Below, piece after piece: positions 1 to 64,000 of a DNA stretch of 64,000 nucleotides (the first letter of the stretch is position 1; every line of letters starts with the position of its first letter). The notes beneath the pieces are model-generated. The model worked only from the letters and a program-made list of their open reading frames with translations, was not told where the DNA came from and made no database searches. Source of the DNA: Gammaproteobacteria bacterium (lineage in GTDB: Bacteria; Pseudomonadota; Gammaproteobacteria; Eutrophobiales; Eutrophobiaceae); contig QKIY01000033.1 in assembly GCA_003250975.1 (NCBI GenBank), positions 14,086 through 78,085 of the forward strand, written 5' to 3'. Both the position numbers and the translations under genes were made by a program.

Positions 1-832
1 TAAGGTGGCTGTAATCGGCATGGGGATCATGGGTATAGCTACGGCTGATAATCTCGACAAGGAAGGCCTGCTTGTAGCAACCTGGAACCGTTCAGAAAAA
101 CCCGGCTTGCCGAAATTCGAGCCGAACATCCGGGAGGCTGTAAATAACGCTGACATAATATTAATCCTTGTTACCGATGATGAGGCTGTTTCCGATGTGC
201 TCGATCAGATAGAACCTGTGCTTACATCCGGACAAATTGTTATTCAGTGCAGCACCGTCAGCCCTGCCAGCAATATCTCATTTGATAAAAGAGTTACTTC
301 TACTGGTGCAGGATTCGTTGAGGCCTTGATAGGTGGCAGCAAGGTAGCTGCAATAGAAAGACAGATCATCTTTTACCTTGGCGGCAGGGACAAGGAGATC
401 CGGGCGGTCATGCCAGTACTGGATAGGATTTCAGCAAAATGTATTCATGTCGGAGAGGTGGGCAAGGCCAGTGCAGTGAAGCTTGCAATGAATCTTAACA
501 TTGCCATGCAGGTGGAGGCATTGAGTGAAAGCTTTGCCTATGCTGAACGCGCGGGCATCGATCCAGCAATTTTTTTCAACGTCCTCAGAAACAATACGGC
601 TGGAAATAAACTCAGTGAAGTAAAGGAACCCAAATTGAAAGAACATGATTTTTCTCCTCAATTTTCGGTCAAGAATATGCTCAAAGATATCAGGCTTGCT
701 CTGGCAACCGAGGCGACGGACAACGGACTGGCGCTGCTTTCTGCGACTGAGAAACTGTATGCCAGAGCAATGGAGTCTGGTTACGGCGATGAAGACATGA
801 TTGCCCTATATAAACTAATCAATAACGACTGA
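1..832 (+). CDS. NAD(P)-dependent 3-hydroxyisobutyrate / 2-hydroxy-3-oxopropionate reductase-like dehydrogenase (5' end may lie outside window)
   Basis: N-terminal Rossmann motif (K)VAVIGMGIMG and the overall HIBADH/GarR-like length and architecture. The in-frame codon before the reported GTG start is AAG, so the gene probably continues upstream. Confidence 0.7.
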   Translation, partial: KVAVIGMGIMGIATADNLDKEGLLVATWNRSEKPGLPKFEPNIREAVNNADIILILVTDDEAVSDVLDQIEPVLTSGQIVIQCSTVSPASNISFDKRVTSTGAGFVEALIGGSKVAAIERQIIFYLGGRDKEIRAVMPVLDRISAKCIHVGEVGKASAVKLAMNLNIAMQVEALSESFAYAERAGIDPAIFFNVLRNNTAGNKLSEVKEPKLKEHDFSPQFSVKNMLKDIRLALATEATDNGLALLSATEKLYARAMESGYGDEDMIALYKLINND

Positions 833-854
833 CGATAGGAAATATAATCCGCTC

Positions 855-1226
855 ATGGCAAAATTTTTCCTTTTGAGTGGTGCTCTTAATGCGCTGCTGG
901 CCATCATGCTCGGTGCCTTTGGCGCCCACGCACTCAGGGAACAACTTCAGGAACGAATGCTTGAAGTTTTCCATACTGCAAGCCAGTATCATTTTTACCA
1001 TGCTCTTGGCCTGATGATAATCGGGATGCTAGTCCTGCAATTACAACCTTCGCCCTGGTTCAAGTGGTCCGGTTGGTTGATGCTGGCCGGAATCTTGCTG
1101 TTTTCAGGGAGTCTTTACCTCCTGGCAGTCAGCCGGATTGGCTGGCTGGGTATTGTGACTCCCTTCGGAGGCACTGCCTTCATTCTGGCCTGGCTCTCGG
1201 CTTTTATCGGCCTGCTAAAAAATTAA
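855..1226 (+). CDS. DUF423 family small membrane protein
   Basis: 123 aa with 4 TM segments and the GAFGAH motif typical of DUF423 (YgdD-like). Confidence 0.6.
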   Translation: MAKFFLLSGALNALLAIMLGAFGAHALREQLQERMLEVFHTASQYHFYHALGLMIIGMLVLQLQPSPWFKWSGWLMLAGILLFSGSLYLLAVSRIGWLGIVTPFGGTAFILAWLSAFIGLLKN

Positions 1227-1249
1227 TAGTGAAAACGGGATTGAAATCG

Positions 1250-1576
1250 ATGAAATACCTTTTATTTTTATTCTGCCTTGTCTTTGCAACTGCCCATGCC
1301 GATACACGGATAGCAGAGGCCTGCCACAACCAGGCCAAGGCCTTCCTCTCGGCCTTGCAATCAGAAGTCTTCAGTGATATGAGCGAAACACAGTCGCAGA
1401 GAGTATTCACTCTGGCAATGACAACATGCGAACAGGAATTTTCCAGGGTCGAAAAGGCAGACCTGGACAATGGAGAACAGGATCGTTCCAATGACTGGTT
1501 TACAAATTATATCCTCAGGGGAGAACAGCCTGACAAGGCCGGTAATAAAAGACTCAAGCGGATGAACCGTCGTTAG
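1250..1576 (+). CDS. small secreted hypothetical protein
   Basis: Internal ATG gives MKYLLFLFCLVFATAHA, a clean signal peptide. The upstream part of the ORF-track reading frame overlaps the DUF423 gene and is probably not coding. Confidence 0.45.
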   Translation: MKYLLFLFCLVFATAHADTRIAEACHNQAKAFLSALQSEVFSDMSETQSQRVFTLAMTTCEQEFSRVEKADLDNGEQDRSNDWFTNYILRGEQPDKAGNKRLKRMNRR

Positions 1577-1974
1577 GCGGACCCAAGCCAGAGCAAAGAG
1601 ATCAACCACAGGACCAGCAGCCACAGTGCCAGGATAATCGAAACCCCGAGCACCCTTAGGCCAATGTCTTGCCCGTCCTTTGCTCCGTCCCGGTAATCAA
1701 TAATCACCTCTTCCGGTATCAGCCTGACGATCAAGGCAAGTGCTACGGGCACCAGGATGGCTTCATCCAGCAGTCCCAGTACCGGGATGAAATCAGGCAC
1801 CAGGTCAATGGGGCTGATAATATAGGCAAGCAGCATAAGCGTCAGGCACTTGATATACCAAGCTACCCGGGGATCGCGGATTGCCCGGTATAAAATATAA
1901 GCATTTGATTTAAATGCTATAATATTTTTTGTGAGTTTCATGTTCCCGGTGACCACTGTCTCCAATATTTTCAC
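1573..1974 (-). CDS. DUF1232 (YkvA-like) membrane protein
   Basis: Motif ISPIDLVPDFIPVLGLLDE, the hallmark of DUF1232, plus 2 TM segments. Confidence 0.65.
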   Translation of the reverse strand: MKILETVVTGNMKLTKNIIAFKSNAYILYRAIRDPRVAWYIKCLTLMLLAYIISPIDLVPDFIPVLGLLDEAILVPVALALIVRLIPEEVIIDYRDGAKDGQDIGLRVLGVSIILALWLLVLWLISLLWLGSA

Positions 1975-2043
1975 GACGACAATACATGAATAATCCGGAA
2001 CTCTTTACTAACCAGCTCAACTAGACAACAAGGCTTTTCAATC

Positions 2044-2805
2044 ATGGTTATAGATAATATACCGCTGTTCGCGGAGAGGCTCCGCAATGGAGAGATGCTC
2101 ATTGGCACACTGATCAGCCTGCCATCGCCGGAAGTCACCGAAATATTGTCAAAAACAGGTTTTGACTGGTTATTTATCGATGCAGAGCACGGCGCCTTCA
2201 ATCCACAAGAGGCGCAGGCGTTATTACAGGCCGCAGGTCAATGCCCTTGTGTGGTCAGGGTGCCCTCGGATGATGAAGTCTGGATCAAGAAGGCACTTGA
2301 TATCGGTGCAGCAGGCCTGATATTTCCACAGGTACACACGGCTGAGCAGGTCCGTAACATTGTGAACCGGTGTAAATATTCTCCCGAGGGCTCACGTGGT
2401 ATTGGTATAGGTAGGGCCCATAATTATGGCCTGAGTTTTGAAGAATATCTCGAGACCGCAAACCGGAACACAGCCATCATAATACAGGCTGAAAGCCGGC
2501 AGGCAGTGGAAAATATCGGGGAAATAACCGATGTTCCCGGAATCGATGCCATATTGATTGGTCCCAATGACTTGGCAGCCAGCCTGGGCAAGAGAGGAAA
2601 ACTGACAGACCCCGAAGTGGAATCCGCAATCGAACAGATATCACATACGTGTTTATCTAAAAATATTAAACTGGGTTTCTTCGGGACCAGTGCGGAATCG
2701 GTCAAGCCCTGTATGCAAAAAGGTTTTACACTGATAACACTGGGTGTCGATTCCCTGTTTTTAATCAAAGCAGCAAAAGAATCCCTGAGTATGCTACATG
2801 GCTAG
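2044..2805 (+). CDS. HpcH/HpaI-family 2-keto-3-deoxy-acid aldolase
   Basis: 253 aa with FIDAEHG and the conserved layout of the HpcH/HpaI / 2-dehydro-3-deoxyglucarate aldolase family. Confidence 0.7.
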   Translation: MVIDNIPLFAERLRNGEMLIGTLISLPSPEVTEILSKTGFDWLFIDAEHGAFNPQEAQALLQAAGQCPCVVRVPSDDEVWIKKALDIGAAGLIFPQVHTAEQVRNIVNRCKYSPEGSRGIGIGRAHNYGLSFEEYLETANRNTAIIIQAESRQAVENIGEITDVPGIDAILIGPNDLAASLGKRGKLTDPEVESAIEQISHTCLSKNIKLGFFGTSAESVKPCMQKGFTLITLGVDSLFLIKAAKESLSMLHG

Positions 2806-3160
2806 AAAAACATTCATGAGCCTTGGTACTATAAACACTATACTGAATACCGCGCCTCTCATAATCCAGGGGGCAACAAGGCTATTGAAGGCCATAAAGG
2901 AAAAAAACAGCATGGAATCGAAGGAAAATGATATTCCTGCTACTGTGGAGGGGATTAAAAACGAGCTGGAACGCGTCAACAAGCGGCTAGAAGATACATC
3001 GAATACGACCATTGAACAGATCAGGCTGATTGAAGAACTGGCAAAACAGAATGAACTCCTCGCAGAATCCCTTCAGAAGCTGAACAGGAAAAGCAACCTG
3101 ATTGCACTGATATCTATTATTGCCATTTTCTTCGTGCTGTTATATCTGTTTCTCGCATAA
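2798..3160 (+). CDS. small coiled-coil protein with C-terminal transmembrane anchor (hypothetical)
   Basis: 120 aa with a heptad-like charged middle region (ELERVNKRLEDT...LIEELAKQNELLAESLQKL) and a single C-terminal TM. It overlaps the upstream gene by 8 nt. Confidence 0.4.
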   Translation: MARKTFMSLGTINTILNTAPLIIQGATRLLKAIKEKNSMESKENDIPATVEGIKNELERVNKRLEDTSNTTIEQIRLIEELAKQNELLAESLQKLNRKSNLIALISIIAIFFVLLYLFLA

Positions 3161-3187
3161 ACAGATCCTGCTTGAGCTCTCTCTGCC

Positions 3188-3943
3188 ATGTATGAAATAT
3201 GCCCAAAATGCAACTATAAGCGCCAGGATTCCGATGATTGCAGCATGGATCAATGTCCTGCCTGTGGCATTCTGTTTTCCAAGTGGATGAAGCGACAATT
3301 CGGACAAGACAGCAGTCCGCTGCCTGCTCATCCAGGAAACGATACAAGCATCCTTGTCAGGTTAAAGGATGTCCTGTTATACGTTGATCCCGACACAGGG
3401 CCTGTCCGGTTTTACGGCAATCTGTGCATATATGTCTTTTTTCTGGCCTGGGGATGGCAATTCATAAAAATGGATTATTCCATTAACCCCTATGAGATAG
3501 CTGATTCTTTCATGCACAATATCAACCTTGTTTTTCATGAGGCGGGGCATGTTGTATTCAGGCCATTCGGCCGGTTTATGATGATACTTGGGGGCTCGTT
3601 GATGCAGCTTCTGGTACCTGCTGTAGTTTTGCTGAGCTTTATCTTTAAAAACAGGGATAATTTTGCAGCGTCAATCGGCCTCTGGTGGCTGGGGCAAAGC
3701 CTTGTAGACCTTGCTCCCTATATTGACGATGCGATGGAACAGAAACTCGTATTACTTGGAGGACGTACAGGTGCAGACTCACCGGGCAGTCATGACTGGA
3801 ATAATATATTGATAGAATTCAATGTGCTTGAAAGATACCATGAGTATGCAAGGTTCGCCGATTTACTAGGTACCGCAATCATTCTCCTGGCTCTTGCATG
3901 GGGCGCTGTTATCCTTGTCAAACAATATAAACATCAGTATTAA
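3188..3943 (+). CDS. membrane metalloprotease-like protein with N-terminal zinc ribbon (HExxH in TM segment)
   Basis: N-terminal CPKC...CPAC zinc ribbon. A membrane-embedded FHEAGHVV (HExxH) motif and a downstream LVDLAPYIDD resemble the S2P/M50-like intramembrane zincin arrangement. Confidence 0.5.
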   Translation: MYEICPKCNYKRQDSDDCSMDQCPACGILFSKWMKRQFGQDSSPLPAHPGNDTSILVRLKDVLLYVDPDTGPVRFYGNLCIYVFFLAWGWQFIKMDYSINPYEIADSFMHNINLVFHEAGHVVFRPFGRFMMILGGSLMQLLVPAVVLLSFIFKNRDNFAASIGLWWLGQSLVDLAPYIDDAMEQKLVLLGGRTGADSPGSHDWNNILIEFNVLERYHEYARFADLLGTAIILLALAWGAVILVKQYKHQY

Positions 3944-3965
3944 CAAATCCGGGTTGTGTACGAGT

Positions 3966-5408
3966 GTGACATACAGAACCGTTTATATATTATTTATTAC
4001 ATTTTTTTATATCACAGATATCTCTTCTGCTTATGCCTATAGTCCCGAGACAGAGCCGTCTCTTCCGGAAGAAATAACATCTTTATTCCAGAGGCACAAA
4101 ATTCCTCTTGATTCCATCAGTCTCTATATTATCGATCCTTTAAGCAAAGAGCCCCTGTTGCTGTTTAATGAAGATACACCACGTAATCCCGCCTCTACTA
4201 TCAAGTTACTTACAACGATGGCCGCACTGGAAATCCTTGGTCCTTCTTATGTCTGGCAAACTGATTTTTATATTGATGGTAAACTTGATGATGGCAGGCT
4301 TGATGGTGATCTTATACTAAAGGGTGGCGGTGATCCCTTTCTTTCAAAAGAGAACCTATGGCATATTCTATTCAGTCTCCAGGCGCGAGGCATCAGGCAT
4401 ATCGAGGGAGACCTTGTCATAGATGACAGCCTGTTTGAAGATGAATCAGGATCACCAGCTGATTTCGATAACAAGCCCTATCGAGTTTACAATATATTTC
4501 CTGATGCGGCCCTTGTGAATTTCAATGCCCAGGAATTTATCTTAATTCCAGATGCTGATAAGGTTCATATATACACGGATCCCCCGGCTGCCAATCTGCA
4601 CATTGATAACAAGGTTAAACCCGCCAAGGGCAATTGTTTTGCAAACAAAAAGCCCCTGATACTTCATATAACGCACCATGCAGATGAGACAGTGGCCAGA
4701 TTTTCAGGTGACTATCCGGTGGATTGTGGTGAAAAAAATATTATCCGTTCCGTGCTTCCACAGGATGAATATATATATGGGGTATTCAAGTCCATGTGGC
4801 AGCAACTGGGAGGCACATTATCAGGCTCTTACAGAAATGCCAGTCAGCAATTCTCAGGTGACCCCTTCTATTCGTGGCAATCCCTGCCATTGAGCGAGAT
4901 CATAAAAGATATCAATAAATACAGTAACAACGTCATGTCCCGCCAGTTACTGCTGACAATGGCAATGGAGTCCAGGGGTATACCGGGTAACAGGGATTCG
5001 GGTATAGAAGCAGTAAAAAACTGGCTCGAAAGCATCAATATACATGCGCCTGAATTGTTGATAGAAAATGGCTCAGGCCTTTCGCGCAAAAGCAGGATCA
5101 CGGCAAAACACCTTGGAAAACTGCTGGAGTATGCCTATCAAAGCCCCTTGCAACCAGAATTCATGGCCTCATTTCCCCTTGCAGGCAATGATGGAACCAT
5201 GCGCAAACGACTCAACGGTGACATGCCGGCTGGAAGCGCAAGGATTAAAACCGGCCTGCTTGACGATGTCAGAACTATGGCCGGTTATATTCGTAGCAGG
5301 AATGGCAGGGAATTTATAGTAATAGCTTTACAAAATTACCCGGGTATTCACAAACAGATCGGAACTGAAATCCAGGACGAGATTATCCACTGGCTCTTTA
5401 ACCAATAG
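3966..5408 (+). CDS. dacB: D-alanyl-D-alanine carboxypeptidase/endopeptidase (PBP4, peptidase S13)
   Basis: ASTIKLLTT (SxxK active site) and overall PBP4 similarity. The start is uncertain: the GTG at 3966 gives a plausible signal peptide (TYRTVYILFITFFYITDISSAYA), whereas the ORF-track start at 3894 overlaps the upstream gene. Confidence 0.8.
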   Translation: MTYRTVYILFITFFYITDISSAYAYSPETEPSLPEEITSLFQRHKIPLDSISLYIIDPLSKEPLLLFNEDTPRNPASTIKLLTTMAALEILGPSYVWQTDFYIDGKLDDGRLDGDLILKGGGDPFLSKENLWHILFSLQARGIRHIEGDLVIDDSLFEDESGSPADFDNKPYRVYNIFPDAALVNFNAQEFILIPDADKVHIYTDPPAANLHIDNKVKPAKGNCFANKKPLILHITHHADETVARFSGDYPVDCGEKNIIRSVLPQDEYIYGVFKSMWQQLGGTLSGSYRNASQQFSGDPFYSWQSLPLSEIIKDINKYSNNVMSRQLLLTMAMESRGIPGNRDSGIEAVKNWLESINIHAPELLIENGSGLSRKSRITAKHLGKLLEYAYQSPLQPEFMASFPLAGNDGTMRKRLNGDMPAGSARIKTGLLDDVRTMAGYIRSRNGREFIVIALQNYPGIHKQIGTEIQDEIIHWLFNQ

Positions 5409-5423
5409 TATTGTCAGCAGACA

Positions 5424-6188
5424 TCAGTTCTCATACCGGCCATGTGGATTCCCTTTATGCCGGTTTCCGTTTTCATTCTCCTTATCGCTATTATGTTTGT
5501 TATGCCTTTCATCAGGTTCTCTATTTGCCTGATGATCGTAATTTACATTACCATGGCTATTCCTGCCGTCCGGCTTCCCAGCCCTGTCATCTGACTTCAC
5601 ATGTCTATCATCCGGTCTTCCAGTCCTGTCATCTGACTTCACATGTCTATCATCCGGTCTTCCAGTCCTGTCATCTGACTTCACATGCCTGTCATCCGGT
5701 CTTCCAGTCCTGTCATCTGACTTCACATGCCTGTCATCCGGCTTCCCAGCCCTGTCATCCCGCTTCCCATGCCTGTCATCCGATCGGTTATTCTTGTACC
5801 CCTTTTTGTGATCTTCCCTTGATCTGTAATGTTTATCACGGGAATGATGACCCTCGACAAATTTTTTCGGGAGTTTCTTCTCGCTGTATTTCTTCCAGCC
5901 TTTGTCCAGGTCTCTGCTCCTGTACCAGTGATCATGATCATACCTGTAATAATGACCACCGAAATAATAATAATCAGGGAAACCGATAACAACATAGACT
6001 CCTAGATAAGAGTCATATACCAGATCATGGCCATGATGCTTGTGCCTATAACCGTGCGCCGGTGCATGCGGCGGGGGGCCAGCATCATGATCATGATAAT
6101 ATGCATGGTGATGATGAGGCACAATTTCACATCCTGTCAGCATTAAAGCGAACATCACAAGGCCGCAAATTACGTATATCTTCTTCAT
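5424..6188 (-). CDS. His-rich, highly charged repeat lipoprotein (hypothetical, possible periplasmic metal-binding protein)
   Basis: MKKIYVICGLVMFALMLTGC is a signal peptide with lipobox. An HHHH / HxH-rich N-terminal region is followed by roughly 4.5 tandem copies of the 14-aa unit DDRHVKSDDRTGRP. Confidence 0.6.
   Translation of the reverse strand: MKKIYVICGLVMFALMLTGCEIVPHHHHAYYHDHDAGPPPHAPAHGYRHKHHGHDLVYDSYLGVYVVIGFPDYYYFGGHYYRYDHDHWYRSRDLDKGWKKYSEKKLPKKFVEGHHSRDKHYRSREDHKKGYKNNRSDDRHGKRDDRAGKPDDRHVKSDDRTGRPDDRHVKSDDRTGRPDDRHVKSDDRTGRPDDRHVKSDDRAGKPDGRNSHGNVNYDHQANREPDERHNKHNSDKENENGNRHKGNPHGRYEN
5563..5790. repeat. 42-bp tandem direct repeat (about 4.5 copies, with a 21-bp sub-periodicity) inside the lipoprotein CDS
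   Basis: ctgtcatctgacttcacatgtctatcatccggtcttccagtc is repeated head-to-tail, seen directly in the sequence. The repeat is in-frame (42 = 14 codons). Confidence 0.9.
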
Positions 6189-6317
6189 CACGATCAACAC
6201 CTCGTATTTAATTAATGGACTATTGATAATCCTATCATCCGATTATCCGGTGATAGCAAATTAGACAGGGAGACTGCGAAAAGTATCAATGCATGAAGTG
6301 TATTTTAGTGAGTCTTG

Positions 6318-7856
6318 TCACATTTCAGGCCAGTCCATGACCTTTTTATCCATTAACAGATTTAGTGTCAGGCGTATCCCGAATCCGGTTGTATCTGTAG
6401 GAACATGCGCAAGCCCGCCTTTGCGGTTACTGCTCGATAAATCCACATGAATCCACGGGACATTGTTTTTCACGAACCTCTGCAGAAAACGTGAGGCAAG
6501 AATGTGATCCATGCCCGATTCACGTGAGCATTGTTTTATATCCGCAATATTGCTCTCCAATAACTTGTCATAGTCCTCATCCATAGGAAACGGCCAGACA
6601 CGTTCCCCGCTATCCTTGCCGGCCTCTATCAATACCGGGTTAAGTGCTTCCCTGTTAGTAAAAATGCCACTGTAGGCTGTTCCTAGAGAGTAAATACAGG
6701 CTCCGGTCAAGGTTGCATAGTCAATGATTAGGGACGGTTTTTCCTTCGAGGCCAGCACCAGGGTATCGCACAGGACCATGCGGCCCTCGGCATCGGTATG
6801 GACAACTTCGATGGTCGTGCCGTCACATGCCGTTACCACATCATTCTGTTTATAGGCCTTTGGCCCGATATGATTCATGGCAAGAGCAAGCCAGCACTCT
6901 ACTGGGTAATTCACCTTGAGGCGGCTCAGGGCCAGTAATGTCCCCAGTGCAACGGCACTGCCCTGCATATCTTCATGCATGCCAAACATATAATTGGCAG
7001 GCTTCAGGTTGGTCCCTCCCGTGTCATAGCAGATCCCCTTACCCACCAGGCTGAGCTTTCTTTTAGCCGATGATCTGTTTTGAGGCCGGTATATCAATCG
7101 GACAATGCCGGCATCGGCAACGGGGCTGCCCTGGGCTACAGCGATAAAGGCGCCCGCTTTTTTCTTTTTAAGCAACTCAAGATTGTAAAACTGCAATTGC
7201 CAATCATTGACTTTGGCCAATTTTTTCACTTCTTTCAGATAGTCAGTGGGCGTCAATGAATTAGGAGGAAGCATACTGAGACTGCGCGCCAAAGCATTTC
7301 CCTCCGCTTCCGCAAAACTACGTTTGAATCCATGTGCCGTTTTGACCCCAAAAATATTTATCTTGTTCAGTACTGGCCCTTTTCTGTCTTTGCCGGACTT
7401 GAATTCAGGCATTTCGGCGACTGCTGCGAGCATCGCGGATATCACAGCTTCTGCCATGCGCTCAGCAGCATCCATATTGTAACCATATAGAATTACACCA
7501 AGCTCCTGTCCGTGAAAATCCCTATGTTGTTTTATCAGATCAGCCGCAATACCCAGTAATTCGAAGCTGCTGATTTCCGGATCGATGCAGGCGAATGCAA
7601 GATGCGTGATATTTCTATTTGGCAGGTCACAGGAGAACACGGTTTTGTTGGAAAATTTTTTATTCAGCTGCTTTCTGCGTAAATCTATAAATTCACCGTA
7701 AGGTAAGTTTTTGATGGACGGTAATGTAATGTTACCCGGCACCACTATGATCCAGTTTGCTGTTTTATCGACTCGTGCTTTATCGGGTAACTCAGGATGC
7801 TGCTGTAATTTTATTTTCATCAAATTGGTCCGGAATTTAATAATATTGCCCTGCAT
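6318..7856 (-). CDS. pepA: M17 family leucyl aminopeptidase
   Basis: NTDAEGR-type signature (HTDAEGRMVLCDTL) and GKGICYDTGG. Confidence 0.8.
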   Translation of the reverse strand: MQGNIIKFRTNLMKIKLQQHPELPDKARVDKTANWIIVVPGNITLPSIKNLPYGEFIDLRRKQLNKKFSNKTVFSCDLPNRNITHLAFACIDPEISSFELLGIAADLIKQHRDFHGQELGVILYGYNMDAAERMAEAVISAMLAAVAEMPEFKSGKDRKGPVLNKINIFGVKTAHGFKRSFAEAEGNALARSLSMLPPNSLTPTDYLKEVKKLAKVNDWQLQFYNLELLKKKKAGAFIAVAQGSPVADAGIVRLIYRPQNRSSAKRKLSLVGKGICYDTGGTNLKPANYMFGMHEDMQGSAVALGTLLALSRLKVNYPVECWLALAMNHIGPKAYKQNDVVTACDGTTIEVVHTDAEGRMVLCDTLVLASKEKPSLIIDYATLTGACIYSLGTAYSGIFTNREALNPVLIEAGKDSGERVWPFPMDEDYDKLLESNIADIKQCSRESGMDHILASRFLQRFVKNNVPWIHVDLSSSNRKGGLAHVPTDTTGFGIRLTLNLLMDKKVMDWPEM

Positions 7857-7984
7857 TATAAATGATAACGGCCTTCAGGCGTGAGCGGGCAACAATACAT
7901 TTTATAAAATAATCTCTAAACTGATATTATGAGTAAAAATAAATCCAGAACGGATTGAAGAATCTAAAATCCTATGGTAAGTCC
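7857..7984. promoter_or_regulatory. divergent intergenic region between the aminopeptidase gene and aceE (probable promoters)
   Basis: AT-rich 128-bp gap between two divergently oriented genes. No specific -10/-35 hexamers assigned. Confidence 0.3.
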
Positions 7985-10642
7985 ATGACCGATTCCGGAA
8001 AAGACATCGACCCGCAGGAAACCCAGGAATGGCTTGAGGCGCTGGAATCCATTCTTGAACGTGAAGGGGTGGATCGCGCGCATTACCTGCTTGAGCAGTT
8101 GATTGCCAAGGCGCGCAAGTCGGGCGCTTATCTGCCCTATAGTGCGAACACGGCCTACCTCAATACTATCCCCCCTTCCAAGGAGGAACGTTCGCCTGGC
8201 GACCCAGGTATCGAGTGGCGAATCCGTTCCCTAGTACGCTGGAATGCCATGGCCATGGTCGTCAAGGCCAACCGAAAGAGCAGCGAGCTCGGTGGACACA
8301 TTGCCAGCTTTGCCTCATCTGCCACGCTTTATGATGTCGGTTTCAATCATTTCTTTCGAGCCCCGACCAAAGAAAGAGGGGGCGATCTGTTGTTTGTCCA
8401 GGGACATTCGGCTCCTGGCATCTATGCCCGCGCCTACCTGACAGGCAGAATTAGCGATGAACAGATCCACAATTTCCGCCAGGAAGTCGACGGTAATGGT
8501 CTTTCCTCTTACCCACATCCTTGGTTGATGCCCGATTATTGGCAATTTCCCACCGTGTCCATGGGATTGGGTCCGTTAATGGCCATCTACCAGGCCCAGT
8601 TCATGCGCTACCTTGAGCACCGGGGCCTGTTGAATACGGAAGGCAGGAAGGTCTGGGCCTTCATCGGCGATGGTGAGATGGACGAACCAGAATCGACCGG
8701 GGGGATCGACCTGGCCGCACGTGAAGGACTGGATAACCTTATCTTTGTCATTAACTGCAACTTGCAACGACTGGATGGCCCAGTGCGGGGTAACAGCAAA
8801 ATCATCCAGGAGCTCGAGGGCCTGTTCCGTGGAGCCGGCTGGAATGTGATCAAGGTCATCTGGGGTTCATACTGGGACCCATTACTGGCGCGTGACACAC
8901 ACGGGCTGCTGCAAAAGCGCATGGAAGAGTGCGTTGACGGCGAATACCAGGCCTTCAAGGCAAATGACGGCAAGTTTGTTCGCGAATACTTTTTTGGTAA
9001 GTACCCGGAACTCAAGGCCATGGTGGCCAATATGTCAGACGAGGATATCTGGCGGCTCAATCGCGGCGGTCATGATCCACACAAGGTCTATGCTGCCTAT
9101 GCCGCGGCCATGAAACACAAGGGACAACCCACCGTTATTCTGGCGAAAACTGTCAAGGGTTACGGCATGGGCGAGGCCGGTGAAGGACAGAACATTACCC
9201 ACCAGCAGAAAAAAATGGGTGAAGCGGCGTTGAAGGCCTTTCGTGATCGTTTCAATATCCCGATCTCGGACAATGAGATTGCCGATGCACCGTTTTACAG
9301 GCCACCGGAGGATAGCCCTGAAATCACCTACCTGAAAGAACGTAGAAAGGCCCTGGGGGGATACTTTTTTGGCAATTTCAAGAAAGCAGCGCCATTACAA
9401 ATCCCTTCCATCGATATCCACAAAAAATTGCTGGAGGGCACCGGCGATCGCGAGATATCGACCACCATGGCCTTTGTCAGGATCCTCGGCGCGCTGACCA
9501 AGGATAAAAATATCGGCAAACATATCGTACCTATCGTCCCGGACGAGGCCCGCACCTTTGGTATGGAGGGTATGTTCCGGCAACTGGGGATCTACTCCTC
9601 TGTCGGTCAGCTCTATGAACCGGTGGATCACGACCAGGTCATGTATTACCGGGAAGATAAAAAAGGCCAGATCCTAGAGGAAGGTATCAATGAAGCGGGC
9701 GCCTATTCATCATGGATGGCCGCCGCAACGGCCTACCGGAATCACGGGATCTTTATGGTCCCGTTCTATATCTTTTATTCCATGTTCGGCTTTCAGCGCA
9801 TCGGTGATCTCGCCTGGGCCTCGGGTGATATGCGTTCAAGGGGTTTTTTACTAGGGGGAACCTCGGGACGTACTACCCTGGCAGGTGAAGGACTGCAACA
9901 CCAGGATGGCCACAGTCACCTGACAGCTTCCACCATCCCCAATTGTGTTTCCTATGACCCCACCTTTGCCTACGAACTGGTGGTGATTATTCAAAACGGC
10001 ATGCAGCGGATGTATGTCAATAATGAAGATGTCTTTTACTACATTACCGTGATGAATGAGAACTATGTCCATCCTGCTCTGCCGGAAGGTGTGGAAGATG
10101 GCATTGTCCGCGGTATGTACCTGTTCCAGAAAACCCCAAAAAAGAAAAAATTACATGTCAGGCTGCTGGGCTCAGGCACTATACTGCGTGAAGTCATTGC
10201 GGCTGCAGCCTTGCTTGAAGAGGATTTTTCCGTTTCCTCGGAGATATGGAGTGTCACCAGTTTTACTGAATTACGCCGAGGCGGGCTGGACGTGCAGCGC
10301 TGGAACATGCTGCACCCTGAAGAGAAACCTCGTACAAGCTATGTCGGTGAATGTCTACAGGGCGCCTGTCCCACGGTTGCCGCTACGGATTATATGAAGA
10401 CTTATGCTGACCAGATCCGGGGCTTTTTCGAAGGCCCCTATATTGTACTTGGCACGGATGGATATGGTCGCAGTGATACGCGTGAACAACTACGCAAGTT
10501 CTTTGAGATCAACCGAAATTATATTGCGCTTGCCGCACTGAAGGCCCTGGCAGATACCGGTGCCATTACCTCATCCACAATCAGCGAGGCGATCAAAAAA
10601 TATGAGATTGATCCCGACAAGCCCAACCCGGTAACAGTGTAA
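7985..10642 (+). CDS. aceE: pyruvate dehydrogenase E1 component (homodimeric type)
   Basis: N-terminal DIDPQETQEWLEALESILEREGVDRAHYLLEQL, about 885 aa, AceE-like throughout. The start could alternatively be the TTG at 7955. Confidence 0.9.
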   Translation: MTDSGKDIDPQETQEWLEALESILEREGVDRAHYLLEQLIAKARKSGAYLPYSANTAYLNTIPPSKEERSPGDPGIEWRIRSLVRWNAMAMVVKANRKSSELGGHIASFASSATLYDVGFNHFFRAPTKERGGDLLFVQGHSAPGIYARAYLTGRISDEQIHNFRQEVDGNGLSSYPHPWLMPDYWQFPTVSMGLGPLMAIYQAQFMRYLEHRGLLNTEGRKVWAFIGDGEMDEPESTGGIDLAAREGLDNLIFVINCNLQRLDGPVRGNSKIIQELEGLFRGAGWNVIKVIWGSYWDPLLARDTHGLLQKRMEECVDGEYQAFKANDGKFVREYFFGKYPELKAMVANMSDEDIWRLNRGGHDPHKVYAAYAAAMKHKGQPTVILAKTVKGYGMGEAGEGQNITHQQKKMGEAALKAFRDRFNIPISDNEIADAPFYRPPEDSPEITYLKERRKALGGYFFGNFKKAAPLQIPSIDIHKKLLEGTGDREISTTMAFVRILGALTKDKNIGKHIVPIVPDEARTFGMEGMFRQLGIYSSVGQLYEPVDHDQVMYYREDKKGQILEEGINEAGAYSSWMAAATAYRNHGIFMVPFYIFYSMFGFQRIGDLAWASGDMRSRGFLLGGTSGRTTLAGEGLQHQDGHSHLTASTIPNCVSYDPTFAYELVVIIQNGMQRMYVNNEDVFYYITVMNENYVHPALPEGVEDGIVRGMYLFQKTPKKKKLHVRLLGSGTILREVIAAAALLEEDFSVSSEIWSVTSFTELRRGGLDVQRWNMLHPEEKPRTSYVGECLQGACPTVAATDYMKTYADQIRGFFEGPYIVLGTDGYGRSDTREQLRKFFEINRNYIALAALKALADTGAITSSTISEAIKKYEIDPDKPNPVTV

Positions 10643-10651
10643 TTTTAGGCC

Positions 10652-11974
10652 GTGAGCAAACCGACTGAAATAACCATCCCGGATATTGGTGATTTCAAAG
10701 ATGTCGAGATCATCGACATTGCAATCACACCCGGCGATCAGATCCGAAAGGAGGATACCCTGCTTACACTGGAAAGTGACAAGGCCAGCATGGACATACC
10801 CTCACCCCTTACAGGCAAAGTCAGCAAGGTCCTGGTCAAGACAGGTGATAAAGTTTCAAAGGGGACGCCGGTTGCGCTTATCGAGGAAACAGGTAAGGAC
10901 AAGCCGGACATGACTACTCCATCCACCAATGTTGCTAAAGATGAAGACCTCGCCGGCAATGAAAAAACTGAACAAGGAACTACACCTGAAACTGCTGCGC
11001 CCGCTATCTATACACCACGCCCTGCGCCGGCGACACCTCAAGGTGCCCAGACAGTCGGCTCCAGCCGCTCGGCGAAGGCACATGCAAGTCCATCGGTTCG
11101 CCAGTTCGCACGTGAACTGGGTGTCGACCTGGGATTGGTCTACGGAACCGGCCCAAAGGGCAGGATCCTCATGGAGGACATTAAGGCCTTTACCAAGAGC
11201 ATGCTCTCAGGCGAAAAACTCGCCGGAAAAGGCGCGTTCTCCCTGCCTGAATCCTCCCCGGTGGACTTCTCAAAATTCGGCAAGACAGAGCTCCGGCCAC
11301 TCGGGCGTCTGAAGCGTCTGGGTGGGCAACACCTGCATAGGAGCTGGATCACTATTCCCCACGTAACCCAGTTTGATGAGGCGGACATTACGGACCTTGA
11401 AGAGTTTCGCCAATCCAAGCTGGACGATGCAAACAGCCAAGGTATCAAACTCACCCTGATTCCCTTCCTGGTCAAGGCCGTCGTGGATGCCTTACAACAG
11501 TTTCCGGAATTTAATGCCTCCCTTAGTCATGACGGTGAAAGCATAATCTTGAAAAAATATTTTCATATCGGTATTGCCGTAAATACTGATGACGGCTTGG
11601 TGGTGCCGGTCATAAAAGACGCAGACAAGAAAGGGCTGTTCGATATTGCCCGGGAACTCGGTGAACTTGCTGAAAAGGCCCGGGAACAGAAATTGAAGAA
11701 GGACGATTTGGAGGGCGGGTGTTTTACCATTACCAGTCTGGGCGGGCTGGGGGGGACGTCCTTCACGCCCATCATCAATGCCCCGGAAGTGGCGATCCTT
11801 GGTGTATCCCGCGCCCAGATGAAACCGGTTTACATGGAAGGCGAACTGGTCGCCAGGCTGACATTACCATTTGCCCTCTCCTATGATCATCGTGTCATCG
11901 ATGGAGTTGCAGGCGCCAGTTTCACCCGTTTTCTGGGCAGCGTGCTGTCCGATATCCGACAAATACTCTTGTAA
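10652..11974 (+). CDS. aceF: dihydrolipoamide acetyltransferase E2 (single lipoyl domain)
   Basis: Lipoyl domain with [14 protein letters not shown], an Ala/Pro-rich linker, and the catalytic DHRVIDG motif. Confidence 0.9.
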
Positions 11975-11980
11975 CCCATC

Positions 11981-13705
11981 ATGCCTGAAACCAGGGAAAT
12001 CCTCGTCCCCGATATTGGTGATTTTGAAGCGGTAGAGGTAATCGACGTGCTGGTCGCCAAGGGCGATCATATTAATAAGGAAGATCCGCTGATCACACTC
12101 GAGAGTGACAAGGCAAGCATGGACATCCCTTCTCCTGCCTCGGGCACCGTTAAGACCTTGCACATCAAGGCGGGTGACAAGGTCTCTAAAGGCGCGCCGA
12201 TACTGGTGCTAGAAACCTACGGCGAAGACGATACTGTGGAAACCCGAGCGGCTTCTACTATGACAGAGGCCACGCCGCAATCACCGTCAACAGAAGCGGA
12301 CCTGCATGCCGAGATCCTGGTCCTCGGAGCGGGACCGGGTGGCTACACGGCAGCATTCCGTGCTGCGGACCTCGGTAAAAAGACCATCCTCGTGGAACGC
12401 TATCCTGCACTTGGAGGTGTCTGCCTGAATGTCGGCTGCATTCCCTCCAAGGCCCTGTTACATGTGGCCCGGGTGATTTCGGAGATAGGTGACCTCAAGG
12501 CGCAGGGCATCGATCTCGGAACACCCAAAGCCGATACCCGTGCGATCCGCCGCTGGACCGAGAATGTGATTGGCAAACTGACCGGTGGCCTAGCGCGGAT
12601 GGCGAAACAACGCAAGATCACCGTTGTGCAGGGTGTAGGCAAATTCACTTCACCTCATATGATCCGGGTGACGGACGCAAACCGCCAGACAACAACCATA
12701 TCTTTTGAACATGCCATCATAGCGGCTGGTTCCCAGTCTGCCATAATCCCAGGGCTGCCCACCGACCCGCGTATCCTCGATTCAACGTCCGCCCTGCAAC
12801 TCGAGAGTGTCCCCGGACGGCTACTGGTGATTGGCGGCGGGATCATTGGCCTGGAGATGGCAGCCGTCTACCGCGCACTGGGCAGCAGGATCACCGTCGT
12901 TGAAATGCTAGACTCCCTGATCAGCGACTGCGACAGGGACATTGTCCGGCCCCTGCAGAAGCGGATCGCAAAACACTACGACAACATCTTTCTCAAGACC
13001 TCGGTAACCGGCATCAAGCCCGGGAAAAACGGACTCGAGGTCACTTTCGATGGCAAGGATGCACCGGTGAGCGACCGTTTTGACGCGGTCCTCCTGGCCA
13101 TAGGGCGTATTCCCAATGGCGGGCTGATCGATGCCGAACTAGCCGGGGTCGTCGTCGATGAAAAAGGCTTCATCCCGGTAAACGATCAACAACGAACCAA
13201 TGTGCCCCATATCTATGCCATCGGTGACATCACGGGTAATCCAATGCTCGCCCACAAGGCCAGCCACGAGGGCAAATTGGCGGCCGAGGTAATTTCCGGG
13301 CTGAAACGGGGTTTCGACAACCGTGTGATCCCCTCGGTCGCCTATACCGACCCGGAGATTGCCTGGGTGGGGGTCATAGAAGACGTGGCAAAGGCACGGG
13401 GTATTGATTATGGCAAGGGAGTCTTTCCCTGGGCCGCCAGCGGGCGATCTCTCTCACTGGGGCGTGATGAAGGGATGACCAAGATCCTCTTCGACAATGA
13501 CAGCCACCGGATCATCGGCGCGGCGATAGTCGGCCCCAATGCCGGAGATCTGATCGCAGAATGCGCACTCGCCATCGAGATGGGTGCTGATGCAAGGGAT
13601 CTCGGCCTGACCATCCATCCCCACCCGACACTGTCCGAGACGGTTGGCATGGCAGCAGAGGCCTTTGAGGGGACGATCACAGACCTTTACCTACCGAAGA
13701 AATGA
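11981..13705 (+). CDS. lpdA: dihydrolipoamide dehydrogenase E3 with N-terminal lipoyl domain
   Basis: N-terminal lipoyl domain ([15 protein letters not shown]) fused to an FAD/NAD oxidoreductase carrying GAGPGGY...GGVCLNVGCIPSK. Confidence 0.9.
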   Translation: MPETREILVPDIGDFEAVEVIDVLVAKGDHINKEDPLITLESDKASMDIPSPASGTVKTLHIKAGDKVSKGAPILVLETYGEDDTVETRAASTMTEATPQSPSTEADLHAEILVLGAGPGGYTAAFRAADLGKKTILVERYPALGGVCLNVGCIPSKALLHVARVISEIGDLKAQGIDLGTPKADTRAIRRWTENVIGKLTGGLARMAKQRKITVVQGVGKFTSPHMIRVTDANRQTTTISFEHAIIAAGSQSAIIPGLPTDPRILDSTSALQLESVPGRLLVIGGGIIGLEMAAVYRALGSRITVVEMLDSLISDCDRDIVRPLQKRIAKHYDNIFLKTSVTGIKPGKNGLEVTFDGKDAPVSDRFDAVLLAIGRIPNGGLIDAELAGVVVDEKGFIPVNDQQRTNVPHIYAIGDITGNPMLAHKASHEGKLAAEVISGLKRGFDNRVIPSVAYTDPEIAWVGVIEDVAKARGIDYGKGVFPWAASGRSLSLGRDEGMTKILFDNDSHRIIGAAIVGPNAGDLIAECALAIEMGADARDLGLTIHPHPTLSETVGMAAEAFEGTITDLYLPKK

Positions 13706-14175
13706 CAGTTGATAAACCAGTAAAGGCACGCTTCTCGATTAACCTGATAGTAAATGCCAGAAACGAGCTCTTGTTGTTGAAACGCAGGCAAACTGCGGAA
13801 CTGGGCCCCGGTCAATGGGGGTTCCCCGCCGGCCATATCCAGGACGTTGAATCTGCTGAAGAATGCTCGGCAAGAGAACTGGCTGAAGAGATTGGTGAGC
13901 AAACTCGCCTGCAACTCCTGCGAACTCTGGGTCCAGTGCGTGACACATTTTATGGAGGTATCTACGATGTCTACCTGTTTCACTACCGCTGGCTAGAGGG
14001 GGAGGTCCGGTTAAACCCGGAACATACCGACTATGCATGGGTCGCCCCGGATGATTATGCCGGGTACGATGTCATGGACGGGATGGATGAAGATATCGCC
14101 CTGTTAAATCTCTGGCCTGTCGGTTATCTTGACCCGGAAAAATTGCCGCCTGCCTTGCGAAAGAATAATAATTAA
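13702..14175 (+). CDS. NUDIX hydrolase
   Basis: Nudix box GHIQDVESAEECSARELAEEIGE. The start overlaps the lpdA stop (ATGA). Confidence 0.75.
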   Translation: MTVDKPVKARFSINLIVNARNELLLLKRRQTAELGPGQWGFPAGHIQDVESAEECSARELAEEIGEQTRLQLLRTLGPVRDTFYGGIYDVYLFHYRWLEGEVRLNPEHTDYAWVAPDDYAGYDVMDGMDEDIALLNLWPVGYLDPEKLPPALRKNNN

Positions 14176-14957
14176 TGCCTGTCACGCTCCACTACAATAC
14201 CTTTGGCCAGGGCCCGGCCGTCATGATACTGCATGGCCTGTTTGGCTCGTCACGTAACTGGCAGGGCATGGCCAAGCGCCTGGCGGACCGCTACCAGGTC
14301 ATTACCGTTGACCTGCGTAATCATGGGCAGTCCGCGAGTATTGTGACAATGAGTTATCCTGAAATGGCGGCGGATGTCATTCAACTTATCCAGGACTTGT
14401 CACTGGCCGGGGTGCGCCTAGTTGGCCACAGCATGGGCGGCAAAACCGCTATGCAGGCCGCACTTACAGCACCCGGGATAATTGAGAGGCTGGTAGTACT
14501 GGACACCGCACCCGTGTCCTATGCCCACCGTTACGGCAAGATCTTCTTTGCCCTGCGCAACCTGCCACTGAAAGAGATCAGGAACCGAGAAGAGGCCGAG
14601 GCGATGCTAGATGAACAAATTAATGATCTGTTTCTCACGCGATTTCTGCTGCAAAATCTGGTCAGAAATGAAGACCGATTTGAATGGCGCATAAACATCA
14701 AGATAATCGAAGACAATATTGAAACGATCAGTGGCTTCCCTGAAGCGACGCCGGGCATCCACTATGACGGCCCCGCCCTTTTCCTAGGTGGCGCCAATTC
14801 CCATTTCATCCAAGCACAACACTATCCGGATATTCTGTCCCGATTTCCAAATGCTACGATCAGACTGCTAGAAGGGACCGGTCACATGCTGCATGTAGAA
14901 CAGTCGCTTGAGGTTGAGAACAGCCTCAGGGCGTTCCTCGAAACCCAGGCCCTCTGA
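14175..14957 (+). CDS. alpha/beta-fold hydrolase (esterase YbfF-like)
   Basis: HGLFGS oxyanion region and the GHSMGG nucleophile elbow. The start overlaps the NUDIX stop (TAATG). Confidence 0.7.
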   Translation: MPVTLHYNTFGQGPAVMILHGLFGSSRNWQGMAKRLADRYQVITVDLRNHGQSASIVTMSYPEMAADVIQLIQDLSLAGVRLVGHSMGGKTAMQAALTAPGIIERLVVLDTAPVSYAHRYGKIFFALRNLPLKEIRNREEAEAMLDEQINDLFLTRFLLQNLVRNEDRFEWRINIKIIEDNIETISGFPEATPGIHYDGPALFLGGANSHFIQAQHYPDILSRFPNATIRLLEGTGHMLHVEQSLEVENSLRAFLETQAL

Positions 14958-15031
14958 TTTTTTCATCTCACTCTTCACGCAATTACTCTGTGCCGTTACA
15001 CTAGCACCCCTTTAACCTTAACCGGGATTAT

Positions 15032-16249
15032 TTGATGTCCGAGAAAAAGATCAGCAAAGTCGTACTCGCCTACTCCGGCGGACTGGATACCTCCGTTATC
15101 CTAGTCTGGCTCAGGGATTACTATGACTGTGAAGTCGTGACCTTTACCGCCGATATCGGCCAAGGCGAGGAACTGGAGCCGGCACGCCAGAAGGCGCAAA
15201 AGCTGGGGGTAAAGGAAATATTCATTGAGGACCTGAAGGAAGAGTTTGTCCGGGACTTTGTTTTTCCCATGTTTCGCGCCAACACCCTCTATGAAGGCGA
15301 ATACCTGCTGGGCACATCGATCGCCCGGCCGCTGATTGCAAAACAGCTGGTCGAGATAGCAAGGGAGACCGGGGCCGACGCCGTCGCTCATGGCGCCACG
15401 GGCAAGGGGAATGACCAGGTCCGGTTCGAACTCGGGGCCTATGCCCTGAACCCGGATATCAGTGTCATCGCCCCCTGGCGCGAATGGGACCTGAACTCAC
15501 GTGAAAAGCTGCTGGCCTATGCCGAACAACACGATATCCCCATAGAGGCGAAGCGCAAAGGGGGATCGCCCTATTCCATGGACGCCAATCTATTGCACAT
15601 CTCCTATGAAGGCGGCGTACTGGAAGATCCGTGGTCCGAACCGGAAGACAGCATGTGGCGCTGGACGGTCTCACCTGAAGCAGCACCCGATAAGAGCGAG
15701 AACATCGAACTCACGTTTGAAAAGGGTGATATTACGGCCATCAATGGCAAGCCCATGACACCGGCGACCGTGCTCGCCACCCTGAACGGTATTGGCGGCA
15801 AACACGGGATTGGCCGTACGGACATCGTCGAGAACCGCTATGTCGGCATGAAGTCCCGCGGCTGCTATGAGACTCCCGGCGGCACCATCATGCTCAAGGC
15901 CCACCGTGCGATTGAATCGATCACCCTAGACCGTGAATTGACCCATCTAAAGGACGAACTCATGCCACGTTACGCCAGCCTGATCTATAACGGCTACTGG
16001 TGGAGCCCGGAGCGCCGGGCCCTGCAGACCCTCATCGATCAGACCCAGGAACGGGTCAATGGAATCGTCCGCCTGCAACTCTATAAGGGCAATGTGATCG
16101 TTAAGGGACGTAAGTCAGATACCGACAGCCTGTTTGATGCCACCATCGCCACGTTTGAGGATGATGCGGGCAGCTATAACCAGAAAGATGCGGAGGGATT
16201 TATCAAGCTCAATGCCCTGCGCCTGCGGATCCAGAACTGGAATAAATAA
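15032..16249 (+). CDS. argG: argininosuccinate synthase
   Basis: [15 protein letters not shown]-loop, about 400 aa, ArgG-like throughout. Confidence 0.9.
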
Positions 16250-16263
16250 CCCTGCCTGTTTTT

Positions 16264-17496
16264 TCACAGCCTGATCCGCTTTAACAGAGGGACCATGGTG
16301 GTCGTCTGGACAAACAGGGTAAACAACACCACCCCGTAGGCCACCGACTGGATGGTGTACCAGTAATCGAGGCTGACGGGAAGAGAAAGGGCCAAAGCTA
16401 GGGTGACCGTACCCCTGACCCCGCCCCAGCTGAGCAGGAATTGCTCAGCTGGGGAAACTGGTCGCTTGCGCTGAAAGAAATTAATGACTGGAAAAGTGGT
16501 GTAGATTGTCAAAAACCTCGCGGCCAAAACGGAAGCTATACCGACCATCATCGCAAACCATTGGTCAGAAAACATGGTCCAGGTGATCGTAACGCCCGCC
16601 AGTACAAAGATCAGTGCCTCGGCAATGCTGGAGAGAAATTCCCAGACCTGGTTGACCGCCTCACTCCTGTTTTCCTTGATAAAGGCCCAGCCGAAATACC
16701 CGGGGACTAGACCGGCGGCCAACACGGCCATAACCCCTGACAATTTTAGGACTACCTCTGCCAGGATATACGTGAGATAAACACAGCAGGTCGTGACCAT
16801 CAACTGCAGGTATACGTCCCTGACCAGCCGGTTGAGGTATTGCGTAATCATCCCGGTCATCACGCCGACTGCCACGCCGCCGAGGAATATCGACAGGAAA
16901 TTCATCACCACCCCGAACAGTCCCTCAATGCCAGACGTCACGGGGGAGGATACCGTCATGCCGATCAGGATACTGTAAAGGACGATGGCCGTAGCGTCAT
17001 TGAACAAGCTCTCTCCATCCAGCAGGATCCGGAGACGTGTTGGCACATTCATCTTTTCAAACAGGCTGATCACCGCGGCAGGATCAGTCGCTGACAATAG
17101 TGCGCCGGCCAGCAAGGCGGCCAGCCACGGAAATCCGGCCGGATGATTGATCCCGGTATACAGTCCAATGGCTATCACTGCTGTCGAGAGCAACATCAGC
17201 GGAAGTGAGAGGATCATGATAACCATCAGGTTGTCACGCAGTAATCTCAAATCCATCTTTAATGCTGACTGGTAAATCAGGACAGGCAGGATCGCGTAAA
17301 AAATAATGGACTGAAAGTTTTCCCAGCGTATACCGGTATCAAGACCGAACACACGCGTTGTGATTTCAGAACCAATAAATCCGGCAATGATCAACAGAAC
17401 AGGATATGGAAGGCTTAATCTTTCTGCGACCGGTTTCAGCAGGGCTGCCAGCGGCAGTAATACCAGCATGAAAAGTATTGCATTCAAATTGCTCAT
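16264..17496 (-). CDS. CPA1-family Na+/H+ (cation/proton) antiporter
   Basis: 410 aa, about 11 TM segments, NhaP-type sodium/hydrogen exchanger motifs. Confidence 0.7.
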   Translation of the reverse strand: MSNLNAILFMLVLLPLAALLKPVAERLSLPYPVLLIIAGFIGSEITTRVFGLDTGIRWENFQSIIFYAILPVLIYQSALKMDLRLLRDNLMVIMILSLPLMLLSTAVIAIGLYTGINHPAGFPWLAALLAGALLSATDPAAVISLFEKMNVPTRLRILLDGESLFNDATAIVLYSILIGMTVSSPVTSGIEGLFGVVMNFLSIFLGGVAVGVMTGMITQYLNRLVRDVYLQLMVTTCCVYLTYILAEVVLKLSGVMAVLAAGLVPGYFGWAFIKENRSEAVNQVWEFLSSIAEALIFVLAGVTITWTMFSDQWFAMMVGIASVLAARFLTIYTTFPVINFFQRKRPVSPAEQFLLSWGGVRGTVTLALALSLPVSLDYWYTIQSVAYGVVLFTLFVQTTTMVPLLKRIRL

Positions 17497-17546
17497 GGCC
17501 TGGGCGTCTTACCCCCGGTATCAATAGCTGGCCTGTGCGAGCTCCC

Positions 17547-18158
17547 TCAGGCGGTACTGCTCCTGAATCGCCTGGCCAGCCAGTAATCGAAACCCAGATA
17601 CCTGCCACCGCCGCTGAAGAACAACACCAGCAGCATGAAGAAATAGGTCGCGGTAAATTCGATACCATTTTTTAAGATGGTGATCGTTCCCGCCTCTGTC
17701 AGCCAGTCATAATTACCGTGCTCTTCCAGGATCTGGTTGGCTAGTTCCTTCCTGGTAATAGCCTCATCTATCTTTTCCTTTTTCCATTCCCATGGGACCA
17801 TTAATTCCTTCTCGGGTAATACATGCCAGCCATTATCCCAGTGTGCCGTCACTGCGGCCACGACCATGGTAAACATCAGGGGCAACGCAAACCAGCGCAC
17901 GGCCAGGCCAAGGAGGAGACAGCAACCGCCTATGAATTCAATATAACCGGCCAAATAGGCCATGATCGTTGGCGCCGGTATACTGAGGGAAGCAAACCAC
18001 CACCCGATGCTTTCAACATTCGACAGCTTGTTGGCACCTGCAAGTATGAAGATCGGTGCAAGATAGATCCGTAATGCCAGTGGGCCCAGGAAATCCAGTG
18101 CCCTGGTTTTATCAAGCAGATCGGTGGCACGGTTACTGACTTTAATTAAAGCTGACAT
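17547..18158 (-). CDS. DoxX-family membrane protein, 4th gene of the DUF2282/DUF692/DUF2063 cluster
   Basis: DoxX-like TM pattern (LALRIYLAPIFILAGANKL). An AAGGAG RBS sits 6 nt upstream of the internal ATG (MSALIK...), so the longer ORF-track start is probably wrong. Confidence 0.65.
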   Translation of the reverse strand: MSALIKVSNRATDLLDKTRALDFLGPLALRIYLAPIFILAGANKLSNVESIGWWFASLSIPAPTIMAYLAGYIEFIGGCCLLLGLAVRWFALPLMFTMVVAAVTAHWDNGWHVLPEKELMVPWEWKKEKIDEAITRKELANQILEEHGNYDWLTEAGTITILKNGIEFTATYFFMLLVLFFSGGGRYLGFDYWLARRFRSSTA

Positions 18159-18269
18159 AGGTATCTCCTTCATTCGTGATGCGCTGTTGCACCTGCCCTG
18201 AAAGAATATTGTTGTTAAATTTACCTGCCTGTCACCGGATAGCATGCACGCGAATGTTTTTTTACTTGT

Positions 18270-19040
18270 TTAGCCCTGACCCCGGATACCTAGCAAAATA
18301 TCCTTGCGATGCATGTCCTGCATAATGCCATGTCCTCCCTCGATAACGACTGCCGGTTTGGGATGGTTAAGCTCTGCTGCAACCTGCTCCAGCAATTTTT
18401 CCCCGCTTGCTTGTTGATTTTCTTTCATTAGGGCAAGGAGGCGAGCTGCAACAGGGTTTAGTTCAAGAAAGCCCACCTTGTATTGAAGGTCACGATAGAC
18501 AACCAGGTAAGTCAATTGCTCAGGGGCTTCTTTCGGGATGTTCTCCGGGCCAATGGTATGTACTGGATAATGGTAACTGAGCAGCATGATTACAGGATTG
18601 AGCACAGGCACCCCTTTGAGAACATCGCCGTCCCTTGAAATACCTGACATATCTATCTCCCTGCTATCCAGTGATACAGCCAATTCTGCCCATTCATAAT
18701 GGGCAAGCTCCAGAAGAAACGGCGGGTCATTCTCTGAATTGCGTTCACTCTCAAGATAATGAAGAAATTCGAGTGGCATCTTGGGGAATAGGGGAGTATG
18801 TGCCTGATGTGTCTTGAAATAATCACGGATCATCGCATGCCACGCATCATCAGCCGTGATTTTTCGCAGCACCGGGAAACTGGTGGACATGAAATTCTCG
18901 ACATTCCGGTAAAACAGGCCGGTGTAAATCTCCATGCGCCGGGCCTCGATGTCATCGGGCGCCGGATTACCATCCGGGTCCCTGATGTATTGAGTGAACC
19001 GGTATTGTACTCCTTTCAGACCTGACAACCGTTCAGGCAT
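18270..19040 (-). CDS. DUF2063-family protein (partner of DUF692 enzymes, HvfC-like)
   Basis: About 250 aa with a DUF2063-like N-terminus ([21 protein letters not shown]). It overlaps the upstream DUF692 gene by 8 nt. Confidence 0.6.
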
Positions 19041-19896
19041 GCTGCGCCTCTTTGTCCTGCTGATTCGTGTGTTGCTTTTGTATCAGCTTTATTTGATCCA
19101 CTTCGCTTAATAATGAATCCATGGGAGGTATATTAAAATCACGCTCCAGCAAGGTGGGAAAAACACCGAAGTGTTCATAGGCTATATGCAGCAGCTTCCA
19201 CACCGGATCGATGACATCGGATCCATGGGTATCCACCCGCAGGTCTTCTGCCTCAACGTAATGGCCTGCAATATGAGCATAGGCTATGCGCTCCCCCGGT
19301 AGGGACTTTAGAAATTCTACTGCATCGTAACCATGGTTGATGCTATTGACATGGATATTATTGACATCGAGCAGCAGGTCGCAATCAGCCTTTTCAAGTA
19401 CCGCATTAATAAATTCAATTTCAGGCATCTCCTGTCCCGGTGCAGCATAGTAAGATACATTCTCCATGGCGATCCGCCTGCCGAGAATATCCTGGACGCG
19501 CCGGATACGTGCGGTGACATAATCTATTGCTTCTTTAGTAAAGGGAATGGGCATCAGGTCATAAAGATGACCCTCATCTGCGCAATAACTCAGGTGTTCG
19601 CTGTAGTATTGAATATGGTGATTATTAAGAAACTCTCCAATTCGTTTGACAAAGGCCTCGTCGAGGGGTGCGGGACCGCCAATATTGAGAGATAGGCCAT
19701 GACAAACAAACGGGACTTTTTCGGTGATTTCCCGAAACAGATAACCATAGCGCCCGCCAACATCTATCCAGTTTTCGGGTGCGACTTCCATGAAATCGAT
19801 CTGATCTGGAATCTGGTCTGCGAGCGAGCCGATAAAGGCCCGCCGCAGACCCAGGCCTGCACCGTTTACTGGATAAGTGTGTTTATCCGGGCGCAT
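19033..19896 (-). CDS. DUF692 (UPF0276, MbnB/HvfB-like) multinuclear non-heme iron enzyme
   Basis: N-terminal GLGLRRAF and TIM-barrel xylose-isomerase-like features typical of DUF692. Located 29 nt downstream of the EGKCG-repeat precursor. Confidence 0.7.
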
Positions 19897-19925
19897 GGTT
19901 TAATGACAAGTCAGGTGAGTCCAAT

Positions 19926-20201
19926 TTATTTCTTGTCGCCGCACTTGCCTTCGCCGCACTTGCCTTCGGTCTCTTTCTTCTCACCACACTTGCCTTCGGT
20001 CTCTTCCTTCTCACCACACTTGCCTTCGGTCTCTTCCTTCTCACCACAGTTGCCTTCGGCAACGACCATATAACCGCTGGCCAACTCATTCATAGCAAAC
20101 GGATTTTCAGCAGCCTGGGCAAAGGGAGTGGTCGCTAGTGACACGGCAAAGGTAGTGCCCAGTGCAGCAGCGATTGGTTTGAAAGTGGCTTTCTTGCTCA
20201 T
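19926..20201 (-). CDS. DUF2282/HvfA-like secreted precursor peptide with EGKCGE repeats
   Basis: Signal peptide (AAALGTTFAVSLATTPFAQA), then four EGKCGEKEET units ending EGKCGEGKCGDKK. Confidence 0.7.
   Translation of the reverse strand: MSKKATFKPIAAALGTTFAVSLATTPFAQAAENPFAMNELASGYMVVAEGNCGEKEETEGKCGEKEETEGKCGEKKETEGKCGEGKCGDKK
19936..20060. repeat. 30-bp tandem repeat (about 4 copies) encoding the EGKCGEKEET units of the precursor
   Basis: tcaccacacttgccttcggtctcttccttc is repeated head-to-tail on the + strand. Confidence 0.85.
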
Positions 20202-20378
20202 TGAGGATTCCTCCAGTTTAATTGATGTACAGGGTCATTCAAGACCCGTTTCTAATACTTTTGTATGCCTTTGAACCAGGTGATTGAGAATGACTTGCAT
20301 TTCCACCCTGTGCCCAACTGACAACAGAAGGATTGACAAGCCTTGATTTGAAAAGTTTCCGGAAAGTTTTACCGCTAA

Positions 20379-21869
20379 TTAATCTTCATGCCGGAGACGC
20401 ATGTGTGGGAATAGTATGACGTCCCGGATGGACGCCGAGTCTGTCAATAGCATGACCAGACGATCAATACCTACCCCTTCACCGGCCGCCGGCGGCATGC
20501 CGTATTCCAGCGCCAGGATATAGTCGGCATCGTAATGCATGGCCTCTTCATCACCGGCCTCTTTATTTTCAACCTGCATGCGGAAGCGTTCGGCCTGATC
20601 TTCGGCATCATTCAATTCGGAAAAACCATTGGCAATCTCACGACCACCGACAATCAGTTCAAAGCGATCAGTCACGGAAGGATCATCGTCCGAGCGTCTG
20701 GCCAGGGGTGAGACCTCGGTGGGATAGGCCGTGATAAAAGTCGGGTCCTTGAGATTTGGTTCAACCGTCTTTTCAAATATCTCAAGGAGTATTTTCCCGG
20801 GACCATAATTCTTTTCCAGAGAGATATTAAGTCTCTCAGCGATCTGCCTGAGCCTGTCCACGGATTCAAGATCGTTTGCGGTAATGCTAGTGTTCATCTT
20901 CAATATCGACTCCTTGAGAGTCATCGTCGCGAACGGCTGGCCGAAATCATAGATCTCCCCCTGATATTCAATAGACATCCCACCTGTGATTTCCCTAACC
21001 AATTGTCGCATCAGGTCTTCCGTCAGACGCATCATGTCTCGATAGTCCGCATAGGCCTCATAAAATTCCAGCATGGTAAATTCAGGATTATGCCGGGGTG
21101 AGAGACCTTCGTTACGGAAACTGCGATTGATCTCGAAGACTTTCTCGATACCACCTACCAACAACCTTTTCAGGTAAAGTTCGGGGGCAACCCGCAGGTA
21201 AAGCTGCATATCCAGGGCATTATGGTGAGTGATGAACGGTCGTGCCGCCGCCCCGCCCGGGATGACGTGCATCATAGGGGTTTCCACTTCCAGGTAACCG
21301 GCCTGCTTCAGGTAGTCACGCACGAAATCGATCACCCGGGAACGAACGGCAAAGGTTTCCCGCGTCGTTTCATTGGTGATCAGGTCAAGATAACGCTGGC
21401 GATAACGCGTTTCCTGATCAGTCAGACCGTGAAATTTTTCTGGCAGCGGCCGCAATGACTTCACGAGTAATTCGATATGTTCAACGTGAACGGAAAGCTC
21501 GCCTGTTTTGGTCCTGAACAGGCGACCTTCGATCCCGATGATGTCGCCCAGATCCCACTGTTTGAATTCTGCGTAGTGTCCTTCGGGGAGGTCATCACGC
21601 TTTACATAAAGCTGTATCCTCCCCGACATGTCCTGCAGGTGGGCAAAGGAGGCCTTGCCCATTACACGACGTGTCATCATACGACCTGCGAGCCTGACCC
21701 TGACAGCAAGGGATTCCAGCTCCTCATTGTCCTTACCCTGATACTGTTTTAACAGATCAGAGGCAAAGGTATCTCGCCGGAAATGATTGGGATAAGCCTG
21801 CCCCTGTTTGCGCAATGCCTCCAGTTGCTTTCGCCGCTGTGCGATCAGATCATTTTCATTTTCTGACAT
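20379..21869 (-). CDS. lysS: lysyl-tRNA synthetase (class II)
   Basis: About 495 aa with N-terminal anticodon-binding and class II core motifs. Sits immediately downstream of prfB, as in E. coli. Confidence 0.9.
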
Positions 21870-21941
21870 AGTATATATTTGTAAATTTATTATTGTTGCT
21901 TAGGCCGGGATGATAACAATATCCGCCTCTTAGTTCAGATT

Positions 21942-23037
21942 TTACAGACCACTCTTCAGGCTGGCCTCGATAAACCTGTCCAAGTCGCCATCCAGAACCG
22001 CCTGGGTATTGCCCGTCTCCACACCGGTACGCAGGTCCTTTATACGTGACTGGTCAAGTACGTAGGATCGGATCTGGCTTCCCCAACCTATATCGGCCTT
22101 GGAGTCCTCCATAGCCTGCTTCTCCGAGTGACGCTTTAGCATCTCCAGTTCATAAAGTTTGGCCCTCAACTGACTCATGGCCTGGTCCTTGTTTTTGTGC
22201 TGCGAGCGTTGGCTCTGGCACTGTACCACGATACCGGAGGGTTCATGGGTAATACGCACCGCCGAATCAGTCTTGTTGACATGCTGACCCCCTGCCCCGC
22301 TGGCGCGGTAGGTATCAATTCTCAGGTCAGCAGGGTTGATCTCGATATCTATACTCTCATCAATTTCAGGCGAGACGAAGACTGAAGCAAAAGAGGTATG
22401 TCTGCGGTTACCAGAATCAAACGGCGACTTACGCACCAGCCGGTGGACGCCGGTTTCGGTACGCAGCCATCCATAGGCATAATCGCCTTCGAACCTTACC
22501 GTCGCGCTTTTTATACCAGCCACTTCCCCTGCTGACACCTCGATGAGTTCAGTCTTGAAACCATGGTCTTCGCCCCAGTGCAGGTACATGCGTAATAACA
22601 TCTCTGCCCAGTCCTGCGCCTCGGTCCCGCCTGAACCGGACTGGATATCTAGGAAAGCATTATTGGGATCCAACTCACCGGAAAACATGCGCTGGAATTC
22701 CAGTGCCTCGATAGTTTTTACAATGCCCGCGACATCGTTTTCCACTGAGGTAATGGTTGCCATGTCATCCTCACCTTCGGCCAGTGACAACAATTCGGAT
22801 GCGTCATTCAATCCATTGTCTATTTCCTGTAGACCGTGGACCACCGATTCCAGCGAGGCGCGTTCTTTCCCCAGCGCCTGGGCCGCTTCCGGGTTATCCC
22901 AAACCCCTGGATCAGCAAGCAGGTGTTCGACCTCGGTCAGGCGTTCGGATTTGCCTTCGTAGTCAAAGATACCCCCTAAGCGCCTCGGAGCGCTTACGCA
23001 GTTCCCTGATTTGGGTGAGGATTGGATTGATTTCTGT
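21942..23037 (-). CDS. prfB: peptide chain release factor 2 (requires programmed +1 frameshift)
   Basis: The frame-0 leader [25 protein letters not shown] ends in CTT TGA C. The +1 frame then continues [12 protein letters not shown]..., with SPF and GGQ ([19 protein letters not shown]) motifs. Confidence 0.9.
22963..22970 (-). other. prfB: prfB programmed +1 ribosomal frameshift site (CTT TGA C preceded by an AGGGGG SD-like element)
   Basis: The minus strand reads AGG GGG TAT CTT TGA CTA CGA. This is the classic RF2 autoregulatory shifty site. Confidence 0.85.
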
Positions 23038-23110
23038 CATGGTCTTCTGTGTTGTACTGCAGCCTGCGCAAAGCGCCCTATTCTAACGTCAAACGAAAAA
23101 CAGTTAAGTA

Positions 23111-24856
23111 TTATTTATTCTGCTCTCCATGCAAGGGCTCAATATAATCCAGTACCAGTTGTAATTGCTGTCTACCGGCGAATTCATTGATATCGAGCCT
23201 ATAAGCGGTCCTGACCCTCGCGCAACTTTCAGGCCAGCCCTCGTCTGTATTATTAAAAGCGATGGCTTCGATAAGCCGCCCGTCATCCAGGTGACGCAAT
23301 TGCAGCTTGAGGTGCATCTCGCCAACTATACGGCTGCTGACCAATTCAAATTCCCCTTCAAAGATCGGTTCCGGGAAACCCTGTCCCCAGGGCCCTCCCT
23401 CCCTGATCTGCCGGGCAAGCGTCATGGAGATATCATTTCCCCTTAACTCACCATCGGAAAACAGTGTGCCCTCCGGTGCCCCGGCTTCCATGAAGTGACC
23501 GATTGTCTCTTCGAACAACCGGCTGAACTCGTCAAGGCAATCTTCCTTGATCGTCAGGCCCGCTGCCATGGCGTGGCCGCCAAATTTGTTGATGATATCC
23601 GGATGCCGATTGGCAATGGTATCCAGCACGTCCCGGATATGGACGCCATGAACAGAGCGCGCCGAGCCCTTCAGGTAACCCTCCCTGTCACAGGCAAATG
23701 CGATTACCGGTCGATGCAGGTGGTCCTTGATCCTCGAGGCCAGGATGCCGACTACCCCCTGGTGCCAGTCTTTATTAAATAGGCAAAGCCCGTTGGGCAA
23801 GGCTTCCTGTTTGTCCAACGCCATTTTCTCAAGGTCATCCAGGGCCTGCTCATGCATCTCGGCCTGAATCTGACGCCGTTCCCTGTTCAGCCTGTCCAGT
23901 TGCTGCGCGTGTTGCCTGGCCTGGTCCGGGTCGTCCGTCAACAGACACTCGATACCTAGCGACATATCCTCCAGTCGGCCAGCGGCATTCAGGCGCGGCG
24001 CGACAGAGAAAGCCAGGTCCTGTGCACTGATATTTTTCAGTGAGCGGTTAGCAGTCCCTAGCAGGGCCCGGACCCCTTCACAACATTTACCCGCGCGTAT
24101 TCGCGCCAGCCCTTGTGCCACTAGGATGCGGTTGTTCCTGTCCAAGGGCACCACGTCGGCCACTGTGCCGAGTGCTACGAGGTCCAGCAACCCCGCGAGA
24201 TTGGGTTCTTTGATGGCCTGCCTGTCAAACCAGCCACCATCACGTAGCTTGCCACGCAGGGCAATCAGGATATAGAACATCACGCCGACACCCGCGAGCG
24301 CCTTGCTGGGAAAACTGTCACCCGACTGGTTTGGATTGACGATCGCATTGGCCCGGGGCAACGATTCACCAGGCAGATGGTGGTCCGTAATCAGGATATC
24401 GATACCTAGTGACCTCGCCATGGTCACCCCCTCGATACTGGCGATTCCGTTATCGACGGTGATAATCAACTCAGGTCGCATTGGCAGGGCTGCCTCAACA
24501 ATCTCAGGACTGAGGCCATAGCCGTACTCGAAGCGATTGGGGACTAGGTATTGCACCTGGGTTGCCCCCATAGCCGTCAGTCCACGCATAGCTACTGCGC
24601 AACTGGTTGCACCGTCTGCATCAAAATCACCCACTATCAGAATCCGTTTATTATTCATAATGGCCCCGGCAACTAGTGCGACTGCCTGGTCCATCCCCGA
24701 GAGGGCGTAACAGGGCAACAGGCCCTTTAATGAATAATCTAGCTCCTCTGCGGAACGGATATCCCGGGAGGCATAGATTCGCTGCAATACCGGATGCATA
24801 CTGCCGGGTAACTCGACATGCAGGGATGCTTCGCGGCGGGTAAAGGTGACTCGCAT
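23111..24856 (-). CDS. recJ: single-stranded-DNA-specific exonuclease RecJ
   Basis: DHH/DHHA1 architecture (ILIVGDFDADGATS...ITDHH), about 580 aa. Confidence 0.9.
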   Translation of the reverse strand: MRVTFTRREASLHVELPGSMHPVLQRIYASRDIRSAEELDYSLKGLLPCYALSGMDQAVALVAGAIMNNKRILIVGDFDADGATSCAVAMRGLTAMGATQVQYLVPNRFEYGYGLSPEIVEAALPMRPELIITVDNGIASIEGVTMARSLGIDILITDHHLPGESLPRANAIVNPNQSGDSFPSKALAGVGVMFYILIALRGKLRDGGWFDRQAIKEPNLAGLLDLVALGTVADVVPLDRNNRILVAQGLARIRAGKCCEGVRALLGTANRSLKNISAQDLAFSVAPRLNAAGRLEDMSLGIECLLTDDPDQARQHAQQLDRLNRERRQIQAEMHEQALDDLEKMALDKQEALPNGLCLFNKDWHQGVVGILASRIKDHLHRPVIAFACDREGYLKGSARSVHGVHIRDVLDTIANRHPDIINKFGGHAMAAGLTIKEDCLDEFSRLFEETIGHFMEAGAPEGTLFSDGELRGNDISMTLARQIREGGPWGQGFPEPIFEGEFELVSSRIVGEMHLKLQLRHLDDGRLIEAIAFNNTDEGWPESCARVRTAYRLDINEFAGRQQLQLVLDYIEPLHGEQNK

Positions 24857-24864
24857 GATCTATC

Positions 24865-25890
24865 TCAATATCTGTAATAGGAAACGATCGATCGCGGACG
24901 CTTCCAGAACTTGTAGAAAGAGGTCTTGCTCGCCCGGAATACCTGCCCTTCCGTTAACAGGGTCAGTTTCTCGATTACGCCTGAGTCGAGGTAATCCAGC
25001 AGGCCTGTAAACCAGCAGGATTCCAGGTAGGAAATAAAATCCTGCCAGCCCGCCAGATCATGATACCGACGGTGACGCTGACCGAACGACAGTACCAGTA
25101 ATATGTCTTCCCCAAACAAGGCCTCTTTCATGATCTGTTCGATGGAATCCGGCGGGTCATCATAGGACGTATCCGCCAGTACCGCACAGGAACGGCTGAT
25201 CTCCTCATCACAATAGACCATGGACCAGGGGGATGAAAAACTGTCGGGGAGGCGCCCGCATCCCCAGAGCCAGAGCGAATTAATCTCCAGTTCGCCCCTT
25301 TGCCTGCGTATCTCGTTTAGCGGACTGGCATGAAGACACATCTGCAACTCATTCATTAACTTCGCCCAGTGATTTCTTTCCGGACCGGTCGGCAAATAAG
25401 GATGTATATCACGGCCAGTGACCTCATGGATTGGCGTGGTTGCAAGTTGCGGCAACTCATTCATCCGGAGATACCAGCGGTTGGTGACAGGCGCCTCCAG
25501 TACCATTCCGTAATCCGCCAGCAGGTTACGAACATCACTGGCAAGCACCAGGGCATCATGCTGGTCCAGCTCAAACATGGTCTGGTCCAGCAGGATCAGC
25601 TGGTGCTGGTCGGCCAGAAGATGGACCGGATCAGCCCGCATCCATACACCTTCGGACTCAAAATCGTCATCCAGCTGATGGGTGATGGCCGCAATGGGAA
25701 GGTCGCCCGCATCCTCATGTTGCAGTTCAAAAAGGCCGGCCAGCAAATCTACAAATTGAAAGTAATTGTGTTTCTTGCGACTGGCAATGGCCAGCAATCT
25801 TTCCAGTGCGGGGATGGCGGGAATATCCTGTTTAGACAGGTTAGCGGAGGGGAACAGCAGACCGGGAATAAACAGGCAGAGATTAGCCAT
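24865..25890 (-). CDS. conserved hypothetical cytoplasmic protein
   Basis: 341 aa with no recognisable motif. It sits tightly between thrC (8 nt downstream of recJ-side) and recJ on the same strand, which argues for a real gene. Confidence 0.5.
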   Translation of the reverse strand: MANLCLFIPGLLFPSANLSKQDIPAIPALERLLAIASRKKHNYFQFVDLLAGLFELQHEDAGDLPIAAITHQLDDDFESEGVWMRADPVHLLADQHQLILLDQTMFELDQHDALVLASDVRNLLADYGMVLEAPVTNRWYLRMNELPQLATTPIHEVTGRDIHPYLPTGPERNHWAKLMNELQMCLHASPLNEIRRQRGELEINSLWLWGCGRLPDSFSSPWSMVYCDEEISRSCAVLADTSYDDPPDSIEQIMKEALFGEDILLVLSFGQRHRRYHDLAGWQDFISYLESCWFTGLLDYLDSGVIEKLTLLTEGQVFRASKTSFYKFWKRPRSIVSYYRY

Positions 25891-25931
25891 AACGGTTCAC
25901 TGCTGTGCCCCCGGAATATTTAACAAGCTGT

Positions 25932-27071
25932 TCACCCCAGGTTATCGTGGATGGCCTTCTTTACCTGATCAAGTTTTGCCTCTACCTTGACGACCGGCGC
26001 CGTACTCTGGGCGATCGCAGTATCCGGGTCTTTCAAGCCGTGGCCGGTGAGCGTACAAACCACGGTGCTGCTTGCCTCAATTTTGCCTGATTTAATATCA
26101 CGCATCGCGCCGGCAAGCGACGTGGCCGATGCAGGTTCACAAAATACCCCTTCCCTTTCCGCCAGCAGTTTTTGAGCCTCCAAGATCTCATCATCCGTAC
26201 ATTCATCAAACCAGCCGCCGGATTCCTTGTTGACGATCCAGGCCTGGTCCCAGGACTGGGGATGACCAATACGAATGGCGGTGGCAACTGTTTCCGGATT
26301 GTCCACCATCTTGCCGCGCATGAAAGGCGCCGAGCCGCTGGCTTGGTAGCCTACCATCTTGGGGCGCTGGCCGGTAATGGCACCGGCAAAACGGCAATGT
26401 CCCTGGCACAGGGTGCAGGCGGCGGTGACGCTCTCGGCCTCGCCACAGGCATATTCGCTGTAGCCGATCCAGTGGGCAGTAATATTTCCGGCATTCCCGA
26501 CCGGCAGGCAATGGTAATCAGGGGCCCTGCCAAGTTCCTCCACGATCTCGAATGCGGCGGTCTTTTGTCCTTGCAGACGGAAGGGATTGATCGAGTTGAC
26601 GATAGTAACCGGTGACTCCACTGCCACTTCCTTGACTAGGCGCATGCCGTCATCAAAGTTGCCCATAATCTGTACTATCACGGCACCCTCCATCATGGCT
26701 TGTGCCAACTTGCCCTGGGCGATCTTGCCGTCCGGTATGAGGACGAAGGCGGTAATGCCGGCGCGCGCCGCATAGGCCGCTGCCGATGCTGAAGTATTGC
26801 CGGTCGAGGCACAGATAATCGCCTTCGAACCCTCTTCCACAGCCTTGGTCACCGCCATGGTCATGCCCCTATCCTTGAAGGAGCCAGTCGGGTTCAGACC
26901 TTCATACTTCACATAGATATCCACGTTCTTGCCGAGCATGGATGGAATATTATGCAGTCGGATCAACGGAGTATTGCCCTCACCCAGACTGATAATCCGC
27001 GTATCATCGTGCACCGGCAGGCGGTCACGGTAACGCTCGATTAGACCTGTATAACGTTGTCTAAATGACAT
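25932..27071 (-). CDS. thrC: threonine synthase
   Basis: PLP-lysine region GLNPTGSFKDRGMT. Confidence 0.85.
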   Translation of the reverse strand: MSFRQRYTGLIERYRDRLPVHDDTRIISLGEGNTPLIRLHNIPSMLGKNVDIYVKYEGLNPTGSFKDRGMTMAVTKAVEEGSKAIICASTGNTSASAAAYAARAGITAFVLIPDGKIAQGKLAQAMMEGAVIVQIMGNFDDGMRLVKEVAVESPVTIVNSINPFRLQGQKTAAFEIVEELGRAPDYHCLPVGNAGNITAHWIGYSEYACGEAESVTAACTLCQGHCRFAGAITGQRPKMVGYQASGSAPFMRGKMVDNPETVATAIRIGHPQSWDQAWIVNKESGGWFDECTDDEILEAQKLLAEREGVFCEPASATSLAGAMRDIKSGKIEASSTVVCTLTGHGLKDPDTAIAQSTAPVVKVEAKLDQVKKAIHDNLG

Positions 27072-27122
27072 GATTATTACTTTTTGCTTTTCCGTTTGAA
27101 ATTTTATTTTTCATTTCACTGC

Positions 27123-28433
27123 CTACGCCAGGGGATCCATGCGGATCCGCATGACGGTACCGTTGATATGCTCCAGCGCCTCCAGTTGTTTGATGGCCTG
27201 GTTCATGTTCTTCTCCTTGACTGCCTGAGTCAGGATGATAACAGGGACAAACTTAGCACCCTCCACCGGCTCCCGTTGCAGGATCGCTTCGATGCTGATC
27301 CCCAGTTCCCCTAATATACGGGTGACATCGGCCAGTACTCCGGGCCGGTCCACGGCCTGCATGCGCAGATAATAGGCCGTCGAGATCTCTTCCATGGGCA
27401 GGATCTCTTCTGATGAAAGGGCGTCGGATTGAAAGGCCAGGTGTGGGACCCGGTTACCGGGATCTGTCGTAAAGGCCCGGACAATATCCACCAGGTCAGC
27501 GACGACTGCCGAGGCCGTCGGGTCTGCCCCGGCACCTGCGCCATAATAGATAGTAGGCCCTACGGCATCGCCGACCACCAGCACGGCATTCCGGACGCCA
27601 TCGACATTGGCGATCAGCCGCCGCTCAGGAATCAGGGTCGGGTGGACTCTCAGTTCCACGCCCTCGGGCATACGCCTGGCTATACCAAGGTGTTTGATGC
27701 GATAACCGAAACGCTCGGCAAAGCCAATATCTTCTATGGTGATATCTGTGATCCCTTCGATATAGACTTTGTCAAACTGCAAGGGAATACCAAAGGCAAT
27801 CGCCGCGAGTATGGTCAGCTTGTGAGCCGCATCGATTCCTTCCACATCAATAGCAGGGTTTGCCTCAGCGTATCCCAATGCCTGTGCCTCGGCCAAGACA
27901 TCGTCAAAACTCCGGGCCTGTTCCCGCATAGCGGTCAAAATGAAATTGGTAGTCCCGTTAATGATCCCGGCGACCGAGGAAATGGTATTGCCGGCTAAGC
28001 CCTCGCGGATGGCCTTGATGATGGGGATACCACCTGCCACCGCTGCCTCGAAGGCAACAATTACACCTTCACGAGTCGCGGCCTCGAAGATCTCGTTCCC
28101 GTGAATGGCGATCAGCGCCTTGTTGGCGGTTACCACGTGCTTGCCGTTTCGAATGGCCTGCAGGACCAGTTCACGGGCAGGCTCTGTGCCACCAATAAGT
28201 TCGGCGACAATTTCGACATCCGGATGGTTGACCACGGCAAACGGGTCAGTGAGTATTTCGATCCCGTCTAGGGGGAATTGCCGCGGCTTGTCCAGATCAC
28301 GGGCGCTGGCGTGCGTGACGATGATGCCCCTCCCTGCACGGCGCGCTATCTCTTCGGCATTACGCTTCAACACACTTATAGTGCCGCCGCCCACCGTGCC
28401 CAGTCCCAATAATCCTACCTTTACCGGTTGCAT
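27123..28433 (-). CDS. hom: homoserine dehydrogenase with C-terminal ACT domain
   Basis: VGLLGLGTVGGG NAD-binding N-terminus, about 435 aa. Confidence 0.9.
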   Translation of the reverse strand: MQPVKVGLLGLGTVGGGTISVLKRNAEEIARRAGRGIIVTHASARDLDKPRQFPLDGIEILTDPFAVVNHPDVEIVAELIGGTEPARELVLQAIRNGKHVVTANKALIAIHGNEIFEAATREGVIVAFEAAVAGGIPIIKAIREGLAGNTISSVAGIINGTTNFILTAMREQARSFDDVLAEAQALGYAEANPAIDVEGIDAAHKLTILAAIAFGIPLQFDKVYIEGITDITIEDIGFAERFGYRIKHLGIARRMPEGVELRVHPTLIPERRLIANVDGVRNAVLVVGDAVGPTIYYGAGAGADPTASAVVADLVDIVRAFTTDPGNRVPHLAFQSDALSSEEILPMEEISTAYYLRMQAVDRPGVLADVTRILGELGISIEAILQREPVEGAKFVPVIILTQAVKEKNMNQAIKQLEALEHINGTVMRIRMDPLA

Positions 28434-28467
28434 AGCTATCGTTCTCTTGATGAACTCTGTGTGTCGT

Positions 28468-29685
28468 CTAATCCGCTACCGTGGAACTCAGGGCTTCTTC
28501 ACGCAACATTGCCCGTATCCCCCGGATTGCCTGACGGGTGCGGTGTTCGTTTTCAATCAGGGCAAAGCGTACGAATTGATCGCCGTATTCACCGAAACCG
28601 ATGCCGGGGGACACGGCCACCTTGGCCTCGATCAAGACCTTTTTGGAGAACTCCAGCGAACCCATCTGCCGGTATTGCTCGGGGATGGGTGCCCAGACAA
28701 ACATGGTGCCTTTGGGTTTTTCCACCGACCAGCCCACTGCATTAAGCCCGTCACAAAGTACATCCCGGCGGCTTCTATACATGTCCCGAGTATCCAAGAC
28801 GCACTGCTGGTCCCCCTCCAGCGCTGTTATCGCGGCCACCTGGATCGGGGTGTAAAGACCATAATCCAAATAGGACTTCAGCCGCGCCAGGGCATTTACC
28901 AGAACCGGATTTCCCACCATAAAGCCAACACGCCAGCCCGGCATGTTATAACTCTTCGACAGGGTAAAGAATTCCACTGCGATATCCTTGGCGCCGGGCA
29001 CCTGCAGGATGGACGGGGCCTTGTAGCCATCAAAGACGATATCGGCATAGGCCAGGTCCTGTATCACCCAGATTCCATGCTCCCTGGCAATATCGATTAC
29101 CTTTTCAAAAAAGGACAGTTCGACGCATTCGGTGGTCGGATTACTGGGAAAATTTAAAAGCAGCAATTTCGGTTTCGGCCAGCTATCGCGTATCGCCTTT
29201 TCCAGTTCGGCAAAGAAATCATAACCCGGGCCAATCGGGACATGGCGGACATCGGCGCCGGCGATGACGAAACCGAAGGGATGGATAGGATATGACGGAT
29301 TTGGCACAAGGACGGCATCGCCCTTGTCAACGATCGCCATGGCCAGGTGGGCCAGGCCTTCCTTGGAACCCAGTGTGACAATGGCCTCGGTTTCGGGGTC
29401 AAGACCTACCTCATAACGTTGCTTGTACCAGTTGCAGATAGCCCTGCGTAGGCGTGGGATGCCGCGTGACCAAGAATAACGATGGGTATCCTGGCGGTTG
29501 GCGACTTCGGTCAGCTTGTCGACGATATGTTGCGGGGTCGGCTGGTCCGGATTGCCCATGCCAAAATCGATGATGTCTTCGCCACGGTGGCGTGCGGCCA
29601 TCTTCAGCTCATTTACGATGCTGAATACGTAGGGCGGCAAGCGGTTAATTCTTGGAAAATCCTCGTTCAAGTTAATCTGATCCAT
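28468..29685 (-). CDS. alaC: PLP-dependent aminotransferase (AlaC/YfdZ-like alanine transaminase)
   Basis: Very close to the E. coli AlaC N-terminal region (RLPPYVF...[18 protein letters not shown]...[10 protein letters not shown]), about 400 aa. Confidence 0.8.
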
Positions 29686-29766
29686 CGGTTAAAAAGCGCA
29701 TGAGTATACGGTATAGATTGAATTCCGTCATGGCCCTGTCTGTTATTTTCTTGCTCACGTATACTG

Positions 29767-30596
29767 TTGATTATGACAAGAATTGCCGCCCTGCAAATGG
29801 TCTCCACCGACAATGTCGATGAAAATCTTGATGCCGCGGCCCGGCTTATCCATGATGCAGTCAAGGACAAGGCCGAATTTCTGCTCTTGCCGGAAAACTT
29901 CCCCCTCATGGGCCATGATGAATGTGACAAGCTATCCATTATAGAGCCCTATGGAAAGGGACCCATCCAGGATTTCCTCAGCCGTCAGGCCCTTGACCAT
30001 GGCATCTGGTTAATGGGCGGGACCATTCCGCTAGAAGCCCGTCGTCCGGACCGGGTCCGGGCAGCCAGCCTGTTGTACAATCCACAAGGTGAATGTATCG
30101 CACGCTATGACAAGATTCACCTGTTTGATGTCTCGGTTCACGGTGAACTGGATGAAACCTATAATGAATCCGGCACTATTGAGGCAGGAGATGAGATGGT
30201 CGTAGCCCAGGCGCCCTTCGCCAATATTGGCATGTCAGTCTGTTACGACCTCCGCTTTCCAGAATTGTATCGTAATATGCACCTGCGTGACGTCAACCTA
30301 ATCACCGTCCCCTCGGCATTCACCGCGACAACGGGGAAGGTGCATTGGGAGACACTATTACGTGCGCGCGCCGTGGAGAACCTATGTTACGTTGTAGCTT
30401 CCAACCAAGGAGGTGTCCATGTGAATGGTCGCGAGACCTGGGGTCACAGCATGATTATCAACCCCTGGGGTGATATCCTAGCCCGTGTTGGCATGGGAGA
30501 AGGCATCGCCTGCGCCGATATCAACCTGAAACAGCAACAATCTTTAAGGGAACGGTTTCCCGCACTCACTCATCGTAAGTTGCATTGCCATAAATA

Positions 30597-30597
<1 letters not shown>
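29767..30597 (+). CDS. carbon-nitrogen hydrolase (nitrilase superfamily) amidase
   Basis: CN-hydrolase E-K-C triad layout (RIAALQM..., LPENF, ...[10 protein letters not shown]). Sits directly upstream of tldD, as in Pseudomonas. Confidence 0.75.
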
Positions 30598-32039
<1,442 letters not shown>

Positions 32040-32066
32040 GTCCCCTGTATCTAGCCAGGCACGCTG

Positions 32067-33461
32067 TTAGCTGGAACTTGTCTGCCCTGCCCGCGCGGGT
32101 AATGCCCTTTCCAGCAGTCCCACCGTTACATAAGCCAGAATCGCCCCTGCCAATGCCAGCAGGTAGGGTGTGGCGACATCAGAATAATACTCCGCCACAA
32201 ACCAGATGAATGAACCGGCAATCAAGGCGGCATAGGCACTGTATTGGTCACCGAATTTGCAGAACAGTCCTATCGTCCCGACCACGAAGACACCGGCCGT
32301 GCCGAACGCCACCGCCGTCTCGATTAATTCATACACGCCACCGGCGTGAACGGCAAGATACCAGGCCAGAACTCCCAGGATGACGACCGCAGTCCGTGCG
32401 ATGCGGACCTTCTGCCGCTCGCTGACAGACCCTTTCAGCGGGACAACGATGTTATGGGATAACAACGAGGCGGCAGCCAACAGCGCGGAATCCACCGTTG
32501 ATAGGATGGCCGATACCAGGGCGCCAGCAAACAGGATATAAGGCAAGGTGGCCAGGTGCTGGCTGGCCAGTGCCGGGATGATCTGTTCCGGCTCTTCAAG
32601 TCCTGCGATCAATCCCGGACCGATCAGACCGAGAAATACGGGGAGAAAACCGAAGACCAGGTAAAGCAAGCCACCGAGGACGGATGCCGAACGCGCCGTC
32701 CCGGCTGAATTAGTGGCGAGGATGCGCGAGATCACCTCTGCCGCCAGCGTCGCACCGCAAATTGGCAAAGCCCATTGTTCCACGACCTCCCAGAAACCCA
32801 TACCCTGGGCGGACAGGAACTGCATGCGTTCGGGCGGCACTGATTCAATCAGCGTGACCAGACCATGGGCGTTAATCACGGCAAAAAACAGGACCAGCAG
32901 ACCGGCGATGAGTGCGATGCCCTGGATCAGGTCGGTGATAGCCGTTGCCCGCATGCCCCCCGCCATAGTGTAAAGAGTGATTAGCGTTGCTGCCCCCATA
33001 ATGGCCAGTTCGACGTCTATATCCGACACCACACTGATGATGTGGCCAAATGCCCTGACCTGGGCCGCAGCCCAGAAGATGGAAGACGGAACGACCAGCA
33101 GGACAAACAGCTTCTCGACACCGGAGGAATAACGCTGCCGGAAAAAATCACCGAAGGTCGTATATTGCCGGCGCCAAAGGGGAATAGCATAGACCAGGCC
33201 CAGGATGATCAGACAAAAAGCATAGCCAAAAGGGTCGCCCGTTGCCCCGGAAAAACCGTCGCTGTAGATCAGCCCCGCTGCCCCGATCACTGACTCTGCA
33301 CCATACCAAGTGGCAAATACCGTAAAGGTCCCCAGGATGGGTCCCAGGCTGCGGCCCGCAAGCAGGTAGTCCTTCTCGTCACCAGCCCTGCGGCTGGCCA
33401 GCAGGCCAATAATAAATTGCAGGAGGATATAGACGCTTATCCCTATCAGTATGGTATTCAT
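32067..33461 (-). CDS. sodium:solute symporter (SSS family) transporter
   Basis: 464 aa, about 13 TM segments, SSS N-terminal GRSLGP...WYGAESVIG motifs. Confidence 0.7.
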   Translation of the reverse strand: MNTILIGISVYILLQFIIGLLASRRAGDEKDYLLAGRSLGPILGTFTVFATWYGAESVIGAAGLIYSDGFSGATGDPFGYAFCLIILGLVYAIPLWRRQYTTFGDFFRQRYSSGVEKLFVLLVVPSSIFWAAAQVRAFGHIISVVSDIDVELAIMGAATLITLYTMAGGMRATAITDLIQGIALIAGLLVLFFAVINAHGLVTLIESVPPERMQFLSAQGMGFWEVVEQWALPICGATLAAEVISRILATNSAGTARSASVLGGLLYLVFGFLPVFLGLIGPGLIAGLEEPEQIIPALASQHLATLPYILFAGALVSAILSTVDSALLAAASLLSHNIVVPLKGSVSERQKVRIARTAVVILGVLAWYLAVHAGGVYELIETAVAFGTAGVFVVGTIGLFCKFGDQYSAYAALIAGSFIWFVAEYYSDVATPYLLALAGAILAYVTVGLLERALPARAGQTSSS

Positions 33462-33596
33462 TACATATAATTCCGCCCTGAAAAAATCCCGCAGTTTAGT
33501 GGATCAGGGGAAATAGCGGAATATCAAAGCTGTTTAATAATCTGGAATTGGTCTAAACGGAGAACCGGGAAAATAATTTAAAACAGTCATTAAATT

Positions 33597-34748
33597 ATGG
33601 TTATTATTGATGACCAAAAATATAAGATCGCTTGGGAGCGGGGTACTCAACAAGTGGCATCATCACATTCAATAGAATCTGTACAACTTCGCGAAAATAC
33701 ACTTGTGCCGCCACAGGCAATCAGTGGCGCAATTACCGATCGTCATTACGAAAAACTTCTCACCCTGGGTGTCAGCATTGCCCTACTTTTACATGCTGCC
33801 TTCATACCCCTGTTTTTTATTCTTGAAATCCTTGTACTGGGCCTGGCCAATATCGGCAGCGCCCTGCTCTATGCCATCGCCCTGTCACTGCTGAAGCGTG
33901 AAGAATACTGGCTGGCAATCCTGATCTGCTGGGTGGAGTTGATCGGGTATACCGCGCTTGCCGTCAAGACTCTGGGCTGGCAAAGCGGTTTTCATTATTA
34001 CATGCTGTTGTTTATCCCCCTTATCTTTGCCAGCGCGACCAATCGCTTCAGTGTGGTCGCGATTAAGGCGATCCTGATATGCCTTGTCTATCTGATAATC
34101 GACGTCTGGTTCAGGACCGGAACACCGAATGTGATCCTGGATGAGGCAATGCTGTCCTATATACGTTATGGAAATATACTCATCGTATTCATGTTCCTGG
34201 GTTATGTGATCTATAGCTATATCCAGGTTGTCTATGCAGCGGAGAGTCAGCTTGTACGCTATGCCATTACCGATCCTCTGACCGGGCTCTATAACCGCCG
34301 CTACATCTATCAGCTTGGCCGCTACCAAGAAAGATTACATAAGCGGGAGGGTCATCCCTTCTCCATAATTCTCGCGGATATCGACGGATTCAAATCGATC
34401 AATGATTCTTATGGTCATGAGGCCGGCGACAGCGTATTGATCACCCTGAGTCATAAACTCTGCAATGGCCTGCGCGAACAGGACAGTGTTGCGCGCTGGG
34501 GCGGAGAGGAATACCTGATCCTGTTGCCGAATACAAGACAACCCGAAGCCGTGATGGTGGCGGGAAGGATCGGCAAACTCGTTTCCTCGGAATCACAACG
34601 TATCGGTAACAGCGACATACAACTGACCATGACCTTTGGAGTCAGCGAATTTGACCCTGATGAAGGCATAGATGACTGTATCGCCCGGGCCGACCAGGCC
34701 ATGTTGAGCGGCAAGAAGTCAGGTAAAAACAGGATCGTCAGCTCGTAA
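33597..34748 (+). CDS. membrane-anchored GGDEF-domain diguanylate cyclase (GGEEY variant)
   Basis: N-terminal multi-TM region. The C-terminal GGDEF domain carries LTGLYNRR and RWGGEEYLI. Confidence 0.75.
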   Translation: MVIIDDQKYKIAWERGTQQVASSHSIESVQLRENTLVPPQAISGAITDRHYEKLLTLGVSIALLLHAAFIPLFFILEILVLGLANIGSALLYAIALSLLKREEYWLAILICWVELIGYTALAVKTLGWQSGFHYYMLLFIPLIFASATNRFSVVAIKAILICLVYLIIDVWFRTGTPNVILDEAMLSYIRYGNILIVFMFLGYVIYSYIQVVYAAESQLVRYAITDPLTGLYNRRYIYQLGRYQERLHKREGHPFSIILADIDGFKSINDSYGHEAGDSVLITLSHKLCNGLREQDSVARWGGEEYLILLPNTRQPEAVMVAGRIGKLVSSESQRIGNSDIQLTMTFGVSEFDPDEGIDDCIARADQAMLSGKKSGKNRIVSS

Positions 34749-34750
34749 TA

Positions 34751-35905
34751 TCAATCTCGCAGATAGATCCAGGTGATAACCAGACCCAAAAGGGCTGCAA
34801 GTGCAGCGCCTTCAAAACAGGCCAGTGCACCTGCCCTGTCCCAGGCATAGCCGCTAATCAGACTGCCAATTGCCATCCCTGCACCAAAGCTTGAACTGCT
34901 ATAGAGTGCCTGGCCACGTCCCTGTAAACGGCCACGAAAATACCTGTGTACATACTGTATCGCAACCGCATGGTACATGCCGAAACTGGCGGCATGTAAA
35001 GTCTGGGCAATGATCATGACCACAACGTAATCCACAAACAGGCCCGTTAACAGCCAGCGCACGGCAGCCAGTATTAGACTCAGTAACAACAGGGTCCTGA
35101 GACTGAAACGGGACATCAATTTATGCATGAACATAAACAGGATAACCTCGGCAATCACTCCCAGTGCCCACATCTGTCCGATAAAGGTGCTGGTGTAGCC
35201 GTTATCCTCCAAATAAATGGAATAAAACGTATAGTAGGTCCCGTGACTGGCCAGCATCAGGAAACAGACCATGAACAGTGCGATGACTTTTGGCCTGAAA
35301 AGGATCACTGAGATGCTCTCATGCACCTCTTCATGCTGAGCGATCTTCTTCTCGGGTATTGTCAGACTCATCATCCAGACGATGACAATGGAGAAGAGTA
35401 CAATGTGGGGGACATAAGCAATAGCTATGGTCTCAAACAGGATGCCCAGTAACCAGACGGCGATGATAAAGCCGATGGATCCCCAGACCCTTATCCCGGT
35501 ATAGGCATGGGTCGATTCGCCTAGATGTGCCAGTGTGGCTGCCTCGATCTGTGGTAACGAGGCACTCCAGAACAACGAAAAGACAAGCAAGACGATAAAC
35601 AGGCCCCAGAAACTGTCGACAAACAGGATTGCCGCGAAACTGATGGCAGAAAACAGTGATGCAAGCTGGATTACATGCATGCGCCTTCCGGTATGGTCTA
35701 CCAGCCAGCCCCAGAAAAAGCTGATAAAGACCTTCGAAAAGACCATAAGGGAAGACAATATCCCGATCTGCTTCGCATCCATGCCAATAGATTTGAGATA
35801 CAGCGACCAGTAAGGCAGCAGGATGCCCACAGTAACAAAGAAGAGAAAATAAAAACCGGACAAACGCCAGTAGGGGACGCCTTGCGGGCGACTAGTTACA
35901 TTCAT
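34751..35905 (-). CDS. MFS transporter
   Basis: 384 aa, 12 TM segments, MFS-like (HcaT/PPP-family-like). Confidence 0.6.
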   Translation of the reverse strand: MNVTSRPQGVPYWRLSGFYFLFFVTVGILLPYWSLYLKSIGMDAKQIGILSSLMVFSKVFISFFWGWLVDHTGRRMHVIQLASLFSAISFAAILFVDSFWGLFIVLLVFSLFWSASLPQIEAATLAHLGESTHAYTGIRVWGSIGFIIAVWLLGILFETIAIAYVPHIVLFSIVIVWMMSLTIPEKKIAQHEEVHESISVILFRPKVIALFMVCFLMLASHGTYYTFYSIYLEDNGYTSTFIGQMWALGVIAEVILFMFMHKLMSRFSLRTLLLLSLILAAVRWLLTGLFVDYVVVMIIAQTLHAASFGMYHAVAIQYVHRYFRGRLQGRGQALYSSSSFGAGMAIGSLISGYAWDRAGALACFEGAALAALLGLVITWIYLRD

Positions 35906-35979
35906 TCTTTACCGGGTACTTAAAACAGGTCAGGTGATTCGCTGTAATGTCTGGTTCTGTACGCGCTTTCCTGGCAATC

Positions 35980-37089
35980 TCAGGTGCCTGGCTTAACGGA
36001 CGCCGGCACTACCGGTGTTTCCGACCTCACATCGGCATTCTGACCCCGATGCCGCAGGAAATGATCCATCAGGACCAGCGCCAGCATGGCCTCGGCAATG
36101 GGAGTGGCGCGGATCCCGACACAGGGATCATGGCGGCCAGTTGTAACGACTTCTTCCGGCTCGCCCTTCAGATTGATCGTCTTGCCTGGCAGACGGATAC
36201 TGGACGTTGGTTTAAGCGCCAGGCTTACCAGAATATCCTGGCCGGATGAAATGCCGCCGAGAATACCGCCAGCCTGGTTCCCCAGAAAACCGTCCTGCGT
36301 TATCTCATCACGATGGACAGTCCCCTTTTGTTCAACCGAGCTGAAACCTGCACCGATCTCGACACCCTTCACGGCATTGATACTCATCATGGCCTTGGCA
36401 ATATCCGCATCCAGCCTGTCGAATACCGGTTCACCAAGGCCCGGCGGAACATTTTCTGCAATCACGTTGATACGGGCGCCGACGGAATCGCCCTCCTTGC
36501 GCAAGGCGTCCATGTAGGATTCAAGCTCGGCCACGCGCGAGGCATCGCCACAGAAAAACAGATTGTTTTCCACTTCATCCCAGTTCTTCATTTCAATCAC
36601 ATGCGGACCCAGCTGGGCCAGGTAACCCCGGATGATGATACCGCACCTTTCAAGCAGGTATTTTTTCGCTATGCCACCGGCCGCGACGCGCATGCAGGTC
36701 TCGCGGGCGGACGCCCTGCCACCGCCACGGTAATCACGGATTCCGTACTTCTGCTGGTATGTATAATCCGCATGGCCAGGCCGGAACATATCCTTAATCT
36801 TGAAATAGTCCTTGGACTTCTGGTCCTCGTTTTCAATAAGAAGTCCGATTGGTGTGCCAGTTGTGATCCCTTCGAACACGCCAGAGAGGATACGTACCGT
36901 GTCGGATTCCTTGCGTTGGGTAACGTGACGCGATTTTCCCGGGCGGCGCCGATCCAGATCATGTTGCAAATCGGCTTCCGTCAGGGCAAGTCCTGGGGGA
37001 CAGCCATCGACAATACAAGCATAAGCCGACCCGTGGCTTTCGCCACAGGTTGTGACTGAAAATAATTTTCCAAAAGTATTACCGGACAT
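35980..37089 (-). CDS. aroC: chorismate synthase
   Basis: [21 protein letters not shown]-terminus. Confidence 0.9.
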
Positions 37090-37153
37090 GGTCGACTATT
37101 GTAACGATAAATCAGGCACACGTCGCCGTCTGCTATTCTGACTCTGATCGCAG

Positions 37154-38305
37154 TTAATGATTTGTCTTTCCCGGCCTGATGATATATCTGCCCATCATTC
37201 CTGCCTTGATGTGATCATCCACATGACAATGAAACATCCACTCCCCTGGATTATCCGCGATCATGGTAACGGTCTTCATACTGGCGGGCATAAGTTCTAT
37301 CACATCCGTCCTTTGACCTGACGACAGGACTGTATTGCCATGCCAATGGGCTGAATGCAGATCAACCTCGGTCCCCAGGGCAACCACATACCAGCGGACC
37401 TTTTCGCCCTGGTTGATAACCAGGCCGGGAAGATTATCGTAAACATAACCATTCATACTGTGCATCAGATTACTTTCGATAAAGTCTTCATCATCCATTT
37501 CCGCTTCCGGTGCGAAGGCCGCCATGTTTTCCCGCAGGTAAAGGCTGGCGTTCTCATCAAAAATCTTGAACAGCGTGACGAACTCCCGGTCAACATCCTT
37601 GGGCCGGCCATCGGGCCAAGCCCTGTCTTTCCTCGAGATAATCAGGGTTCCGATGAGTCCGGCATTGGTATCGGCAGGCTCATCGGTATGAGAATGATAT
37701 AACCAGACGATGGAATCCGGATCATCCGGTCCCGGCCCGGCACTTTCCGGTACGTCCCAGGTATAGGTATATGTCTCTCCTGGCCTGACTCCGTCATCCA
37801 GCTTGTCCTTGCCGCTGGTGCCGTCGTTGTAAGGGGAGCCCTCTGATGCCTTGTCGTAAGAGAGACCGTGAGGATGCATGGTCAGTGTTTTGTCCACAGT
37901 ATTATTTTTAAAAATAACCTTAATCGTGTCACCCACGCTCGCACGGATCACTGGGCCCAGTATACCCAGGTGTTCCCATTCCTGTGGCCTGGTCTTGTAA
38001 CTGGAAAAACTCGCATCGGTATATTCCCGGTAGAGGGCCTTTTTGTATCGGTGACCGATACGGTCCCTGCCATTACCGCCAACAAAGATACGTTCGCTGT
38101 TGTTGAAGGGCCTGCCCATCATCGGGTTATCGGGATAGGAAGGTGCGAAATCCCAGAGGGTATCTTCAGCAGCAATATAATAATGACGTACCGTCCCCTG
38201 GGCGGCACTACTCACGCATGTCCACGACAGGGCTACCAGGAAAATGCAGATGCCAGCCAAAAAGGCGCTTGGCCTGTTAAATGGTTTGCTTGAGCGTAAA
38301 ATCAT
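37154..38305 (-). CDS. secreted small (two-domain-type) multicopper oxidase
   Basis: Signal peptide. Copper-ligand motifs HxH (WLYHSH), HWHG and HCHVDDHIKAGM (HCHxxxHxxxxM, the T1/T3 site). Confidence 0.7.
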   Translation of the reverse strand: MILRSSKPFNRPSAFLAGICIFLVALSWTCVSSAAQGTVRHYYIAAEDTLWDFAPSYPDNPMMGRPFNNSERIFVGGNGRDRIGHRYKKALYREYTDASFSSYKTRPQEWEHLGILGPVIRASVGDTIKVIFKNNTVDKTLTMHPHGLSYDKASEGSPYNDGTSGKDKLDDGVRPGETYTYTWDVPESAGPGPDDPDSIVWLYHSHTDEPADTNAGLIGTLIISRKDRAWPDGRPKDVDREFVTLFKIFDENASLYLRENMAAFAPEAEMDDEDFIESNLMHSMNGYVYDNLPGLVINQGEKVRWYVVALGTEVDLHSAHWHGNTVLSSGQRTDVIELMPASMKTVTMIADNPGEWMFHCHVDDHIKAGMMGRYIIRPGKTNH

Positions 38306-38450
38306 ACCCGTATATTTTTTAGTGGTGGTTAAGTTACTGAAACAGTTGACGTAGTGTAACGATTAAAACAGCCTTTGTCCGGGGCACTTTTTAGGACTGA
38401 AAACGTCTAAAATTAATTGAGAACCGCTGAAACAGAACCTTATTAAAAAA

Positions 38451-38981
38451 ATGAGACTGTCAGGAAAACAGATCATTCCCCTCCTTTTGCTGCTGTTTCT
38501 CGCCATGCCGTTACAGGCACGTGCCCCTGAGACAGAACTTGTCAGGATCGACGGGATTAAACAGCCCATGAGCGATTATATCGGACAGGGTCAATGGGTG
38601 ATTGTGAATGTCTGGAGCCCCTCATGCAGTTTCTGTGTCCAGGAACTTCCCCACGTCAAAACATTCCGCAAACAAAACCCGGATATCCCGGTAATCGGTG
38701 TCACGGTAGATTATCCCAGCTTCGAATACGGCAAGCTTAACGTAATAGAAAATTTCCTGAGACGCTATCCGCTGGATTATCCATTATTTCTGGCTGATAT
38801 AGATTCTGCTTCTGATGTCATCGGCAACCGGTTGGTAGGTATTCCCCTGATAGCCATCTTTCATCCGAATGGTGAGGTCGTAGCCCGCTGGCCCGGCAAC
38901 ATCGATGTCAGGGAGATCGAGGAATTCATTGCCAACTATGATGACTACCTGCATGGCGATGATTTGTTTGGCGGCTTTTAG
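38451..38981 (+). CDS. periplasmic TlpA/redoxin-like thiol:disulfide oxidoreductase
   Basis: Signal peptide and WSPSCSFC (CxxC) in a thioredoxin-fold context. Confidence 0.65.
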   Translation: MRLSGKQIIPLLLLLFLAMPLQARAPETELVRIDGIKQPMSDYIGQGQWVIVNVWSPSCSFCVQELPHVKTFRKQNPDIPVIGVTVDYPSFEYGKLNVIENFLRRYPLDYPLFLADIDSASDVIGNRLVGIPLIAIFHPNGEVVARWPGNIDVREIEEFIANYDDYLHGDDLFGGF

Positions 38982-38989
38982 GCAAGCCG

Positions 38990-39550
38990 TTACTTGTTTT
39001 TTTCCAACTCGTAGATATTGATAAATCCGTTCCGGTTGGGCATTTCAATTTTTGCCAAGTTACCCGCATCTATCACCTTGGTCTCTTCAATAATCCCGTT
39101 AAGGAACAAGAGGTAGGCCGTTACGGCATAGACTTCATTATTACTGAGTGTCCCCGGTGCCGTCATGGGCATGGAGCGACGGATCATGTCAAATAAGGTG
39201 GTAGCATACGGCCAGTAGCTGCCGATAGTCTTTTCCGGGTATTCACTAGCCAACCCCATCTTGGCACCGGCAAGCTGGTCTGCGCTGTCTCCCAGGCCCT
39301 GCGGACCATGGCAGGACACACAGGATTTTTCGTAAATAGCTTGTCCCTCTGTGGCTGTCCCCTTCCCCGGCGGCAGACCTTCACCATCTGGCATAATCCC
39401 GATATCCCACTGCGTGATCTCCGCCTCACCCGCCGGTTTTCCCAGTCCAGGACCGGCCGGTGTATCAGTTAAGGCCAGCCTAGTCCCAGCCAGTATCGAT
39501 ATCGATAGTACCAGGACTATCAGTCGTCGTTTCTTCATCATCATAAACAT
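38990..39550 (-). CDS. monoheme c-type cytochrome (SorB/SoxD-like electron acceptor)
   Basis: Signal peptide and a single CVSCH heme-binding site. Immediately downstream of the sulfite-oxidase-family gene. The exact start (one of 4 clustered ATGs) is uncertain. Confidence 0.65.
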   Translation of the reverse strand: MFMMMKKRRLIVLVLSISILAGTRLALTDTPAGPGLGKPAGEAEITQWDIGIMPDGEGLPPGKGTATEGQAIYEKSCVSCHGPQGLGDSADQLAGAKMGLASEYPEKTIGSYWPYATTLFDMIRRSMPMTAPGTLSNNEVYAVTAYLLFLNGIIEETKVIDAGNLAKIEMPNRNGFINIYELEKNK

Positions 39551-40859
39551 GGCTCACTGCACCGAGTTCATCCACCTGCCAGCTGACAATCGCATTGTAA
39601 TGAAAAAAACCATGGCGGCCGCGCTCGGTAACCAGTTGCCTGCGTTCAGGTTGGACATAACCGGTCTCATCGGTTGCACGGCTTTTCAATATGGCGCGCT
39701 TTCCGTCCCACACCCAGGGGATCCGGAACCGGGTAAAGGCCTTGCTCAGCACCGGCTCCTGTAGTTCCGCATCTGCCCAACTCTTACCGCCATCGGCGGA
39801 GACCGCGACCTGTGTGATCCGGCCACGACCGGACCAGGCGAGTCCAGTAATCTGGTAAAGGCCGGGTTGTCTCAACAGCATATTGGCCGACGGTGATGTG
39901 ATCAGGGACTTGGCCTCGATATCCAGGGTAAACATCCGGGCCTTGCCGTCCGGCAACAACTCAGTGTAACGTGAGGTCTCATTACGGGCCATGATTGGTA
40001 CCTCGGTCAGTTTCAGGCGCCGCAACCATTTAACATTCATGACGCCTTCTAGGCCCGGCAGGATCAATCGCAGCGGATACCCATTCTCGGGCCGAATCCG
40101 TTCGCCGTTCTGGTACAAGGCCAGCATGCCCTCAGCCGTGGCCTTCTCCAGCGGGATACTGATATTCATGGCAAAGGCATCAGCACCTTCTGCAATTAGC
40201 CATTTTGCCTTATTTGTGGGCACGACTTCCTCAAGCAAGACAGTAAGCGGGATCCCGGTCCATTCGCTACAGGACACCAGACCGTGAAAATAACCGGCCT
40301 CCGATCGAATGGGCGCCTTGTTCCAGCCGGCGTTGCTGTTACCCCCGCACTCGACGAAACAGATCCGTGATGTCATGGGGTAGCGTAACAGGTCATCCAC
40401 CTTGAAGAAGGAAGGGTTTTTGACCAGGCCGTGGATCAAGAGCCGGTGCTGTAGGGGGTTGATATGTGGTACGCCGTTGTGATGCCGTTCAAAATGCAGT
40501 CCATTCGGGGTAATGGTCCCTTCCAGAAGATGTAGCGGTGTCCAGGATACGCCGTTCCCCGGCACAGCACGGTTGGGTGATGGGAAACGGACGACATCGC
40601 TCTCATATTCGGAGGGACTGCCATAGGTTGAGAAACCTTCACCGGGCGTGTGCATCCAGGGCGGACTTGCAAGATCAATATCCGTTGCATCAATTGCCGC
40701 TGACTCCGACGCAGCTTTGCTCTCCTTTATCACGGGCGTAAGCATGGCCGCCGCGCCAAGGCCCAGGCCGGACTTCAGAAAGAGACGCCGGTCAAGCAGG
40801 CCATTACCAGCAACAGCATGTAGGGTAAGTTCAGTGCGTTTGTCCTGCCGATTACTCAT
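39480..40859 (-). CDS. Tat-secreted sulfite-oxidase-family molybdopterin oxidoreductase (SorA/SoxC-like sulfite or sulfane dehydrogenase)
   Basis: Twin-arginine signal (DRRLFLKSGLGLGAAA) and the Moco-binding Cys motif FVECGGNS. Confidence 0.7.
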   Translation of the reverse strand: MSNRQDKRTELTLHAVAGNGLLDRRLFLKSGLGLGAAAMLTPVIKESKAASESAAIDATDIDLASPPWMHTPGEGFSTYGSPSEYESDVVRFPSPNRAVPGNGVSWTPLHLLEGTITPNGLHFERHHNGVPHINPLQHRLLIHGLVKNPSFFKVDDLLRYPMTSRICFVECGGNSNAGWNKAPIRSEAGYFHGLVSCSEWTGIPLTVLLEEVVPTNKAKWLIAEGADAFAMNISIPLEKATAEGMLALYQNGERIRPENGYPLRLILPGLEGVMNVKWLRRLKLTEVPIMARNETSRYTELLPDGKARMFTLDIEAKSLITSPSANMLLRQPGLYQITGLAWSGRGRITQVAVSADGGKSWADAELQEPVLSKAFTRFRIPWVWDGKRAILKSRATDETGYVQPERRQLVTERGRHGFFHYNAIVSWQVDELGAVSHVYDDEETTTDSPGTIDIDTGWD

Positions 40860-41773
40860 TGATGAAACCAGCGTAACAACTCTTCCAGGTTAAACAGAAA
40901 AACTCCTTCACCGCCATGTTCAAAATCAAGCCAGAGGAATGGCACTTCCGGATAGGCATCTTCCAGAGCATACTGACTATTACCTACCTCGACAACCAAT
41001 GTCCCTTCTGGGTTCAGATAACGTGTCGCGGCTTTCAATATCCGGCGAACATAGTCCAGTCCATCCGGCCCGGCGTACAGGCCCCGTTCAGGTTCGAAGC
41101 GGTACTCAGCAGGAAGTTCCGCTCTATCCCGCGCATCGACATAAGGCGGGTTGGCAATAATCAGATCATAGGTCTTGCCTGTAAGGGCGCTGAACAGGTC
41201 TGATTCAATCAGTGTGATCCGATCAGCCAGCTTATAGTGCTCAATATTTCTTGCCGCAACCTTGAGCGCCTCCGGTGAGATATCAACCGCATCAACATGT
41301 ACATGGGGAAGAGCCAAGGCAGTGGCAATGGCGATACAACCGCTGCCGGTGCCGATATCAAGGACGGTCTTGATCCGCGCAGGATCACACCAGGGACGGA
41401 ATTCCTCGGTGATAAGTTCCGCTATCGGGGATCGAGGAATTAATACATCTTGGTTCACGTAAAATGGCAGGCCGGCGAACCAGGCTTCACTCAGTATATA
41501 GGCCACCGGTCTCCTGGTTGTTATCCGTTCCCGGATCCGCGACAGGAGGCTCGCCTTTTGCTCATCACTTAACGGTTTATTCAGTTGCGCTTCATCGGCA
41601 TCAAAATCGAAACCCAGTGTTCGTAAGATCAGGAAGGCGGCCTCATCCAGCGCATTGTCCGTGCCATGCCCGTACCAGAGCTCCGCTTCTTCAAACCGGT
41701 CGACTGCCCATTGGATAAATTCCCTGGGCGTGGAAAGCGTACTAATGGATGTGTTTATATCTGCAGTATCCAA
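40856..41773 (-). CDS. prmB: ribosomal protein L3 N5-glutamine methyltransferase
   Basis: NPPY motif (IANPPYVD). Closely matches the E. coli PrmB/YfcB N-terminal WYGHGTDN and PVAY...AWF regions. Confidence 0.85.
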   Translation of the reverse strand: MDTADINTSISTLSTPREFIQWAVDRFEEAELWYGHGTDNALDEAAFLILRTLGFDFDADEAQLNKPLSDEQKASLLSRIRERITTRRPVAYILSEAWFAGLPFYVNQDVLIPRSPIAELITEEFRPWCDPARIKTVLDIGTGSGCIAIATALALPHVHVDAVDISPEALKVAARNIEHYKLADRITLIESDLFSALTGKTYDLIIANPPYVDARDRAELPAEYRFEPERGLYAGPDGLDYVRRILKAATRYLNPEGTLVVEVGNSQYALEDAYPEVPFLWLDFEHGGEGVFLFNLEELLRWFHQ

Positions 41774-41785
41774 AATCTGGCACTG

Positions 41786-43414
41786 CTAATTGGCGGCGGG
41801 GGGCGGTATATAACCCGGGATGCTTTCCAAGTCAATTTCATCGATCTGTTCCGGATCGAGATACTCTTCTGCATATTTAAGGTAGAGCTTTTCCCACATA
41901 AAGACATCAAACAAGTCCGCGTCAATATGATTGTCCACCTTCATCTGTCCCAGTATGGTCAATGCTTTTGACAGGGGCATGGCATCCTTATATGGCCGGT
42001 CTTTTGCGGTCAGTGCCTCAAAGACATCGGCAATGGCCAGCATCCGAGCCGGTACTGACATTTCTTCTTTCCGAAGTTTATTCGGGTAACCGGTGCCGTC
42101 CATCTTTTCATGATGACCTCCGGCAAATTCGGGTACACGGCGCAGGTGTTTTGGATAAGGCAGAGATTCCAGCATCTTAATTGTCACCGCGACATGGTTA
42201 TTGATGATCTCACGCTCACGGTAACTCAGCGTTCCTCTGCCGATCTTCAGATTTTGTCTTTCTTCCTCTGTCAGGAACTTTTCGATCCCACCTTCCGGGG
42301 TCTGCCATTCATAATCACTTATTTCATCAACCCGCAGGATGGCTTCCTCTGTAATAGACTCGCCACCGATATTGCATTCCCTGAGGAACGTCTTGTCTTG
42401 CTCCAGCTTTTTCAGTTGTTTCTCCAGTGCATCATTTTCAAATGATGATTCACCCAGAGATTCGAGCCGCTTCTTTAATGATTCAATTACTGCATCCCGC
42501 TTCAGGACCTCAAACCGTGTATCGAGCAGCTCTATCCTGTCAAAGATTGTCTCGAGTTTGGTGCCCTTGTCGACAACATATTCGGGTGTCGTGATCTTGC
42601 CACAATCATGCAACCATGCCGCCACATCCAGTTCATAGATTTCCTCATCTGTCATATTGAAATCGGCGAGGGGGCCGTACTTGATCCTGCATGCCGCGTT
42701 AGCGATGAAATTGGTCAGCACCGGTACCCTGCGACAATGTCCGGCGGTGTAAGGGGATTTCTCATCTATCGCGTTGGCAATCAGTTTGATCAGGGCATCG
42801 AACAACGCCTTTTGTGCATCAATCAATGAACGGTTAGTAATGGTAACGGCTGCCTGTGAGGCCAGGGATTCAACCAATTGCTGGGACACATCGGAAAAAG
42901 CAATCACCTCCCCCGTCTCGGGGTCGCTCGCATTGATCAGTTGCAGTACGCCTATGATATTGTTTTCGTGATTTACCATGGGCACAGTAAGGAATGATTT
43001 GGAACGATAGCCGGTCTTTTTGTCAAAATTGCGCGTGCCTGAAAAATCAAACTTTGTCACTTCATAGGCGTCCGGTATGTTGATGGTCTTCCTTTCCAGG
43101 ACTGCACAGGCAGCAACATTATGCAGGTTCGGCTTACCATCTTTCTGGTAAAGGGGGACAGGATAATAGGCCATCGGCTCGCCGGTTTTACCACCCATAT
43201 GAATATCAAGGGAATCGGTATGCATGATCTCGAACCGGAGACGATCATCTTCGGTCCGGATATACAGGGTACCTCCGTCCGCATGAGTGATATCCTTGGC
43301 CCGTATCAGGATCATTTCGAGCAGGCGATCGTGGTCCTTCTCTGCAGACAAGGCGATACCGATGGCATTCAGCTTATCCAGGAGCTTCGGCAGGTCGTTC
43401 CGGGTAGTATCCAT
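41786..43414 (-). CDS. GAF-domain HD-GYP phosphodiesterase (c-di-GMP)
   Basis: N-terminal GAF domain. C-terminal HD (WLHDCGK) and HHEKMDGTGYP (HD-GYP) motifs. Confidence 0.75.
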   Translation of the reverse strand: MDTTRNDLPKLLDKLNAIGIALSAEKDHDRLLEMILIRAKDITHADGGTLYIRTEDDRLRFEIMHTDSLDIHMGGKTGEPMAYYPVPLYQKDGKPNLHNVAACAVLERKTINIPDAYEVTKFDFSGTRNFDKKTGYRSKSFLTVPMVNHENNIIGVLQLINASDPETGEVIAFSDVSQQLVESLASQAAVTITNRSLIDAQKALFDALIKLIANAIDEKSPYTAGHCRRVPVLTNFIANAACRIKYGPLADFNMTDEEIYELDVAAWLHDCGKITTPEYVVDKGTKLETIFDRIELLDTRFEVLKRDAVIESLKKRLESLGESSFENDALEKQLKKLEQDKTFLRECNIGGESITEEAILRVDEISDYEWQTPEGGIEKFLTEEERQNLKIGRGTLSYREREIINNHVAVTIKMLESLPYPKHLRRVPEFAGGHHEKMDGTGYPNKLRKEEMSVPARMLAIADVFEALTAKDRPYKDAMPLSKALTILGQMKVDNHIDADLFDVFMWEKLYLKYAEEYLDPEQIDEIDLESIPGYIPPPAAN

Positions 43415-43559
43415 AACGCTCTAAGCTATTAGTTATACTGATATTTTAGTTGTTGCTCAGGATAATACTACCGAAACGCTGCTATATATAGCCTCACAAG
43501 AAGTGGACTTTTAGTTCAAGCGCAGGGACGAGCCTGCAACGGGCACCCGGGAGTGGCGA

Positions 43560-45458
43560 TTATTCTGTCCCTAGATTACTCAGCCGCAGAAACATCCGGT
43601 TCAGGCGCTGGACAAATCCTGTCGGGTCCTCAAGCTGTCCGCCCTCGCTGAGTAATGCTTGTTCAAAGAGGATGTTAGACCAGTCTGAAAAACTGTCACC
43701 TTCCTCCATCTCAATGAGTTGTTTGATCACCGGATGATCCGGGTTAATTTCTAGGATCGGTATGCTACCCAGGACTTTCTGACCGGATGCCTTGAGGATC
43801 CGTTCAAGATTAAGCCCCATATCGTGCTGGTCGGCTACCAAGCAGGCCGGCGATGATGTCAGGCGACGGCTACTCCGGACTGCCTTGACCTTGTCGCCGA
43901 GGATAGTCTTGATCCGTTCAGCAAGATCGGCCAGTGATTCATCCGTTTCTTCCACTTTTTTAGATGAGGTCTCGTCATCCGGTTTTGCTTCCAGATCCAG
44001 TTCACCCCGGGTCACTGACTGCAATGGCTTACCATCAAATTCATTCAAATGGGTTGTCACCCATTCATCGATGGGGTCGGTCATCAGCAGGACTTCAATA
44101 CCTTTCTTGCGAAAGACTTCAAGGTGCGGACTGTTTTTCGCCGTTGCAAAAGTATCGGCAGTTATATAGTAAATGGCCTTCTGGTCTGGTTGCATACGAC
44201 TGACATAATCCTCCAGCGACACGGTCTGCTCCGGACCGTCTTCATGTGTGGAGGAAAATCGGTACAAGCGCGCCAGGTCCTCGCGTCGTTCCGGGTCATC
44301 AATGACCCCTTCCTTGAGGACGCGGCCGAATTCCTTCCAGAATTCCCGGTATTTTTCCGGCTCATCTTTCGCCATATCCTGCAGGAGATTGAGTACCTTC
44401 TTCGTACAGCCAGAACGGATCGAATCAATTATCCGGTTGTGTTGCAGGATCTCGCGAGAGACATTCAATGGCAAATCGTTGGAATCCACTATACCGCGGA
44501 CAAAGCGCAGATAGGACGGAATGAGTTGTTCAGCATCATCCATTATAAATACGCGCTTGACATACAGCTTGATGCCATGACGTTGCTGACGGTCCCAAAG
44601 GTCAAAGGGTGCCCTGGAGGGGATAAATAACAGGCTGGTATATTCCAGTTTACCTTCGACCTTGTTATGCAAGGTGGCCATTGGCGGTTCGAAATCATGG
44701 GCCACGTGTTTATAAAATTCGTTGTATTCATCTTCCTTGATGTCCTTCTTGTTCAGTGTCCATAATGCAGTGGCCTTGTTAACCGTTTCTTCACCCTTTG
44801 CATCCTCGCCTTCCGCTGCCATTAGAATGGGCAGAGGGATGTGGTCTGAATAACGTCTGATGATACCGCGTAAGCGCAAGCCATCCAGAAATTCATCTTC
44901 CCCCTTGCGCAGGTAGAGCGTGATACGTGTTCCGCGTTTCGGCCGGTCAATAGTCTCAACCGTGTATTCACCCTTGCCCTCGGAAACCCAGCGCACGCCT
45001 TCGTGCCGCGGGGCACCGGCACGCCGGCTCTGCACCTCGACCTTGTCGGCGACGATAAATACAGAATAAAATCCGACGCCGAACTGGCCGATAAGCCGGG
45101 CGTCCTTGCTCTCGTCTCCCGTGAGTGACTTGAAAAATTCCTGGGTGCCTGATTTGGCAATCGTCCCCAGATTTTCTATTACTTCCTCGCGCGTCATGCC
45201 GATACCGTTATCAATGACACTTAGGGTATGCTGTTTCTTGTCATACTCGACCCGTATCCTCAGATCAGCGTCCTCTTCATAGAGGCTGTCATCTTTCAGC
45301 GCTTCGAAACGCAGCTTGTCCGCTGCATCCGAGGCATTGGAAATCAGTTCACGCAGGAATATCTCCCTGTTGCTATAAAGTGAATGGATCATCAGGTCCA
45401 ACAACTGCTGGACTTCGGCCTGAAAACCCCGTGTTTCCTGTCTCGCCTCTACACTCAT
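43560..45458 (-). CDS. htpG: molecular chaperone HtpG (Hsp90)
   Basis: Bergerat ATPase N-terminus (IHSLYSN.EIFLRELISNASDA). A GGAGG RBS sits upstream of the ATG at 45458, so the TTG-initiated N-terminal extension of the ORF track is rejected. Confidence 0.9.
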   Translation of the reverse strand: MSVEARQETRGFQAEVQQLLDLMIHSLYSNREIFLRELISNASDAADKLRFEALKDDSLYEEDADLRIRVEYDKKQHTLSVIDNGIGMTREEVIENLGTIAKSGTQEFFKSLTGDESKDARLIGQFGVGFYSVFIVADKVEVQSRRAGAPRHEGVRWVSEGKGEYTVETIDRPKRGTRITLYLRKGEDEFLDGLRLRGIIRRYSDHIPLPILMAAEGEDAKGEETVNKATALWTLNKKDIKEDEYNEFYKHVAHDFEPPMATLHNKVEGKLEYTSLLFIPSRAPFDLWDRQQRHGIKLYVKRVFIMDDAEQLIPSYLRFVRGIVDSNDLPLNVSREILQHNRIIDSIRSGCTKKVLNLLQDMAKDEPEKYREFWKEFGRVLKEGVIDDPERREDLARLYRFSSTHEDGPEQTVSLEDYVSRMQPDQKAIYYITADTFATAKNSPHLEVFRKKGIEVLLMTDPIDEWVTTHLNEFDGKPLQSVTRGELDLEAKPDDETSSKKVEETDESLADLAERIKTILGDKVKAVRSSRRLTSSPACLVADQHDMGLNLERILKASGQKVLGSIPILEINPDHPVIKQLIEMEEGDSFSDWSNILFEQALLSEGGQLEDPTGFVQRLNRMFLRLSNLGTE

Positions 45459-45746
45459 GGTAAAATTTTCCTCCGCAAAATTTTTTACAACCCTCTTACT
45501 TGGGGTCATGACAACAATTTTCAAGTCATTATTGTGCCGGGAATTCCCACCATAATGAAATTTCTTACTCTAGGCCTGCCATGATCAGGAACAAAGATCG
45601 CGCCGCCGGTAAAGCAAAAAACTGGTATCCTCCATGAAACTACACCAGTTTGCCTAGCACCTGCTGCCAACATGGTAAATGCAAGCGGTGCCATTGGCAC
45701 AGTTTAAACACTATAAAGACTTGTGACATAGCTGGAGAGAGAATAT

Positions 45747-46217
45747 ATGGCCCTGAGAATTTTATTGATCCTTATAATCGGTCAACTGGTCACCGCCTGT
45801 GAAATGGCACCAATTAAGGACGAGAACGGCCTAGTCAAACTGCACGAGGTCCAGAAACGGGCCGACGAGGCCTACTGGAAAGAAGAGTGGGAGGCCGCGG
45901 AGCAGGACTATCAGTATCTCGCAAATGCCCTGCCCGACGATGCTGAGCCCCGGTTCCGCCTGGGTAATGTTTATGCCCGCACAGATCGGCTGGACGCCGC
46001 TGTCAAGGCATACCACGAGGCGCTCGCCATAGACAATACAAACAGCAAAATTTGGCATAACCTGGGGATCGTTCAGTTGCGCCAGGCCAGCAATACCTTC
46101 AGAGAGATGCTTGTTTACACTGACCCATCGGACCCGTTGAATTTACGCGCCCGGGACATGCTTGATACTATTACCCGTGCCATGGCTTCGCGATTTGGTG
46201 TTAACGTCACAGAGTAA
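45747..46217 (+). CDS. TPR-repeat lipoprotein
   Basis: Lipobox LVTAC and TPR-like helical repeats. Confidence 0.55.
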   Translation: MALRILLILIIGQLVTACEMAPIKDENGLVKLHEVQKRADEAYWKEEWEAAEQDYQYLANALPDDAEPRFRLGNVYARTDRLDAAVKAYHEALAIDNTNSKIWHNLGIVQLRQASNTFREMLVYTDPSDPLNLRARDMLDTITRAMASRFGVNVTE

Positions 46218-46279
46218 TATGGACTATGATCCACAGAGTGTCCTGAAACCAGTACCGAACCGATACCGGGGGAGACCGA

Positions 46280-48847
46280 TTGACACCCACGAAGACTGAC
46301 ACGCCTGACTACAGCGCGCATACCCCAGTCATTCAACAATACCTGGGCTTCAAGGCCCAACACCCGGACAAACTGCTGTTCTTCCGCATGGGTGATTTCT
46401 ATGAACTGTTTTTCGATGATGCACGCAAGGTCGCCCGTCTGCTTGATATCGCCCTGACCAGACGCGGCCAGTCTGCCGGCGAACCGATACCTATGGCCGG
46501 CGTGCCTTTCCACGCAGCCGAGAATTACTTGGCCCGCCTGATCCGCAAGGGGGAATCCGTCGTGATCTGTGAACAGATTGGTGACCCGCTTACCAGTAAG
46601 GGCCCGGTGGAACGCAGGATTGTACGGATTATAACTCCGGGCACCGTGACAGAAGACGGGATGCTGGAAGACAGGACGGATACTCTGCTGCTTGCTATCT
46701 GCCGGGAAGGAAAGCGCTTTGGTCTCGCATGCCTGAACATGAGTTGCGGCAAGCTCGTGTTAATGGAAGTTGATTCCCGGGAGTCCTTGTTGGGTGAACT
46801 GGATCGACTGGCACCTGCCGAGATCTTGGTTGCAGAGAGTACGGGACCCGAGGAGATACCGGGACCCATCTCCCGGATCACCCGCCGCCCTGAATCACAA
46901 TTTGACCCGGAACAGTCCGACTGCTTGATCAAGAAACAATTCGGCGTTACTGACTTGTCCGGATTCGGTTGTGAAGACATGCTGCTCGCCATTCGGGCCA
47001 CCGGCGCCCTGCTGAATTACACTCGGGAAACCCAATGCGACACCCTGCCGCATATCCAGGGGATTACGATTGAATCACAGGATGAATGCATCATTCTCGA
47101 CAGCATAAGCCGTCGCAATCTGGAACTCGATATCAGCATCAATGGCAGGAAAGATCACTGCCTTCTGGAAGTCATCGACACCACCTCAACCGCCATGGGT
47201 GGCCGTCTGTTACGGCGCTGGCTACATCGCCCTTTGCGTGACCGTCAATTACTGCGCTTACGCCATGCCGCTGTTGAAACGCTGATCGAAAACCGCTTTT
47301 TCATCCAGTTTCATGAGCACCTGCGCACAATAGGAGATATTGAACGCATCCTGACCCGTGTGGCATTGAAATCAGCCCGCCCCAGGGACCTGCTCCAGCT
47401 GCGCAGCGCTCTGGAACGCCTGCCGGCACTCAAGTCACTACTGGGAACGGCCGATAGCCCTCTTCTGGAACAAATACATGCCGAACTTCATGAATTCCCG
47501 GATACCCTGGCACTGCTGGAAAAGGCGTTGCCAGAGACCGTCCCGGTCACAATTCGCGATGGCAATGTGATTGCAGCAGGCTATGATTCCGAGCTGGATG
47601 AACTGCGGCAGTTGAGTGACAATGCTGGGGCGTTCCTGCGGCAACTGGAAGATCGGGAACGACGTCGCACCGGGATAACAACCCTGAAGACCGGTTTCAA
47701 CCGTGTCCACGGATACTACATCGAGATCAGCCGTGGACAAAGCGATCGGGCGCCTGCCGATTACACGCGGCGTCAGACCCTCAAGGCAACCGAACGTTTT
47801 ATCACACCCGAGCTCAAAACATTTGAAGACAGGGTATTGAGCGCCCGCGAGAAGGCACTGGCGAGGGAAAAATATCTCTACGATCAACTGCTTGATCGCC
47901 TGTTCAGCGACCTAGTGCGGTTGCAGACCACGGTACAGCGCATTGCTGAACTTGATGTGCTGGTCAGTTTCGCCGAGCGCGCCATGACATTAGATCTATC
48001 GGCGCCGGAACTCTCGGACCGCAAGGTCCTGTCCATTACCGGGGGACGCCATCTGGTCGTCGAGCAACTCCAGCCGGGACCCTTCATCGCCAATGACCTG
48101 GAACTGAATGCCGGGCGCCATATGTTGATCGTCACCGGACCCAATATGGGCGGCAAATCCACATACATGCGGCAGACGGCGTTGATTGTCCTCATGGCTC
48201 ATATCGGCAGTTTTGTCCCAGCAGAAGCTGCGGAGATCGGGCCTGTGGACCGGATTTTCACGCGCATCGGGGCGGCCGATGACTTGGCCGGCGGCAAATC
48301 CACCTTTATGGTTGAAATGATCGAGACGGCCAACATCCTGAATAACGCGACCGGTGAGAGCCTGGTGCTGATGGATGAGATCGGACGCGGCACAGGGACG
48401 ATGGACGGTCTGGCACTGGCATGGGCGAGCGCGGAATATCTTGCCGCCCGCACTGAAACTATGACACTTTTCGCAACCCATTATTTCGAACTCACCAGCC
48501 TGCCTGACAAACTTGATAAGGTCGCCAATGTTCATCTTGATGCCGTTGAGCATGGTGATGCAATTATCTTTTTGCATGCGGTAAAGCCTGGGCCGGCAAA
48601 TCGCAGTTATGGATTACAAGTGGCGCAACTCGCAGGGGTGCCCAGCACTGTACTCGAACGGGCGAGACAAATTTTACACTCCTTGGACAGCAAGCAGGTG
48701 GAAACAAAGGCCGCAGAAAATGAAGACCTGTTCCGATCGGCAGTACAGCAACTCCTGGAAAGGCTCAATGCAACCAACCCTGACGAGCTTAGCCCCAGAC
48801 AGGCACTGGAATTAATCTATGCCCTGAAGGCCGACCTCGACGACTAG
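46280..48847 (+). CDS. mutS: DNA mismatch repair protein MutS
   Basis: HTPVIQQYL...[16 protein letters not shown]-terminus and Walker [10 protein letters not shown], 855 aa. The start (TTG at 46280) is uncertain. Confidence 0.9.
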
Positions 48848-48982
48848 ACCATTAACCCTATTACTTGATCATTGAGATCCAAGACGCGTAAATATAAGAC
48901 GCCAAATTTATTCTTTTTCATCTCCAGCGAAAACGGTATTATGAGCCCCGGTTTTTTCCATAAAAATAACAGGTGATCATAG

Positions 48983-49306
48983 ATGCCATTTGTAGTGACC
49001 CAGAGCTGTATCAAGTGCAAATACACCGATTGCGTAGAGGTTTGCCCCGTGGACTGCTTTCACGAGGGCCCGAATATGCTTGTCATTGATCCCGATGAAT
49101 GTATCGACTGCACTCTGTGTGAGCCGGAATGCCCGGTGAACGCAATTATGTCTGAGGATGACGTCCCTGCAGATATGCAGGAATTTATTGAATTGAATGC
49201 TGAGCTTTCCAAGGAATGGCCGGTCATTAATGAGATGAAAGACCCTCCTGAAGATGCAGATGAGTGGAAAGATAAAAAGGACAAGCTTCAATACCTTGAA
49301 CGGTAA
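48983..49306 (+). CDS. fdxA: 7Fe ferredoxin (Azotobacter FdxA type)
   Basis: CxxCxxxCP...CP and CxxCxxCxxxCP cluster motifs. Sits downstream of mutS, as in Pseudomonas. Confidence 0.85.
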
Positions 49307-49337
49307 ATAACACTGATAAACTACTCCTGAACCAGCA

Positions 49338-49377
49338 AAAGCCGGTAAGCCATTAAAGCTACCGGCTTTTTATTTTA
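49338..49377 (+). terminator. rho-independent terminator of fdxA
   Basis: aaagccggta / taccggcttt is a 10-bp perfect stem with a 12-nt loop, followed by TTATTTT. Confidence 0.75.
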
Positions 49378-49616
49378 ACCGGCAGCCTTCAGGAAAGGGA
49401 CTATCATGCCAACTTGCCTGATAGTTATCGCTTTTTAAACGATCTGTTGCTAGACTTTTTCCAGTAAAATCAGGTGAATAAGACTGCTTTCTACAATTGG
49501 CCAAAACACCGGGGCCTCTATCCCGGAGAGTATATATGGCCTATGCCTGGTGCAATCCTGCAACCCAGGGTGAATTAATAAGTTATTGAATATTAAGTGA
49601 TTATGCATAATACGCC

Positions 49617-50426
49617 ATGACTTTCGGGGTTGAGATAGCGAGTGCCTCTCATATCGGGAAAAAGCGTCCCCATAACGAGGACAGCATCCTGACGGACAAG
49701 GAGATCCGCCTGTTTGTCCTAGCGGATGGCATGGGGGGCTACAAGGCCGGCGAGGTTGCCAGCGCCATTGCCGTCACTACCATCTATCAGGTTATCAATG
49801 ATGAACGGCCGCAAGGTCCTACTGACAAGACAGTAGGAGACGAAACCGAATTGATAAGGAGGGCAATTAATCAAGCTAATTCAAATATTTATAATATGGC
49901 TAAAACTAACCGCGATTGTCGCGGCATGGGCACGACGGTGGTTATGGGGTGGATCTGTAATGACAGGATGGTTATCGGTAACGTGGGTGATTCCCGAGTC
50001 TACCGCCTAAGGGCAAAAAAACTGGAGCAGATTACCAAGGACCATTCCCTGATCCAGGAATTGATCGATCGAGGCATGTATACGGCGGAAGAGGCCAATG
50101 CCAAGATGCCAAAGAATCTGGTAACCCGTGCATTGGGACTAGATACCAACGTTGATGTGGATGTATATGAAGATCTAGTGCTGCCGAAAGATATCTATCT
50201 GCTGTGCTCAGACGGATTAAATGATATGGTAAATGATGAAGAAATTCACTTAACCCTAGGTAAATATAGTGCTAATCTTGCACAGGCAGCTGACAAGCTG
50301 GTGCAACTCGCTAACCATCACGGCGGCAAGGACAATATCTCCGTGGTGTTGATTAGGATCAAAAATAACAATGGATCCGCTGATCAGGGTGGGGTTTTGA
50401 AAAGGGTATTTAACAGATTTTCTTGA
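49617..50426 (+). CDS. PP2C-family Ser/Thr protein phosphatase
   Basis: SHIGKKRPHNEDS...LADGMGG...CSDGL motifs (Stp1/PppA-like). Confidence 0.8.
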   Translation: MTFGVEIASASHIGKKRPHNEDSILTDKEIRLFVLADGMGGYKAGEVASAIAVTTIYQVINDERPQGPTDKTVGDETELIRRAINQANSNIYNMAKTNRDCRGMGTTVVMGWICNDRMVIGNVGDSRVYRLRAKKLEQITKDHSLIQELIDRGMYTAEEANAKMPKNLVTRALGLDTNVDVDVYEDLVLPKDIYLLCSDGLNDMVNDEEIHLTLGKYSANLAQAADKLVQLANHHGGKDNISVVLIRIKNNNGSADQGGVLKRVFNRFS

Positions 50427-50447
50427 TGTAAGGGGTCAATAAAGACA

Positions 50448-51158
50448 ATGGCAAAACTAGTTCTGACCATGAACGGTGCCGTTCAAGGCGAATACGAACT
50501 GAATCAGGAACGGATGAGTATAGGCCGCAAGGCTGAGAATGATATCCAGATCGATAATCTCGCTGTCAGCGGCAAACATGCCCTGATTATTACCATTCTG
50601 GACGATTCTTTCCTCGAGGACCTTGGCAGTACCAATGGCACCTATGTTAATGGAAAACTGGTTAAGAAACACGCCCTTAAAGACGGTGATGTGATTGCCA
50701 TTGGCAAGCACGAACTGAAATATATCAATGAAAATGCCACATCGAATGATGATGAGTTTGAAAAGACCATGATCATTAAGCCGGGATCGGCAAGCGCCGC
50801 CGTTGCCGCTGCGCAGGCTGCGGAAAAGGCCGGCGCCAAGGCGGAACAGGTCCCCCTCGCATCGACCAACGTGCCGAGCGGCATGCCGCTCGCAAGATTG
50901 ACCGTGCTCAACGGTCCCATAGCCGGCAAGGAACTGGAATTAACCAAGGCCCTTGTTACCCTTGGGAAACCCGGCACCCAGGTTGCTGTTATTTCGCGCA
51001 GGCCCCAGGGGTATTTCCTGACACACATTGAAAGTGATGGTGATGGTAAACGCTATCCAGTCGTTAATGGTGAACCGATCGGCCCCAAGGCCTACCAACT
51101 CAAGAATTCTGACATGATTGAGCTTGCTGGTATCAAGATGGAATTTACCACCAGCTAG
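50448..51158 (+). CDS. FHA-domain protein (N-terminal canonical FHA plus C-terminal degenerate FHA-like domain)
   Basis: The first domain has SIGRK...I...VSGKHA...GSTNGTYVNG. The C-terminal region (VAVISRRPQGYFLTH...VVNGEPI) resembles a second, degenerate FHA. Confidence 0.7.
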   Translation: MAKLVLTMNGAVQGEYELNQERMSIGRKAENDIQIDNLAVSGKHALIITILDDSFLEDLGSTNGTYVNGKLVKKHALKDGDVIAIGKHELKYINENATSNDDEFEKTMIIKPGSASAAVAAAQAAEKAGAKAEQVPLASTNVPSGMPLARLTVLNGPIAGKELELTKALVTLGKPGTQVAVISRRPQGYFLTHIESDGDGKRYPVVNGEPIGPKAYQLKNSDMIELAGIKMEFTTS

Positions 51159-51188
51159 GAAGGCGTCAGCTACTTTTTTTCCCTGTCA

Positions 51189-51650
51189 CTACAACAGCCC
51201 CTTGATCTTCTCCAGATAGTCCGTCTCATCAGGCAGAGTGTTGTTTCGTTGCGCTGTCCACAGGATCTCACCGAGACATTCGAACATGAGGTGTTCTGCC
51301 TCATGCGTGGAACCCAGCTTCTTTGCAAGTTGCTGATGAATCCTGCTAACCCCGGGAGGGCGGTCGGTGCTGATCTGTTCCCGGATCGCGATATGCATCC
51401 CCATGTGCAGGAACGGATTGGTAGCACCGGCCTCGGGCGGGAACTCCTGGTCCGCTGCCGTTATGCCTGACTGCATGAACATGTGATATTCCGGGTGTTC
51501 GAGGATTACCTTGAGGATCATGTCTTCAAGTGGTTCCAGTACGGCTCCCTTCTGGTATTTTTCCCAGACGGACAGGAAAAATCGCCGGGAGTCATCACGA
51601 TCTTGTATAAACGGGCCTGGCATCAGAGATAATCCTTTTTTTCCTTCCAC
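51189..51650 (-). CDS. DUF1841-family protein
   Basis: About 150 aa with DUF1841-like conserved layout. Overlaps the nth start region, as is common for this family. Confidence 0.5.
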   Translation of the reverse strand: MEGKKGLSLMPGPFIQDRDDSRRFFLSVWEKYQKGAVLEPLEDMILKVILEHPEYHMFMQSGITAADQEFPPEAGATNPFLHMGMHIAIREQISTDRPPGVSRIHQQLAKKLGSTHEAEHLMFECLGEILWTAQRNNTLPDETDYLEKIKGLL

Positions 51651-52261
51651 TCACACAAATCATTAATAATACATTCCGCGCATTTTGGTTTGCGTGCAGT
51701 ACAGACATAGCGACCGTGCAGGATCAACCAGTGATGAGCGTTTTTTCTGAATTCATCCGGTACTAACTTTAATAATTTCATTTCCACTTCCAGTACATTC
51801 TTGCCCGGCGCGATACCAGTACGATTTGAAACCCGGAAGATATGGGTATCAACTGCAATTGTCGGCTGACCAAAAGCCGTATTAAGAATTACATTTGCTG
51901 TTTTTCGGCCCACACCGGGCAGTTTTTCTAGTGCTTCCCGGTTATCTGGCACTTGCCCCCCATACTCCTTTACTAGGATATGGCAGGTCTTGATGATGTT
52001 TTCAGCCTTCGAATTAAAAAGGCCGATTGTCCTGATGTATTTCTTCAGTCCGGTCAAACCAAGCTTAAGCATGCCTTGGGCCGTATTCGCCCGTCTGAAT
52101 AATTTCTCTGTGGCCTTGTTGACACCGACATCCGTGGCCTGGGCGGACAGTATCACGGCAATCAGCAATTCAAAAGGACTTGAATAGTGAAGTTCGGTAG
52201 TGGGATGCGGATTATGCGTCTGCAGGCGCGAGAAGATTTCAGTACGTTTCTGCTTGTTCAC
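51623..52261 (-). CDS. nth: endonuclease III
   Basis: HhH-GPD domain and the C-terminal Cx6Cx2Cx5C [4Fe-4S] cluster (CTARKPKCAECIINDLC). Confidence 0.9.
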   Translation of the reverse strand: MNKQKRTEIFSRLQTHNPHPTTELHYSSPFELLIAVILSAQATDVGVNKATEKLFRRANTAQGMLKLGLTGLKKYIRTIGLFNSKAENIIKTCHILVKEYGGQVPDNREALEKLPGVGRKTANVILNTAFGQPTIAVDTHIFRVSNRTGIAPGKNVLEVEMKLLKLVPDEFRKNAHHWLILHGRYVCTARKPKCAECIINDLCEWKEKKDYL

Positions 52262-52276
52262 GGACGGTTCGGGACT

Positions 52277-52861
52277 TTATTGGTCGGCAGCCTGCAGGCC
52301 TGCTTTCACAGGCTGCAGAAAATTCACCCCCGCAAGTAACAGGCCCAGTAGAAGGAATCCCCCCGCGGGTCCGGCCAGTGATGAAAGACCGGCATATTGA
52401 CGTGCGCCGCCTATAACAATCAGGAGAAGGACAACAATGACAACTGTCCCCACTATATTCAACACCGTTTTTACCGGCCCATGACGTAGTGCCACTTCCT
52501 CGGCAAGCGCTATGACCAAACAGTTCATCGCCAGTAAAGGAATATAGATACCAAGACCGGCGAAAATATCATATGTGAAATATTGCAATATCAATGATAT
52601 CGCAGTGACTACGGTTGCAGAGATCATAAGGATCAAAGGAATACGCAGTTGCAGTGGAATGAAATTCCTCGACAGAGAAATAATGAGACTGGAACTACAG
52701 ACCGTGGCGAGAAATACCAGACCCATCCAAGACGCCAGTTGAAGGTCAACGGCAATGGCCAGCATCGGACAAACAGCCAGCGCTGTATGGAGCGGATACC
52801 TCATGATCATTGAATTCATATAACGGTTATATCGAAGCTTCACACAAAAATTTGGCACCAA
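52277..52861 (-). CDS. rnfE: RnfE/RnfA-family membrane subunit (orphan; no other rnf genes adjacent)
   Basis: LAVCPMLAIA, IRIPLILMISATVV and AMNCLVIALAEE match the RsxE/RnfE consensus. Its position directly upstream of nth mirrors E. coli rsxE-nth. Confidence 0.65.
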   Translation of the reverse strand: MVPNFCVKLRYNRYMNSMIMRYPLHTALAVCPMLAIAVDLQLASWMGLVFLATVCSSSLIISLSRNFIPLQLRIPLILMISATVVTAISLILQYFTYDIFAGLGIYIPLLAMNCLVIALAEEVALRHGPVKTVLNIVGTVVIVVLLLIVIGGARQYAGLSSLAGPAGGFLLLGLLLAGVNFLQPVKAGLQAADQ

Positions 52862-53057
52862 GACGGATCATCCCCTCCATATAATGAACATACAATGGTG
52901 CATTACAACTGTAAAAGTCATGGTCTGTTTATACTGCCATTTTTATATTTTTATTAAATTTCATTAGCTTACAAATCTGGCACATATTGCGGCGCGGTAA
53001 ACGGTATCTTCCCATGCCTTTCCTGGCTGGGATGAAGATTTTCTAGGTCTCAACGTC

Positions 53058-53243
53058 GTGATTCAATACCACAGCAATGTCGCTGGGCGCAATACTATCG
53101 TCAACGTTATCGTGGAAAACCGCTTCACCCGGGCGGATGCAGTTGGCAGGCACTGCCAGGCAGGGACCAATTGTGGCTCATGCATTCCAGAGATAAAACA
53201 GTTACTTGAGGAGGCCTGTTCTGACAGTGTGGGGCATCCGTAA
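53058..53243 (+). CDS. Bfd-like [2Fe-2S]-binding mini-protein (degenerate; doubtful)
   Basis: GRHCQAGTNCGSCIPEIKQLLEE resembles the C-terminal half of bacterioferritin-associated ferredoxin. The N-terminal CxC is replaced by H/N. A terminator follows. Confidence 0.35.
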   Translation: MIQYHSNVAGRNTIVNVIVENRFTRADAVGRHCQAGTNCGSCIPEIKQLLEEACSDSVGHP

Positions 53244-53323
53244 ACAAGCCTTTTATCACACCTCACCCATAGACAGATAGCCGGCAAATGCAGGTGTGAT
53301 GACGGCGCATCCCTGCACCGTAA

Positions 53324-53350
53324 CGGGATCCTATCCCGGAGTTTTTTATT
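53324..53350 (+). terminator. rho-independent terminator-like hairpin downstream of the Bfd-like ORF
   Basis: cgggat-cct-atcccg stem-loop followed by a TTTTTT run. Confidence 0.45.
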
Positions 53351-53681
53351 CGGCCATGGCTTTGGCGCCCTTCAAGGCCAGGGCACGCACGGAGGTTGAT
53401 GCAGGCTTTGCCTTGATCATAATATCTTCCCCCGTAAACGGGTTTCTCCCCGGTCTGGCCTTGGTGGCCGGTTTTCTGACAGTTTTCATTTTTACACCCA
53501 GCTCAGGGACAACGAAGACGCCGCAACCCCTAGGCTTGAGGTGTCGTCTCGCCTGATCGGCCAGTGACACCAGAACAGCCTTGACATCTTTCTTGGATAC
53601 CCCCGTTGCCTCAGAAATCTCAGCAATGATCTGGGCCTTTGTTTGACGTTCGCTGAACGCCGTCATTTTTGAATTAGACAT
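53346..53681 (-). CDS. HU/IHF-family DNA-binding protein
   Basis: GRNPFTGEDIMIKA arm motif. An AAGGAG RBS sits 5 nt upstream of the ATG at 53681 (MSNSKM...). Confidence 0.7.
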   Translation of the reverse strand: MSNSKMTAFSERQTKAQIIAEISEATGVSKKDVKAVLVSLADQARRHLKPRGCGVFVVPELGVKMKTVRKPATKARPGRNPFTGEDIMIKAKPASTSVRALALKGAKAMAE

Positions 53682-53817
53682 ATTATCTCCTTGGACGAAA
53701 TTAAAGAGCCGTGCGAAAGCCAAATAATAACAGAATTACATTACTGTTCAAAAATACATCTCGTTTGACCGGACGCGACCTGCAAAAACCATACATTAAT
53801 AATATATCCCCGTTGTG

Positions 53818-54825
53818 CTAAAACAACAGGTATTCGAAAAAGGCGTCACTCCACTGCCCCCTGCGCTCCAGGGTAAATCGTGTCAGTTCACTGAGAATAC
53901 GATTCGAATTCCTGCGCAGGGTCTCGTAGTCCGGAAGGCTGGTCCGGTTCAGTTCATCCAGGGTAGCAGGGGTTGTTGTAACAAGTTTCTCCCGCACCTC
54001 TTTCCTGTTCATCTGTTCCATAAAGAATTCATAGGGGGCAATAAATTCCCCAAAGCAGCTATCATCATTCATTCGATAGACAAACTCTATTCGCTGCATC
54101 ATGGTGAGGTGCAGGTGTTTATGCAACCAGCCAATCTTGTCCTGTGTTTCCTTGCTGCATTCCCCCAGCAAGAAGATCAGGGCTGCAAACATGGGGATAC
54201 GTCCGTTCCTGAGCTTTACATTGCGCATGTACCAGCTGTCTATCGGGTCATGTGACAAATCAAATTGATGCCAGCTACAGTAGGAGCGGAGATAACGTAT
54301 GAGATCATTCAGCAGATAGACCCATTCCTTACGCTGGTCATTGGCAAGAAACCCGGCAGCGTAACGTTCGAGCAGCGCATATCTGAGATTGTTGAACTCC
54401 ACATGACCGTATACCGGCGTTGAATCAAGCAGGATTTGCAGTCGCTTGCCGAACACATCCTTGTCATCCGCCACCTGCCCCAGGGTACTGTAATCACAGA
54501 TCTGTTCCTGGCTCGCTGGCGTCGAATAGATTCCGGACGACTTCGGCATGGGCAGACCAAGCGGCTCGAGTGCGTTCCAGACGTCCTGCATGGCACACCC
54601 TGATCGCCGCTTATCCTTAACAGCCTCATGCTTAATCAGGACGATCAGATCACAATCCGAATGGCCCATTCCCTCCAGCCTCCCAATTGAACCTGATGGT
54701 GCAACAATCAGCACATCCGGATTCCTGTCCGCCACGGGCTTGAGCAGGTCCTCCATCTGTTTGAGAGTTTTAACAGACCACTGGCGCGCGTAATTAAGGG
54801 TCGGGTAACCGGACAAGTCTAGCAT
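53818..54825 (-). CDS. stand-alone GlnE/GlnD-like nucleotidyltransferase-domain protein
   Basis: Pol-beta-type NTase motif PSGSIGRLEGMGHSDCDLIVLI (G[GS]x9-SDxDL), closest in pattern to the GlnE/GlnD G.LGR.EL..SD.DL signature. The remaining roughly 270 aa are helical. Confidence 0.5.
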   Translation of the reverse strand: MLDLSGYPTLNYARQWSVKTLKQMEDLLKPVADRNPDVLIVAPSGSIGRLEGMGHSDCDLIVLIKHEAVKDKRRSGCAMQDVWNALEPLGLPMPKSSGIYSTPASQEQICDYSTLGQVADDKDVFGKRLQILLDSTPVYGHVEFNNLRYALLERYAAGFLANDQRKEWVYLLNDLIRYLRSYCSWHQFDLSHDPIDSWYMRNVKLRNGRIPMFAALIFLLGECSKETQDKIGWLHKHLHLTMMQRIEFVYRMNDDSCFGEFIAPYEFFMEQMNRKEVREKLVTTTPATLDELNRTSLPDYETLRRNSNRILSELTRFTLERRGQWSDAFFEYLLF

Positions 54826-54835
54826 GAGAATTATT

Positions 54836-55840
54836 TTATTGGGGTAATGGATAATGTTCCATCAGATAACACAGACAATCCTTGCGAATTACTTCAGTAT
54901 CCAGGGTGATCATGGCAGGGATAATCGGCTTGCTCGTTACCAGCCTGCTATCAATGATTGAGAAATAGTCCTGGCTGACGTCAGTGCCTTGCTCATTTGT
55001 GACACTTAACGGGATTTCTTTACTACCAGCGATCTTGCCAATGGTGGTGCCCATCGGCAGTTCCCGAAAGTTGAAGTATTCGATCTCGCTATCCAGCCAC
55101 AGATCATAATCCTGGTGATCAAATCCGAACCGGTATTCACCGGGGATTTTAACGGTGGCAACGGTGTGATAAAGATCGATATCCCTGTTACCCAGTTGGC
55201 GATGGGGAAATTGATCCAGGTGCAGACAGGCATTAACAAATTCACAGGCATGATCAATCCCGCTAATGTCACCGGATAATCCACACTCTACGGTTACTGC
55301 CGGACACAGATCGGCAAATGCCATGCTCTGCACACCCAGGGGACGAATAAAATAGACCATGGTACGGGAGAACAAAATTCCAAGCTGGAGAAAATCGTTT
55401 TCCGTTTTATTGACACAGGCATAATGAGGATTCTTACCGGTGTTGTTATGAATATCGATACTTATGAACACATCACGACATTTCATCTCGTCCTGAATCT
55501 GCTGCATCATCCGGTATTCCGGCGTATCGCCGTTTCCCTGCCATATGCGATTGAAATCGGCCTGACCATCAAGAAAGCGTTTACCATAACGTGCTGCCTG
55601 AACATTGCCGATAAAAACAGAAAGAGAACGTGGCAGTTTACGTTCTGTGTAATCTAGTAATAATTTTCGCACTGCCTCCCAGCCGGTATGCTCATTACCA
55701 TGCAATAACACGGAAATAAACACCGGTTGCTTTCTGCGGCCCTGAAGATGGATCAGAGTCGGGCCCGATAACCTGCTGTATAACTGTTCGGCCGGTAACA
55801 GCAGGATATCGTCATTGATTGAATCAAGGACCGTCAGCAT
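54836..55840 (-). CDS. AstE/AspA-family (succinylglutamate desuccinylase/aspartoacylase-like) zinc deacylase
   Basis: LLHGNEHTG zinc-binding motif and the downstream DFNR motif. Confidence 0.6.
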   Translation of the reverse strand: MLTVLDSINDDILLLPAEQLYSRLSGPTLIHLQGRRKQPVFISVLLHGNEHTGWEAVRKLLLDYTERKLPRSLSVFIGNVQAARYGKRFLDGQADFNRIWQGNGDTPEYRMMQQIQDEMKCRDVFISIDIHNNTGKNPHYACVNKTENDFLQLGILFSRTMVYFIRPLGVQSMAFADLCPAVTVECGLSGDISGIDHACEFVNACLHLDQFPHRQLGNRDIDLYHTVATVKIPGEYRFGFDHQDYDLWLDSEIEYFNFRELPMGTTIGKIAGSKEIPLSVTNEQGTDVSQDYFSIIDSRLVTSKPIIPAMITLDTEVIRKDCLCYLMEHYPLPQ

Positions 55841-57256
55841 TTACACATCCCACTCGTGAACCGGGGCCCCCTTATGCTGGTGTTCAAGGTAGGCCTTGCT
55901 CAGTTGATTCATGTCCTTGCCATATTTCTCAACCCACCGTCGCTGCCAGACTGCGCCATTTTGCCCGCTGGTAATGCGTGCCTCTATCACGGAAAGGTAT
56001 TTTTTCCTGCTGTCATCCGCTATGCCGAGTTTCAGCAACCCGTTATCTGCTGCTGTCAATAGTTGCCCCTGAATCAGCTCATCTACCGGATATTGTTGTC
56101 CATCCAGCCAGTGCAAAGATGACCTTAGGCCATAACGTGCAGCATTGTAGAAATTTTGCCTGACAATCGGAAACTCAAGCAGTTGTTCAGGAGGCTGTGT
56201 CATTGTGGCGGTATAGTGCAATAGCCCCCAGTAAAATGCCGCGTTGGCAATCATGTCGATGATTGAGGGTCCTGAAGGAACGACGCGATTTTCAATCCTC
56301 AGGTGAATATTACCCTCTCTGTCAAAACCTACTAATGGCCGGTTCCAGCGCCAGATTGTCCCGTTATGCAATCTTAGATGATACAGCTCGGCTTCATTTA
56401 GCTTGCTGTTCAAGGGGATCAGGATGGCATAGTTGTTAAGATTTTCCTCAAAACAGGAAAATAGGGAACCCCTCACATAATCATGTCCAAAGGTAACCCG
56501 CTTGTTTTTTTCCAGGCCAACGTCCACTGACTGTTCAAACAAGCGAATACGTGTTTCATCCCAAAGATCACAACCAAATAGGTAGGGTGAGTTAGCGCTG
56601 GCGGCAACAAGTGGAGCAGAAATAACCTGTGCCGCATTATACGTTCGCACAGCCTCATCCTGTGCCACCTGATAATGAATCTGGAGGGACGTAGTAGCCG
56701 CTTCAAGCATGACATCATGATGTACGGTATTTAGATGGTCCTTGCCACGGATATTCAGGGTCAGCGGGACACCATTACGCATTGCCAGTACCTGCTCATT
56801 CAATGCGCGGTAACGCTGACTGGTTGACATATGTTGGACGGTGAGTTCCCCGTCGACAATGCCCGGATGGATCCCGATGGCCATGACATCCGCGTCCAGG
56901 CTACCTGCTACCTGGTAACAGCGCTCCCAGGTCGCTGACAACTCGGCATGCAGTTTGTCCAGGGCGTCATTTTTCAGCACCTGTGGCTCAACATTGATTT
57001 CAAAATTGAATTGCGCCAGTTCATGCACGACCTTGGGATGGTTCAATGTGTGGAGAAATTTTTCATTTAAAGGTACAGGAACTGCTTCTCTGTTTACCAA
57101 CCAGGCCTCTACTTCAAATCCACCTGTATTATGGGCACAGGCAAATCGATTATCGCGAAAATACTGTTGCAGGATACTGGTCTCGGATCGCAGATATTCC
57201 TGGAAAGCACTGAAATCATGCTTGGTGAACTTACTGGTTGGTATTTCCTGCCCCAT
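55841..57256 (-). CDS. glutamate-cysteine-ligase-family (GshA-like) carboxylate-amine ligase
   Basis: 471 aa. Segments LQIHYQV and LRIENRVVPSGPSIIDMIANAAFYWGL parallel E. coli GshA ISGVHYNF and [30 protein letters not shown]. Its stop abuts the start of the deacylase gene. Confidence 0.55.
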   Translation of the reverse strand: MGQEIPTSKFTKHDFSAFQEYLRSETSILQQYFRDNRFACAHNTGGFEVEAWLVNREAVPVPLNEKFLHTLNHPKVVHELAQFNFEINVEPQVLKNDALDKLHAELSATWERCYQVAGSLDADVMAIGIHPGIVDGELTVQHMSTSQRYRALNEQVLAMRNGVPLTLNIRGKDHLNTVHHDVMLEAATTSLQIHYQVAQDEAVRTYNAAQVISAPLVAASANSPYLFGCDLWDETRIRLFEQSVDVGLEKNKRVTFGHDYVRGSLFSCFEENLNNYAILIPLNSKLNEAELYHLRLHNGTIWRWNRPLVGFDREGNIHLRIENRVVPSGPSIIDMIANAAFYWGLLHYTATMTQPPEQLLEFPIVRQNFYNAARYGLRSSLHWLDGQQYPVDELIQGQLLTAADNGLLKLGIADDSRKKYLSVIEARITSGQNGAVWQRRWVEKYGKDMNQLSKAYLEHQHKGAPVHEWDV

Positions 57257-57325
57257 AATTGATCAACATTAATTTTATTCGATTGTAGCGGTGAAGCCGG
57301 ATGATTCAAATAGTATCATTTCAAT

Positions 57326-58087
57326 ATGATTCGAGGCGTATTACTTGATCTCAGTGGTGTTCTTTATATAGAAGACTGTCGTCTGCCGGGCGCGAAAACA
57401 GCAATTAACAAACTGATCCAGGCCGGCCTGCCGGTACGATATATCACCAATACGACCCGCAAGACCACTAGAACCGTACTCAGACAAATGACAGATATGC
57501 AGTTCTATATAAAACCTGATGAACTGTTTACAGCATCCGTTGCCGCCAGGAACTATCTCAAACAGCATGGCCTGAGGCCGTATCTGCTGATACATCCTGC
57601 ACTGGAGGAAGAATTTGCGGATTTCGATCAAGCAGGAGCTATTAATGCAGTCCTAATCGGAGACGCGGCGCAAGGTTTTACCTATGCACGAATGAACAGG
57701 GCATTCCGTTATCTTATGGACGGCGCAGAATTTCTTGCCCTGGGTATCAACCGCTATTTCAGGGAGTCGGATGGCCTCAGTCTGGATGCCGGGCCGTTTG
57801 TACAGGCATTGGAATATGCAACAGGAAGGCAGGCGAATGTAATCGGCAAACCTTCAGCTGATTTCTATATGAGTGCAGTCGGCAGCATGGGATGCGATGC
57901 GAGCGATGTCATGATGGTAGGCGATGATGTGGAGTCGGATGTGAACGGCGCCATCAGGGCCGGCCTGCAGGGTCTGCTGGTAATGACAGGGAAATTCACT
58001 GCTGAAGACGAAGGAAAGATCCTTCCGGGCGGTCTGTGCTGTGCCGATATCAGCGAGGCAGTAGAAACTATCCTGCAACTGGCCTGA
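57326..58087 (+). CDS. HAD-superfamily subfamily IIA hydrolase
   Basis: LLDLSGVL (DxD-type motif I), IITNTT and a C-terminal GDD motif. Confidence 0.65.
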   Translation: MIRGVLLDLSGVLYIEDCRLPGAKTAINKLIQAGLPVRYITNTTRKTTRTVLRQMTDMQFYIKPDELFTASVAARNYLKQHGLRPYLLIHPALEEEFADFDQAGAINAVLIGDAAQGFTYARMNRAFRYLMDGAEFLALGINRYFRESDGLSLDAGPFVQALEYATGRQANVIGKPSADFYMSAVGSMGCDASDVMMVGDDVESDVNGAIRAGLQGLLVMTGKFTAEDEGKILPGGLCCADISEAVETILQLA

Positions 58088-58147
58088 ATTTACTGCCCGG
58101 TCATCTGCGATGTTATGATCGCGCTGTCCACGTTAAGGAATACTACA

Positions 58148-59032
58148 ATGAAAATAACCACATTCCTGTATAAAGACTCTGAATATGTGGGGGCCGTACT
58201 GGATGAAGCCGTTGTCCCCTTCGATCTAGCGGCACCTATCAGCATGAACCGGTTTCTTGCCGGGGGAGATTTGCTCCAGGACCGTCTGCAGCAAAAGATA
58301 GATTCCGGCAAAGAACAACTTCCCCTGTCGGAAGTGAAGTTGCTGGCCCCCGTTCCGCGGCCTACCAAGTATTTTGGCGTGAGCCTGAATTACGCCGACC
58401 ATATCGAGGAAACCGGGCTGGAACGCCCCGAATATCCCACCTTTTTCAACAAACAGGTCAGTTGCGTCATCGGTCCCGGGCAAGCCATACACCGGCCGAA
58501 CATTTCGGAAAAACTCGACTATGAGGGTGAGCTGGGCCTGGTGATTGGTCGCCGCTGCCGCCACGTCAGCCGGGAACAGGCGAAGGGCGTTATCGGCGCC
58601 TACACGATCTGCAACGACGTGTCGGTGCGTGACTGGCAGATGCGTTCACACACCTGGACGCTAGGCAAATCATTCGACACACACGGGCCAATAGGTCCCT
58701 GGCTGGTCACCACGGACGAGATCGGTGATCCGCATACCCTAGACATCAAGACCTGGGTCAATGATGAGCAACGGCAATCCTCCAATACGGATCAGTTGAT
58801 CTTCGATTGCTACTACTTGGTGGAATACCTTTCCAGGGTCATGACACTGGAACCAGGCGACATTATCGCCACCGGGACCAGCAGCGGTGTCGGTGTCAAG
58901 ATGAAACCGCGCGGTTATATGCATCCCGGCGATACAGTGCGCGTTGAAGTGGAGAAGATCGGGGTCCTTGAGAACCCGGTGATCCAGGAACCGGACGATA
59001 CAGCATTTATCGACCCGCCCCTGGCTACATAA
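58148..59032 (+). CDS. fumarylacetoacetate hydrolase (FAH)-family hydratase/isomerase
   Basis: FAH-domain layout. A GGAA RBS sits before the ATG at 58148, so the longer ORF-track start is rejected. Confidence 0.65.
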   Translation: MKITTFLYKDSEYVGAVLDEAVVPFDLAAPISMNRFLAGGDLLQDRLQQKIDSGKEQLPLSEVKLLAPVPRPTKYFGVSLNYADHIEETGLERPEYPTFFNKQVSCVIGPGQAIHRPNISEKLDYEGELGLVIGRRCRHVSREQAKGVIGAYTICNDVSVRDWQMRSHTWTLGKSFDTHGPIGPWLVTTDEIGDPHTLDIKTWVNDEQRQSSNTDQLIFDCYYLVEYLSRVMTLEPGDIIATGTSSGVGVKMKPRGYMHPGDTVRVEVEKIGVLENPVIQEPDDTAFIDPPLAT

Positions 59033-59033
59033 T

Positions 59034-59621
59034 TTATTGTTCCGGGTTTAGCATCTGCAGTAGTGACTGGATCTGTGCCAGCCGTTGCAAGGGGTCATCA
59101 GTCTCCAGCAAGGCTTGTTTTTCATCGAGGTCCAGTGGCAATAACTCGGCCAGGCGGCAACTGACCCAGCCAGCATCCAAGTATTTTTCCGGCCCGGTCA
59201 GGTGGGAGAGGTCAAATTTCTCGGCGATCTGCCGGAGCAGGTCCGAGAGTAAGTGGAATTCAACCGGCAACTCCTCATCTTCATTCTCATCCATGACCTC
59301 GACATCACCTTCCAGCAGGCCGTTTGGCCGCAGCCGTTTTTCGATGATCTGGAAACGCCTGCCGCCCTTGACGGTGATCCGGAGTACGCCATCTTCGTCC
59401 TGGCCCCAGTCAATAATATGGGCAAAGGTCCCGATAGTGTGGCATTCGGCTGGCTCGCCAACCTCTTTCCCTTCACGAATCAAACAGATACCAAAGCAAC
59501 TCTCTGAACGTAAAGACTCACTAACCATGTCTAGATAACGGCTCTCAAATACCCTCAGGGGCAGCAGGCCCTCCGGGAAGAGGACGGTATTGAGAGGGAA
59601 AAGAGGCAGATTTTTCAGCAT
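59034..59621 (-). CDS. Lon N-terminal (LON substrate-binding) domain protein
   Basis: LPLFPLNTVLFPEGLLPLRVFESRYLDMV is the hallmark of the Lon N-domain. About 195 aa with no ATPase or protease domains. Confidence 0.7.
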   Translation of the reverse strand: MLKNLPLFPLNTVLFPEGLLPLRVFESRYLDMVSESLRSESCFGICLIREGKEVGEPAECHTIGTFAHIIDWGQDEDGVLRITVKGGRRFQIIEKRLRPNGLLEGDVEVMDENEDEELPVEFHLLSDLLRQIAEKFDLSHLTGPEKYLDAGWVSCRLAELLPLDLDEKQALLETDDPLQRLAQIQSLLQMLNPEQ

Positions 59622-60976
59622 GTTTCCTGTAGTCGGCTGATCAGTTTCTGGTGAATCCCGCCAAAGGAGCCATTACTCATAATGACGATCTGATCACCGG
59701 GCTGGGTCATATTGGCAACCGCCTCAACGATGTCATCAATACTGGAATATACCACCCGCTTCTCCCCCAGGCTGCTGGTGGCTTGATCGATATCCCACTG
59801 AATATTTGTAGGCCGAAACAAAAGCACCTGGTCGGCCAGGGCAAAAGCGGAGGCCAGTGTGGCCTTGTGCACCCCCTGGCGCATGGTATTGGAGCGCGGC
59901 TCCATGATAGCAATGATCCGGCGCTGTCCTGCCCGGGCACGCAAGGCCTCCAGGGTTACCCGGATGGCCGTGGGATGGTGGGCAAAGTCATCATAGACCG
60001 AAATCCCGTTAATTGTTTCTAAATGTTCCAATCTTCGCCTAACATTCACGAAACTCGCTAATGCCTCACACACTTCGCCGGCTGTTATACCAACATGCCC
60101 AGCAGCAGCAGCGGTGGCTAGGGCATTCAATGCATTATGCCTGCCATACAGGTCCCACCGGATGATCCCTCCCGGCTGGCCGTCCACTACGAGCTCGAAA
60201 TCACTGAAATCATCCTGCAAGGGTTTAGCGCGCCAACGGGCCTTGTCTTCGCCAAAATATTCAACCGGAGTCCAGCAGCCCTCTGCCAGGAGGCGCTGGA
60301 TCTCGGGGTCATTGGCTTGGGCGATGATCAGACCATGCCGGGGTATAGTCCGTATCAGGCGATGAAATTCGCGCCTGATATCGGCAATATCAGCGAAGAT
60401 GTCTGCATGATCGAACTCGATATTATTAATAATGAGCGTCCGTGGGTGATAATGGATAAATTTTGAGCGCTTATCAAAAAACGCCGTATCATATTCATCG
60501 GCCTCGACTACAAAGTATTTCTCCTGACCCAGTCGGGCCGATACACCGAAGTTTCCCGGCACGCCACCAATCAAAAAACCGGGGCTCAGACCCTCCACCT
60601 CCAGCGTCCAGGCCAGCATAGAGGCCGTGGTCGTCTTGCCGTGGGTGCCCGCAACAGCAAGGACATGGCGGCCTGCCAGGACATTCTCATACAGCCATTG
60701 CGGGCCAGAGATATAACGCAGACCTGCATCCAGCATGTGTTCCACGCAGGGGTTTCCTCGAGACATGGCATTGCCCACAATCACCAGGTCGGGCGCCGGC
60801 TCCAGATGCATCGGGTCATAACCCTCGCAGAGGATGATCCCCTGCTCCATTAACTGGGTACTCATGGGGGGATAAACATTGCTATCCGAACCACTGACCT
60901 CATGACCCAATTCGCGTGCCAGCAGGGCCAGGCCGCCCATGAAGGTGCCACAGACACCGAGGATGTGAATTTTCAT
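59615..60976 (-). CDS. mpl: UDP-N-acetylmuramate:L-alanyl-gamma-D-glutamyl-meso-DAP ligase
   Basis: MKIHILGVCGTFMGGLALLAR N-terminus matches Mpl, and the Mur-ligase domain has GTHGKTTT. The 82-aa N-terminal extension in the ORF track is rejected. Confidence 0.85.
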   Translation of the reverse strand: MKIHILGVCGTFMGGLALLARELGHEVSGSDSNVYPPMSTQLMEQGIILCEGYDPMHLEPAPDLVIVGNAMSRGNPCVEHMLDAGLRYISGPQWLYENVLAGRHVLAVAGTHGKTTTASMLAWTLEVEGLSPGFLIGGVPGNFGVSARLGQEKYFVVEADEYDTAFFDKRSKFIHYHPRTLIINNIEFDHADIFADIADIRREFHRLIRTIPRHGLIIAQANDPEIQRLLAEGCWTPVEYFGEDKARWRAKPLQDDFSDFELVVDGQPGGIIRWDLYGRHNALNALATAAAAGHVGITAGEVCEALASFVNVRRRLEHLETINGISVYDDFAHHPTAIRVTLEALRARAGQRRIIAIMEPRSNTMRQGVHKATLASAFALADQVLLFRPTNIQWDIDQATSSLGEKRVVYSSIDDIVEAVANMTQPGDQIVIMSNGSFGGIHQKLISRLQETC

Positions 60977-61497
60977 TGCGACTCCAGGATGGGTAACAGC
61001 ACTGAAATCAGCGTGGAGGTAATCACGATGTAGATTATGGCAAACACGATTCCAAAACCCAATGTGGTCGTCAGAGCATGGCGCAGGATATGGCCCATCA
61101 CCAGGATGTTCCAGAACAACAAGGCAAGATAGCCCAGCACTGCCACAGCCTGTAACAGGCCACCGGGTTGTGTGAGCAGTCCACTGTAAAGTAGCGGTAT
61201 GGCAAACAGGCTGATGATACAACCCGTACCGAAGATCGCAGTTAGCGTCTGCTGCAGGCGTTCAAAGTGACGGTTCAATTGCAGGATAACTAATGTGATT
61301 AGAGCAACCAGTGCAAGTTCCACCATACTGCTCAGCAGGGCTTGTTTCGGGGTTGCAGAAACAAGCATGAGCAGGCTGCTTATCAGCAGATAGGCCACTG
61401 CCGATACAGCCAATAATTCCGGGGAGCCGGGCAAGTCCTGAGGCTTTCTGCGCAGCAGGCAGATCTCGAAAAAAAACTTGAAGAGAGTGGTCAGCAT
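60973..61497 (-). CDS. hypothetical inner-membrane protein (about 5 TM)
   Basis: 174 aa and hydrophobic throughout. Its stop overlaps the mpl start (ATGA). Confidence 0.45.
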   Translation of the reverse strand: MLTTLFKFFFEICLLRRKPQDLPGSPELLAVSAVAYLLISSLLMLVSATPKQALLSSMVELALVALITLVILQLNRHFERLQQTLTAIFGTGCIISLFAIPLLYSGLLTQPGGLLQAVAVLGYLALLFWNILVMGHILRHALTTTLGFGIVFAIIYIVITSTLISVLLPILESQ

Positions 61498-61545
61498 ACG
61501 TACTGGCTCACAGACTTATCTATGACATCGAGAGGCCGGAGCCGC

Positions 61546-62709
61546 TTACAAACGGCCCCGGTAATGGGAATAATCAAACTCTTTTTCCAGCCTTATGCGG
61601 CCAGACTCATCTAGGGCGTATATCGCCGGCAGGTTGATGCCATTGAACATGTTGGCCTTCACCATCATGTAGGCGCCAACATTGGCGATGATCACCTTGC
61701 TGCCGATTGTGAGCTCATGATCAAAGTAATAATCACCGAACAGGTCACCGCTCAGGCAACTCGCCCCTGCTATGCGGTAGCGATACTTGCCCTGACTTGA
61801 TTCCTGTAGCACCAGCGGCCGGTACTGGTATTCAAATACTTCCGGCAGGTGATTTATGGTTGTATCGACCACGGCAATGGTCCTGTCCCCGGATTCAAAC
61901 AGATCGATTACGCTTGCGACCAGGTAACCGGCCGTGCCGACTATTGCCTTGCCCGGTTCGAAAAAGACCTCGAGGTCATAGTCTTGCTGTAATTGCCTGA
62001 GCCTGTCGTCCAGGGGTGCAAGGTCAGATAATTGATCAAATAAATAACCCCCGCCTAGGTTAAGCCATTCGACGCGATGAAACAGTTCAGGATTGCTATT
62101 TATAAGCTGATCCATACTGGCCACCAGCTCGCCAAGGTCCCTTGATTCACAGTTACTGTGAATATGCAGGCCGCTAAGGCCAGCGGGGAGTGCCTTTCCA
62201 TCACCGAGCAGCGACATGGGGACCCCCAGCTTGGAGGCGGGGCGGCAAGGATCGTAGCGTTCATCGCCCGCAAACGATAGCGCTGGATTGACTCGCAGGC
62301 CGCAACGGAGATGGGCCAGGGCAAGATGATAATGATGCCACTGGGAGAGGGAATTAAAACTCACATAGCGGCAGTGTTTCGCGATCAGTTCGAGGTCCGC
62401 CGGCCGGATCCCGGGACTTGTCAGATGGATGCTGCCCCTGCCCCCCAGGACTTCATCTGCCAGGCGGCTTTCAAAGGCCGAACTGACCGAAAAACCGTCG
62501 ACAAACGCGGCGATTTCTGCAAGCAGGTCAGAAAAACTCAGTGCCTTGAGGGAATAAAGGATTCTACAGCCGCTTGCCTGCCTGAACGAGGCGAGGATCG
62601 CCAGTTTTTCCCTGATTGCCTTCTCATCATAGACAAAGGCCGGGGTCTTCAGGGCCGCATCATTCCAGAGCGCCAGCAAGTGGTCATTGAATTGCTGTGA
62701 AACGGTCAT
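61546..62709 (-). CDS. nspC: fold-III PLP decarboxylase, carboxynorspermidine/carboxyspermidine decarboxylase-like
   Basis: 387 aa with N-terminal TPAFVYDE..., a length and architecture closer to NspC than to LysA. Confidence 0.5.
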   Translation of the reverse strand: MTVSQQFNDHLLALWNDAALKTPAFVYDEKAIREKLAILASFRQASGCRILYSLKALSFSDLLAEIAAFVDGFSVSSAFESRLADEVLGGRGSIHLTSPGIRPADLELIAKHCRYVSFNSLSQWHHYHLALAHLRCGLRVNPALSFAGDERYDPCRPASKLGVPMSLLGDGKALPAGLSGLHIHSNCESRDLGELVASMDQLINSNPELFHRVEWLNLGGGYLFDQLSDLAPLDDRLRQLQQDYDLEVFFEPGKAIVGTAGYLVASVIDLFESGDRTIAVVDTTINHLPEVFEYQYRPLVLQESSQGKYRYRIAGASCLSGDLFGDYYFDHELTIGSKVIIANVGAYMMVKANMFNGINLPAIYALDESGRIRLEKEFDYSHYRGRL

Positions 62710-62823
62710 TTTAAAAACCTGATTGGAACTTTTTGGGGTATCTCCTGCCGGATAATTGACTGATAGGCAATCCGCCGGTTATGGTAGCCAAGCACGTTAA
62801 TACACCACTCAAGAAAAAGAAAC

Positions 62824-63261
62824 ATGAACTTATCAAGAATCAACACAACAGGCCAATGGATCTGTTTCACCATTGCTCTGTCATTGACAGGCCCGGCAAT
62901 TGCCGAAGAGGCTACCGACAGCCAGGAGGTGCCCGCCTACATAACGCCGGACCAGCTAAGTCGTGAAGACAGGATGATGTTGTCTGATTTCAGCAACCGC
63001 TATGAAACTTGTATGAACGAGACCTCGGTCGCACAACTACAAATCCAGGAAGATCCCCGGGATGTTGTCGACTATTCCATGAAGAAGTGTGCGGTTGAGT
63101 TGGAAAACCTGAACATGGAAATGACGGCGAGGAACTTCGACCCCAACTTCCGCCAAGGTTATATCCACCATGTTACCAATCACTCCGTCAACAAGACGCT
63201 GCGCATGGTAATGATCGGCATGGCCAACCGGCAGCAAACTCCAACACCACCAGTGGAATAA
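62824..63261 (+). CDS. secreted hypothetical protein
   Basis: Signal peptide ending at the AIA-EEAT cleavage-like site. 145 aa. Confidence 0.4.
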   Translation: MNLSRINTTGQWICFTIALSLTGPAIAEEATDSQEVPAYITPDQLSREDRMMLSDFSNRYETCMNETSVAQLQIQEDPRDVVDYSMKKCAVELENLNMEMTARNFDPNFRQGYIHHVTNHSVNKTLRMVMIGMANRQQTPTPPVE

Positions 63262-63279
63262 GTCCCGCGCCGGAAGGGA

Positions 63280-63762
63280 TTATTTAAAACCTGAATAAAG
63301 GTAAGGCTCGAGTTCCTTCAGGGCCTTTTCGTAGACATGGCGCTTGAAGGCGACCACCTGATTCACCGGGTCCCAGTATTCAATCCAAGTGTATTCCTCG
63401 AATTCTGGTCGCTCCGCGAGGTCCAGCCGCACATTACTCTCGTCAGCAACCAGCCTGAGCAGATACCAGATCTGTTTCTGACCGATGCATACTGGGAAGG
63501 TGTTATGGCGGATAAAGCGTTTCGGTAACCAGTAGCGCAGCCAGTCATCGGTGCTGGCGATCACCTCCACATGCTCGGGCAGCAGGCCGATCTCCTCACG
63601 CAGTTCACGGTACATGGCCTCTTCTGCGTCTTCATTGGCCTTGATACCGCCCTGGGGAAATTGCCAGGCATCCATACCCTTGCGGCGGGCCCAGAACAGC
63701 CTGCCTTCCTTGTTATACAGCATGATGCCTACATTGGCGCGAAATCCTTCTGAATCAATCAT
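63280..63762 (-). CDS. rppH: RNA pyrophosphohydrolase
   Basis: MIDSEGFRANVGI...WQFPQGGI..E...AMYREL.EE.G collinear with E. coli RppH/NudH. The upstream 75-aa extension in the ORF track is rejected. Confidence 0.85.
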   Translation of the reverse strand: MIDSEGFRANVGIMLYNKEGRLFWARRKGMDAWQFPQGGIKANEDAEEAMYRELREEIGLLPEHVEVIASTDDWLRYWLPKRFIRHNTFPVCIGQKQIWYLLRLVADESNVRLDLAERPEFEEYTWIEYWDPVNQVVAFKRHVYEKALKELEPYLYSGFK

Positions 63763-63902
63763 ATAGCCTGGTATTTGCCTCTCGTCAGCCTTAATTTTTC
63801 CAAAAAAAAACAATCCCCGCAATTCAAGCGGGGAAAATTTTACCTTTATGCGCTTTGTGCCTAGACTAGCCGGCTTTGCAGCGCCTTTATTTAAGGATAG
63901 AC

Positions 63903-64000
63903 CATGAAACTGGCCATATTTGACCTGGATAATACTCTGATCGCCGGTGACAGTGATTGCCTGTGGGGGGAATACCTCTGTGAACACGGTTACCAGGACC
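63903..64000 (+). CDS. HAD-family hydrolase (N-terminal fragment; continues beyond window)
   Basis: [18 protein letters not shown] is HAD motif I. Divergent from rppH, as in Pseudomonas. Confidence 0.55.

Follow-up and report, generated by a model that had tools for sequence, protein, structure and literature searches.

Several proteins that handle metals in the periplasm exhibit histidine-rich segments, such as the His-rich loop of ZnuA, the N-terminus of ZinT and the storage proteins of the Hpn type. A His-rich domain is also present at the N-terminus of CopI (PMC13308877). The protein described here is encoded in the window, by which we mean the whole stretch of DNA that was analysed (64,000 nucleotides). 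As with the systems named above, it is predicted to be exported to the envelope and carries clusters of His and Asp in flexible segments beside a folded domain, and in both cases a low-affinity capture of Cu, Zn or Ni that feeds a defined site is plausible. In contrast to these systems, the window protein is predicted to be lipid-anchored, its gene adjoins neither a metal transporter nor a regulator, and it has no sequence or fold relationship to any of them: its candidate site is a new motif, GPPPHAPAHGYRHK.

RcnB (YohN, PF11776), which acts in periplasmic Ni/Co homeostasis in E. coli, is likewise small and combines a basic, His-rich region of low complexity with a small beta domain, and some members of the family described below have a short LPPGLAKK-like string in common with it. 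However, the window gene does not adjoin an rcnA-like exporter and its product has no Pfam match; homology was rejected, with hhalign of our family alignment against RcnB from NC_000913.3 giving a probability of 1.0%. YaaX (DUF2502) of E. coli, a protein of unknown function, is also small, secreted and rich in W, Y, H, G and R and combines a His-rich tail with a run of prolines, but it exhibits no lipobox and none of the invariant residues of the family; here hhalign aligned only residues 1–19 of YaaX, which form the signal peptide (probability 17.6%), and homology was again rejected. The sole Pfam model touched by any family member is that of the uncharacterised bacterial family DUF6515 (PF20125), on which the literature mentioning it is silent as to function: one match amongst 111 members (E=9e-5), with none for the window protein at E<=1, was judged insufficient for membership. 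In case of the acid-shock protein Asr of E. coli, which is periplasmic, Lys/His-rich and disordered, the likeness lies in the tails and is one of analogy; homology to the window protein was not detected, and Asr has no folded domain, lipid anchor or conserved motif.

The repeats within the gene resemble the in-frame VNTRs known from envelope and surface proteins of bacteria, where near-identical tandem units are likewise found within the gene of an exported protein and copy number varies among very close genomes, as it may also do here. Classical contingency loci consist of units of 1–8 bp that shift the frame or alter promoter spacing; the present locus differs from these in its unit of 42 bp and in that length alone is modulated, with only two alleles documented.

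The gene and its signal peptide

The gene and the parts of its product were assigned as follows:

5424..6188, minus strand: lipoprotein coding sequence, 254 aa plus stop, ATG start at 6188 (from the ORF list, homologs, dN/dS and AF2)
6198..6203, minus strand: Shine-Dalgarno-like GAGGTG, 9 nt upstream of the ATG
6129..6188, minus strand: signal peptide with lipobox L17-T18-G19-C20 (from sequence; Cys20 in 98% of 111 aligned members)
6081..6128, minus strand: His/Asp-rich tether, residues 21–36, EIVPHHHHAYYHDHDA (6 His in 16 residues)
6036..6080, minus strand: near-invariant motif G37-P-P-P-H41-A-P-A-H45-G-Y-R-H49-K-H51 (from column frequencies; AF2 pLDDT about 57–66)
5844..6035, minus strand: beta-rich domain, residues 52–115 (AF2 pLDDT 93–97; no Foldseek match)
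5427..5843, minus strand: disordered, charged C-terminal tail, residues 116–254 (AF2 pLDDT about 44–65; composition)
5411..5989, plus strand: ORF of 192 aa on the opposite strand, shadowing the low-complexity gene (rejected)

The minus-strand ORF is a real gene: dN/dS between two orthologs is 0.19 in this frame, and homologs, conserved domain, lipobox and high-confidence fold all belong to it. A longer version of the ORF (5424..6200, minus strand, 258 aa) starts with a GTG at 6200 and adds four residues. We consider the ATG at 6188 the likelier start, since the GAGGTG lies 9 nt upstream of it and both GAGG and ATG are kept in the two syntenic orthologs (L001 and L002). The gene is probably monocistronic; promoter and terminator scans around it gave matches no more numerous than in shuffled sequence. 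An uninterrupted frame of 192 codons would permit the His/Cys/Ser/Pro-rich plus-strand ORF to be the expressed one, as the initial annotation had allowed for, and the region might otherwise be non-coding repeat DNA; to either reading we attach next to no probability. Where repeat units differ, the changes are silent in the minus frame whilst altering residues in the plus frame (HACHP vs HVYHP), and the ortholog L001 lacks any antisense ORF of at least 100 aa. With the evidence from frame, homology and structure all lying on the minus strand, the plus-strand ORF was dismissed.

The lipobox LTGC is part of the signal peptide, MKKIYVICGLVMFALMLTGC, which has the layout of bacterial lipoproteins (Lgt/LspA substrates), namely a positively charged n-region, a hydrophobic h-region and a lipobox of the form [LVI][ASTVI][GAS]C: MKK is followed by IYVICGLVMFALM and then by L-T-G-C20. 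The mature protein would start with Cys20, to which the lipid would be attached. Position -1 of the lipobox is S, G or A in 99% of the 111 homologs, and a lipobox-like pattern is present in 195 of 246 family proteins. The +2 residue, which is Glu in the window protein, differs between family members (S, R, A, V, N among others) and gives no pointer to the inner or the outer membrane. The mature protein is rich in Asp (14.9%), His (12.8%), Arg (11.5%) and Lys (9.4%). Both the lipoprotein-type gene with its lipobox and the His clusters HHHHAYYHDHD, HKHHGHD and HYYRYDHDHWY that had been described in the initial annotation were found again, the LTGC on the minus strand and all three clusters in the protein.

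The lipoprotein family and its conserved module

The first ~115 residues of the protein are part of a large family without annotation. A homolog search returned 127 word-indexed matches with E-values down to 4e-44, and a profile search extended the family to 1,104 representative clusters at 50% identity in many Gram-negative phyla, with 108 loci in species-representative genomes. Members occur in sediment and marine Gram-negatives (Gammaproteobacteria, Desulfobacterota, Planctomycetota, Myxococcota, Nitrospirota and others), mostly in uncultured bacteria, with Methylophaga sp. OBS3 and Desulfospira joergensenii DSM 10085 amongst the cultured carriers, and are labelled "hypothetical protein" everywhere. 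The initial annotation, to which no annotation-level homolog had come to mind, was correct as far as Pfam, NCBIfam, the PDB and the literature are concerned, but homologs as such are numerous and simply unannotated. On the window protein, Pfam gave 0 families at E<=1, and the sole NCBIfam match, to EexN in the signal-peptide region, reached 12.7 bits against a cutoff of 33. Pfam scans of the 111 aligned members gave stray weak matches only, and those of ten long multi-domain members found no domain, including no fused known domain. A sequence-profile search of the PDB yielded 0 matches at E<=10, and neither a literature search with motif strings nor tblastn against plasmids returned a match.

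We define the family by an ~80-residue domain after the lipobox with the residues P38, P39, H41, A42, P43, A44, H45, G46, Y47 and R48 together with Y65, W88, W98 and P107. Judged by its residues, the window protein is a member of this GPPPHAPAHGYRHK lipoprotein family, as it has every one of them. All ten motif residues of this definition are present in 100% of the aligned members, whilst the remaining motif columns are conserved at 99% (G37 and K50), 95% (H49), 94% (P40) and 64% (H51); twelve motif positions in a row are at least 94% identical across many phyla. The motif core, which can be written as GPPPHAPAHGYRHK(H), is joined to the beta domain, a compact unit of ~65 residues, and in tandem-domain proteins each copy has a motif of its own. 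The invariant H41/H45/H49 motif had not been singled out in the initial annotation.

The fold of the domain is predicted by AF2 with high confidence (pLDDT 93–97 over residues 51–110) as seven short strands over residues 48–101, followed by a helix from residue 108; Y65, W88, W98 and P107 are its invariant residues. In the tandem protein P0002 both domains exhibit an identical predicted strand order. AF2 of a natural tandem-domain member (pTM 0.43, motif pLDDT <50) gave no informative domain packing or motif ordering. Foldseek searches with the AF2 model against the PDB and BFVD found nothing below E=0.18 (cut-off E<0.001), and the top matches, at TM scores <0.2, were spread over beta-propeller blades and phage spikes.

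Outside of the motif most family members are not His-rich. The tethers contain on average 9.3% His (at least 20% in 21 of 195) and the tails 7.6%; the tethers of the orthologs are His-rich as that of the window protein is.

Synteny is kept in L001 and L002, with the order aceE / M17 peptidase / gene / PBP4. Clustering of the neighbours at 80 loci revealed lineage-specific housekeeping genes: the largest cluster comprises 12 loci of a single lineage, and no neighbour conserved across phyla and no metal-related gene as conserved neighbour was found among these loci. A ferritin gene lies downstream in only four loci, all from Desulfobacterales. With regard to co-regulation with metal-responsive regulators, proposed as a check in the initial annotation, no Fur or Zur box above chance was found upstream (the best Fur match, 11/19, is at chance level), and phylogenetic footprinting of the upstream region showed nothing conserved apart from the RBS. 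A link to metal homeostasis by way of a transporter, regulator or operator was not found at the locus.

The charged tail and its repeat array

Beyond residue 126 no secondary structure is predicted by AF2, and predicted disorder covers more than half of the mature protein. Half of the tail residues (50%) are charged, with a net charge of about +0.04 per residue (+0.01 in the repeats). The repeats were resolved as follows, with all units on the minus strand:

5571..5780, minus strand: array of five tandem units of 42 bp that encode ten DDRxxxx heptads, residues 137–206 (from sequence)
U1, 42 bp, minus strand: encodes DDRHGKR-DDRAGKP
U2 and U3, 42 bp each, minus strand: identical DNA, encode DDRHVKS-DDRTGRP
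U4, 5613..5654, minus strand: same peptide as U2/U3, with two synonymous changes (GAC>GAT and AGG>AGA)
U5, 42 bp, minus strand: encodes DDRHVKS-DDRAGKP

U5 is followed by a degenerate heptad, DGRNSHG. Tandem Repeats Finder places the array at 5562–5782 (period 42, 5.3 copies, 91% matches, score 326), which makes it the strongest tandem repeat of the 64-kb window; the longest exact repeat within the gene is 63 nt, compared with at most 12 nt in 200 shuffles. A second period of 21 (10.5 copies at 67%) agrees with the internal 21-bp periodicity that had been noted initially. The description of the 42-bp repeats as perfect applies to U2 and U3, but not to U4 with its synonymous changes nor to U1 and U5 with their differing peptides, and in place of about 4.5 copies we find the exact peptide DDRHVKSDDRTGRP three times.

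A metagenome contig (L084) that is 99.85% identical to the window over 18.6 kb lacks exactly one unit, U4, with 100% identity elsewhere in the gene. Its protein of 240 aa is intact and has four units where that of the window has five (4.3 vs 5.3 copies by Tandem Repeats Finder). The repeat-number comparison suggested by the initial annotation, run across assemblies, yielded two putative alleles. This difference fits a real length polymorphism; a collapse by the assembler is also possible, because both sequences stem from short-read assemblies and only k-mers of at least 65 nt separate the two alleles. In the Logan k-mer based assembly of another sample the contig was broken at the array. A search of JGI metagenome contigs for further alleles, using the exact repeat DNA and close relatives, found none, and exact-protein look-ups of both alleles (254 aa and 240 aa) gave no match. 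Of the contingency-like, length-variable region that had been proposed, the array is upheld as a candidate for length variability by the four and five units in near-identical contigs, but the comparison with contingency loci does not extend to on/off switching: since the unit of 42 bp corresponds to 14 codons the frame is always kept, and a change in copy number does not toggle expression, with the 4-unit allele remaining intact.

The syntenic orthologs are only 153 aa long and lack the repeat tail, and with it about 100 tail residues; in the repeat-less sister cluster 15 of 15 members have this length. By sequence comparison, the repeat tail is specific to the source lineage. Other family members exhibit independent tail repeats, and no database protein spans more than 54% of the query. 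Tail composition across the family ranges from K/G-rich through D/R-rich to V/T/P/K repeats, although most tails are Lys/Gly-rich polycations (K 25%, G 15%, R 9%; median net charge +7). Given that the orthologs are without the repeat tail and that family tails vary so strongly, the tail is unlikely to be a conserved functional part. The repeats contain only 1 His per 14 residues, and a polyampholyte spacer is the more likely role for the repeat tail than that of a metal store. With forms of 153, 240 and 254 aa, the locus presents a clean natural case of a disordered tail that is built and apparently resized via in-frame duplication, and it also calls for practical caution, as such an array can break and may collapse in short-read assemblies.

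Possible functions of the conserved module

We tentatively favour a reading that we regard as quite possible though short of probable, in which the conserved module binds a divalent transition metal and the protein serves as a metal buffer or in metal hand-over at the membrane, with the tail as a length-variable spacer. Metal binding via the three conserved His residues and the His/Asp-rich tether is plausible, and the H41/H45/H49 motif is a better argument for it than composition. The module would provide a histidine-based ligand site for Cu, Zn or Ni in the periplasm, in which H41 and H45 lie on a proline-stiffened loop whilst H49, usually together with H51, shares one face of the first beta strand. 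H49 and H51 are two residues apart in this predicted strand (residues 48–51, AF2) and would point to the same side; no site geometry is predicted, because AF2 has low confidence on the invariant motif (pLDDT only about 57–66 for the H41/H45 loop). The tether would act as an auxiliary region of low-affinity capture, and from site and capture together it would follow that the protein buffers metal or passes it on at the membrane surface. The repeat tail, with its balanced charge, would form a hydrated polyampholyte spacer or bristle outside of the conserved binding part. It is longer here by about 100 residues, most of which stem from tandem duplication of the 42-bp DDRHVKS-DDRTGRP unit; its length would shift in 14-residue steps, without loss of frame, as the 42-bp units slip or recombine. 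In favour of metal binding is the enrichment of His outside of the motif in the window protein, as seen in its tether; against it are the lack of a conserved metal-gene neighbour and of a Fur or Zur box, the lack of a known metal-binding protein that is similar in fold or sequence and the fact that most family members are not His-rich outside of the motif, with Lys/Gly-rich polycations as tails.

The invariant Pro/His/Tyr/Arg motif (peptide GPPPHAPAHGYRHKH) might just as well dock onto a conserved partner in the envelope or bind an anionic ligand. The protein could in this manner be a scaffold of the envelope or a lipoprotein that binds polyanions, with domain and motif docking to a conserved component such as LPS, peptidoglycan, the head group of a lipid or a universal machine of the periplasm. 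Its disordered tail, basic or charged, would bind polyanions or fill space, and His residues would be structural or serve pH-dependent binding rather than metal. The polycationic tails of the family and the lack of a metal context at the loci are consistent with such a role, as are the motif, which is predicted to be flexible and resembles a short linear docking motif (AF2), and the invariant or near-invariant R48, K50, R82 and D59 and the aromatic Y47, Y65, W88 and W98, residues that are typical of surfaces binding carbohydrates, anions or proline peptides. However, there is no likeness to known peptidoglycan- or lipid-binding folds and no conserved partner gene nearby, the charge-neutral repeats of the window protein would mean that a polycation function has not been kept, and a set of three invariant His residues at regular spacing would rather be expected of a site that ligates metal or heme; we consider a scaffold possible, if somewhat doubtful.

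Were the His-rich and charged low-complexity parts the active portion instead, the protein might protect the periplasm against stress through disorder, as an Asr-like acid or pH buffer, an anti-aggregation factor or a hydrophilin-like protein that is kept at the membrane by its lipid anchor. The extent of predicted disorder would suit this role, as would a His content that would buffer near pH 6 and the density of charge in the tail, yet the family preserves a strict motif and the fold of a domain, and not a disordered composition; the change in tail composition between members argues against one physicochemical activity, a stress-regulon context was not found, and we judge this explanation unlikely. 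The one-unit difference between the two near-identical genomes and the independent repeat expansions in other family members could also reflect a surface-exposed variable antigen or receptor, where shifts in repeat number would help to escape phages, predators or grazers and would amount to contingency in the true sense. This we hold to be very unlikely: nothing points to exposure at the surface, copy changes keep the frame and give no on/off switching, the two alleles are the only ones found and may involve assembler collapse, and the length is fixed in the sister lineage.

Returning to metal binding, a wider proposal that we regard as doubtful is that the GPPPHAPAHGYRHK motif and the beta domain constitute an unrecognised fold with a site that binds a transition metal or perhaps heme, in a new and widespread class of lipid-anchored periplasmic metal buffers or chaperones whose tails are retuned by duplication. 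If metal binding were refuted, what is left would be a well-delineated new domain of unknown function and a coding VNTR, of value for annotation and unsurprising. If the proposal is true, disordered tails evolve fast by tandem duplication and thereby tune reach or capacity, which in the source organism would be seen as a 42-bp VNTR between co-existing strains, and a new envelope module for metal handling would aid the reading of genomes from settings that are strongly constrained by metal speciation. If metal binding holds, a family of more than 1,000 clusters would gain its first functional hypothesis, with a defined site of three invariant His residues on a proline-stiffened loop. The window also contains an HvfABC copper-metallophore operon, which lies 14 kb away from the lipoprotein gene and is unlinked to it.

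Start, coding strand and tandem array of the lipoprotein gene

Features of the lipoprotein gene
5424..6200, minus strand: ORF with GTG start, 258 aa (ORF list)
5424..6188, minus strand: lipoprotein gene with ATG start at 6188, 254 aa
5411-5989, plus strand: ORF opposite the lipoprotein gene, a shadow of this low-complexity gene
5562-5782, in the minus-strand gene: tandem repeat (Tandem Repeats Finder: period 42, 5.3 copies, 91% matches, score 326)
5780..5571, minus strand: five 14-residue units (U1-U5), i.e. ten DDRxxxx heptads, by codon reading
U1: DDRHGKR-DDRAGKP
U2 and U3: DDRHVKS-DDRTGRP, identical to each other in DNA
U4: DDRHVKS-DDRTGRP, two synonymous changes compared with U2/U3
U5: DDRHVKS-DDRAGKP

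The ATG at 6188, from which residues are numbered, is likelier to be the true start than the GTG at 6200, since GAGGTG sits 9 nt upstream of it and both GAGG and ATG are kept in the orthologous loci L001 and L002. The N-terminus (MKKIYVICGLVMFALMLTGC) reads as a typical lipoprotein signal, its lipobox being LTGC, and by sequence the protein qualifies as a bacterial lipoprotein; its mature form contains 14.9% Asp, 12.8% His, 11.5% Arg and 9.4% Lys. The initial annotation had allowed for the opposite-strand ORF being the expressed gene, which our results contradict: the coding strand is the minus frame, as this frame has 127 homologs (word-indexed search), a dN/dS of 0.19 between two orthologs, repeat-unit differences that are silent here and residue-changing in the plus-strand ORF, and a fold predicted with confidence by AlphaFold2. 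The plus-strand ORF was ruled out as a gene, and ortholog L001 carries no antisense ORF of at least 100 aa.

The array is the strongest repeat within the 64-kb window and has a 21-bp sub-period (10.5 copies, 67% matches; Tandem Repeats Finder), and the longest exact repeat inside the gene measures 63 nt, whereas none of 200 shuffled versions exceeded 12 nt. The initial observation of an in-frame array, lipobox and His richness is confirmed and its interpretation partly supported: of the repeats described as perfect, only two of the five units are so. An exact match to the window AceE protein led to L084, a contig of 35.7 kb from JGI metagenome sample 3300027987. This contig is 99.85% identical to window 1-18642 and encodes a lipoprotein of 240 aa, the gene being identical to that of the window except for the absence of U4 (42 bp). 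Five versus four units would fit a coding repeat of variable length, but the assembler may instead have collapsed the array, since all k-mers below 65 nt are common to both alleles. The k-mer based Logan assembly of SRR7216773, from the same organism as the window, matches window about 5570-5740 and is interrupted on either side of the array (contigs L085 and L086), with one contig end inside U2 and the other on the U4/U5 side; in practice this marks the array as hazardous for assembly and calls for caution with copy numbers from short reads. Of the suggested contingency-like, length-variable region, the contingency part had to be given up: because the unit comprises 14 codons, every copy change stays in frame, modulating length with no on/off switch, and the array lies outside the definition of a contingency (phase-variable) locus.

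An unannotated family: domain, motif and tails

Relatives were found for the first ~115 residues only and are mostly ~140-aa proteins. The initial impression that no annotated homolog exists held against Pfam, NCBIfam and the PDB, but a large unannotated family does exist: a profile search of 1.84 billion representatives returned 1,104 clusters at E<=1e-3, with 607 remaining at the stricter E<=1e-10, and some proteins have two or three domain copies. No Pfam or NCBIfam model covers the window protein, which reaches no curated family threshold, nor did Pfam yield a model for the 111 aligned members; a DUF6515 match in one of the 111, the sole Pfam contact, was taken as insufficient for membership. 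Likewise, the PDB sequence-profile search gave no solved relative, and database names do not go beyond 'hypothetical protein'. The 108 family loci on one-genome-per-species contigs stem nearly all from MAGs of Gammaproteobacteria (Methylophagaceae/Piscirickettsiaceae), Myxococcota, Planctomycetota, Desulfobacterota, Nitrospirales, Krumholzibacteriota, Latescibacterota and others; tblastn against plasmids found no plasmid-borne member.

Across the 111 members Cys20 is conserved at 98%, and P38, P39, H41, A42, P43, A44, H45, G46, Y47 and R48 are invariant, forming a block from G37 to K50 together with near-invariant G37 and K50 (99%), H49 (95%) and P40 (94%), with H51 (64%) after it; beyond this motif, Y65, W88, W98 and P107 are also invariant. 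Every domain of the tandem-domain proteins has its own motif copy, which makes the motif a domain feature and not a lipoprotein sorting signal. The AlphaFold2 model has seven short strands over residues 48-101, then a helix that starts at 108, with pLDDT 93-97 for residues 51-110 and only about 57-66 for the motif; after about residue 126 disorder is predicted throughout. In a tandem-domain member the strand order occurs twice, with domain-domain packing predicted without confidence. We class the family as an undescribed domain among small, exported, His-rich envelope proteins taken broadly, here with a candidate coding VNTR.

Tails in the family are short, with a median of 24 residues, rich in Lys, Gly and Arg and positively charged, though very diverse. 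The window tail (residues 116-254), among the longest in the family, is a well-mixed polyampholyte with 50% charged residues and a net charge per residue of +0.04 (repeats: 59%, +0.01). The repeat tail arose recently and only in the window lineage, judging from the closest genomes (L001 and L002; 56-61% identity), whose orthologs of 153 aa have no array, and from a 5.8-billion-cluster database in which no protein covers more than 54% of the query. Synteny of aceE, M17 aminopeptidase, lipoprotein gene and convergent PBP4 is kept in both genomes, and the ortholog 90% cluster, which turns up on over 100 contigs, has 15 members, every one of exactly 153 aa. Several other family tails have their own tandem repeats, and tail growth through duplication appears to be a recurrent family property. 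Independent peptide repeats occur in tails or inter-domain linkers of members P0101/P0009, P0246, P0125 and P0084 and at L077 5905-6501; they include KVVVVTPKPKKA (~7 times in P0101), a ~20-residue DRDGxRYKDNGTRYEPRSEH unit, HRRESRREHRRAD units and DDDGKGKGK units.

Functional readings

When neighbours were clustered over 80 loci, none was shared between phyla. What lies nearby is housekeeping: Methylophagaceae have MscS, GloB and PyrD, Planctomycetota have T2SS-F, PgsA and PdxJ, a few lineages have a beta-propeller protein, and four Desulfobacterales have a ferritin downstream. In a few Desulfobacterales genomes (loci L037, L046, L056) a ferritin-like gene (PF00210, E=5e-42) follows the family gene on the same strand, and in L037 and L046 a class I methyltransferase precedes the family gene; the ferritin-like gene is the only metal-related neighbour found and is confined to this lineage. 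Upstream of the lipoprotein gene there is no Fur or Zur box and no conserved element other than the RBS. With context and promoter uninformative, the functional argument rests on the protein itself.

H41, H45 and H49 are spaced four apart within unvarying Pro, Ala and Gly positions, and the frequent fourth histidine H51 lies two residues past H49, which would put both on one face of the predicted strand. The tether (residues 21-36), just before the motif, holds six His in 16 residues in the window lineage; across the family, tethers and tails show roughly fourfold His enrichment. The most economical reading, which we infer tentatively, would be a His-based site for divalent metal on a lipid-anchored periplasmic module. 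In kind, the protein is like His-rich periplasmic metal-handling proteins, such as those with the loops of ZnuA and ZinT and the His-rich N-terminus of CopI (PMC13308877). RcnB and YaaX/DUF2502 are similar in flavour, but comparing profiles directly with these two E. coli proteins gave negative results.

In the main rival reading, which is somewhat less likely, the motif and a domain bearing aromatic and Arg/Lys residues would instead dock onto a conserved envelope component or an anionic ligand, with tails as polycationic binders or spacers. Asr-like protection through disorder is improbable, and a variable surface antigen is very improbable. Under all of these readings, including the favoured metal site, a module that sets spacer length suits the array better than a metal store does, given one His per 14 residues, its balanced charge and its absence from the orthologs. 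The invariant motif and the large size of this unannotated family stand as findings, as does the one-unit difference between the two assemblies; the function is putative.

Other features of the window

Further features
1064-1576, plus strand: 170-aa ORF, no Pfam match
3188-3943, plus strand: gene for a conserved protein of 251 aa, directly upstream of PBP4 (orthologs L001 8125-8883, L002 8243-9001)
17547-18245, minus strand: DoxX
18270-19040, minus strand: HvfC (295.9 bits vs cutoff 142; DUF2063 + NGO1945_C)
19033-19896, minus strand: HvfB MNIO maturase (441.7 bits vs cutoff 360; Pfam MbnB_TglH_ChrH E=3e-103)
19926-20201, minus strand: HvfA-type precursor, 91 aa, signal peptide, NCBIfam KCGExKCG_twice above cutoff
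19957-20059, minus strand: EGKCGEKEET repeats of the precursor (30-bp x3.4 tandem repeat, 97% matches)

The 170-aa ORF may not be the real gene here, as gene calls on L084 instead place two shorter genes in its stead, one for a DUF423 protein and one for a protein of 108 aa. A complete copper-metallophore RiPP operon of the described HvfA/bufferin type (PMC11626156, PMC11252979, PMC12452194) lies at 17547-20201 on the minus strand, with the HvfB, HvfC and DoxX genes downstream of the precursor gene; it is 14 kb from the lipoprotein gene and unlinked to it. The 251-aa protein, without Pfam or NCBIfam match, combines a zinc-ribbon-like CPKC...CPxCG pair at its N-terminus with several hydrophobic segments and an HEAGH (HExxH) motif; synteny of its gene with dacB is kept in the window, L001 and L002 alike, and the product may resemble a membrane metalloprotease that lacks annotation so far.

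Follow-up and report, generated by a model that had tools for sequence, protein, structure and literature searches.

A probable HvfABCX-type EGKCG peptide cluster with a predicted stress-type promoter beside lysS in an uncultured gammaproteobacterium

The 64-kb window, by which we mean the whole stretch of DNA that was analyzed, contains four intact minus-strand genes between lysS and a gene for an NhaP-type antiporter. From the ORF list these encode, in order, a small precursor peptide, a multinuclear non-heme iron oxidative enzyme (MNIO, formerly DUF692), a DUF2063/RRE-type partner, and a DoxX-like protein, and we refer to them as hvfA-like, hvfB, hvfC, and hvfX. The original prediction had placed four co-directional ORFs downstream of lysS, and their strand and coordinates are confirmed here. 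The lysine-tRNA ligase gene lysS (20379..21869, minus strand; NF001756, 738 bits) lies immediately upstream of the cluster, with prfB also on that side.

The first gene (19926..20201, minus strand) encodes a 91-aa precursor, which agrees with the first description of a small secreted protein with EGKCGE repeats. It comprises a Sec-type signal peptide (aa 1–30), a conserved segment, AENPFAMNELASGYMVVAE, and a Cys core (aa 49–91). Reading of the sequence together with a hydropathy scan indicates a basic n-region, a hydrophobic h-region, and a predicted cleavage site between AQA and AE, after residue 30. The core reads EGNCG-EKEET-EGKCG-EKEET-EGKCG-EKKET-EGKCGEGKCG-DKK, so that its five Cys residues (C52, C62, C72, C82, and C87) fall in four EGKCG motifs and one EGNCG, mostly as isolated single units with five-residue spacing. 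The EGKCGEKEET units are encoded by a 30-nt tandem repeat on the minus strand (19957..20059; 3.4 copies at 97% identity by Tandem Repeats Finder). The linkers are homogenized within each genome, with EKEET in the window precursor and EKDES in the closest relative, L082. No other ORF of this kind is present in the window. The precursor has 578 homologs at E ≤ 1e-3, the best being 81% identical, and their alignment shows an invariant NPF...GYM segment followed by a variable core. The exact precursor sequence is absent from a collection of 15 billion proteins in which HvfB and LysS sequences identical to those of the window are both present; small, repetitive RiPP precursors may therefore escape gene callers or be given the wrong start.

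Assignment of the precursor depends on the level of the model used. It scores 27.3 bits against the NCBIfam HvfA-family domain NF050137 (cut-off 19.5), the only HvfA model that it passes, while it reaches only 32 bits against the HvfA equivalog NF050188 (cut-off 95). It also lacks the two N-terminal disulfide Cys (the C38/C43-type pair) described for HvfA. Judged by its sequence, the precursor is a member of this family rather than an ortholog of Haemophilus influenzae HvfA. The original label of DUF2282 (PF10048, the Buf1 bufferin family) does not hold, since the precursor has no Pfam match at E ≤ 0.01; it belongs instead to the EGKCG/oxazolin precursor family.

The second gene, hvfB (19033..19896, minus strand), starts 29 nt after the precursor stop codon, in agreement with the initial reading, and encodes a 287-aa MNIO enzyme. 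It matches PF05114 (MbnB_TglH_ChrH) with 345 bits (E = 3e-103) and the HvfB family model NF003818 with 441.7 bits against a cut-off of 360, while it stays below the cut-offs for BufB (NF050167, 261.3 bits versus 310) and MbnB (TIGR04159, 51.3 bits versus 325). Among solved structures, 3BWW is the nearest (E = 1e-73). All nine iron-ligand positions are present (H66, H101, E145, D177, N180, H208, D222, H224, and E251) and are kept in every homolog aligned there, 81 sequences in all. Eight of these were mapped through the printed alignment to chain 7TCR_A (MbnB H90, E133, D163, N166, H192, D208, H210, and E239), while H66 was assigned as the counterpart of MbnB His54 by motif and spacing. Three residues of site 3 in HvfB, N175, D242, and H244, are essential, and the complete ligand set of the window enzyme includes the site-3 residues.

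The partner gene hvfC (18270..19040, minus strand) overlaps hvfB by 8 nt (ATGCCTGA), again as expected from the original prediction. With this overlap hvfB and hvfC appear to be translationally coupled. The 256-aa product is a PME-1-type MNIO partner with an N-terminal DUF2063 domain (PF09836, 82.7 bits) and a C-terminal NGO1945_C/RRE-type domain (PF22106, 100.6 bits), and it scores 295.9 bits against the HvfC model NF050145, where the cut-off is 142. Among solved structures, the sequence search gave a single relative, NGO1945 (3DEE, E = 1.7e-7). The last gene, hvfX, follows 111 nt after hvfC and encodes a DoxX-like inner-membrane protein. Its longest ORF spans 17547-18245, and an ATG at 18158, 6 nt after an AAGGAG ribosome-binding site, gives a 203-aa product. 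Because this product matches the 204-aa gene called in L082, 17547..18158 (minus strand) is likely the true gene. Its predicted family and its own ribosome-binding site are thus both borne out, the former by PF07681 (DoxX; 80 bits, E = 2e-22) and the HvfX family model NF050144 (186.7 bits versus a cut-off of 80).

Matches to DUF692/PF05114, DUF2063, and DoxX are therefore strong and far beyond chance, and HvfB, HvfC, and HvfX, three of the four proteins, each score above the equivalog cut-off of their curated NCBIfam model. Along with the conserved iron ligands, these scores support the earlier proposal of an HvfA/B/C-like system for a Cys-modified, copper-binding peptide. The locus is very probably an intact RiPP metallophore cluster of the HvfABCX type (also termed ‘oxazolin’, Buf_EGKCG, or ‘captophorin’), working in the manner proposed below. 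This cluster type is already characterized, and the locus is an ordinary member of a very widespread family.

The nearest characterized counterpart is the hvfXABC/oxazolin system of nontypeable H. influenzae (PMC11252979; bioRxiv 10.64898/2026.06.05.730506, 10.64898/2026.07.17.739211), which is built from four protein families that the window shares: a Sec-exported EGKCG precursor, an HvfB-type MNIO, an RRE-containing HvfC, and a DoxX-like HvfX. The Haemophilus cluster is controlled by a stress ECF sigma factor, and the window cluster has a predicted ECF-type promoter. The gene order differs, being A-B-C-X in the window and X-A-B-C in Haemophilus and Neisseria. HvfA has six modified and two disulfide Cys and carries three AEGKCGEGKCG doubles, whereas the window precursor has five Cys, no N-terminal pair, and one EGKCGEGKCG double besides its single motifs, one of them EGNCG. 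The hosts also differ, as Haemophilus is a pathogen and the window comes from an uncultured environmental gammaproteobacterium.

Related systems have been described in other bacteria. Fontiphorin (fonABC, Fontimonas thermophila) and gonophorin (ngo, N. gonorrhoeae) belong to the proposed ‘captophorin’ class of RiPPs, in which an MNIO and a PME-1 (DUF2063) protein convert Lys-Cys-Gly repeats to 5-thiooxazoles (PMC13097082). Among 6,906 precursors with repeats, EGKCG is the repeat that occurs most often, and captophorin-type clusters, often with a co-occurring DoxX gene, are found in about half of Pseudomonadota reference genomes (PMC13097082). Approximately 2,000 non-redundant EGKCG-type precursors have been cataloged elsewhere (PMC12452194). 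Bulbicupramide (mmrABC) comes from Microbulbifer, a free-living or host-associated marine gammaproteobacterium; in its precursor, a conserved N-terminal region precedes a variable core of EGKCG units with 5–8 Cys. The product is a copper chelator, though the peptide was undetectable in native extracts (PMC12538549). The cluster is conserved across that genus, as the window cluster is conserved vertically in its own lineage, but it has another genomic neighborhood, and we found no mention of DoxX in PMC12538549. With bulbicupramide (PMC12538549) and fontiphorin (PMC13097082) as characterized EGKCG systems, the earlier remark that free-living gammaproteobacteria had not been examined for such clusters is now outdated.

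Two more distant systems were considered and rejected as identifications. The bufferins Buf1 (DUF2282) and Buf2, encoded by bufABC-doxX or gig operons (PMC11626156, PMC12452194), share with the window the order of precursor, MNIO, DUF2063, and DoxX genes. Their precursors are Sec-exported and carry 5-thiooxazoles that sequester copper in the periplasm, and the clusters are often accompanied by an ECF sigma and anti-sigma factor. However, bufferins are folded domains with a few modified Cys rather than low-complexity repeats. A Buf1-type cluster is rejected here on the missing DUF2282 match and on an MNIO score that falls below the BufB cut-off and far under that for HvfB. Methanobactin MbnABC shares an MNIO-fold iron enzyme with an identical ligand set and a four-electron oxidation of Cys to a Cu(I)-binding heterocycle. 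It differs in its partner (MbnC rather than a DUF2063-type protein), in having a leader peptide rather than a Sec signal, in its oxazolone/thioamide product, and in its secretion for copper acquisition with dedicated transport genes. An MbnABC-type cluster is likewise rejected, given the low MbnB score, the DUF2063-type partner, and the Sec signal on the precursor.

By homology to these systems, the cluster would work as follows. Transcription would start at an ECF (RpoE-like) promoter just past lysS, as suggested by a conserved motif, with possible basal read-through from lysS. The 91-aa precursor would be made with its Sec signal peptide and be acted on in the cytoplasm by an HvfB–HvfC heterodimer, with HvfB as the iron- and O2-dependent MNIO and HvfC as its RRE-containing partner. 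As in HvfBC, FonBC, and NgoBC, the heterodimer would carry out a four-electron oxidation of each Cys in the E-G-K/N-C-G motifs to a 5-thiooxazole. The expected signature would be a loss of 4 Da per Cys at up to five sites, with absorbance near 302–305 nm and heterocycles that iodoacetamide can alkylate. The modified peptide would then be exported by Sec and cleaved after AQA30, giving an acidic, periplasmic product of 61 aa with a predicted mass of ~6.49 kDa unmodified or ~6.47 kDa with five modifications.

The precursor motifs bear on how many sites may be modified. FonBC also accepts repeats with Lys replaced by Ala, Arg, or Thr (PMC13097082), and EGNCG is therefore plausibly a substrate. 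FonA has seven modified sites, and in vitro FonBC left a single-repeat test peptide unmodified, with two adjacent repeats as the minimal substrate (PMC13097082), whereas the window motifs are mostly single with EKEET linkers. For these reasons the number of modified sites is uncertain here.

The identity of the heterocycle has changed in the literature. In HvfA, six Cys are modified with a loss of 4 Da each, producing a 302 nm chromophore and binding ~1 Cu(I) per pair of modifications, and the HvfBC product was first described as an oxazolone/thioamide (PMC11252979). It was reassigned to 5-thiooxazole in 2026 by the original authors (bioRxiv 10.64898/2026.06.05.730506), and an independent group found 5-thiooxazole in oxazolin, fontiphorin, and gonophorin using alkylation-assisted HMBC (PMC13097082). 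The oxazolone/thioamide product of the original prediction is thus out of date. The same cluster could in principle still form methanobactin-like oxazolone/thioamide pairs, given the first HvfA assignment, the curated NCBIfam model names that still read ‘oxazolone/thioamide-modified’, and a -4 Da shift that is identical for both products. However, genuine oxazolone/thioamides show absorbance at 340 and 394 nm rather than 302–305 nm (PMC12538549), and the MbnB model gives the window enzyme just 51 bits, far below the 441.7 bits from the HvfB model. With the double reassignment of oxazolin, we consider this chemistry extremely improbable here.

For the 5-thiooxazole peptide, oxazolin, the bufferins, and bulbicupramide suggest that the thiooxazole N/S donors would bind Cu(I), with approximately one Cu per heterocycle pair, and that the peptide would thereby act in the envelope as a buffer against copper or an associated oxidative stress. 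HvfX is the co-conserved, DoxX-like membrane protein of the cluster. The roles defined for characterized members are limited to Cu(I) binding, protection of growth under copper stress (for the bufferins), and stress induction. Alternatively, the same product and the DoxX protein might belong to an ECF stress regulon and chiefly protect the envelope from oxidants or from reactive species of chlorine or sulfur, with copper secondary. Homologous clusters in H. influenzae (PMC7907618) and Neisseria (PMC2893595) share their regulation with msrAB and are responsive to HOCl/H2O2, and a distant DoxX relative in M. tuberculosis belongs to a thiol oxidoreductase complex (PMC11252979, PMC7907618). The ECF-type promoter motif and the redox-type zinc anti-sigma factor encoded in sister loci would also fit this role. 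Conversely, every characterized product binds Cu(I) tightly, bufferins improve growth under copper stress, and related Caulobacter clusters are metal-responsive (PMC3511200), so we regard a primarily oxidant-directed role as unlikely. There is also a slim chance that the peptide is a chalkophore, scavenging Cu(I) for cuproenzymes like methanobactin rather than detoxifying it. Close HvfB homologs occur frequently in the genomes of Methylobacter and other methanotrophs, and another part of the window encodes a protein with a cbb3-type cytochrome c domain. However, genes for a TonB-dependent receptor, a MATE exporter, or uptake are all missing from the cluster, its product would be a Sec-exported, protein-like peptide of 61 aa as in the periplasmic bufferins, and stress-sigma control indicates defense.

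The predicted ECF (RpoE-type) promoter, GAAACTT-N16-TCAAT (20332..20359, minus strand), was identified from motif conservation and enrichment. Its -35 element GAAACTT (20353-20359) and -10 element TCAAT (20332-20336) are separated by a 16-nt spacer, and the motif starts 20 nt past the lysS stop codon, with 130 nt between its end and the hvfA ATG. It agrees with the sigma-E consensus of E. coli, which PMC2893595 quotes as GGAACTT / TCAAA. It is the only match to the pattern in the window with zero mismatches. Because ~0.9 matches would be expected by chance in the window at up to one mismatch, the support for the promoter call comes from conservation. In L082, both the -35 and -10 blocks are kept while the spacer has diverged. 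Scores of at least 11/12 were reached by 23 of 69 regions upstream of hvfA versus 0.5% of 1,371 control windows, an approximately 60-fold enrichment in a scoring for which some motif variants were picked after the data had been seen; per-sequence shuffles also served as a control. In five sister loci (L004, L006, L007, L015, and L017), genes for an ECF sigma factor and a zf-HC2 (zinc) anti-sigma factor lie between lysS and hvfA, an insertion of ~1.1 kb, and the motif is retained between the anti-sigma gene and hvfA. No ECF sigma gene is present in the 64-kb window. ECF control of homologous clusters has been established experimentally in H. influenzae (PMC7907618), Neisseria (PMC2893595), and Caulobacter (PMC3511200).

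A set of 80 related loci was fetched from species-representative genomes, nearly all of uncultured Gammaproteobacteria; 25 of them keep the order lysS-hvfA-B-C, as does L082. The placement of the cluster is indeed ancestral rather than island-like. A terminator scan of the minus strand found no terminator-like site in the gap between lysS and hvfA. Such adjacency without a terminator, together with the chance expectation for the pattern, would suit a constitutive cluster forming the 3′ part of a prfB–lysS housekeeping operon, where the ‘promoter’ is a chance match or a conserved element of another kind. We find this rather improbable, as the motif stays with hvfA and not with lysS where the sigma/anti-sigma pair intervenes, has a -35/-10 footprint with a spacer fixed at 16 nt yet diverged in sequence, and is strongly enriched over control windows. 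With its own ECF-type motif and with the sigma pair of its sisters, the cluster therefore looks, at the sequence level, like a stress-inducible unit separate from the lysS operon. The earlier description of a cluster inside a housekeeping operon array thus stands for gene order and non-island placement, but it does not fit the conserved promoter motif or the sigma pair inserted in sister loci.

Our additions are limited to the probable stress-type promoter and the conserved placement beside lysS, and understanding of the family is unchanged. The value is mostly one of annotation, as the locus can now be named hvfABCX-like with the current 5-thiooxazole chemistry. The promoter and the sister-locus sigma pair would carry the link between MNIO copper peptides and extracytoplasmic stress beyond Haemophilus, Neisseria, and Caulobacter to environmental Gammaproteobacteria, and the predicted promoter offers a simple, testable regulatory handle. 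A joint reading, which we offer tentatively and which may well not hold, is that the EGKCG thiooxazole-peptide cluster is a vertically inherited core-genome module fixed beside prfB-lysS and placed under an RpoE-type envelope-stress regulon, having lost the dedicated ECF sigma/zinc anti-sigma pair of sister lineages while keeping the promoter. The precursor would then be a reduced variant of mostly isolated single EGKCG units with a 10-residue period, in contrast to the paired motifs of all characterized members, and the stoichiometry of its modification or copper binding might accordingly differ, for example through intermolecular Cu bridging.

Downstream of the cluster, a 410-aa NhaP/CPA1-type Na+/H+ exchanger is encoded at 16264..17496 on the minus strand (PF00999, 206 bits), 50 nt after hvfX and convergent with argG. 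Among the relatives, this gene follows hvfX only in L082, L002, L017, and L021. It is possibly co-transcribed with the cluster and probably lies outside the copper-peptide system.

The cluster is an ordinary further member of a well-described and extremely widespread family. Its additions to that family are modest: a conserved, predicted ECF-type promoter, lineage-wide synteny with lysS, a single-motif variant of the precursor peptide, and a precursor whose exact sequence is missing from the public protein collection in which matches to its HvfB and LysS are present. Four co-directional genes lie on the minus strand within 17547-20378, and the open reading frames (ORFs), gap, and overlap of the original prediction were all confirmed. 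The hvfA-like precursor ORF (19926-20201, 91 aa) is followed after 29 nt by hvfB, the MNIO ORF (19033-19896, 287 aa), which overlaps the DUF2063 ORF hvfC (18270-19040, 256 aa) by 8 nt. The DoxX ORF hvfX spans 17547-18245 in its longest form. Translation probably starts from the ATG at 18158, 6 nt downstream of AAGGAG, giving 203 aa, compared with 204 aa in the gene call of L082, the closest related locus. Upstream of the cluster are lysS and prfB; 50 nt downstream is a CPA1/NhaP exchanger gene, which is convergent with argG.

Because the 111-nt hvfC-hvfX spacer (18159-18269) includes a weak sigma-70-like match (18208-18235; 9/12, equal to chance level over the region) and the 50-nt hvfX-nhaP spacer (17497-17546) has no terminator, hvfX may be expressed partly on its own and nhaP may share the cluster's transcript. 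No structured RNA was found when 16000-23200 was scanned against Rfam (E ≤ 1). Further upstream, prfB (21942 to ~23041, minus strand) has a canonical programmed +1 frameshift site, CTT TGA C, at 22962-22974, preceded by an AGGGGG Shine-Dalgarno-like element. Because of this frameshift, the ORF list shows prfB only as a 300-aa GTG-started fragment. A 124-aa antisense ORF on the plus strand (19699-20073) with SPHLPSV repeats was rejected as a gene, since it merely reads the hvfA repeat array in reverse complement.

Searches against Pfam and NCBIfam bore out the assignments of the second, third, and fourth genes to DUF692, DUF2063, and DoxX. HvfB matches Pfam MbnB_TglH_ChrH (PF05114) at 345 bits, the third gene matches DUF2063 plus NGO1945_C, and the fourth matches DoxX. 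Curated NCBIfam models exist for exactly this system, and scores were judged against their cut-offs. The HvfB-family MNIO model scored 441.7 bits (cut-off 360), HvfC 295.9 bits (cut-off 142), and HvfX 186.7 bits (cut-off 80). The precursor exceeds the cut-off of KCGExKCG_twice, a domain model at family level (27.3 bits vs 19.5), and falls below that of the HvfA equivalog (32 bits vs 95). The original prediction of an HvfA/B/C-like system was right in kind. Its DUF2282 label for the first gene was rejected, as the precursor has no Pfam match at all. Identification of the MNIO as BufB (261 bits vs a curated cut-off of 310) or as MbnB (51 bits vs 325) was likewise rejected.

By sequence, the closest solved structure is 3BWW for the MNIO (E = 1e-73) and 3DEE/NGO1945 for its hvfC partner. 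The crystallographic iron ligands of MbnB are His54, His90, Glu133, Asp163, Asn166, His192, Asp208, His210, and Glu239 (PMC9060507), and these were carried over by HMMER alignment to chain 7TCR_A. Their counterparts in hvfB are H66, H101, E145, D177, N180, H208, D222, H224, and E251, with H66, which falls outside the alignment, placed by motif and spacing. None of the nine positions is missing, all are kept across 81 aligned homologues, and the set includes the counterparts of the HvfB-essential site-3 residues N175, D242, and H244.

In H. influenzae, the products of the hvf operon are HvfX (DoxX-like), HvfA, HvfB (MNIO), and HvfC (DUF2063/RRE). Three AEGKCGEGKCG motifs supply the six Cys that HvfBC modifies, with a loss of 4 Da each and a 302 nm chromophore, and the resulting oxazolin binds about one Cu(I) for every two modifications (PMC11252979). 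This modification was first assigned as oxazolone/thioamide, the chemistry assumed in the original prediction, which is now out of date: the same laboratory later reassigned it to 5-thiooxazole (bioRxiv 10.64898/2026.06.05.730506), and a second, independent study found 5-thiooxazole in fontiphorin from Fontimonas thermophila and gonophorin from N. gonorrhoeae, and put forward captophorins as a name for the class (PMC13097082). About half of Pseudomonadota reference genomes contain a cluster that pairs an MNIO with DUF2063, and the commonest repeat motif is EGKCG (PMC13097082). A separate survey catalogued ~2,000 non-redundant "Buf_EGKCG/oxazolin" precursors, most of which adjoin MNIO, DUF2063, and DoxX genes "in various combinations" (PMC12452194). 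In marine Microbulbifer, every species has such a cluster, and its product bulbicupramide chelates copper (PMC12538549). With bulbicupramide and fontiphorin characterised (PMC12538549, PMC13097082), the view that such systems are unstudied in free-living gammaproteobacteria has also been overtaken.

The precursor, read directly from sequence, has three parts: a Sec-type signal peptide (MSKKATFKPIAAALGTTFAVSLATTPFAQA, with the boundary before AE), a middle segment (AENPFAMNELASGYMVVAE), and a core with five Cys (EGNCG-EKEET-EGKCG-EKEET-EGKCG-EKKET-EGKCGEGKCG-DKK), part of which comes from a 30-nt sequence repeated in tandem (3.4 copies). The gene order in the window is A-B-C-X, whereas in Haemophilus and Neisseria it is X-A-B-C. 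Unlike HvfA, the window precursor lacks an N-terminal disulfide pair, and it has one double EGKCGEGKCG compared with the three AEGKCGEGKCG of HvfA. Its other three motifs are isolated singles with a 10-residue period, the first having Asn in place of Lys. Typical surveyed members instead have 17-residue repeats with two motifs each (PMC12452194), so that the mostly single motifs here are a departure from the common pattern. The related enzyme pair FonBC accepts Ala, Arg, or Thr in place of the motif Lys, yet leaves a minimal single-repeat peptide unmodified (PMC13097082); the modified sites in the window precursor may therefore number four or five, or fewer.

A database search returned 578 precursor homologues, the best 81% identical, labelled "hypothetical" or "low-complexity protein" where the source gives any name. 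Their alignment shows hardly any variation in the signal peptide and the NPF...GYM segment, and the number of core Cys ranges from 3 to 20 across related loci. The linkers between Cys motifs read EKEET/EKEET/EKKET in the window (19957-20059) and EKDES three times in L082 (6150-6250). Because linkers are near-identical inside each genome and different between genomes, this homogenisation points to concerted evolution or ongoing/recent repeat turnover. The exact 91-aa precursor sequence (19926-20201) is absent from a collection of 15 billion proteins, which does hold HvfB and LysS sequences identical to those of the window, on contigs of up to 81.9 kb; the precursor is probably uncalled, or called with another start, in public annotation. 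The 64-kb window has no further precursor and no other ORF with Cys repeats. Among related loci, two tandem precursor genes lie upstream of one hvfB in L040 (5146-5472, 5639-5965) and L037 (4605-5111, 5537-5959), and L006 has two separate precursor matches. In L009 and L022, both tblastn precursor matches fall inside one long ORF and so are not tandem copies. The precursors of L027 (5479-5964), L028 (5490-5996), and L062 (5498-5965) have EF-hand-like DxDxDG loops between EGKCG motifs (for example, DADGDGKVTKDEF), resembling the EF-hand fusion type of PMC12452194.

A scan of species-representative genomes gave 80 loci whose HvfB is 62-78% identical; almost all belong to uncultured Gammaproteobacteria. 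In 25 of these, lysS is directly upstream of hvfA-hvfB-hvfC, usually with prfB before lysS and often with recJ, and the presence of downstream hvfX, nhaP, and convergent argG varies among these lysS-linked loci. L082 (GCA_041556555.1), fetched separately via the best precursor homologue P0001, has the same order as the window: recJ-prfB-lysS-hvfA-B-C-X-nhaP-argG. Since the lysS-hvfABC order is kept in 25/80 loci and in L082, the lysS-adjacent placement is ancestral for the lineage rather than an island insertion, in agreement with the original description of a housekeeping array. A functional link between lysS, through Lys-tRNA supply, and the Lys-rich precursor was set aside as speculation with no support, the adjacency being lineage-specific.

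The lysS-hvfA spacers of related loci have almost nothing in common except G(G/A)AACTT, exactly 16 nt, and TC(A/T)AT. In the window, this predicted ECF-type promoter is GAAACTT-N16-TCAAT (20332-20359, minus strand), starting 20 nt past the lysS stop and ending 130 nt ahead of the hvfA ATG, and it agrees with the sigma-E consensus of E. coli given in PMC2893595 (GGAACTT/TCAAA). Between the window and L082, the -35 and -10 blocks are kept and the spacer between them has diverged. Some variants of the motif scoring were added post hoc, after the data had been seen; 13 of 20 lysS-hvfA spacers are at p ≤ 0.025 against their own shuffles, and a motif score of at least 11/12 occurs in 23/69 regions upstream of hvfA compared with 0.5% among 1,371 control windows taken in these loci. 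In the window alone, ~0.9 pattern matches at up to one mismatch are expected by chance. A consensus scan for sigma-70 promoters and intrinsic terminators yielded no more matches than shuffled sequence would, and none on the minus strand in the lysS-hvfA spacer. The predicted hvfA 5' UTR contains a 5-bp GC hairpin, GGGTC-TTGAAT-GACCC (20232-20247, minus strand), and hairpins are similarly placed near the ribosome-binding site in several relatives. As an element it was dropped, since the folding energies do not differ from those of shuffles (z ~0 to -1.5) and it is not kept in L082.

In five syntenic relatives, ~1.1 kb is inserted between lysS and hvfA (sigma/anti-sigma genes at L004:4490-5364, L006:4043-4911, L007:4478-5343, L015:106-995, and L017:4513-5402). 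The insert encodes an ECF sigma factor of ~197 aa (Sigma70_r2 plus r4_2; TIGR02937, 84 bits vs 43) and an 86-99-aa anti-sigma that carries a zf-HC2 zinc finger. Since the insert leaves the promoter motif on its hvfA side, next to the anti-sigma gene, the motif moves with hvfA rather than with lysS. Pfam scans covering ten candidate ORFs (153-212 aa), and tblastn with the L004 sigma and anti-sigma, revealed neither gene in the window. In L001, another related locus, a distant sigma/anti-sigma pair lies between prfB and lysS on the opposite strand. There is strong precedent for ECF control: the Haemophilus cluster is under RpoE2 control (PMC7907618), the Neisseria cluster under sigma-E control (PMC2893595), and Caulobacter DUF2282/DUF692/DUF2063/DoxX operons under sigma-F control (PMC3511200). 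From promoter sequence and gene context, the window cluster is a probable ECF-dependent stress unit. Read-through from lysS into the cluster is possible, because no terminator-like site intervenes.

In the proposed mechanism, ECF-dependent transcription would produce the hvf mRNA, followed by translation of the precursor. By homology to characterised members, cytoplasmic HvfB-HvfC would convert each motif Cys to 5-thiooxazole by an O2- and iron-dependent four-electron oxidation, and Sec export with cleavage after Ala30 would then release an acidic 61-aa peptide, predicted to capture Cu(I) in the periplasm. The computed mass of this peptide is 6,493 Da before modification and would fall to 6,473 Da once five Cys are modified. 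HvfX would have some membrane role. In eight related loci, hvfX has as its neighbour the gene of a 505-aa protein that combines an N-terminal membrane segment with a glutamate-synthase FMN domain (PF01645, 283 bits). This protein, absent from the window, may serve the DoxX protein as an accessory redox partner. It is found at L002:7678-9198, L008:2455-3972, L021:7623-9140, and L011:11023-12531, and also in L027, L031, L036, and L052. Further tblastn matches, either truncated where the locus ends or fragmentary, occur in L009, L022, L037, and L039, for about a dozen loci in all.

Follow-up and report, generated by a model that had tools for sequence, protein, structure and literature searches.

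Conserved ligase–hydrolase gene pair with a clade-restricted GlnE/DrrA-fold nucleotidyltransferase as its neighbour in a gammaproteobacterium

The window, a stretch of 64,000 nucleotides from a gammaproteobacterial contig, carries three consecutive genes on the minus strand. The first (55841..57256) encodes a GCL/YbdK-fold ATP-dependent carboxylate–amine ligase of 471 residues, the second (54836..55840) an AstE/AspA-family (M14-like) zinc amidohydrolase of 334 residues, and the third (53818..54825) a stand-alone GlnE/DrrA-fold nucleotidyltransferase (NTase) of 335 residues. The ligase and the hydrolase are the core components of the conserved module described here, with the NTase as a clade-restricted 3′ neighbour outside it. 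All three are real genes rather than chance open reading frames, because each has many homologues. An earlier, sequence-only reading of the locus had given the coordinates of these frames exactly, together with the 10-nt gap between the hydrolase and NTase genes (54826-54835). It had also described the ligase and hydrolase genes as abutting at a TGA stop codon; the abutment is correct (0 nt to the ATG of the hydrolase), but the stop codon is TAA (55843-55841). The motifs HGNE, DFNR and GSIGRLEGMGHSDCDL that it had listed were all found in the respective translations.

The ligase gene is separated by a divergent intergenic region of 69 nt (57257..57325) from a gene on the plus strand for a HAD-IIA hydrolase (57326..58087), the divergent neighbour already described, which scored 245 bits against the NCBIfam profile TIGR01458 (cutoff 176). 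This synteny is clade-specific: the HAD gene adjoins the ligase in the window and in loci L089, L090, L170 and L171, and in none of 80 other named genomes, a search by profile HMM included. An NspC-like decarboxylase, considered as a clue to the substrate, was rejected, its score being below the cutoff and its synteny confined to this clade. In the intergenic region a promoter-like element (TTGAAT-16-TACAAT, 57309-57282, minus strand), a consensus match only, could serve the ligase operon, and a hairpin with an 8-bp stem and a poor T-tract lies over the NTase stop codon (53809..53830, minus strand) as a weak terminator-like structure where the transcription unit ends. The HU-like gene downstream has a separate promoter-like site (53751-53724). 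Promoter and terminator sites in the region are no more numerous than expected from shuffled sequence, so that the operon boundaries are no more than suggestive. A scan of the window with Rfam gave no RNA family at the gathering threshold, and hence neither a riboswitch nor a leader was found.

The ligase was recognised by the Pfam GCS2 profile with 36.5 bits (cutoff 21), and structure prediction gave a fold of the glutamine synthetase/glutamate–cysteine ligase (GS/GCL) type, nearest to YbdK and to plant or yeast GCL, with PafA much more distant. Furthermore, the GhExE signature for Mg2+/ATP (PMC2588565) is present as G46-F-E48-V-E50, invariant across 16 orthologues. The original assignment to the glutamate–cysteine ligase family of ATP-dependent ligases was thus right. 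Homologues are numerous, with 2,324 representatives at the 50% level (E <= 0.001), 569 of them at E <= 1e-30, and matches in at least 589 of 185,579 species-representative genomes.

The predicted fold, and the name "glutamate--cysteine ligase" carried by homologues in some sources, would be in keeping with a housekeeping gshA, the hydrolase then being an unrelated or accessory peptidase. We consider this improbable. The best score against the curated gshA, YbdK and EgtA equivalogs was 40.9 bits (cutoff 176), with the remaining NCBIfam models of these enzymes at 13-40 bits against cutoffs of 332-425, and neither sequence nor profile searches of the PDB with the ligase gave a match, so that it is placed by structure prediction only. 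The ligase is also about 100 residues longer than YbdK. No gshB-type domain was found within 8 kb of the trio, which bears out the earlier caution against assuming a role in glutathione synthesis. Moreover, no known gshA shows the obligatory pairing or fusion with an AstE-type hydrolase that distinguishes the present ligase, some members of which are fused to CBS domains.

The hydrolase scored 47.4 bits against Pfam AstE_AspA_cat (cutoff 25, E 2.2e-12), in agreement with its first description as a zinc deacylase of the AstE/AspA family. Across 22 orthologues, H47 and E50 (HGNE), D95, N97 and R98 (DxNR), D129 and H131, and E185 (TxECG) are invariant, and these include all the Zn ligands (H47, E50, H131), the catalytic glutamate (E185) and the carboxylate-binding arginine (R98). 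The Zn ligands (H-x-x-E...H), the substrate-binding arginine and the catalytic glutamate are shared with AstE and ASPA; in an alignment to AstE (1yw4) the motifs HGNE, DMNR and TLELG correspond, the segment with the glutamate being weakly aligned. The hydrolase is nevertheless neither AstE nor aspartoacylase by the equivalog models, with 28.9 bits against a cutoff of 305.65 for astE and 23.1 bits against 180 for aspartoacylase. Unlike AstE, it lies outside any ast operon and is partnered by a ligase rather than by enzymes of arginine catabolism.

The linkage of these two genes is strong. Among the 80 named genomes examined, the hydrolase gene lies directly 3′ of the ligase gene in 72 of the 74 loci with room for it, the median gap being about 23 nt, and the adjacent pair spans the gamma- and betaproteobacteria and the Acidithiobacillia. 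A CBS-fused ligase subfamily with only 38% ligase identity keeps the hydrolase partner. In addition, ligase and AstE_AspA domains are joined in single chains (P0344, P0349, P0358 and P0446), which represent four or more distinct clusters at 50% identity; the hydrolase motifs are intact in these fusions, one of which is present on two contigs. Ligase and hydrolase alike retain their catalytic signatures. Co-oriented neighbours across divergent lineages together with gene fusions are what is expected of a two-gene module, and the ligase–deacylase half of the system first proposed is strongly supported and extended by these data. The conserved functional unit is hence a widespread two-gene ligase–hydrolase module, still uncharacterised; the literature searchable to us contained nothing relevant on the ligase–AstE pairing and no described function.

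Genes upstream of the pair were also compared. In 52 of the 80 loci a gene for MurU (329 bits, cutoff 250) immediately precedes the ligase on the same strand, and in 30 of the 80 an AmgK-like gene lies upstream; a fused ligase–hydrolase also comes after amgK-murU. These are salvage genes for peptidoglycan sugars. The adjacency is missing from the betaproteobacterial, Acidithiobacillia and Acidiferrobacterales loci, and it could reflect synteny passed down within a single gammaproteobacterial radiation. Where MurU is absent the upstream neighbours are heterogeneous and unrelated (HPP, DJ-1, DUF1552, MltF-like, S9 peptidase, LysR, rubrerythrin, PPK2, UvrD and shikimate dehydrogenase), and no third universally linked gene was found around the pair. 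The searchable literature gave nothing relevant on MurU or AmgK with such a ligase.

The third protein of the locus had been described as a GlnE-type NTase, and this was right, the confirmation coming from structure prediction only: the predicted fold is clearly GlnE/DrrA-like, with an NTase core and a GlnE-type helical domain. At the profile level the window protein had no GlnE hit and reached 14.9 bits against DUF294, under the Pfam cutoff of 21; weak GlnE and DUF294 hits came only from a distant homologue (L160). The Pol-beta NTase motif G[SG]x(9-13)DxD is present, with G45, S46, D57 and D59 invariant, and a third acidic residue is conserved at 134. The protein is a predicted catalytically competent GlnE/DrrA-fold enzyme of an independent family. 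A Pol-beta NTase core with the G-S...D-x-D motif and a helical domain is common to GlnE, GlnD and the AMPylation domain of Legionella DrrA, the helical domain of the GlnD/GlnE/DUF294_C type being HEPN-like (PMC3710099). The present NTase, in contrast to the two tandem NTase domains of GlnE, is a single-domain protein, and the linkage to glnA or glnB/PII that would be expected of such an enzyme was seen in no NTase neighbourhood examined.

The central proposal of the sequence-only reading was a dedicated system of three genes whose NTase would act on the GS-fold ligase, or on its product, by nucleotidylation. On the linkage test, which that reading had itself set, this proposal failed. No NTase was found by tblastn or profile HMM near the ligase orthologues in any of the 80 named genomes, and neither ligase nor deacylase was found near the 60 distant NTases. 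The full trio is confined to a narrow clade of about six closely related contigs, and locus L170, with a ligase 63% identical to that of the window and matching upstream synteny, lacks the NTase. Because the NTase linkage is not conserved, a three-gene system with adenylylation control is unsupported as a conserved unit.

Within the clade, the ligases have diverged to 59% identity, yet the gap before the NTase is 3-12 nt in four loci and no more than about 25 nt in L090; the linkage of the NTase to the pair has thus persisted longer than expected of a purely accidental neighbour. An on/off switch restricted to this clade, with nucleotidylation of the ligase, of the hydrolase or of the product by the NTase in the way that GlnE modifies glutamine synthetase, seems unlikely all the same, given its absence from 80 of 80 genomes and from the syntenic L170. 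The NTase family comprises about 100 clusters and the ligase family thousands, most NTase homologues adjoin no ligase, and sister NTases of 64-66% identity lie beside msrA without one. Furthermore, the ligase has no trio-specific Tyr, Ser or Thr as an acceptor, a weak test, since a residue conserved in all the ligases could be the acceptor; its only trio-specific residues are P6, H42, M125, D245, N323 and W343.

The neighbours of more distant NTase homologues point to other partners, namely His_Phos_1 proteins (about 24 loci and the fusion P0091) and HD proteins (17 loci), which again sets the family apart from GlnE; msrA adjoins NTase homologues at 17 loci. HIT-like and 2H-like neighbours were also seen, as motif readings only and with no Pfam or PADLOC hit. 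The window NTase gave a full-length HMM match to component A of the PADLOC candidate system PDC-M70 (PDC-M70A, E 1.3e-19), and the HD-linked homologues matched at 2e-51. A PADLOC scan of the NTase partner proteins gave no PDC-M70 hits, and the literature searchable on PDC-M70 contained nothing relevant. In contrast to this candidate defence system, the window NTase lies among housekeeping genes and not in a defence island. It would appear that the NTase was merely captured as the last gene of the operon in a narrow lineage, its usual partners being phosphoesterases. We infer that it takes no part in the function of the pair, and reading the locus as GlnE next to a GS-fold enzyme appears to be mostly a response to coincidence.

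In the interpretation that we favour, with a probability of roughly 0.65, the ligase and hydrolase form a module acting on one shared small amide, with the NTase as a captured bystander. A translationally coupled ligase and AstE/AspA-type zinc amidohydrolase would have the same small amide as their target, a candidate being a gamma-glutamyl or related N-acyl (di)carboxylic amino acid or short peptide. With ATP, the ligase would phosphorylate a carboxylate and join it to an amine, and the hydrolase would cut an N-acyl-amino-acid bond, either in this same amide or in its immediate precursor; both the shared substrate and this direction of flux are putative. Together the two enzymes may set the level of the compound, as glutathionylspermidine synthetase/amidase does. 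E. coli Gss combines an amide synthetase and an amidase for one compound, built on ATP-grasp and CHAP folds. By analogy, a coupled synthetase/amidase for one gamma-glutamyl-type amide is the most likely function here, and Gss, with synthetase and amidase likewise genetically coupled or fused, is the closest functional parallel to the fused forms. The likeness is a putative functional one only, since the folds are unrelated (GCL-fold and AstE/M14-like here), and the ligase–hydrolase fusion is equally compatible with consecutive steps of a pathway.

A pairing of a GCL-related ligase with an M14-like enzyme could also suggest modification of a protein or peptide C-terminus, in the manner of Pup tagging by PafA and Dop or of RimK, the M14-like enzyme acting as a trimming carboxypeptidase. 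This reading is improbable: neither a conserved small ORF nor a candidate target gene was found with the pair, and its ligase is far nearer to the small-molecule enzymes YbdK and GCL than to PafA.

Returning to the module as a coupled synthetase and amidase, it is probably co-transcribed with amgK-murU in many gammaproteobacteria, and the compound may therefore belong to murein salvage. Tentatively, and at rather long odds, the module could be an unrecognised branch of peptidoglycan salvage that re-synthesises and/or trims a gamma-glutamyl-linked murein peptide, for example at the gamma-D-Glu-meso-DAP bond, or some related amide of the envelope. If this presumptive connection to the cell wall were true, the module would provide the peptide that Mpl joins to recycled UDP-MurNAc, or edit it.

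Recognising the adjacency of GlnE-like and GS-fold proteins as mostly coincidence stops an over-interpretation from spreading. The NTase instead marks out a family of GlnE/DrrA-fold enzymes that stand alone and have phosphoesterases (His_Phos_1, HD) as partners, a pairing that resembles writer/eraser nucleotidylation and overlaps a candidate phage-defence family. The database names "glutamate--cysteine ligase" for the ligase and "M14 peptidase / succinylglutamate desuccinylase" for the hydrolase are probably both wrong in detail. The module itself is widespread and is prominent in sulfur-oxidising and nitrifying proteobacteria, animal symbionts included, and its fusions and amgK-murU operon context provide concrete, testable handles on the substrate.

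Three minus-strand open reading frames make up the trio: a ligase (471 aa; 55841-57256), an AstE/AspA-type hydrolase (334 aa; 54836-55840) and a nucleotidyltransferase (NTase)-like protein (335 aa; 53818-54825). Their positions match exactly those of the earlier sequence-only reading, which had also placed a ligase stop codon, given as TGA, directly against the hydrolase ATG; the abutment holds and the codon is TAA. The 10-nt spacing between the hydrolase stop and the NTase ATG was likewise borne out, and all three products have many homologues with aligning start codons. The trio, as observed, is confirmed. Between the ligase and the divergent HAD-IIA gene (TIGR01458, 245 bits; cutoff 176) lies a 69-nt stretch with a promoter-like site. 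At the other end of the trio, a hairpin overlaps the NTase stop codon, and the HU-like gene downstream has its own promoter-like site.

Further features were seen around this locus. The Mpl ORF as listed (59034-61222, minus strand, TTG at 61222) is over-extended, the Mpl profile match starting near 60985; it shares 7 nt (59615-59621) with the LON-substrate-binding-domain ORF downstream, an overlap suggestive of translational coupling. An NspC-like (carboxynorspermidine decarboxylase) gene, at 61546-62709 (minus strand) and at 1533-2705 of the homologous locus L170, scores 292 bits, under the cutoff of 409, and is syntenic in both with the genes from Mpl through to the hydrolase. On the plus strand, 49617-51158 encodes a PP2C-type protein phosphatase (269 aa) and, directly after it, an FHA-domain protein (236 aa); the two form a Ser/Thr phospho-signalling pair, and the stretch examined showed no kinase.

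The ligase scores above the Pfam GCS2 threshold and far under every cutoff of the curated GCL, YbdK and EgtA equivalogs, and PDB sequence searches, profile included, gave no match. Structure matches of its AlphaFold model (pLDDT 85.6, pTM 0.90) include, after the top-ranked ones, GshA, Dop, PafA and glutamine synthetases. Because GhExE, the Mg/ATP signature of the superfamily (PMC2588565), is invariant in the orthologue alignment (G46-F-E48-V-E50), the protein is a catalytically plausible ATP-dependent carboxylate-amine ligase, to judge from sequence and model. Residue 323, in a conserved R-I-E-x-R strand, is Asn in the trio clade and His in 72 of 81 other orthologues. The hydrolase lies above the Pfam AstE_AspA_cat threshold; 22 orthologues share without exception its zinc ligands (H47 and E50 of HGNE, and H131), the Arg of DxNR and the Glu of TxECG, and the motif residues align to AstE (1yw4).

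Scanning species-representative genomes with the ligase alignment confirmed at least 589 matches; the analysis covers the best 80 loci. They belong to sulfur-oxidising gammaproteobacteria (Sedimenticola, Thiogranum, Thiohalomonadaceae, Thiomargarita, Solemya and tubeworm symbionts), betaproteobacteria (Nitrosomonas, Sulfurirhabdus), Thermithiobacillus, Acidiferrobacterales and others. Where a downstream gene would fit on the sequence (74 loci), the hydrolase gene is directly 3' of the ligase in 72, the median distance being about 23 nt. An exhaustive search over 1.84 billion representatives gave 2,324 ligase relatives, 569 of them at E ≤ 1e-30, and the best 150 of the 2,324 contain two kinds of variant. 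Several are single-chain fusions of ligase and AstE_AspA domains of 823-831 aa (P0344, P0349, P0358, P0446, P0359, all about 825 aa; also 6001-8484 of L175/L176). Residues 486-812 of P0344, a protein present on two independent contigs, align with the entire window hydrolase at 50% identity, with HGNE, DFNR, DVHNNTG and TVECG intact; the corresponding part of P0446 is 37% identical and keeps the motifs. Others carry a C-terminal CBS pair (about 610-648 aa; P0465, P0471, P0477, P0483; L172-L174), with a longer AstE/AspA gene (430 aa) 15 nt downstream and a GT4 glycosyltransferase gene upstream. On these comparisons, the ligase-hydrolase pair is a self-contained module and the conserved unit.

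The NTase does not share this conservation. Neither it nor the HAD gene was found near the ligase in any of the same best 80 loci, and a profile HMM of the NTase family gave nothing at E ≤ 1 on the ligase loci, with a working positive control. The decisive case is L170, whose ligase is 63% identical to that of the window, closer than some trio ligases, and whose upstream order is the same (NspC-like, Mpl, LonN-domain, FAA hydrolase, HAD, ligase, hydrolase); the NTase is missing. Comparison of 7 trio with 81 non-trio ligases revealed no trio-specific Tyr, Ser or Thr, only six clade-marker positions differing. The three-gene linkage therefore fails as a general system, by the refuting condition that the sequence-only reading had itself set, and the ligase-hydrolase-NTase order is a clade-restricted arrangement. 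Adenylylation control, the headline idea of that reading, is largely refuted, the linkage being absent from the 80 loci and from L170.

The NTase has about 100 homologue clusters, against thousands for the ligase, and its contexts fall cleanly by similarity to the window protein. Some members at 64-82% identity lie in ligase-hydrolase-NTase loci (window/L001, L089, L090, L169, L171). Others at 64-69% are convergent with msrA without the ligase (17 metagenome loci and genomes P0022, P0044, P0048); in the sister clade (L006, L003, L008, L091-L109) this convergence with methionine sulfoxide reductase A is consistent, with about 10-30 nt between stops, and is probably synteny only. At 28-50% the NTase is directly 3' of a His_Phos_1 gene in about 24 loci, with P0091 a His_Phos_1-NTase fusion, and at 23-27% the upstream gene encodes an HD-domain protein (17 loci). 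These recurrent partners (among L108-L168, metagenomic, and L004, L005) are Pfam-confirmed phosphoesterases; HIT-like (12 loci) and 2H-like (8 loci) neighbours are unconfirmed motif readings. The NTase score is sub-threshold (14.9 bits against the DUF294 cutoff of 21); its model is of high confidence (pLDDT 94), with three outstanding structural neighbours, and the protein is most likely an active nucleotidyl (AMP) transferase. With its partners it looks like a nucleotidylation writer/eraser module, recalling GlnD, whose HD domain removes the nucleotide added by the NTase. The family also matches PADLOC candidate defence component PDC-M70A over its full length (E 1.3e-19 for the window protein, 2e-51 for HD-linked members); literature searches on PDC-M70 gave nothing relevant, and the window gene is set in a housekeeping context. 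Recruitment of the NTase in this clade to regulate the ligase-hydrolase module is very unlikely, and keeps a residual chance because its distance to the hydrolase gene has remained 3-12 nt in four loci, and at most about 25 nt in L090, while the ligase diverged to 59% identity.

Both the ligase and hydrolase keep their catalytic motifs, are adjacent across deep divergence, are repeatedly fused and, in the window, are translationally coupled (0-nt gap). We infer that they act on one compound, and a two-enzyme module acting together, with the NTase not integral, is our main reading (probability about 0.65). GCL-fold enzymes activate a carboxylate, typically the Glu gamma-carboxylate, as an acyl phosphate and join it to an amine; AstE/ASPA enzymes hydrolyse N-acyl-Glu/Asp, binding the amino-acid carboxylates via a conserved Arg. 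Both ligase product and hydrolase substrate could be a gamma-glutamyl-(di)carboxylic amino acid or a short peptide of that type. That the hydrolase cleaves the very amide the ligase forms is a tentative proposal, somewhat short of even odds; alternatively, the two may act consecutively, the hydrolase freeing the ligase's substrate. In function, the nearest known parallel is glutathionylspermidine synthetase/amidase, in which a synthetase and an amidase for one amide are fused. CBS domains are linked to adenosyl ligands, and the CBS-fused ligases suggest control by such ligands in some lineages.

MurU (NCBIfam, 329 bits, cutoff 250) is the sole recurrent extra neighbour of the pair among the best 80 loci, directly upstream of the ligase on the same strand in 52, often only 7-60 nt away, with an AmgK-like gene further upstream in 30. 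The fused protein of L175 is also 3' of amgK-murU, with genes for PBP5, RlpA, a YkuD L,D-transpeptidase and a D-amino-acid transaminase-like protein nearby, and Mpl (687 bits) is three genes from the ligase in the window's clade. The suggested cell-wall link is a lead, not a result, because upstream genes at loci lacking MurU are unrelated to one another and MurU is absent from beta-proteobacterial and Acidithiobacillia loci; that the module serves murein-peptide or envelope salvage seems unlikely on present evidence.

Each of the three proteins falls in a known superfamily without reaching a curated equivalog. Neither the ligase-AstE-like module nor its occurrence as fusions, with CBS domains or beside amgK-murU was described in the literature searched; in general kind the module belongs with coupled amide synthetases and hydrolases. 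Besides an orphan GlnE/DrrA-like NTase family, what emerges is a ligase-hydrolase couple that is widespread, probably misannotated and experimentally tractable.
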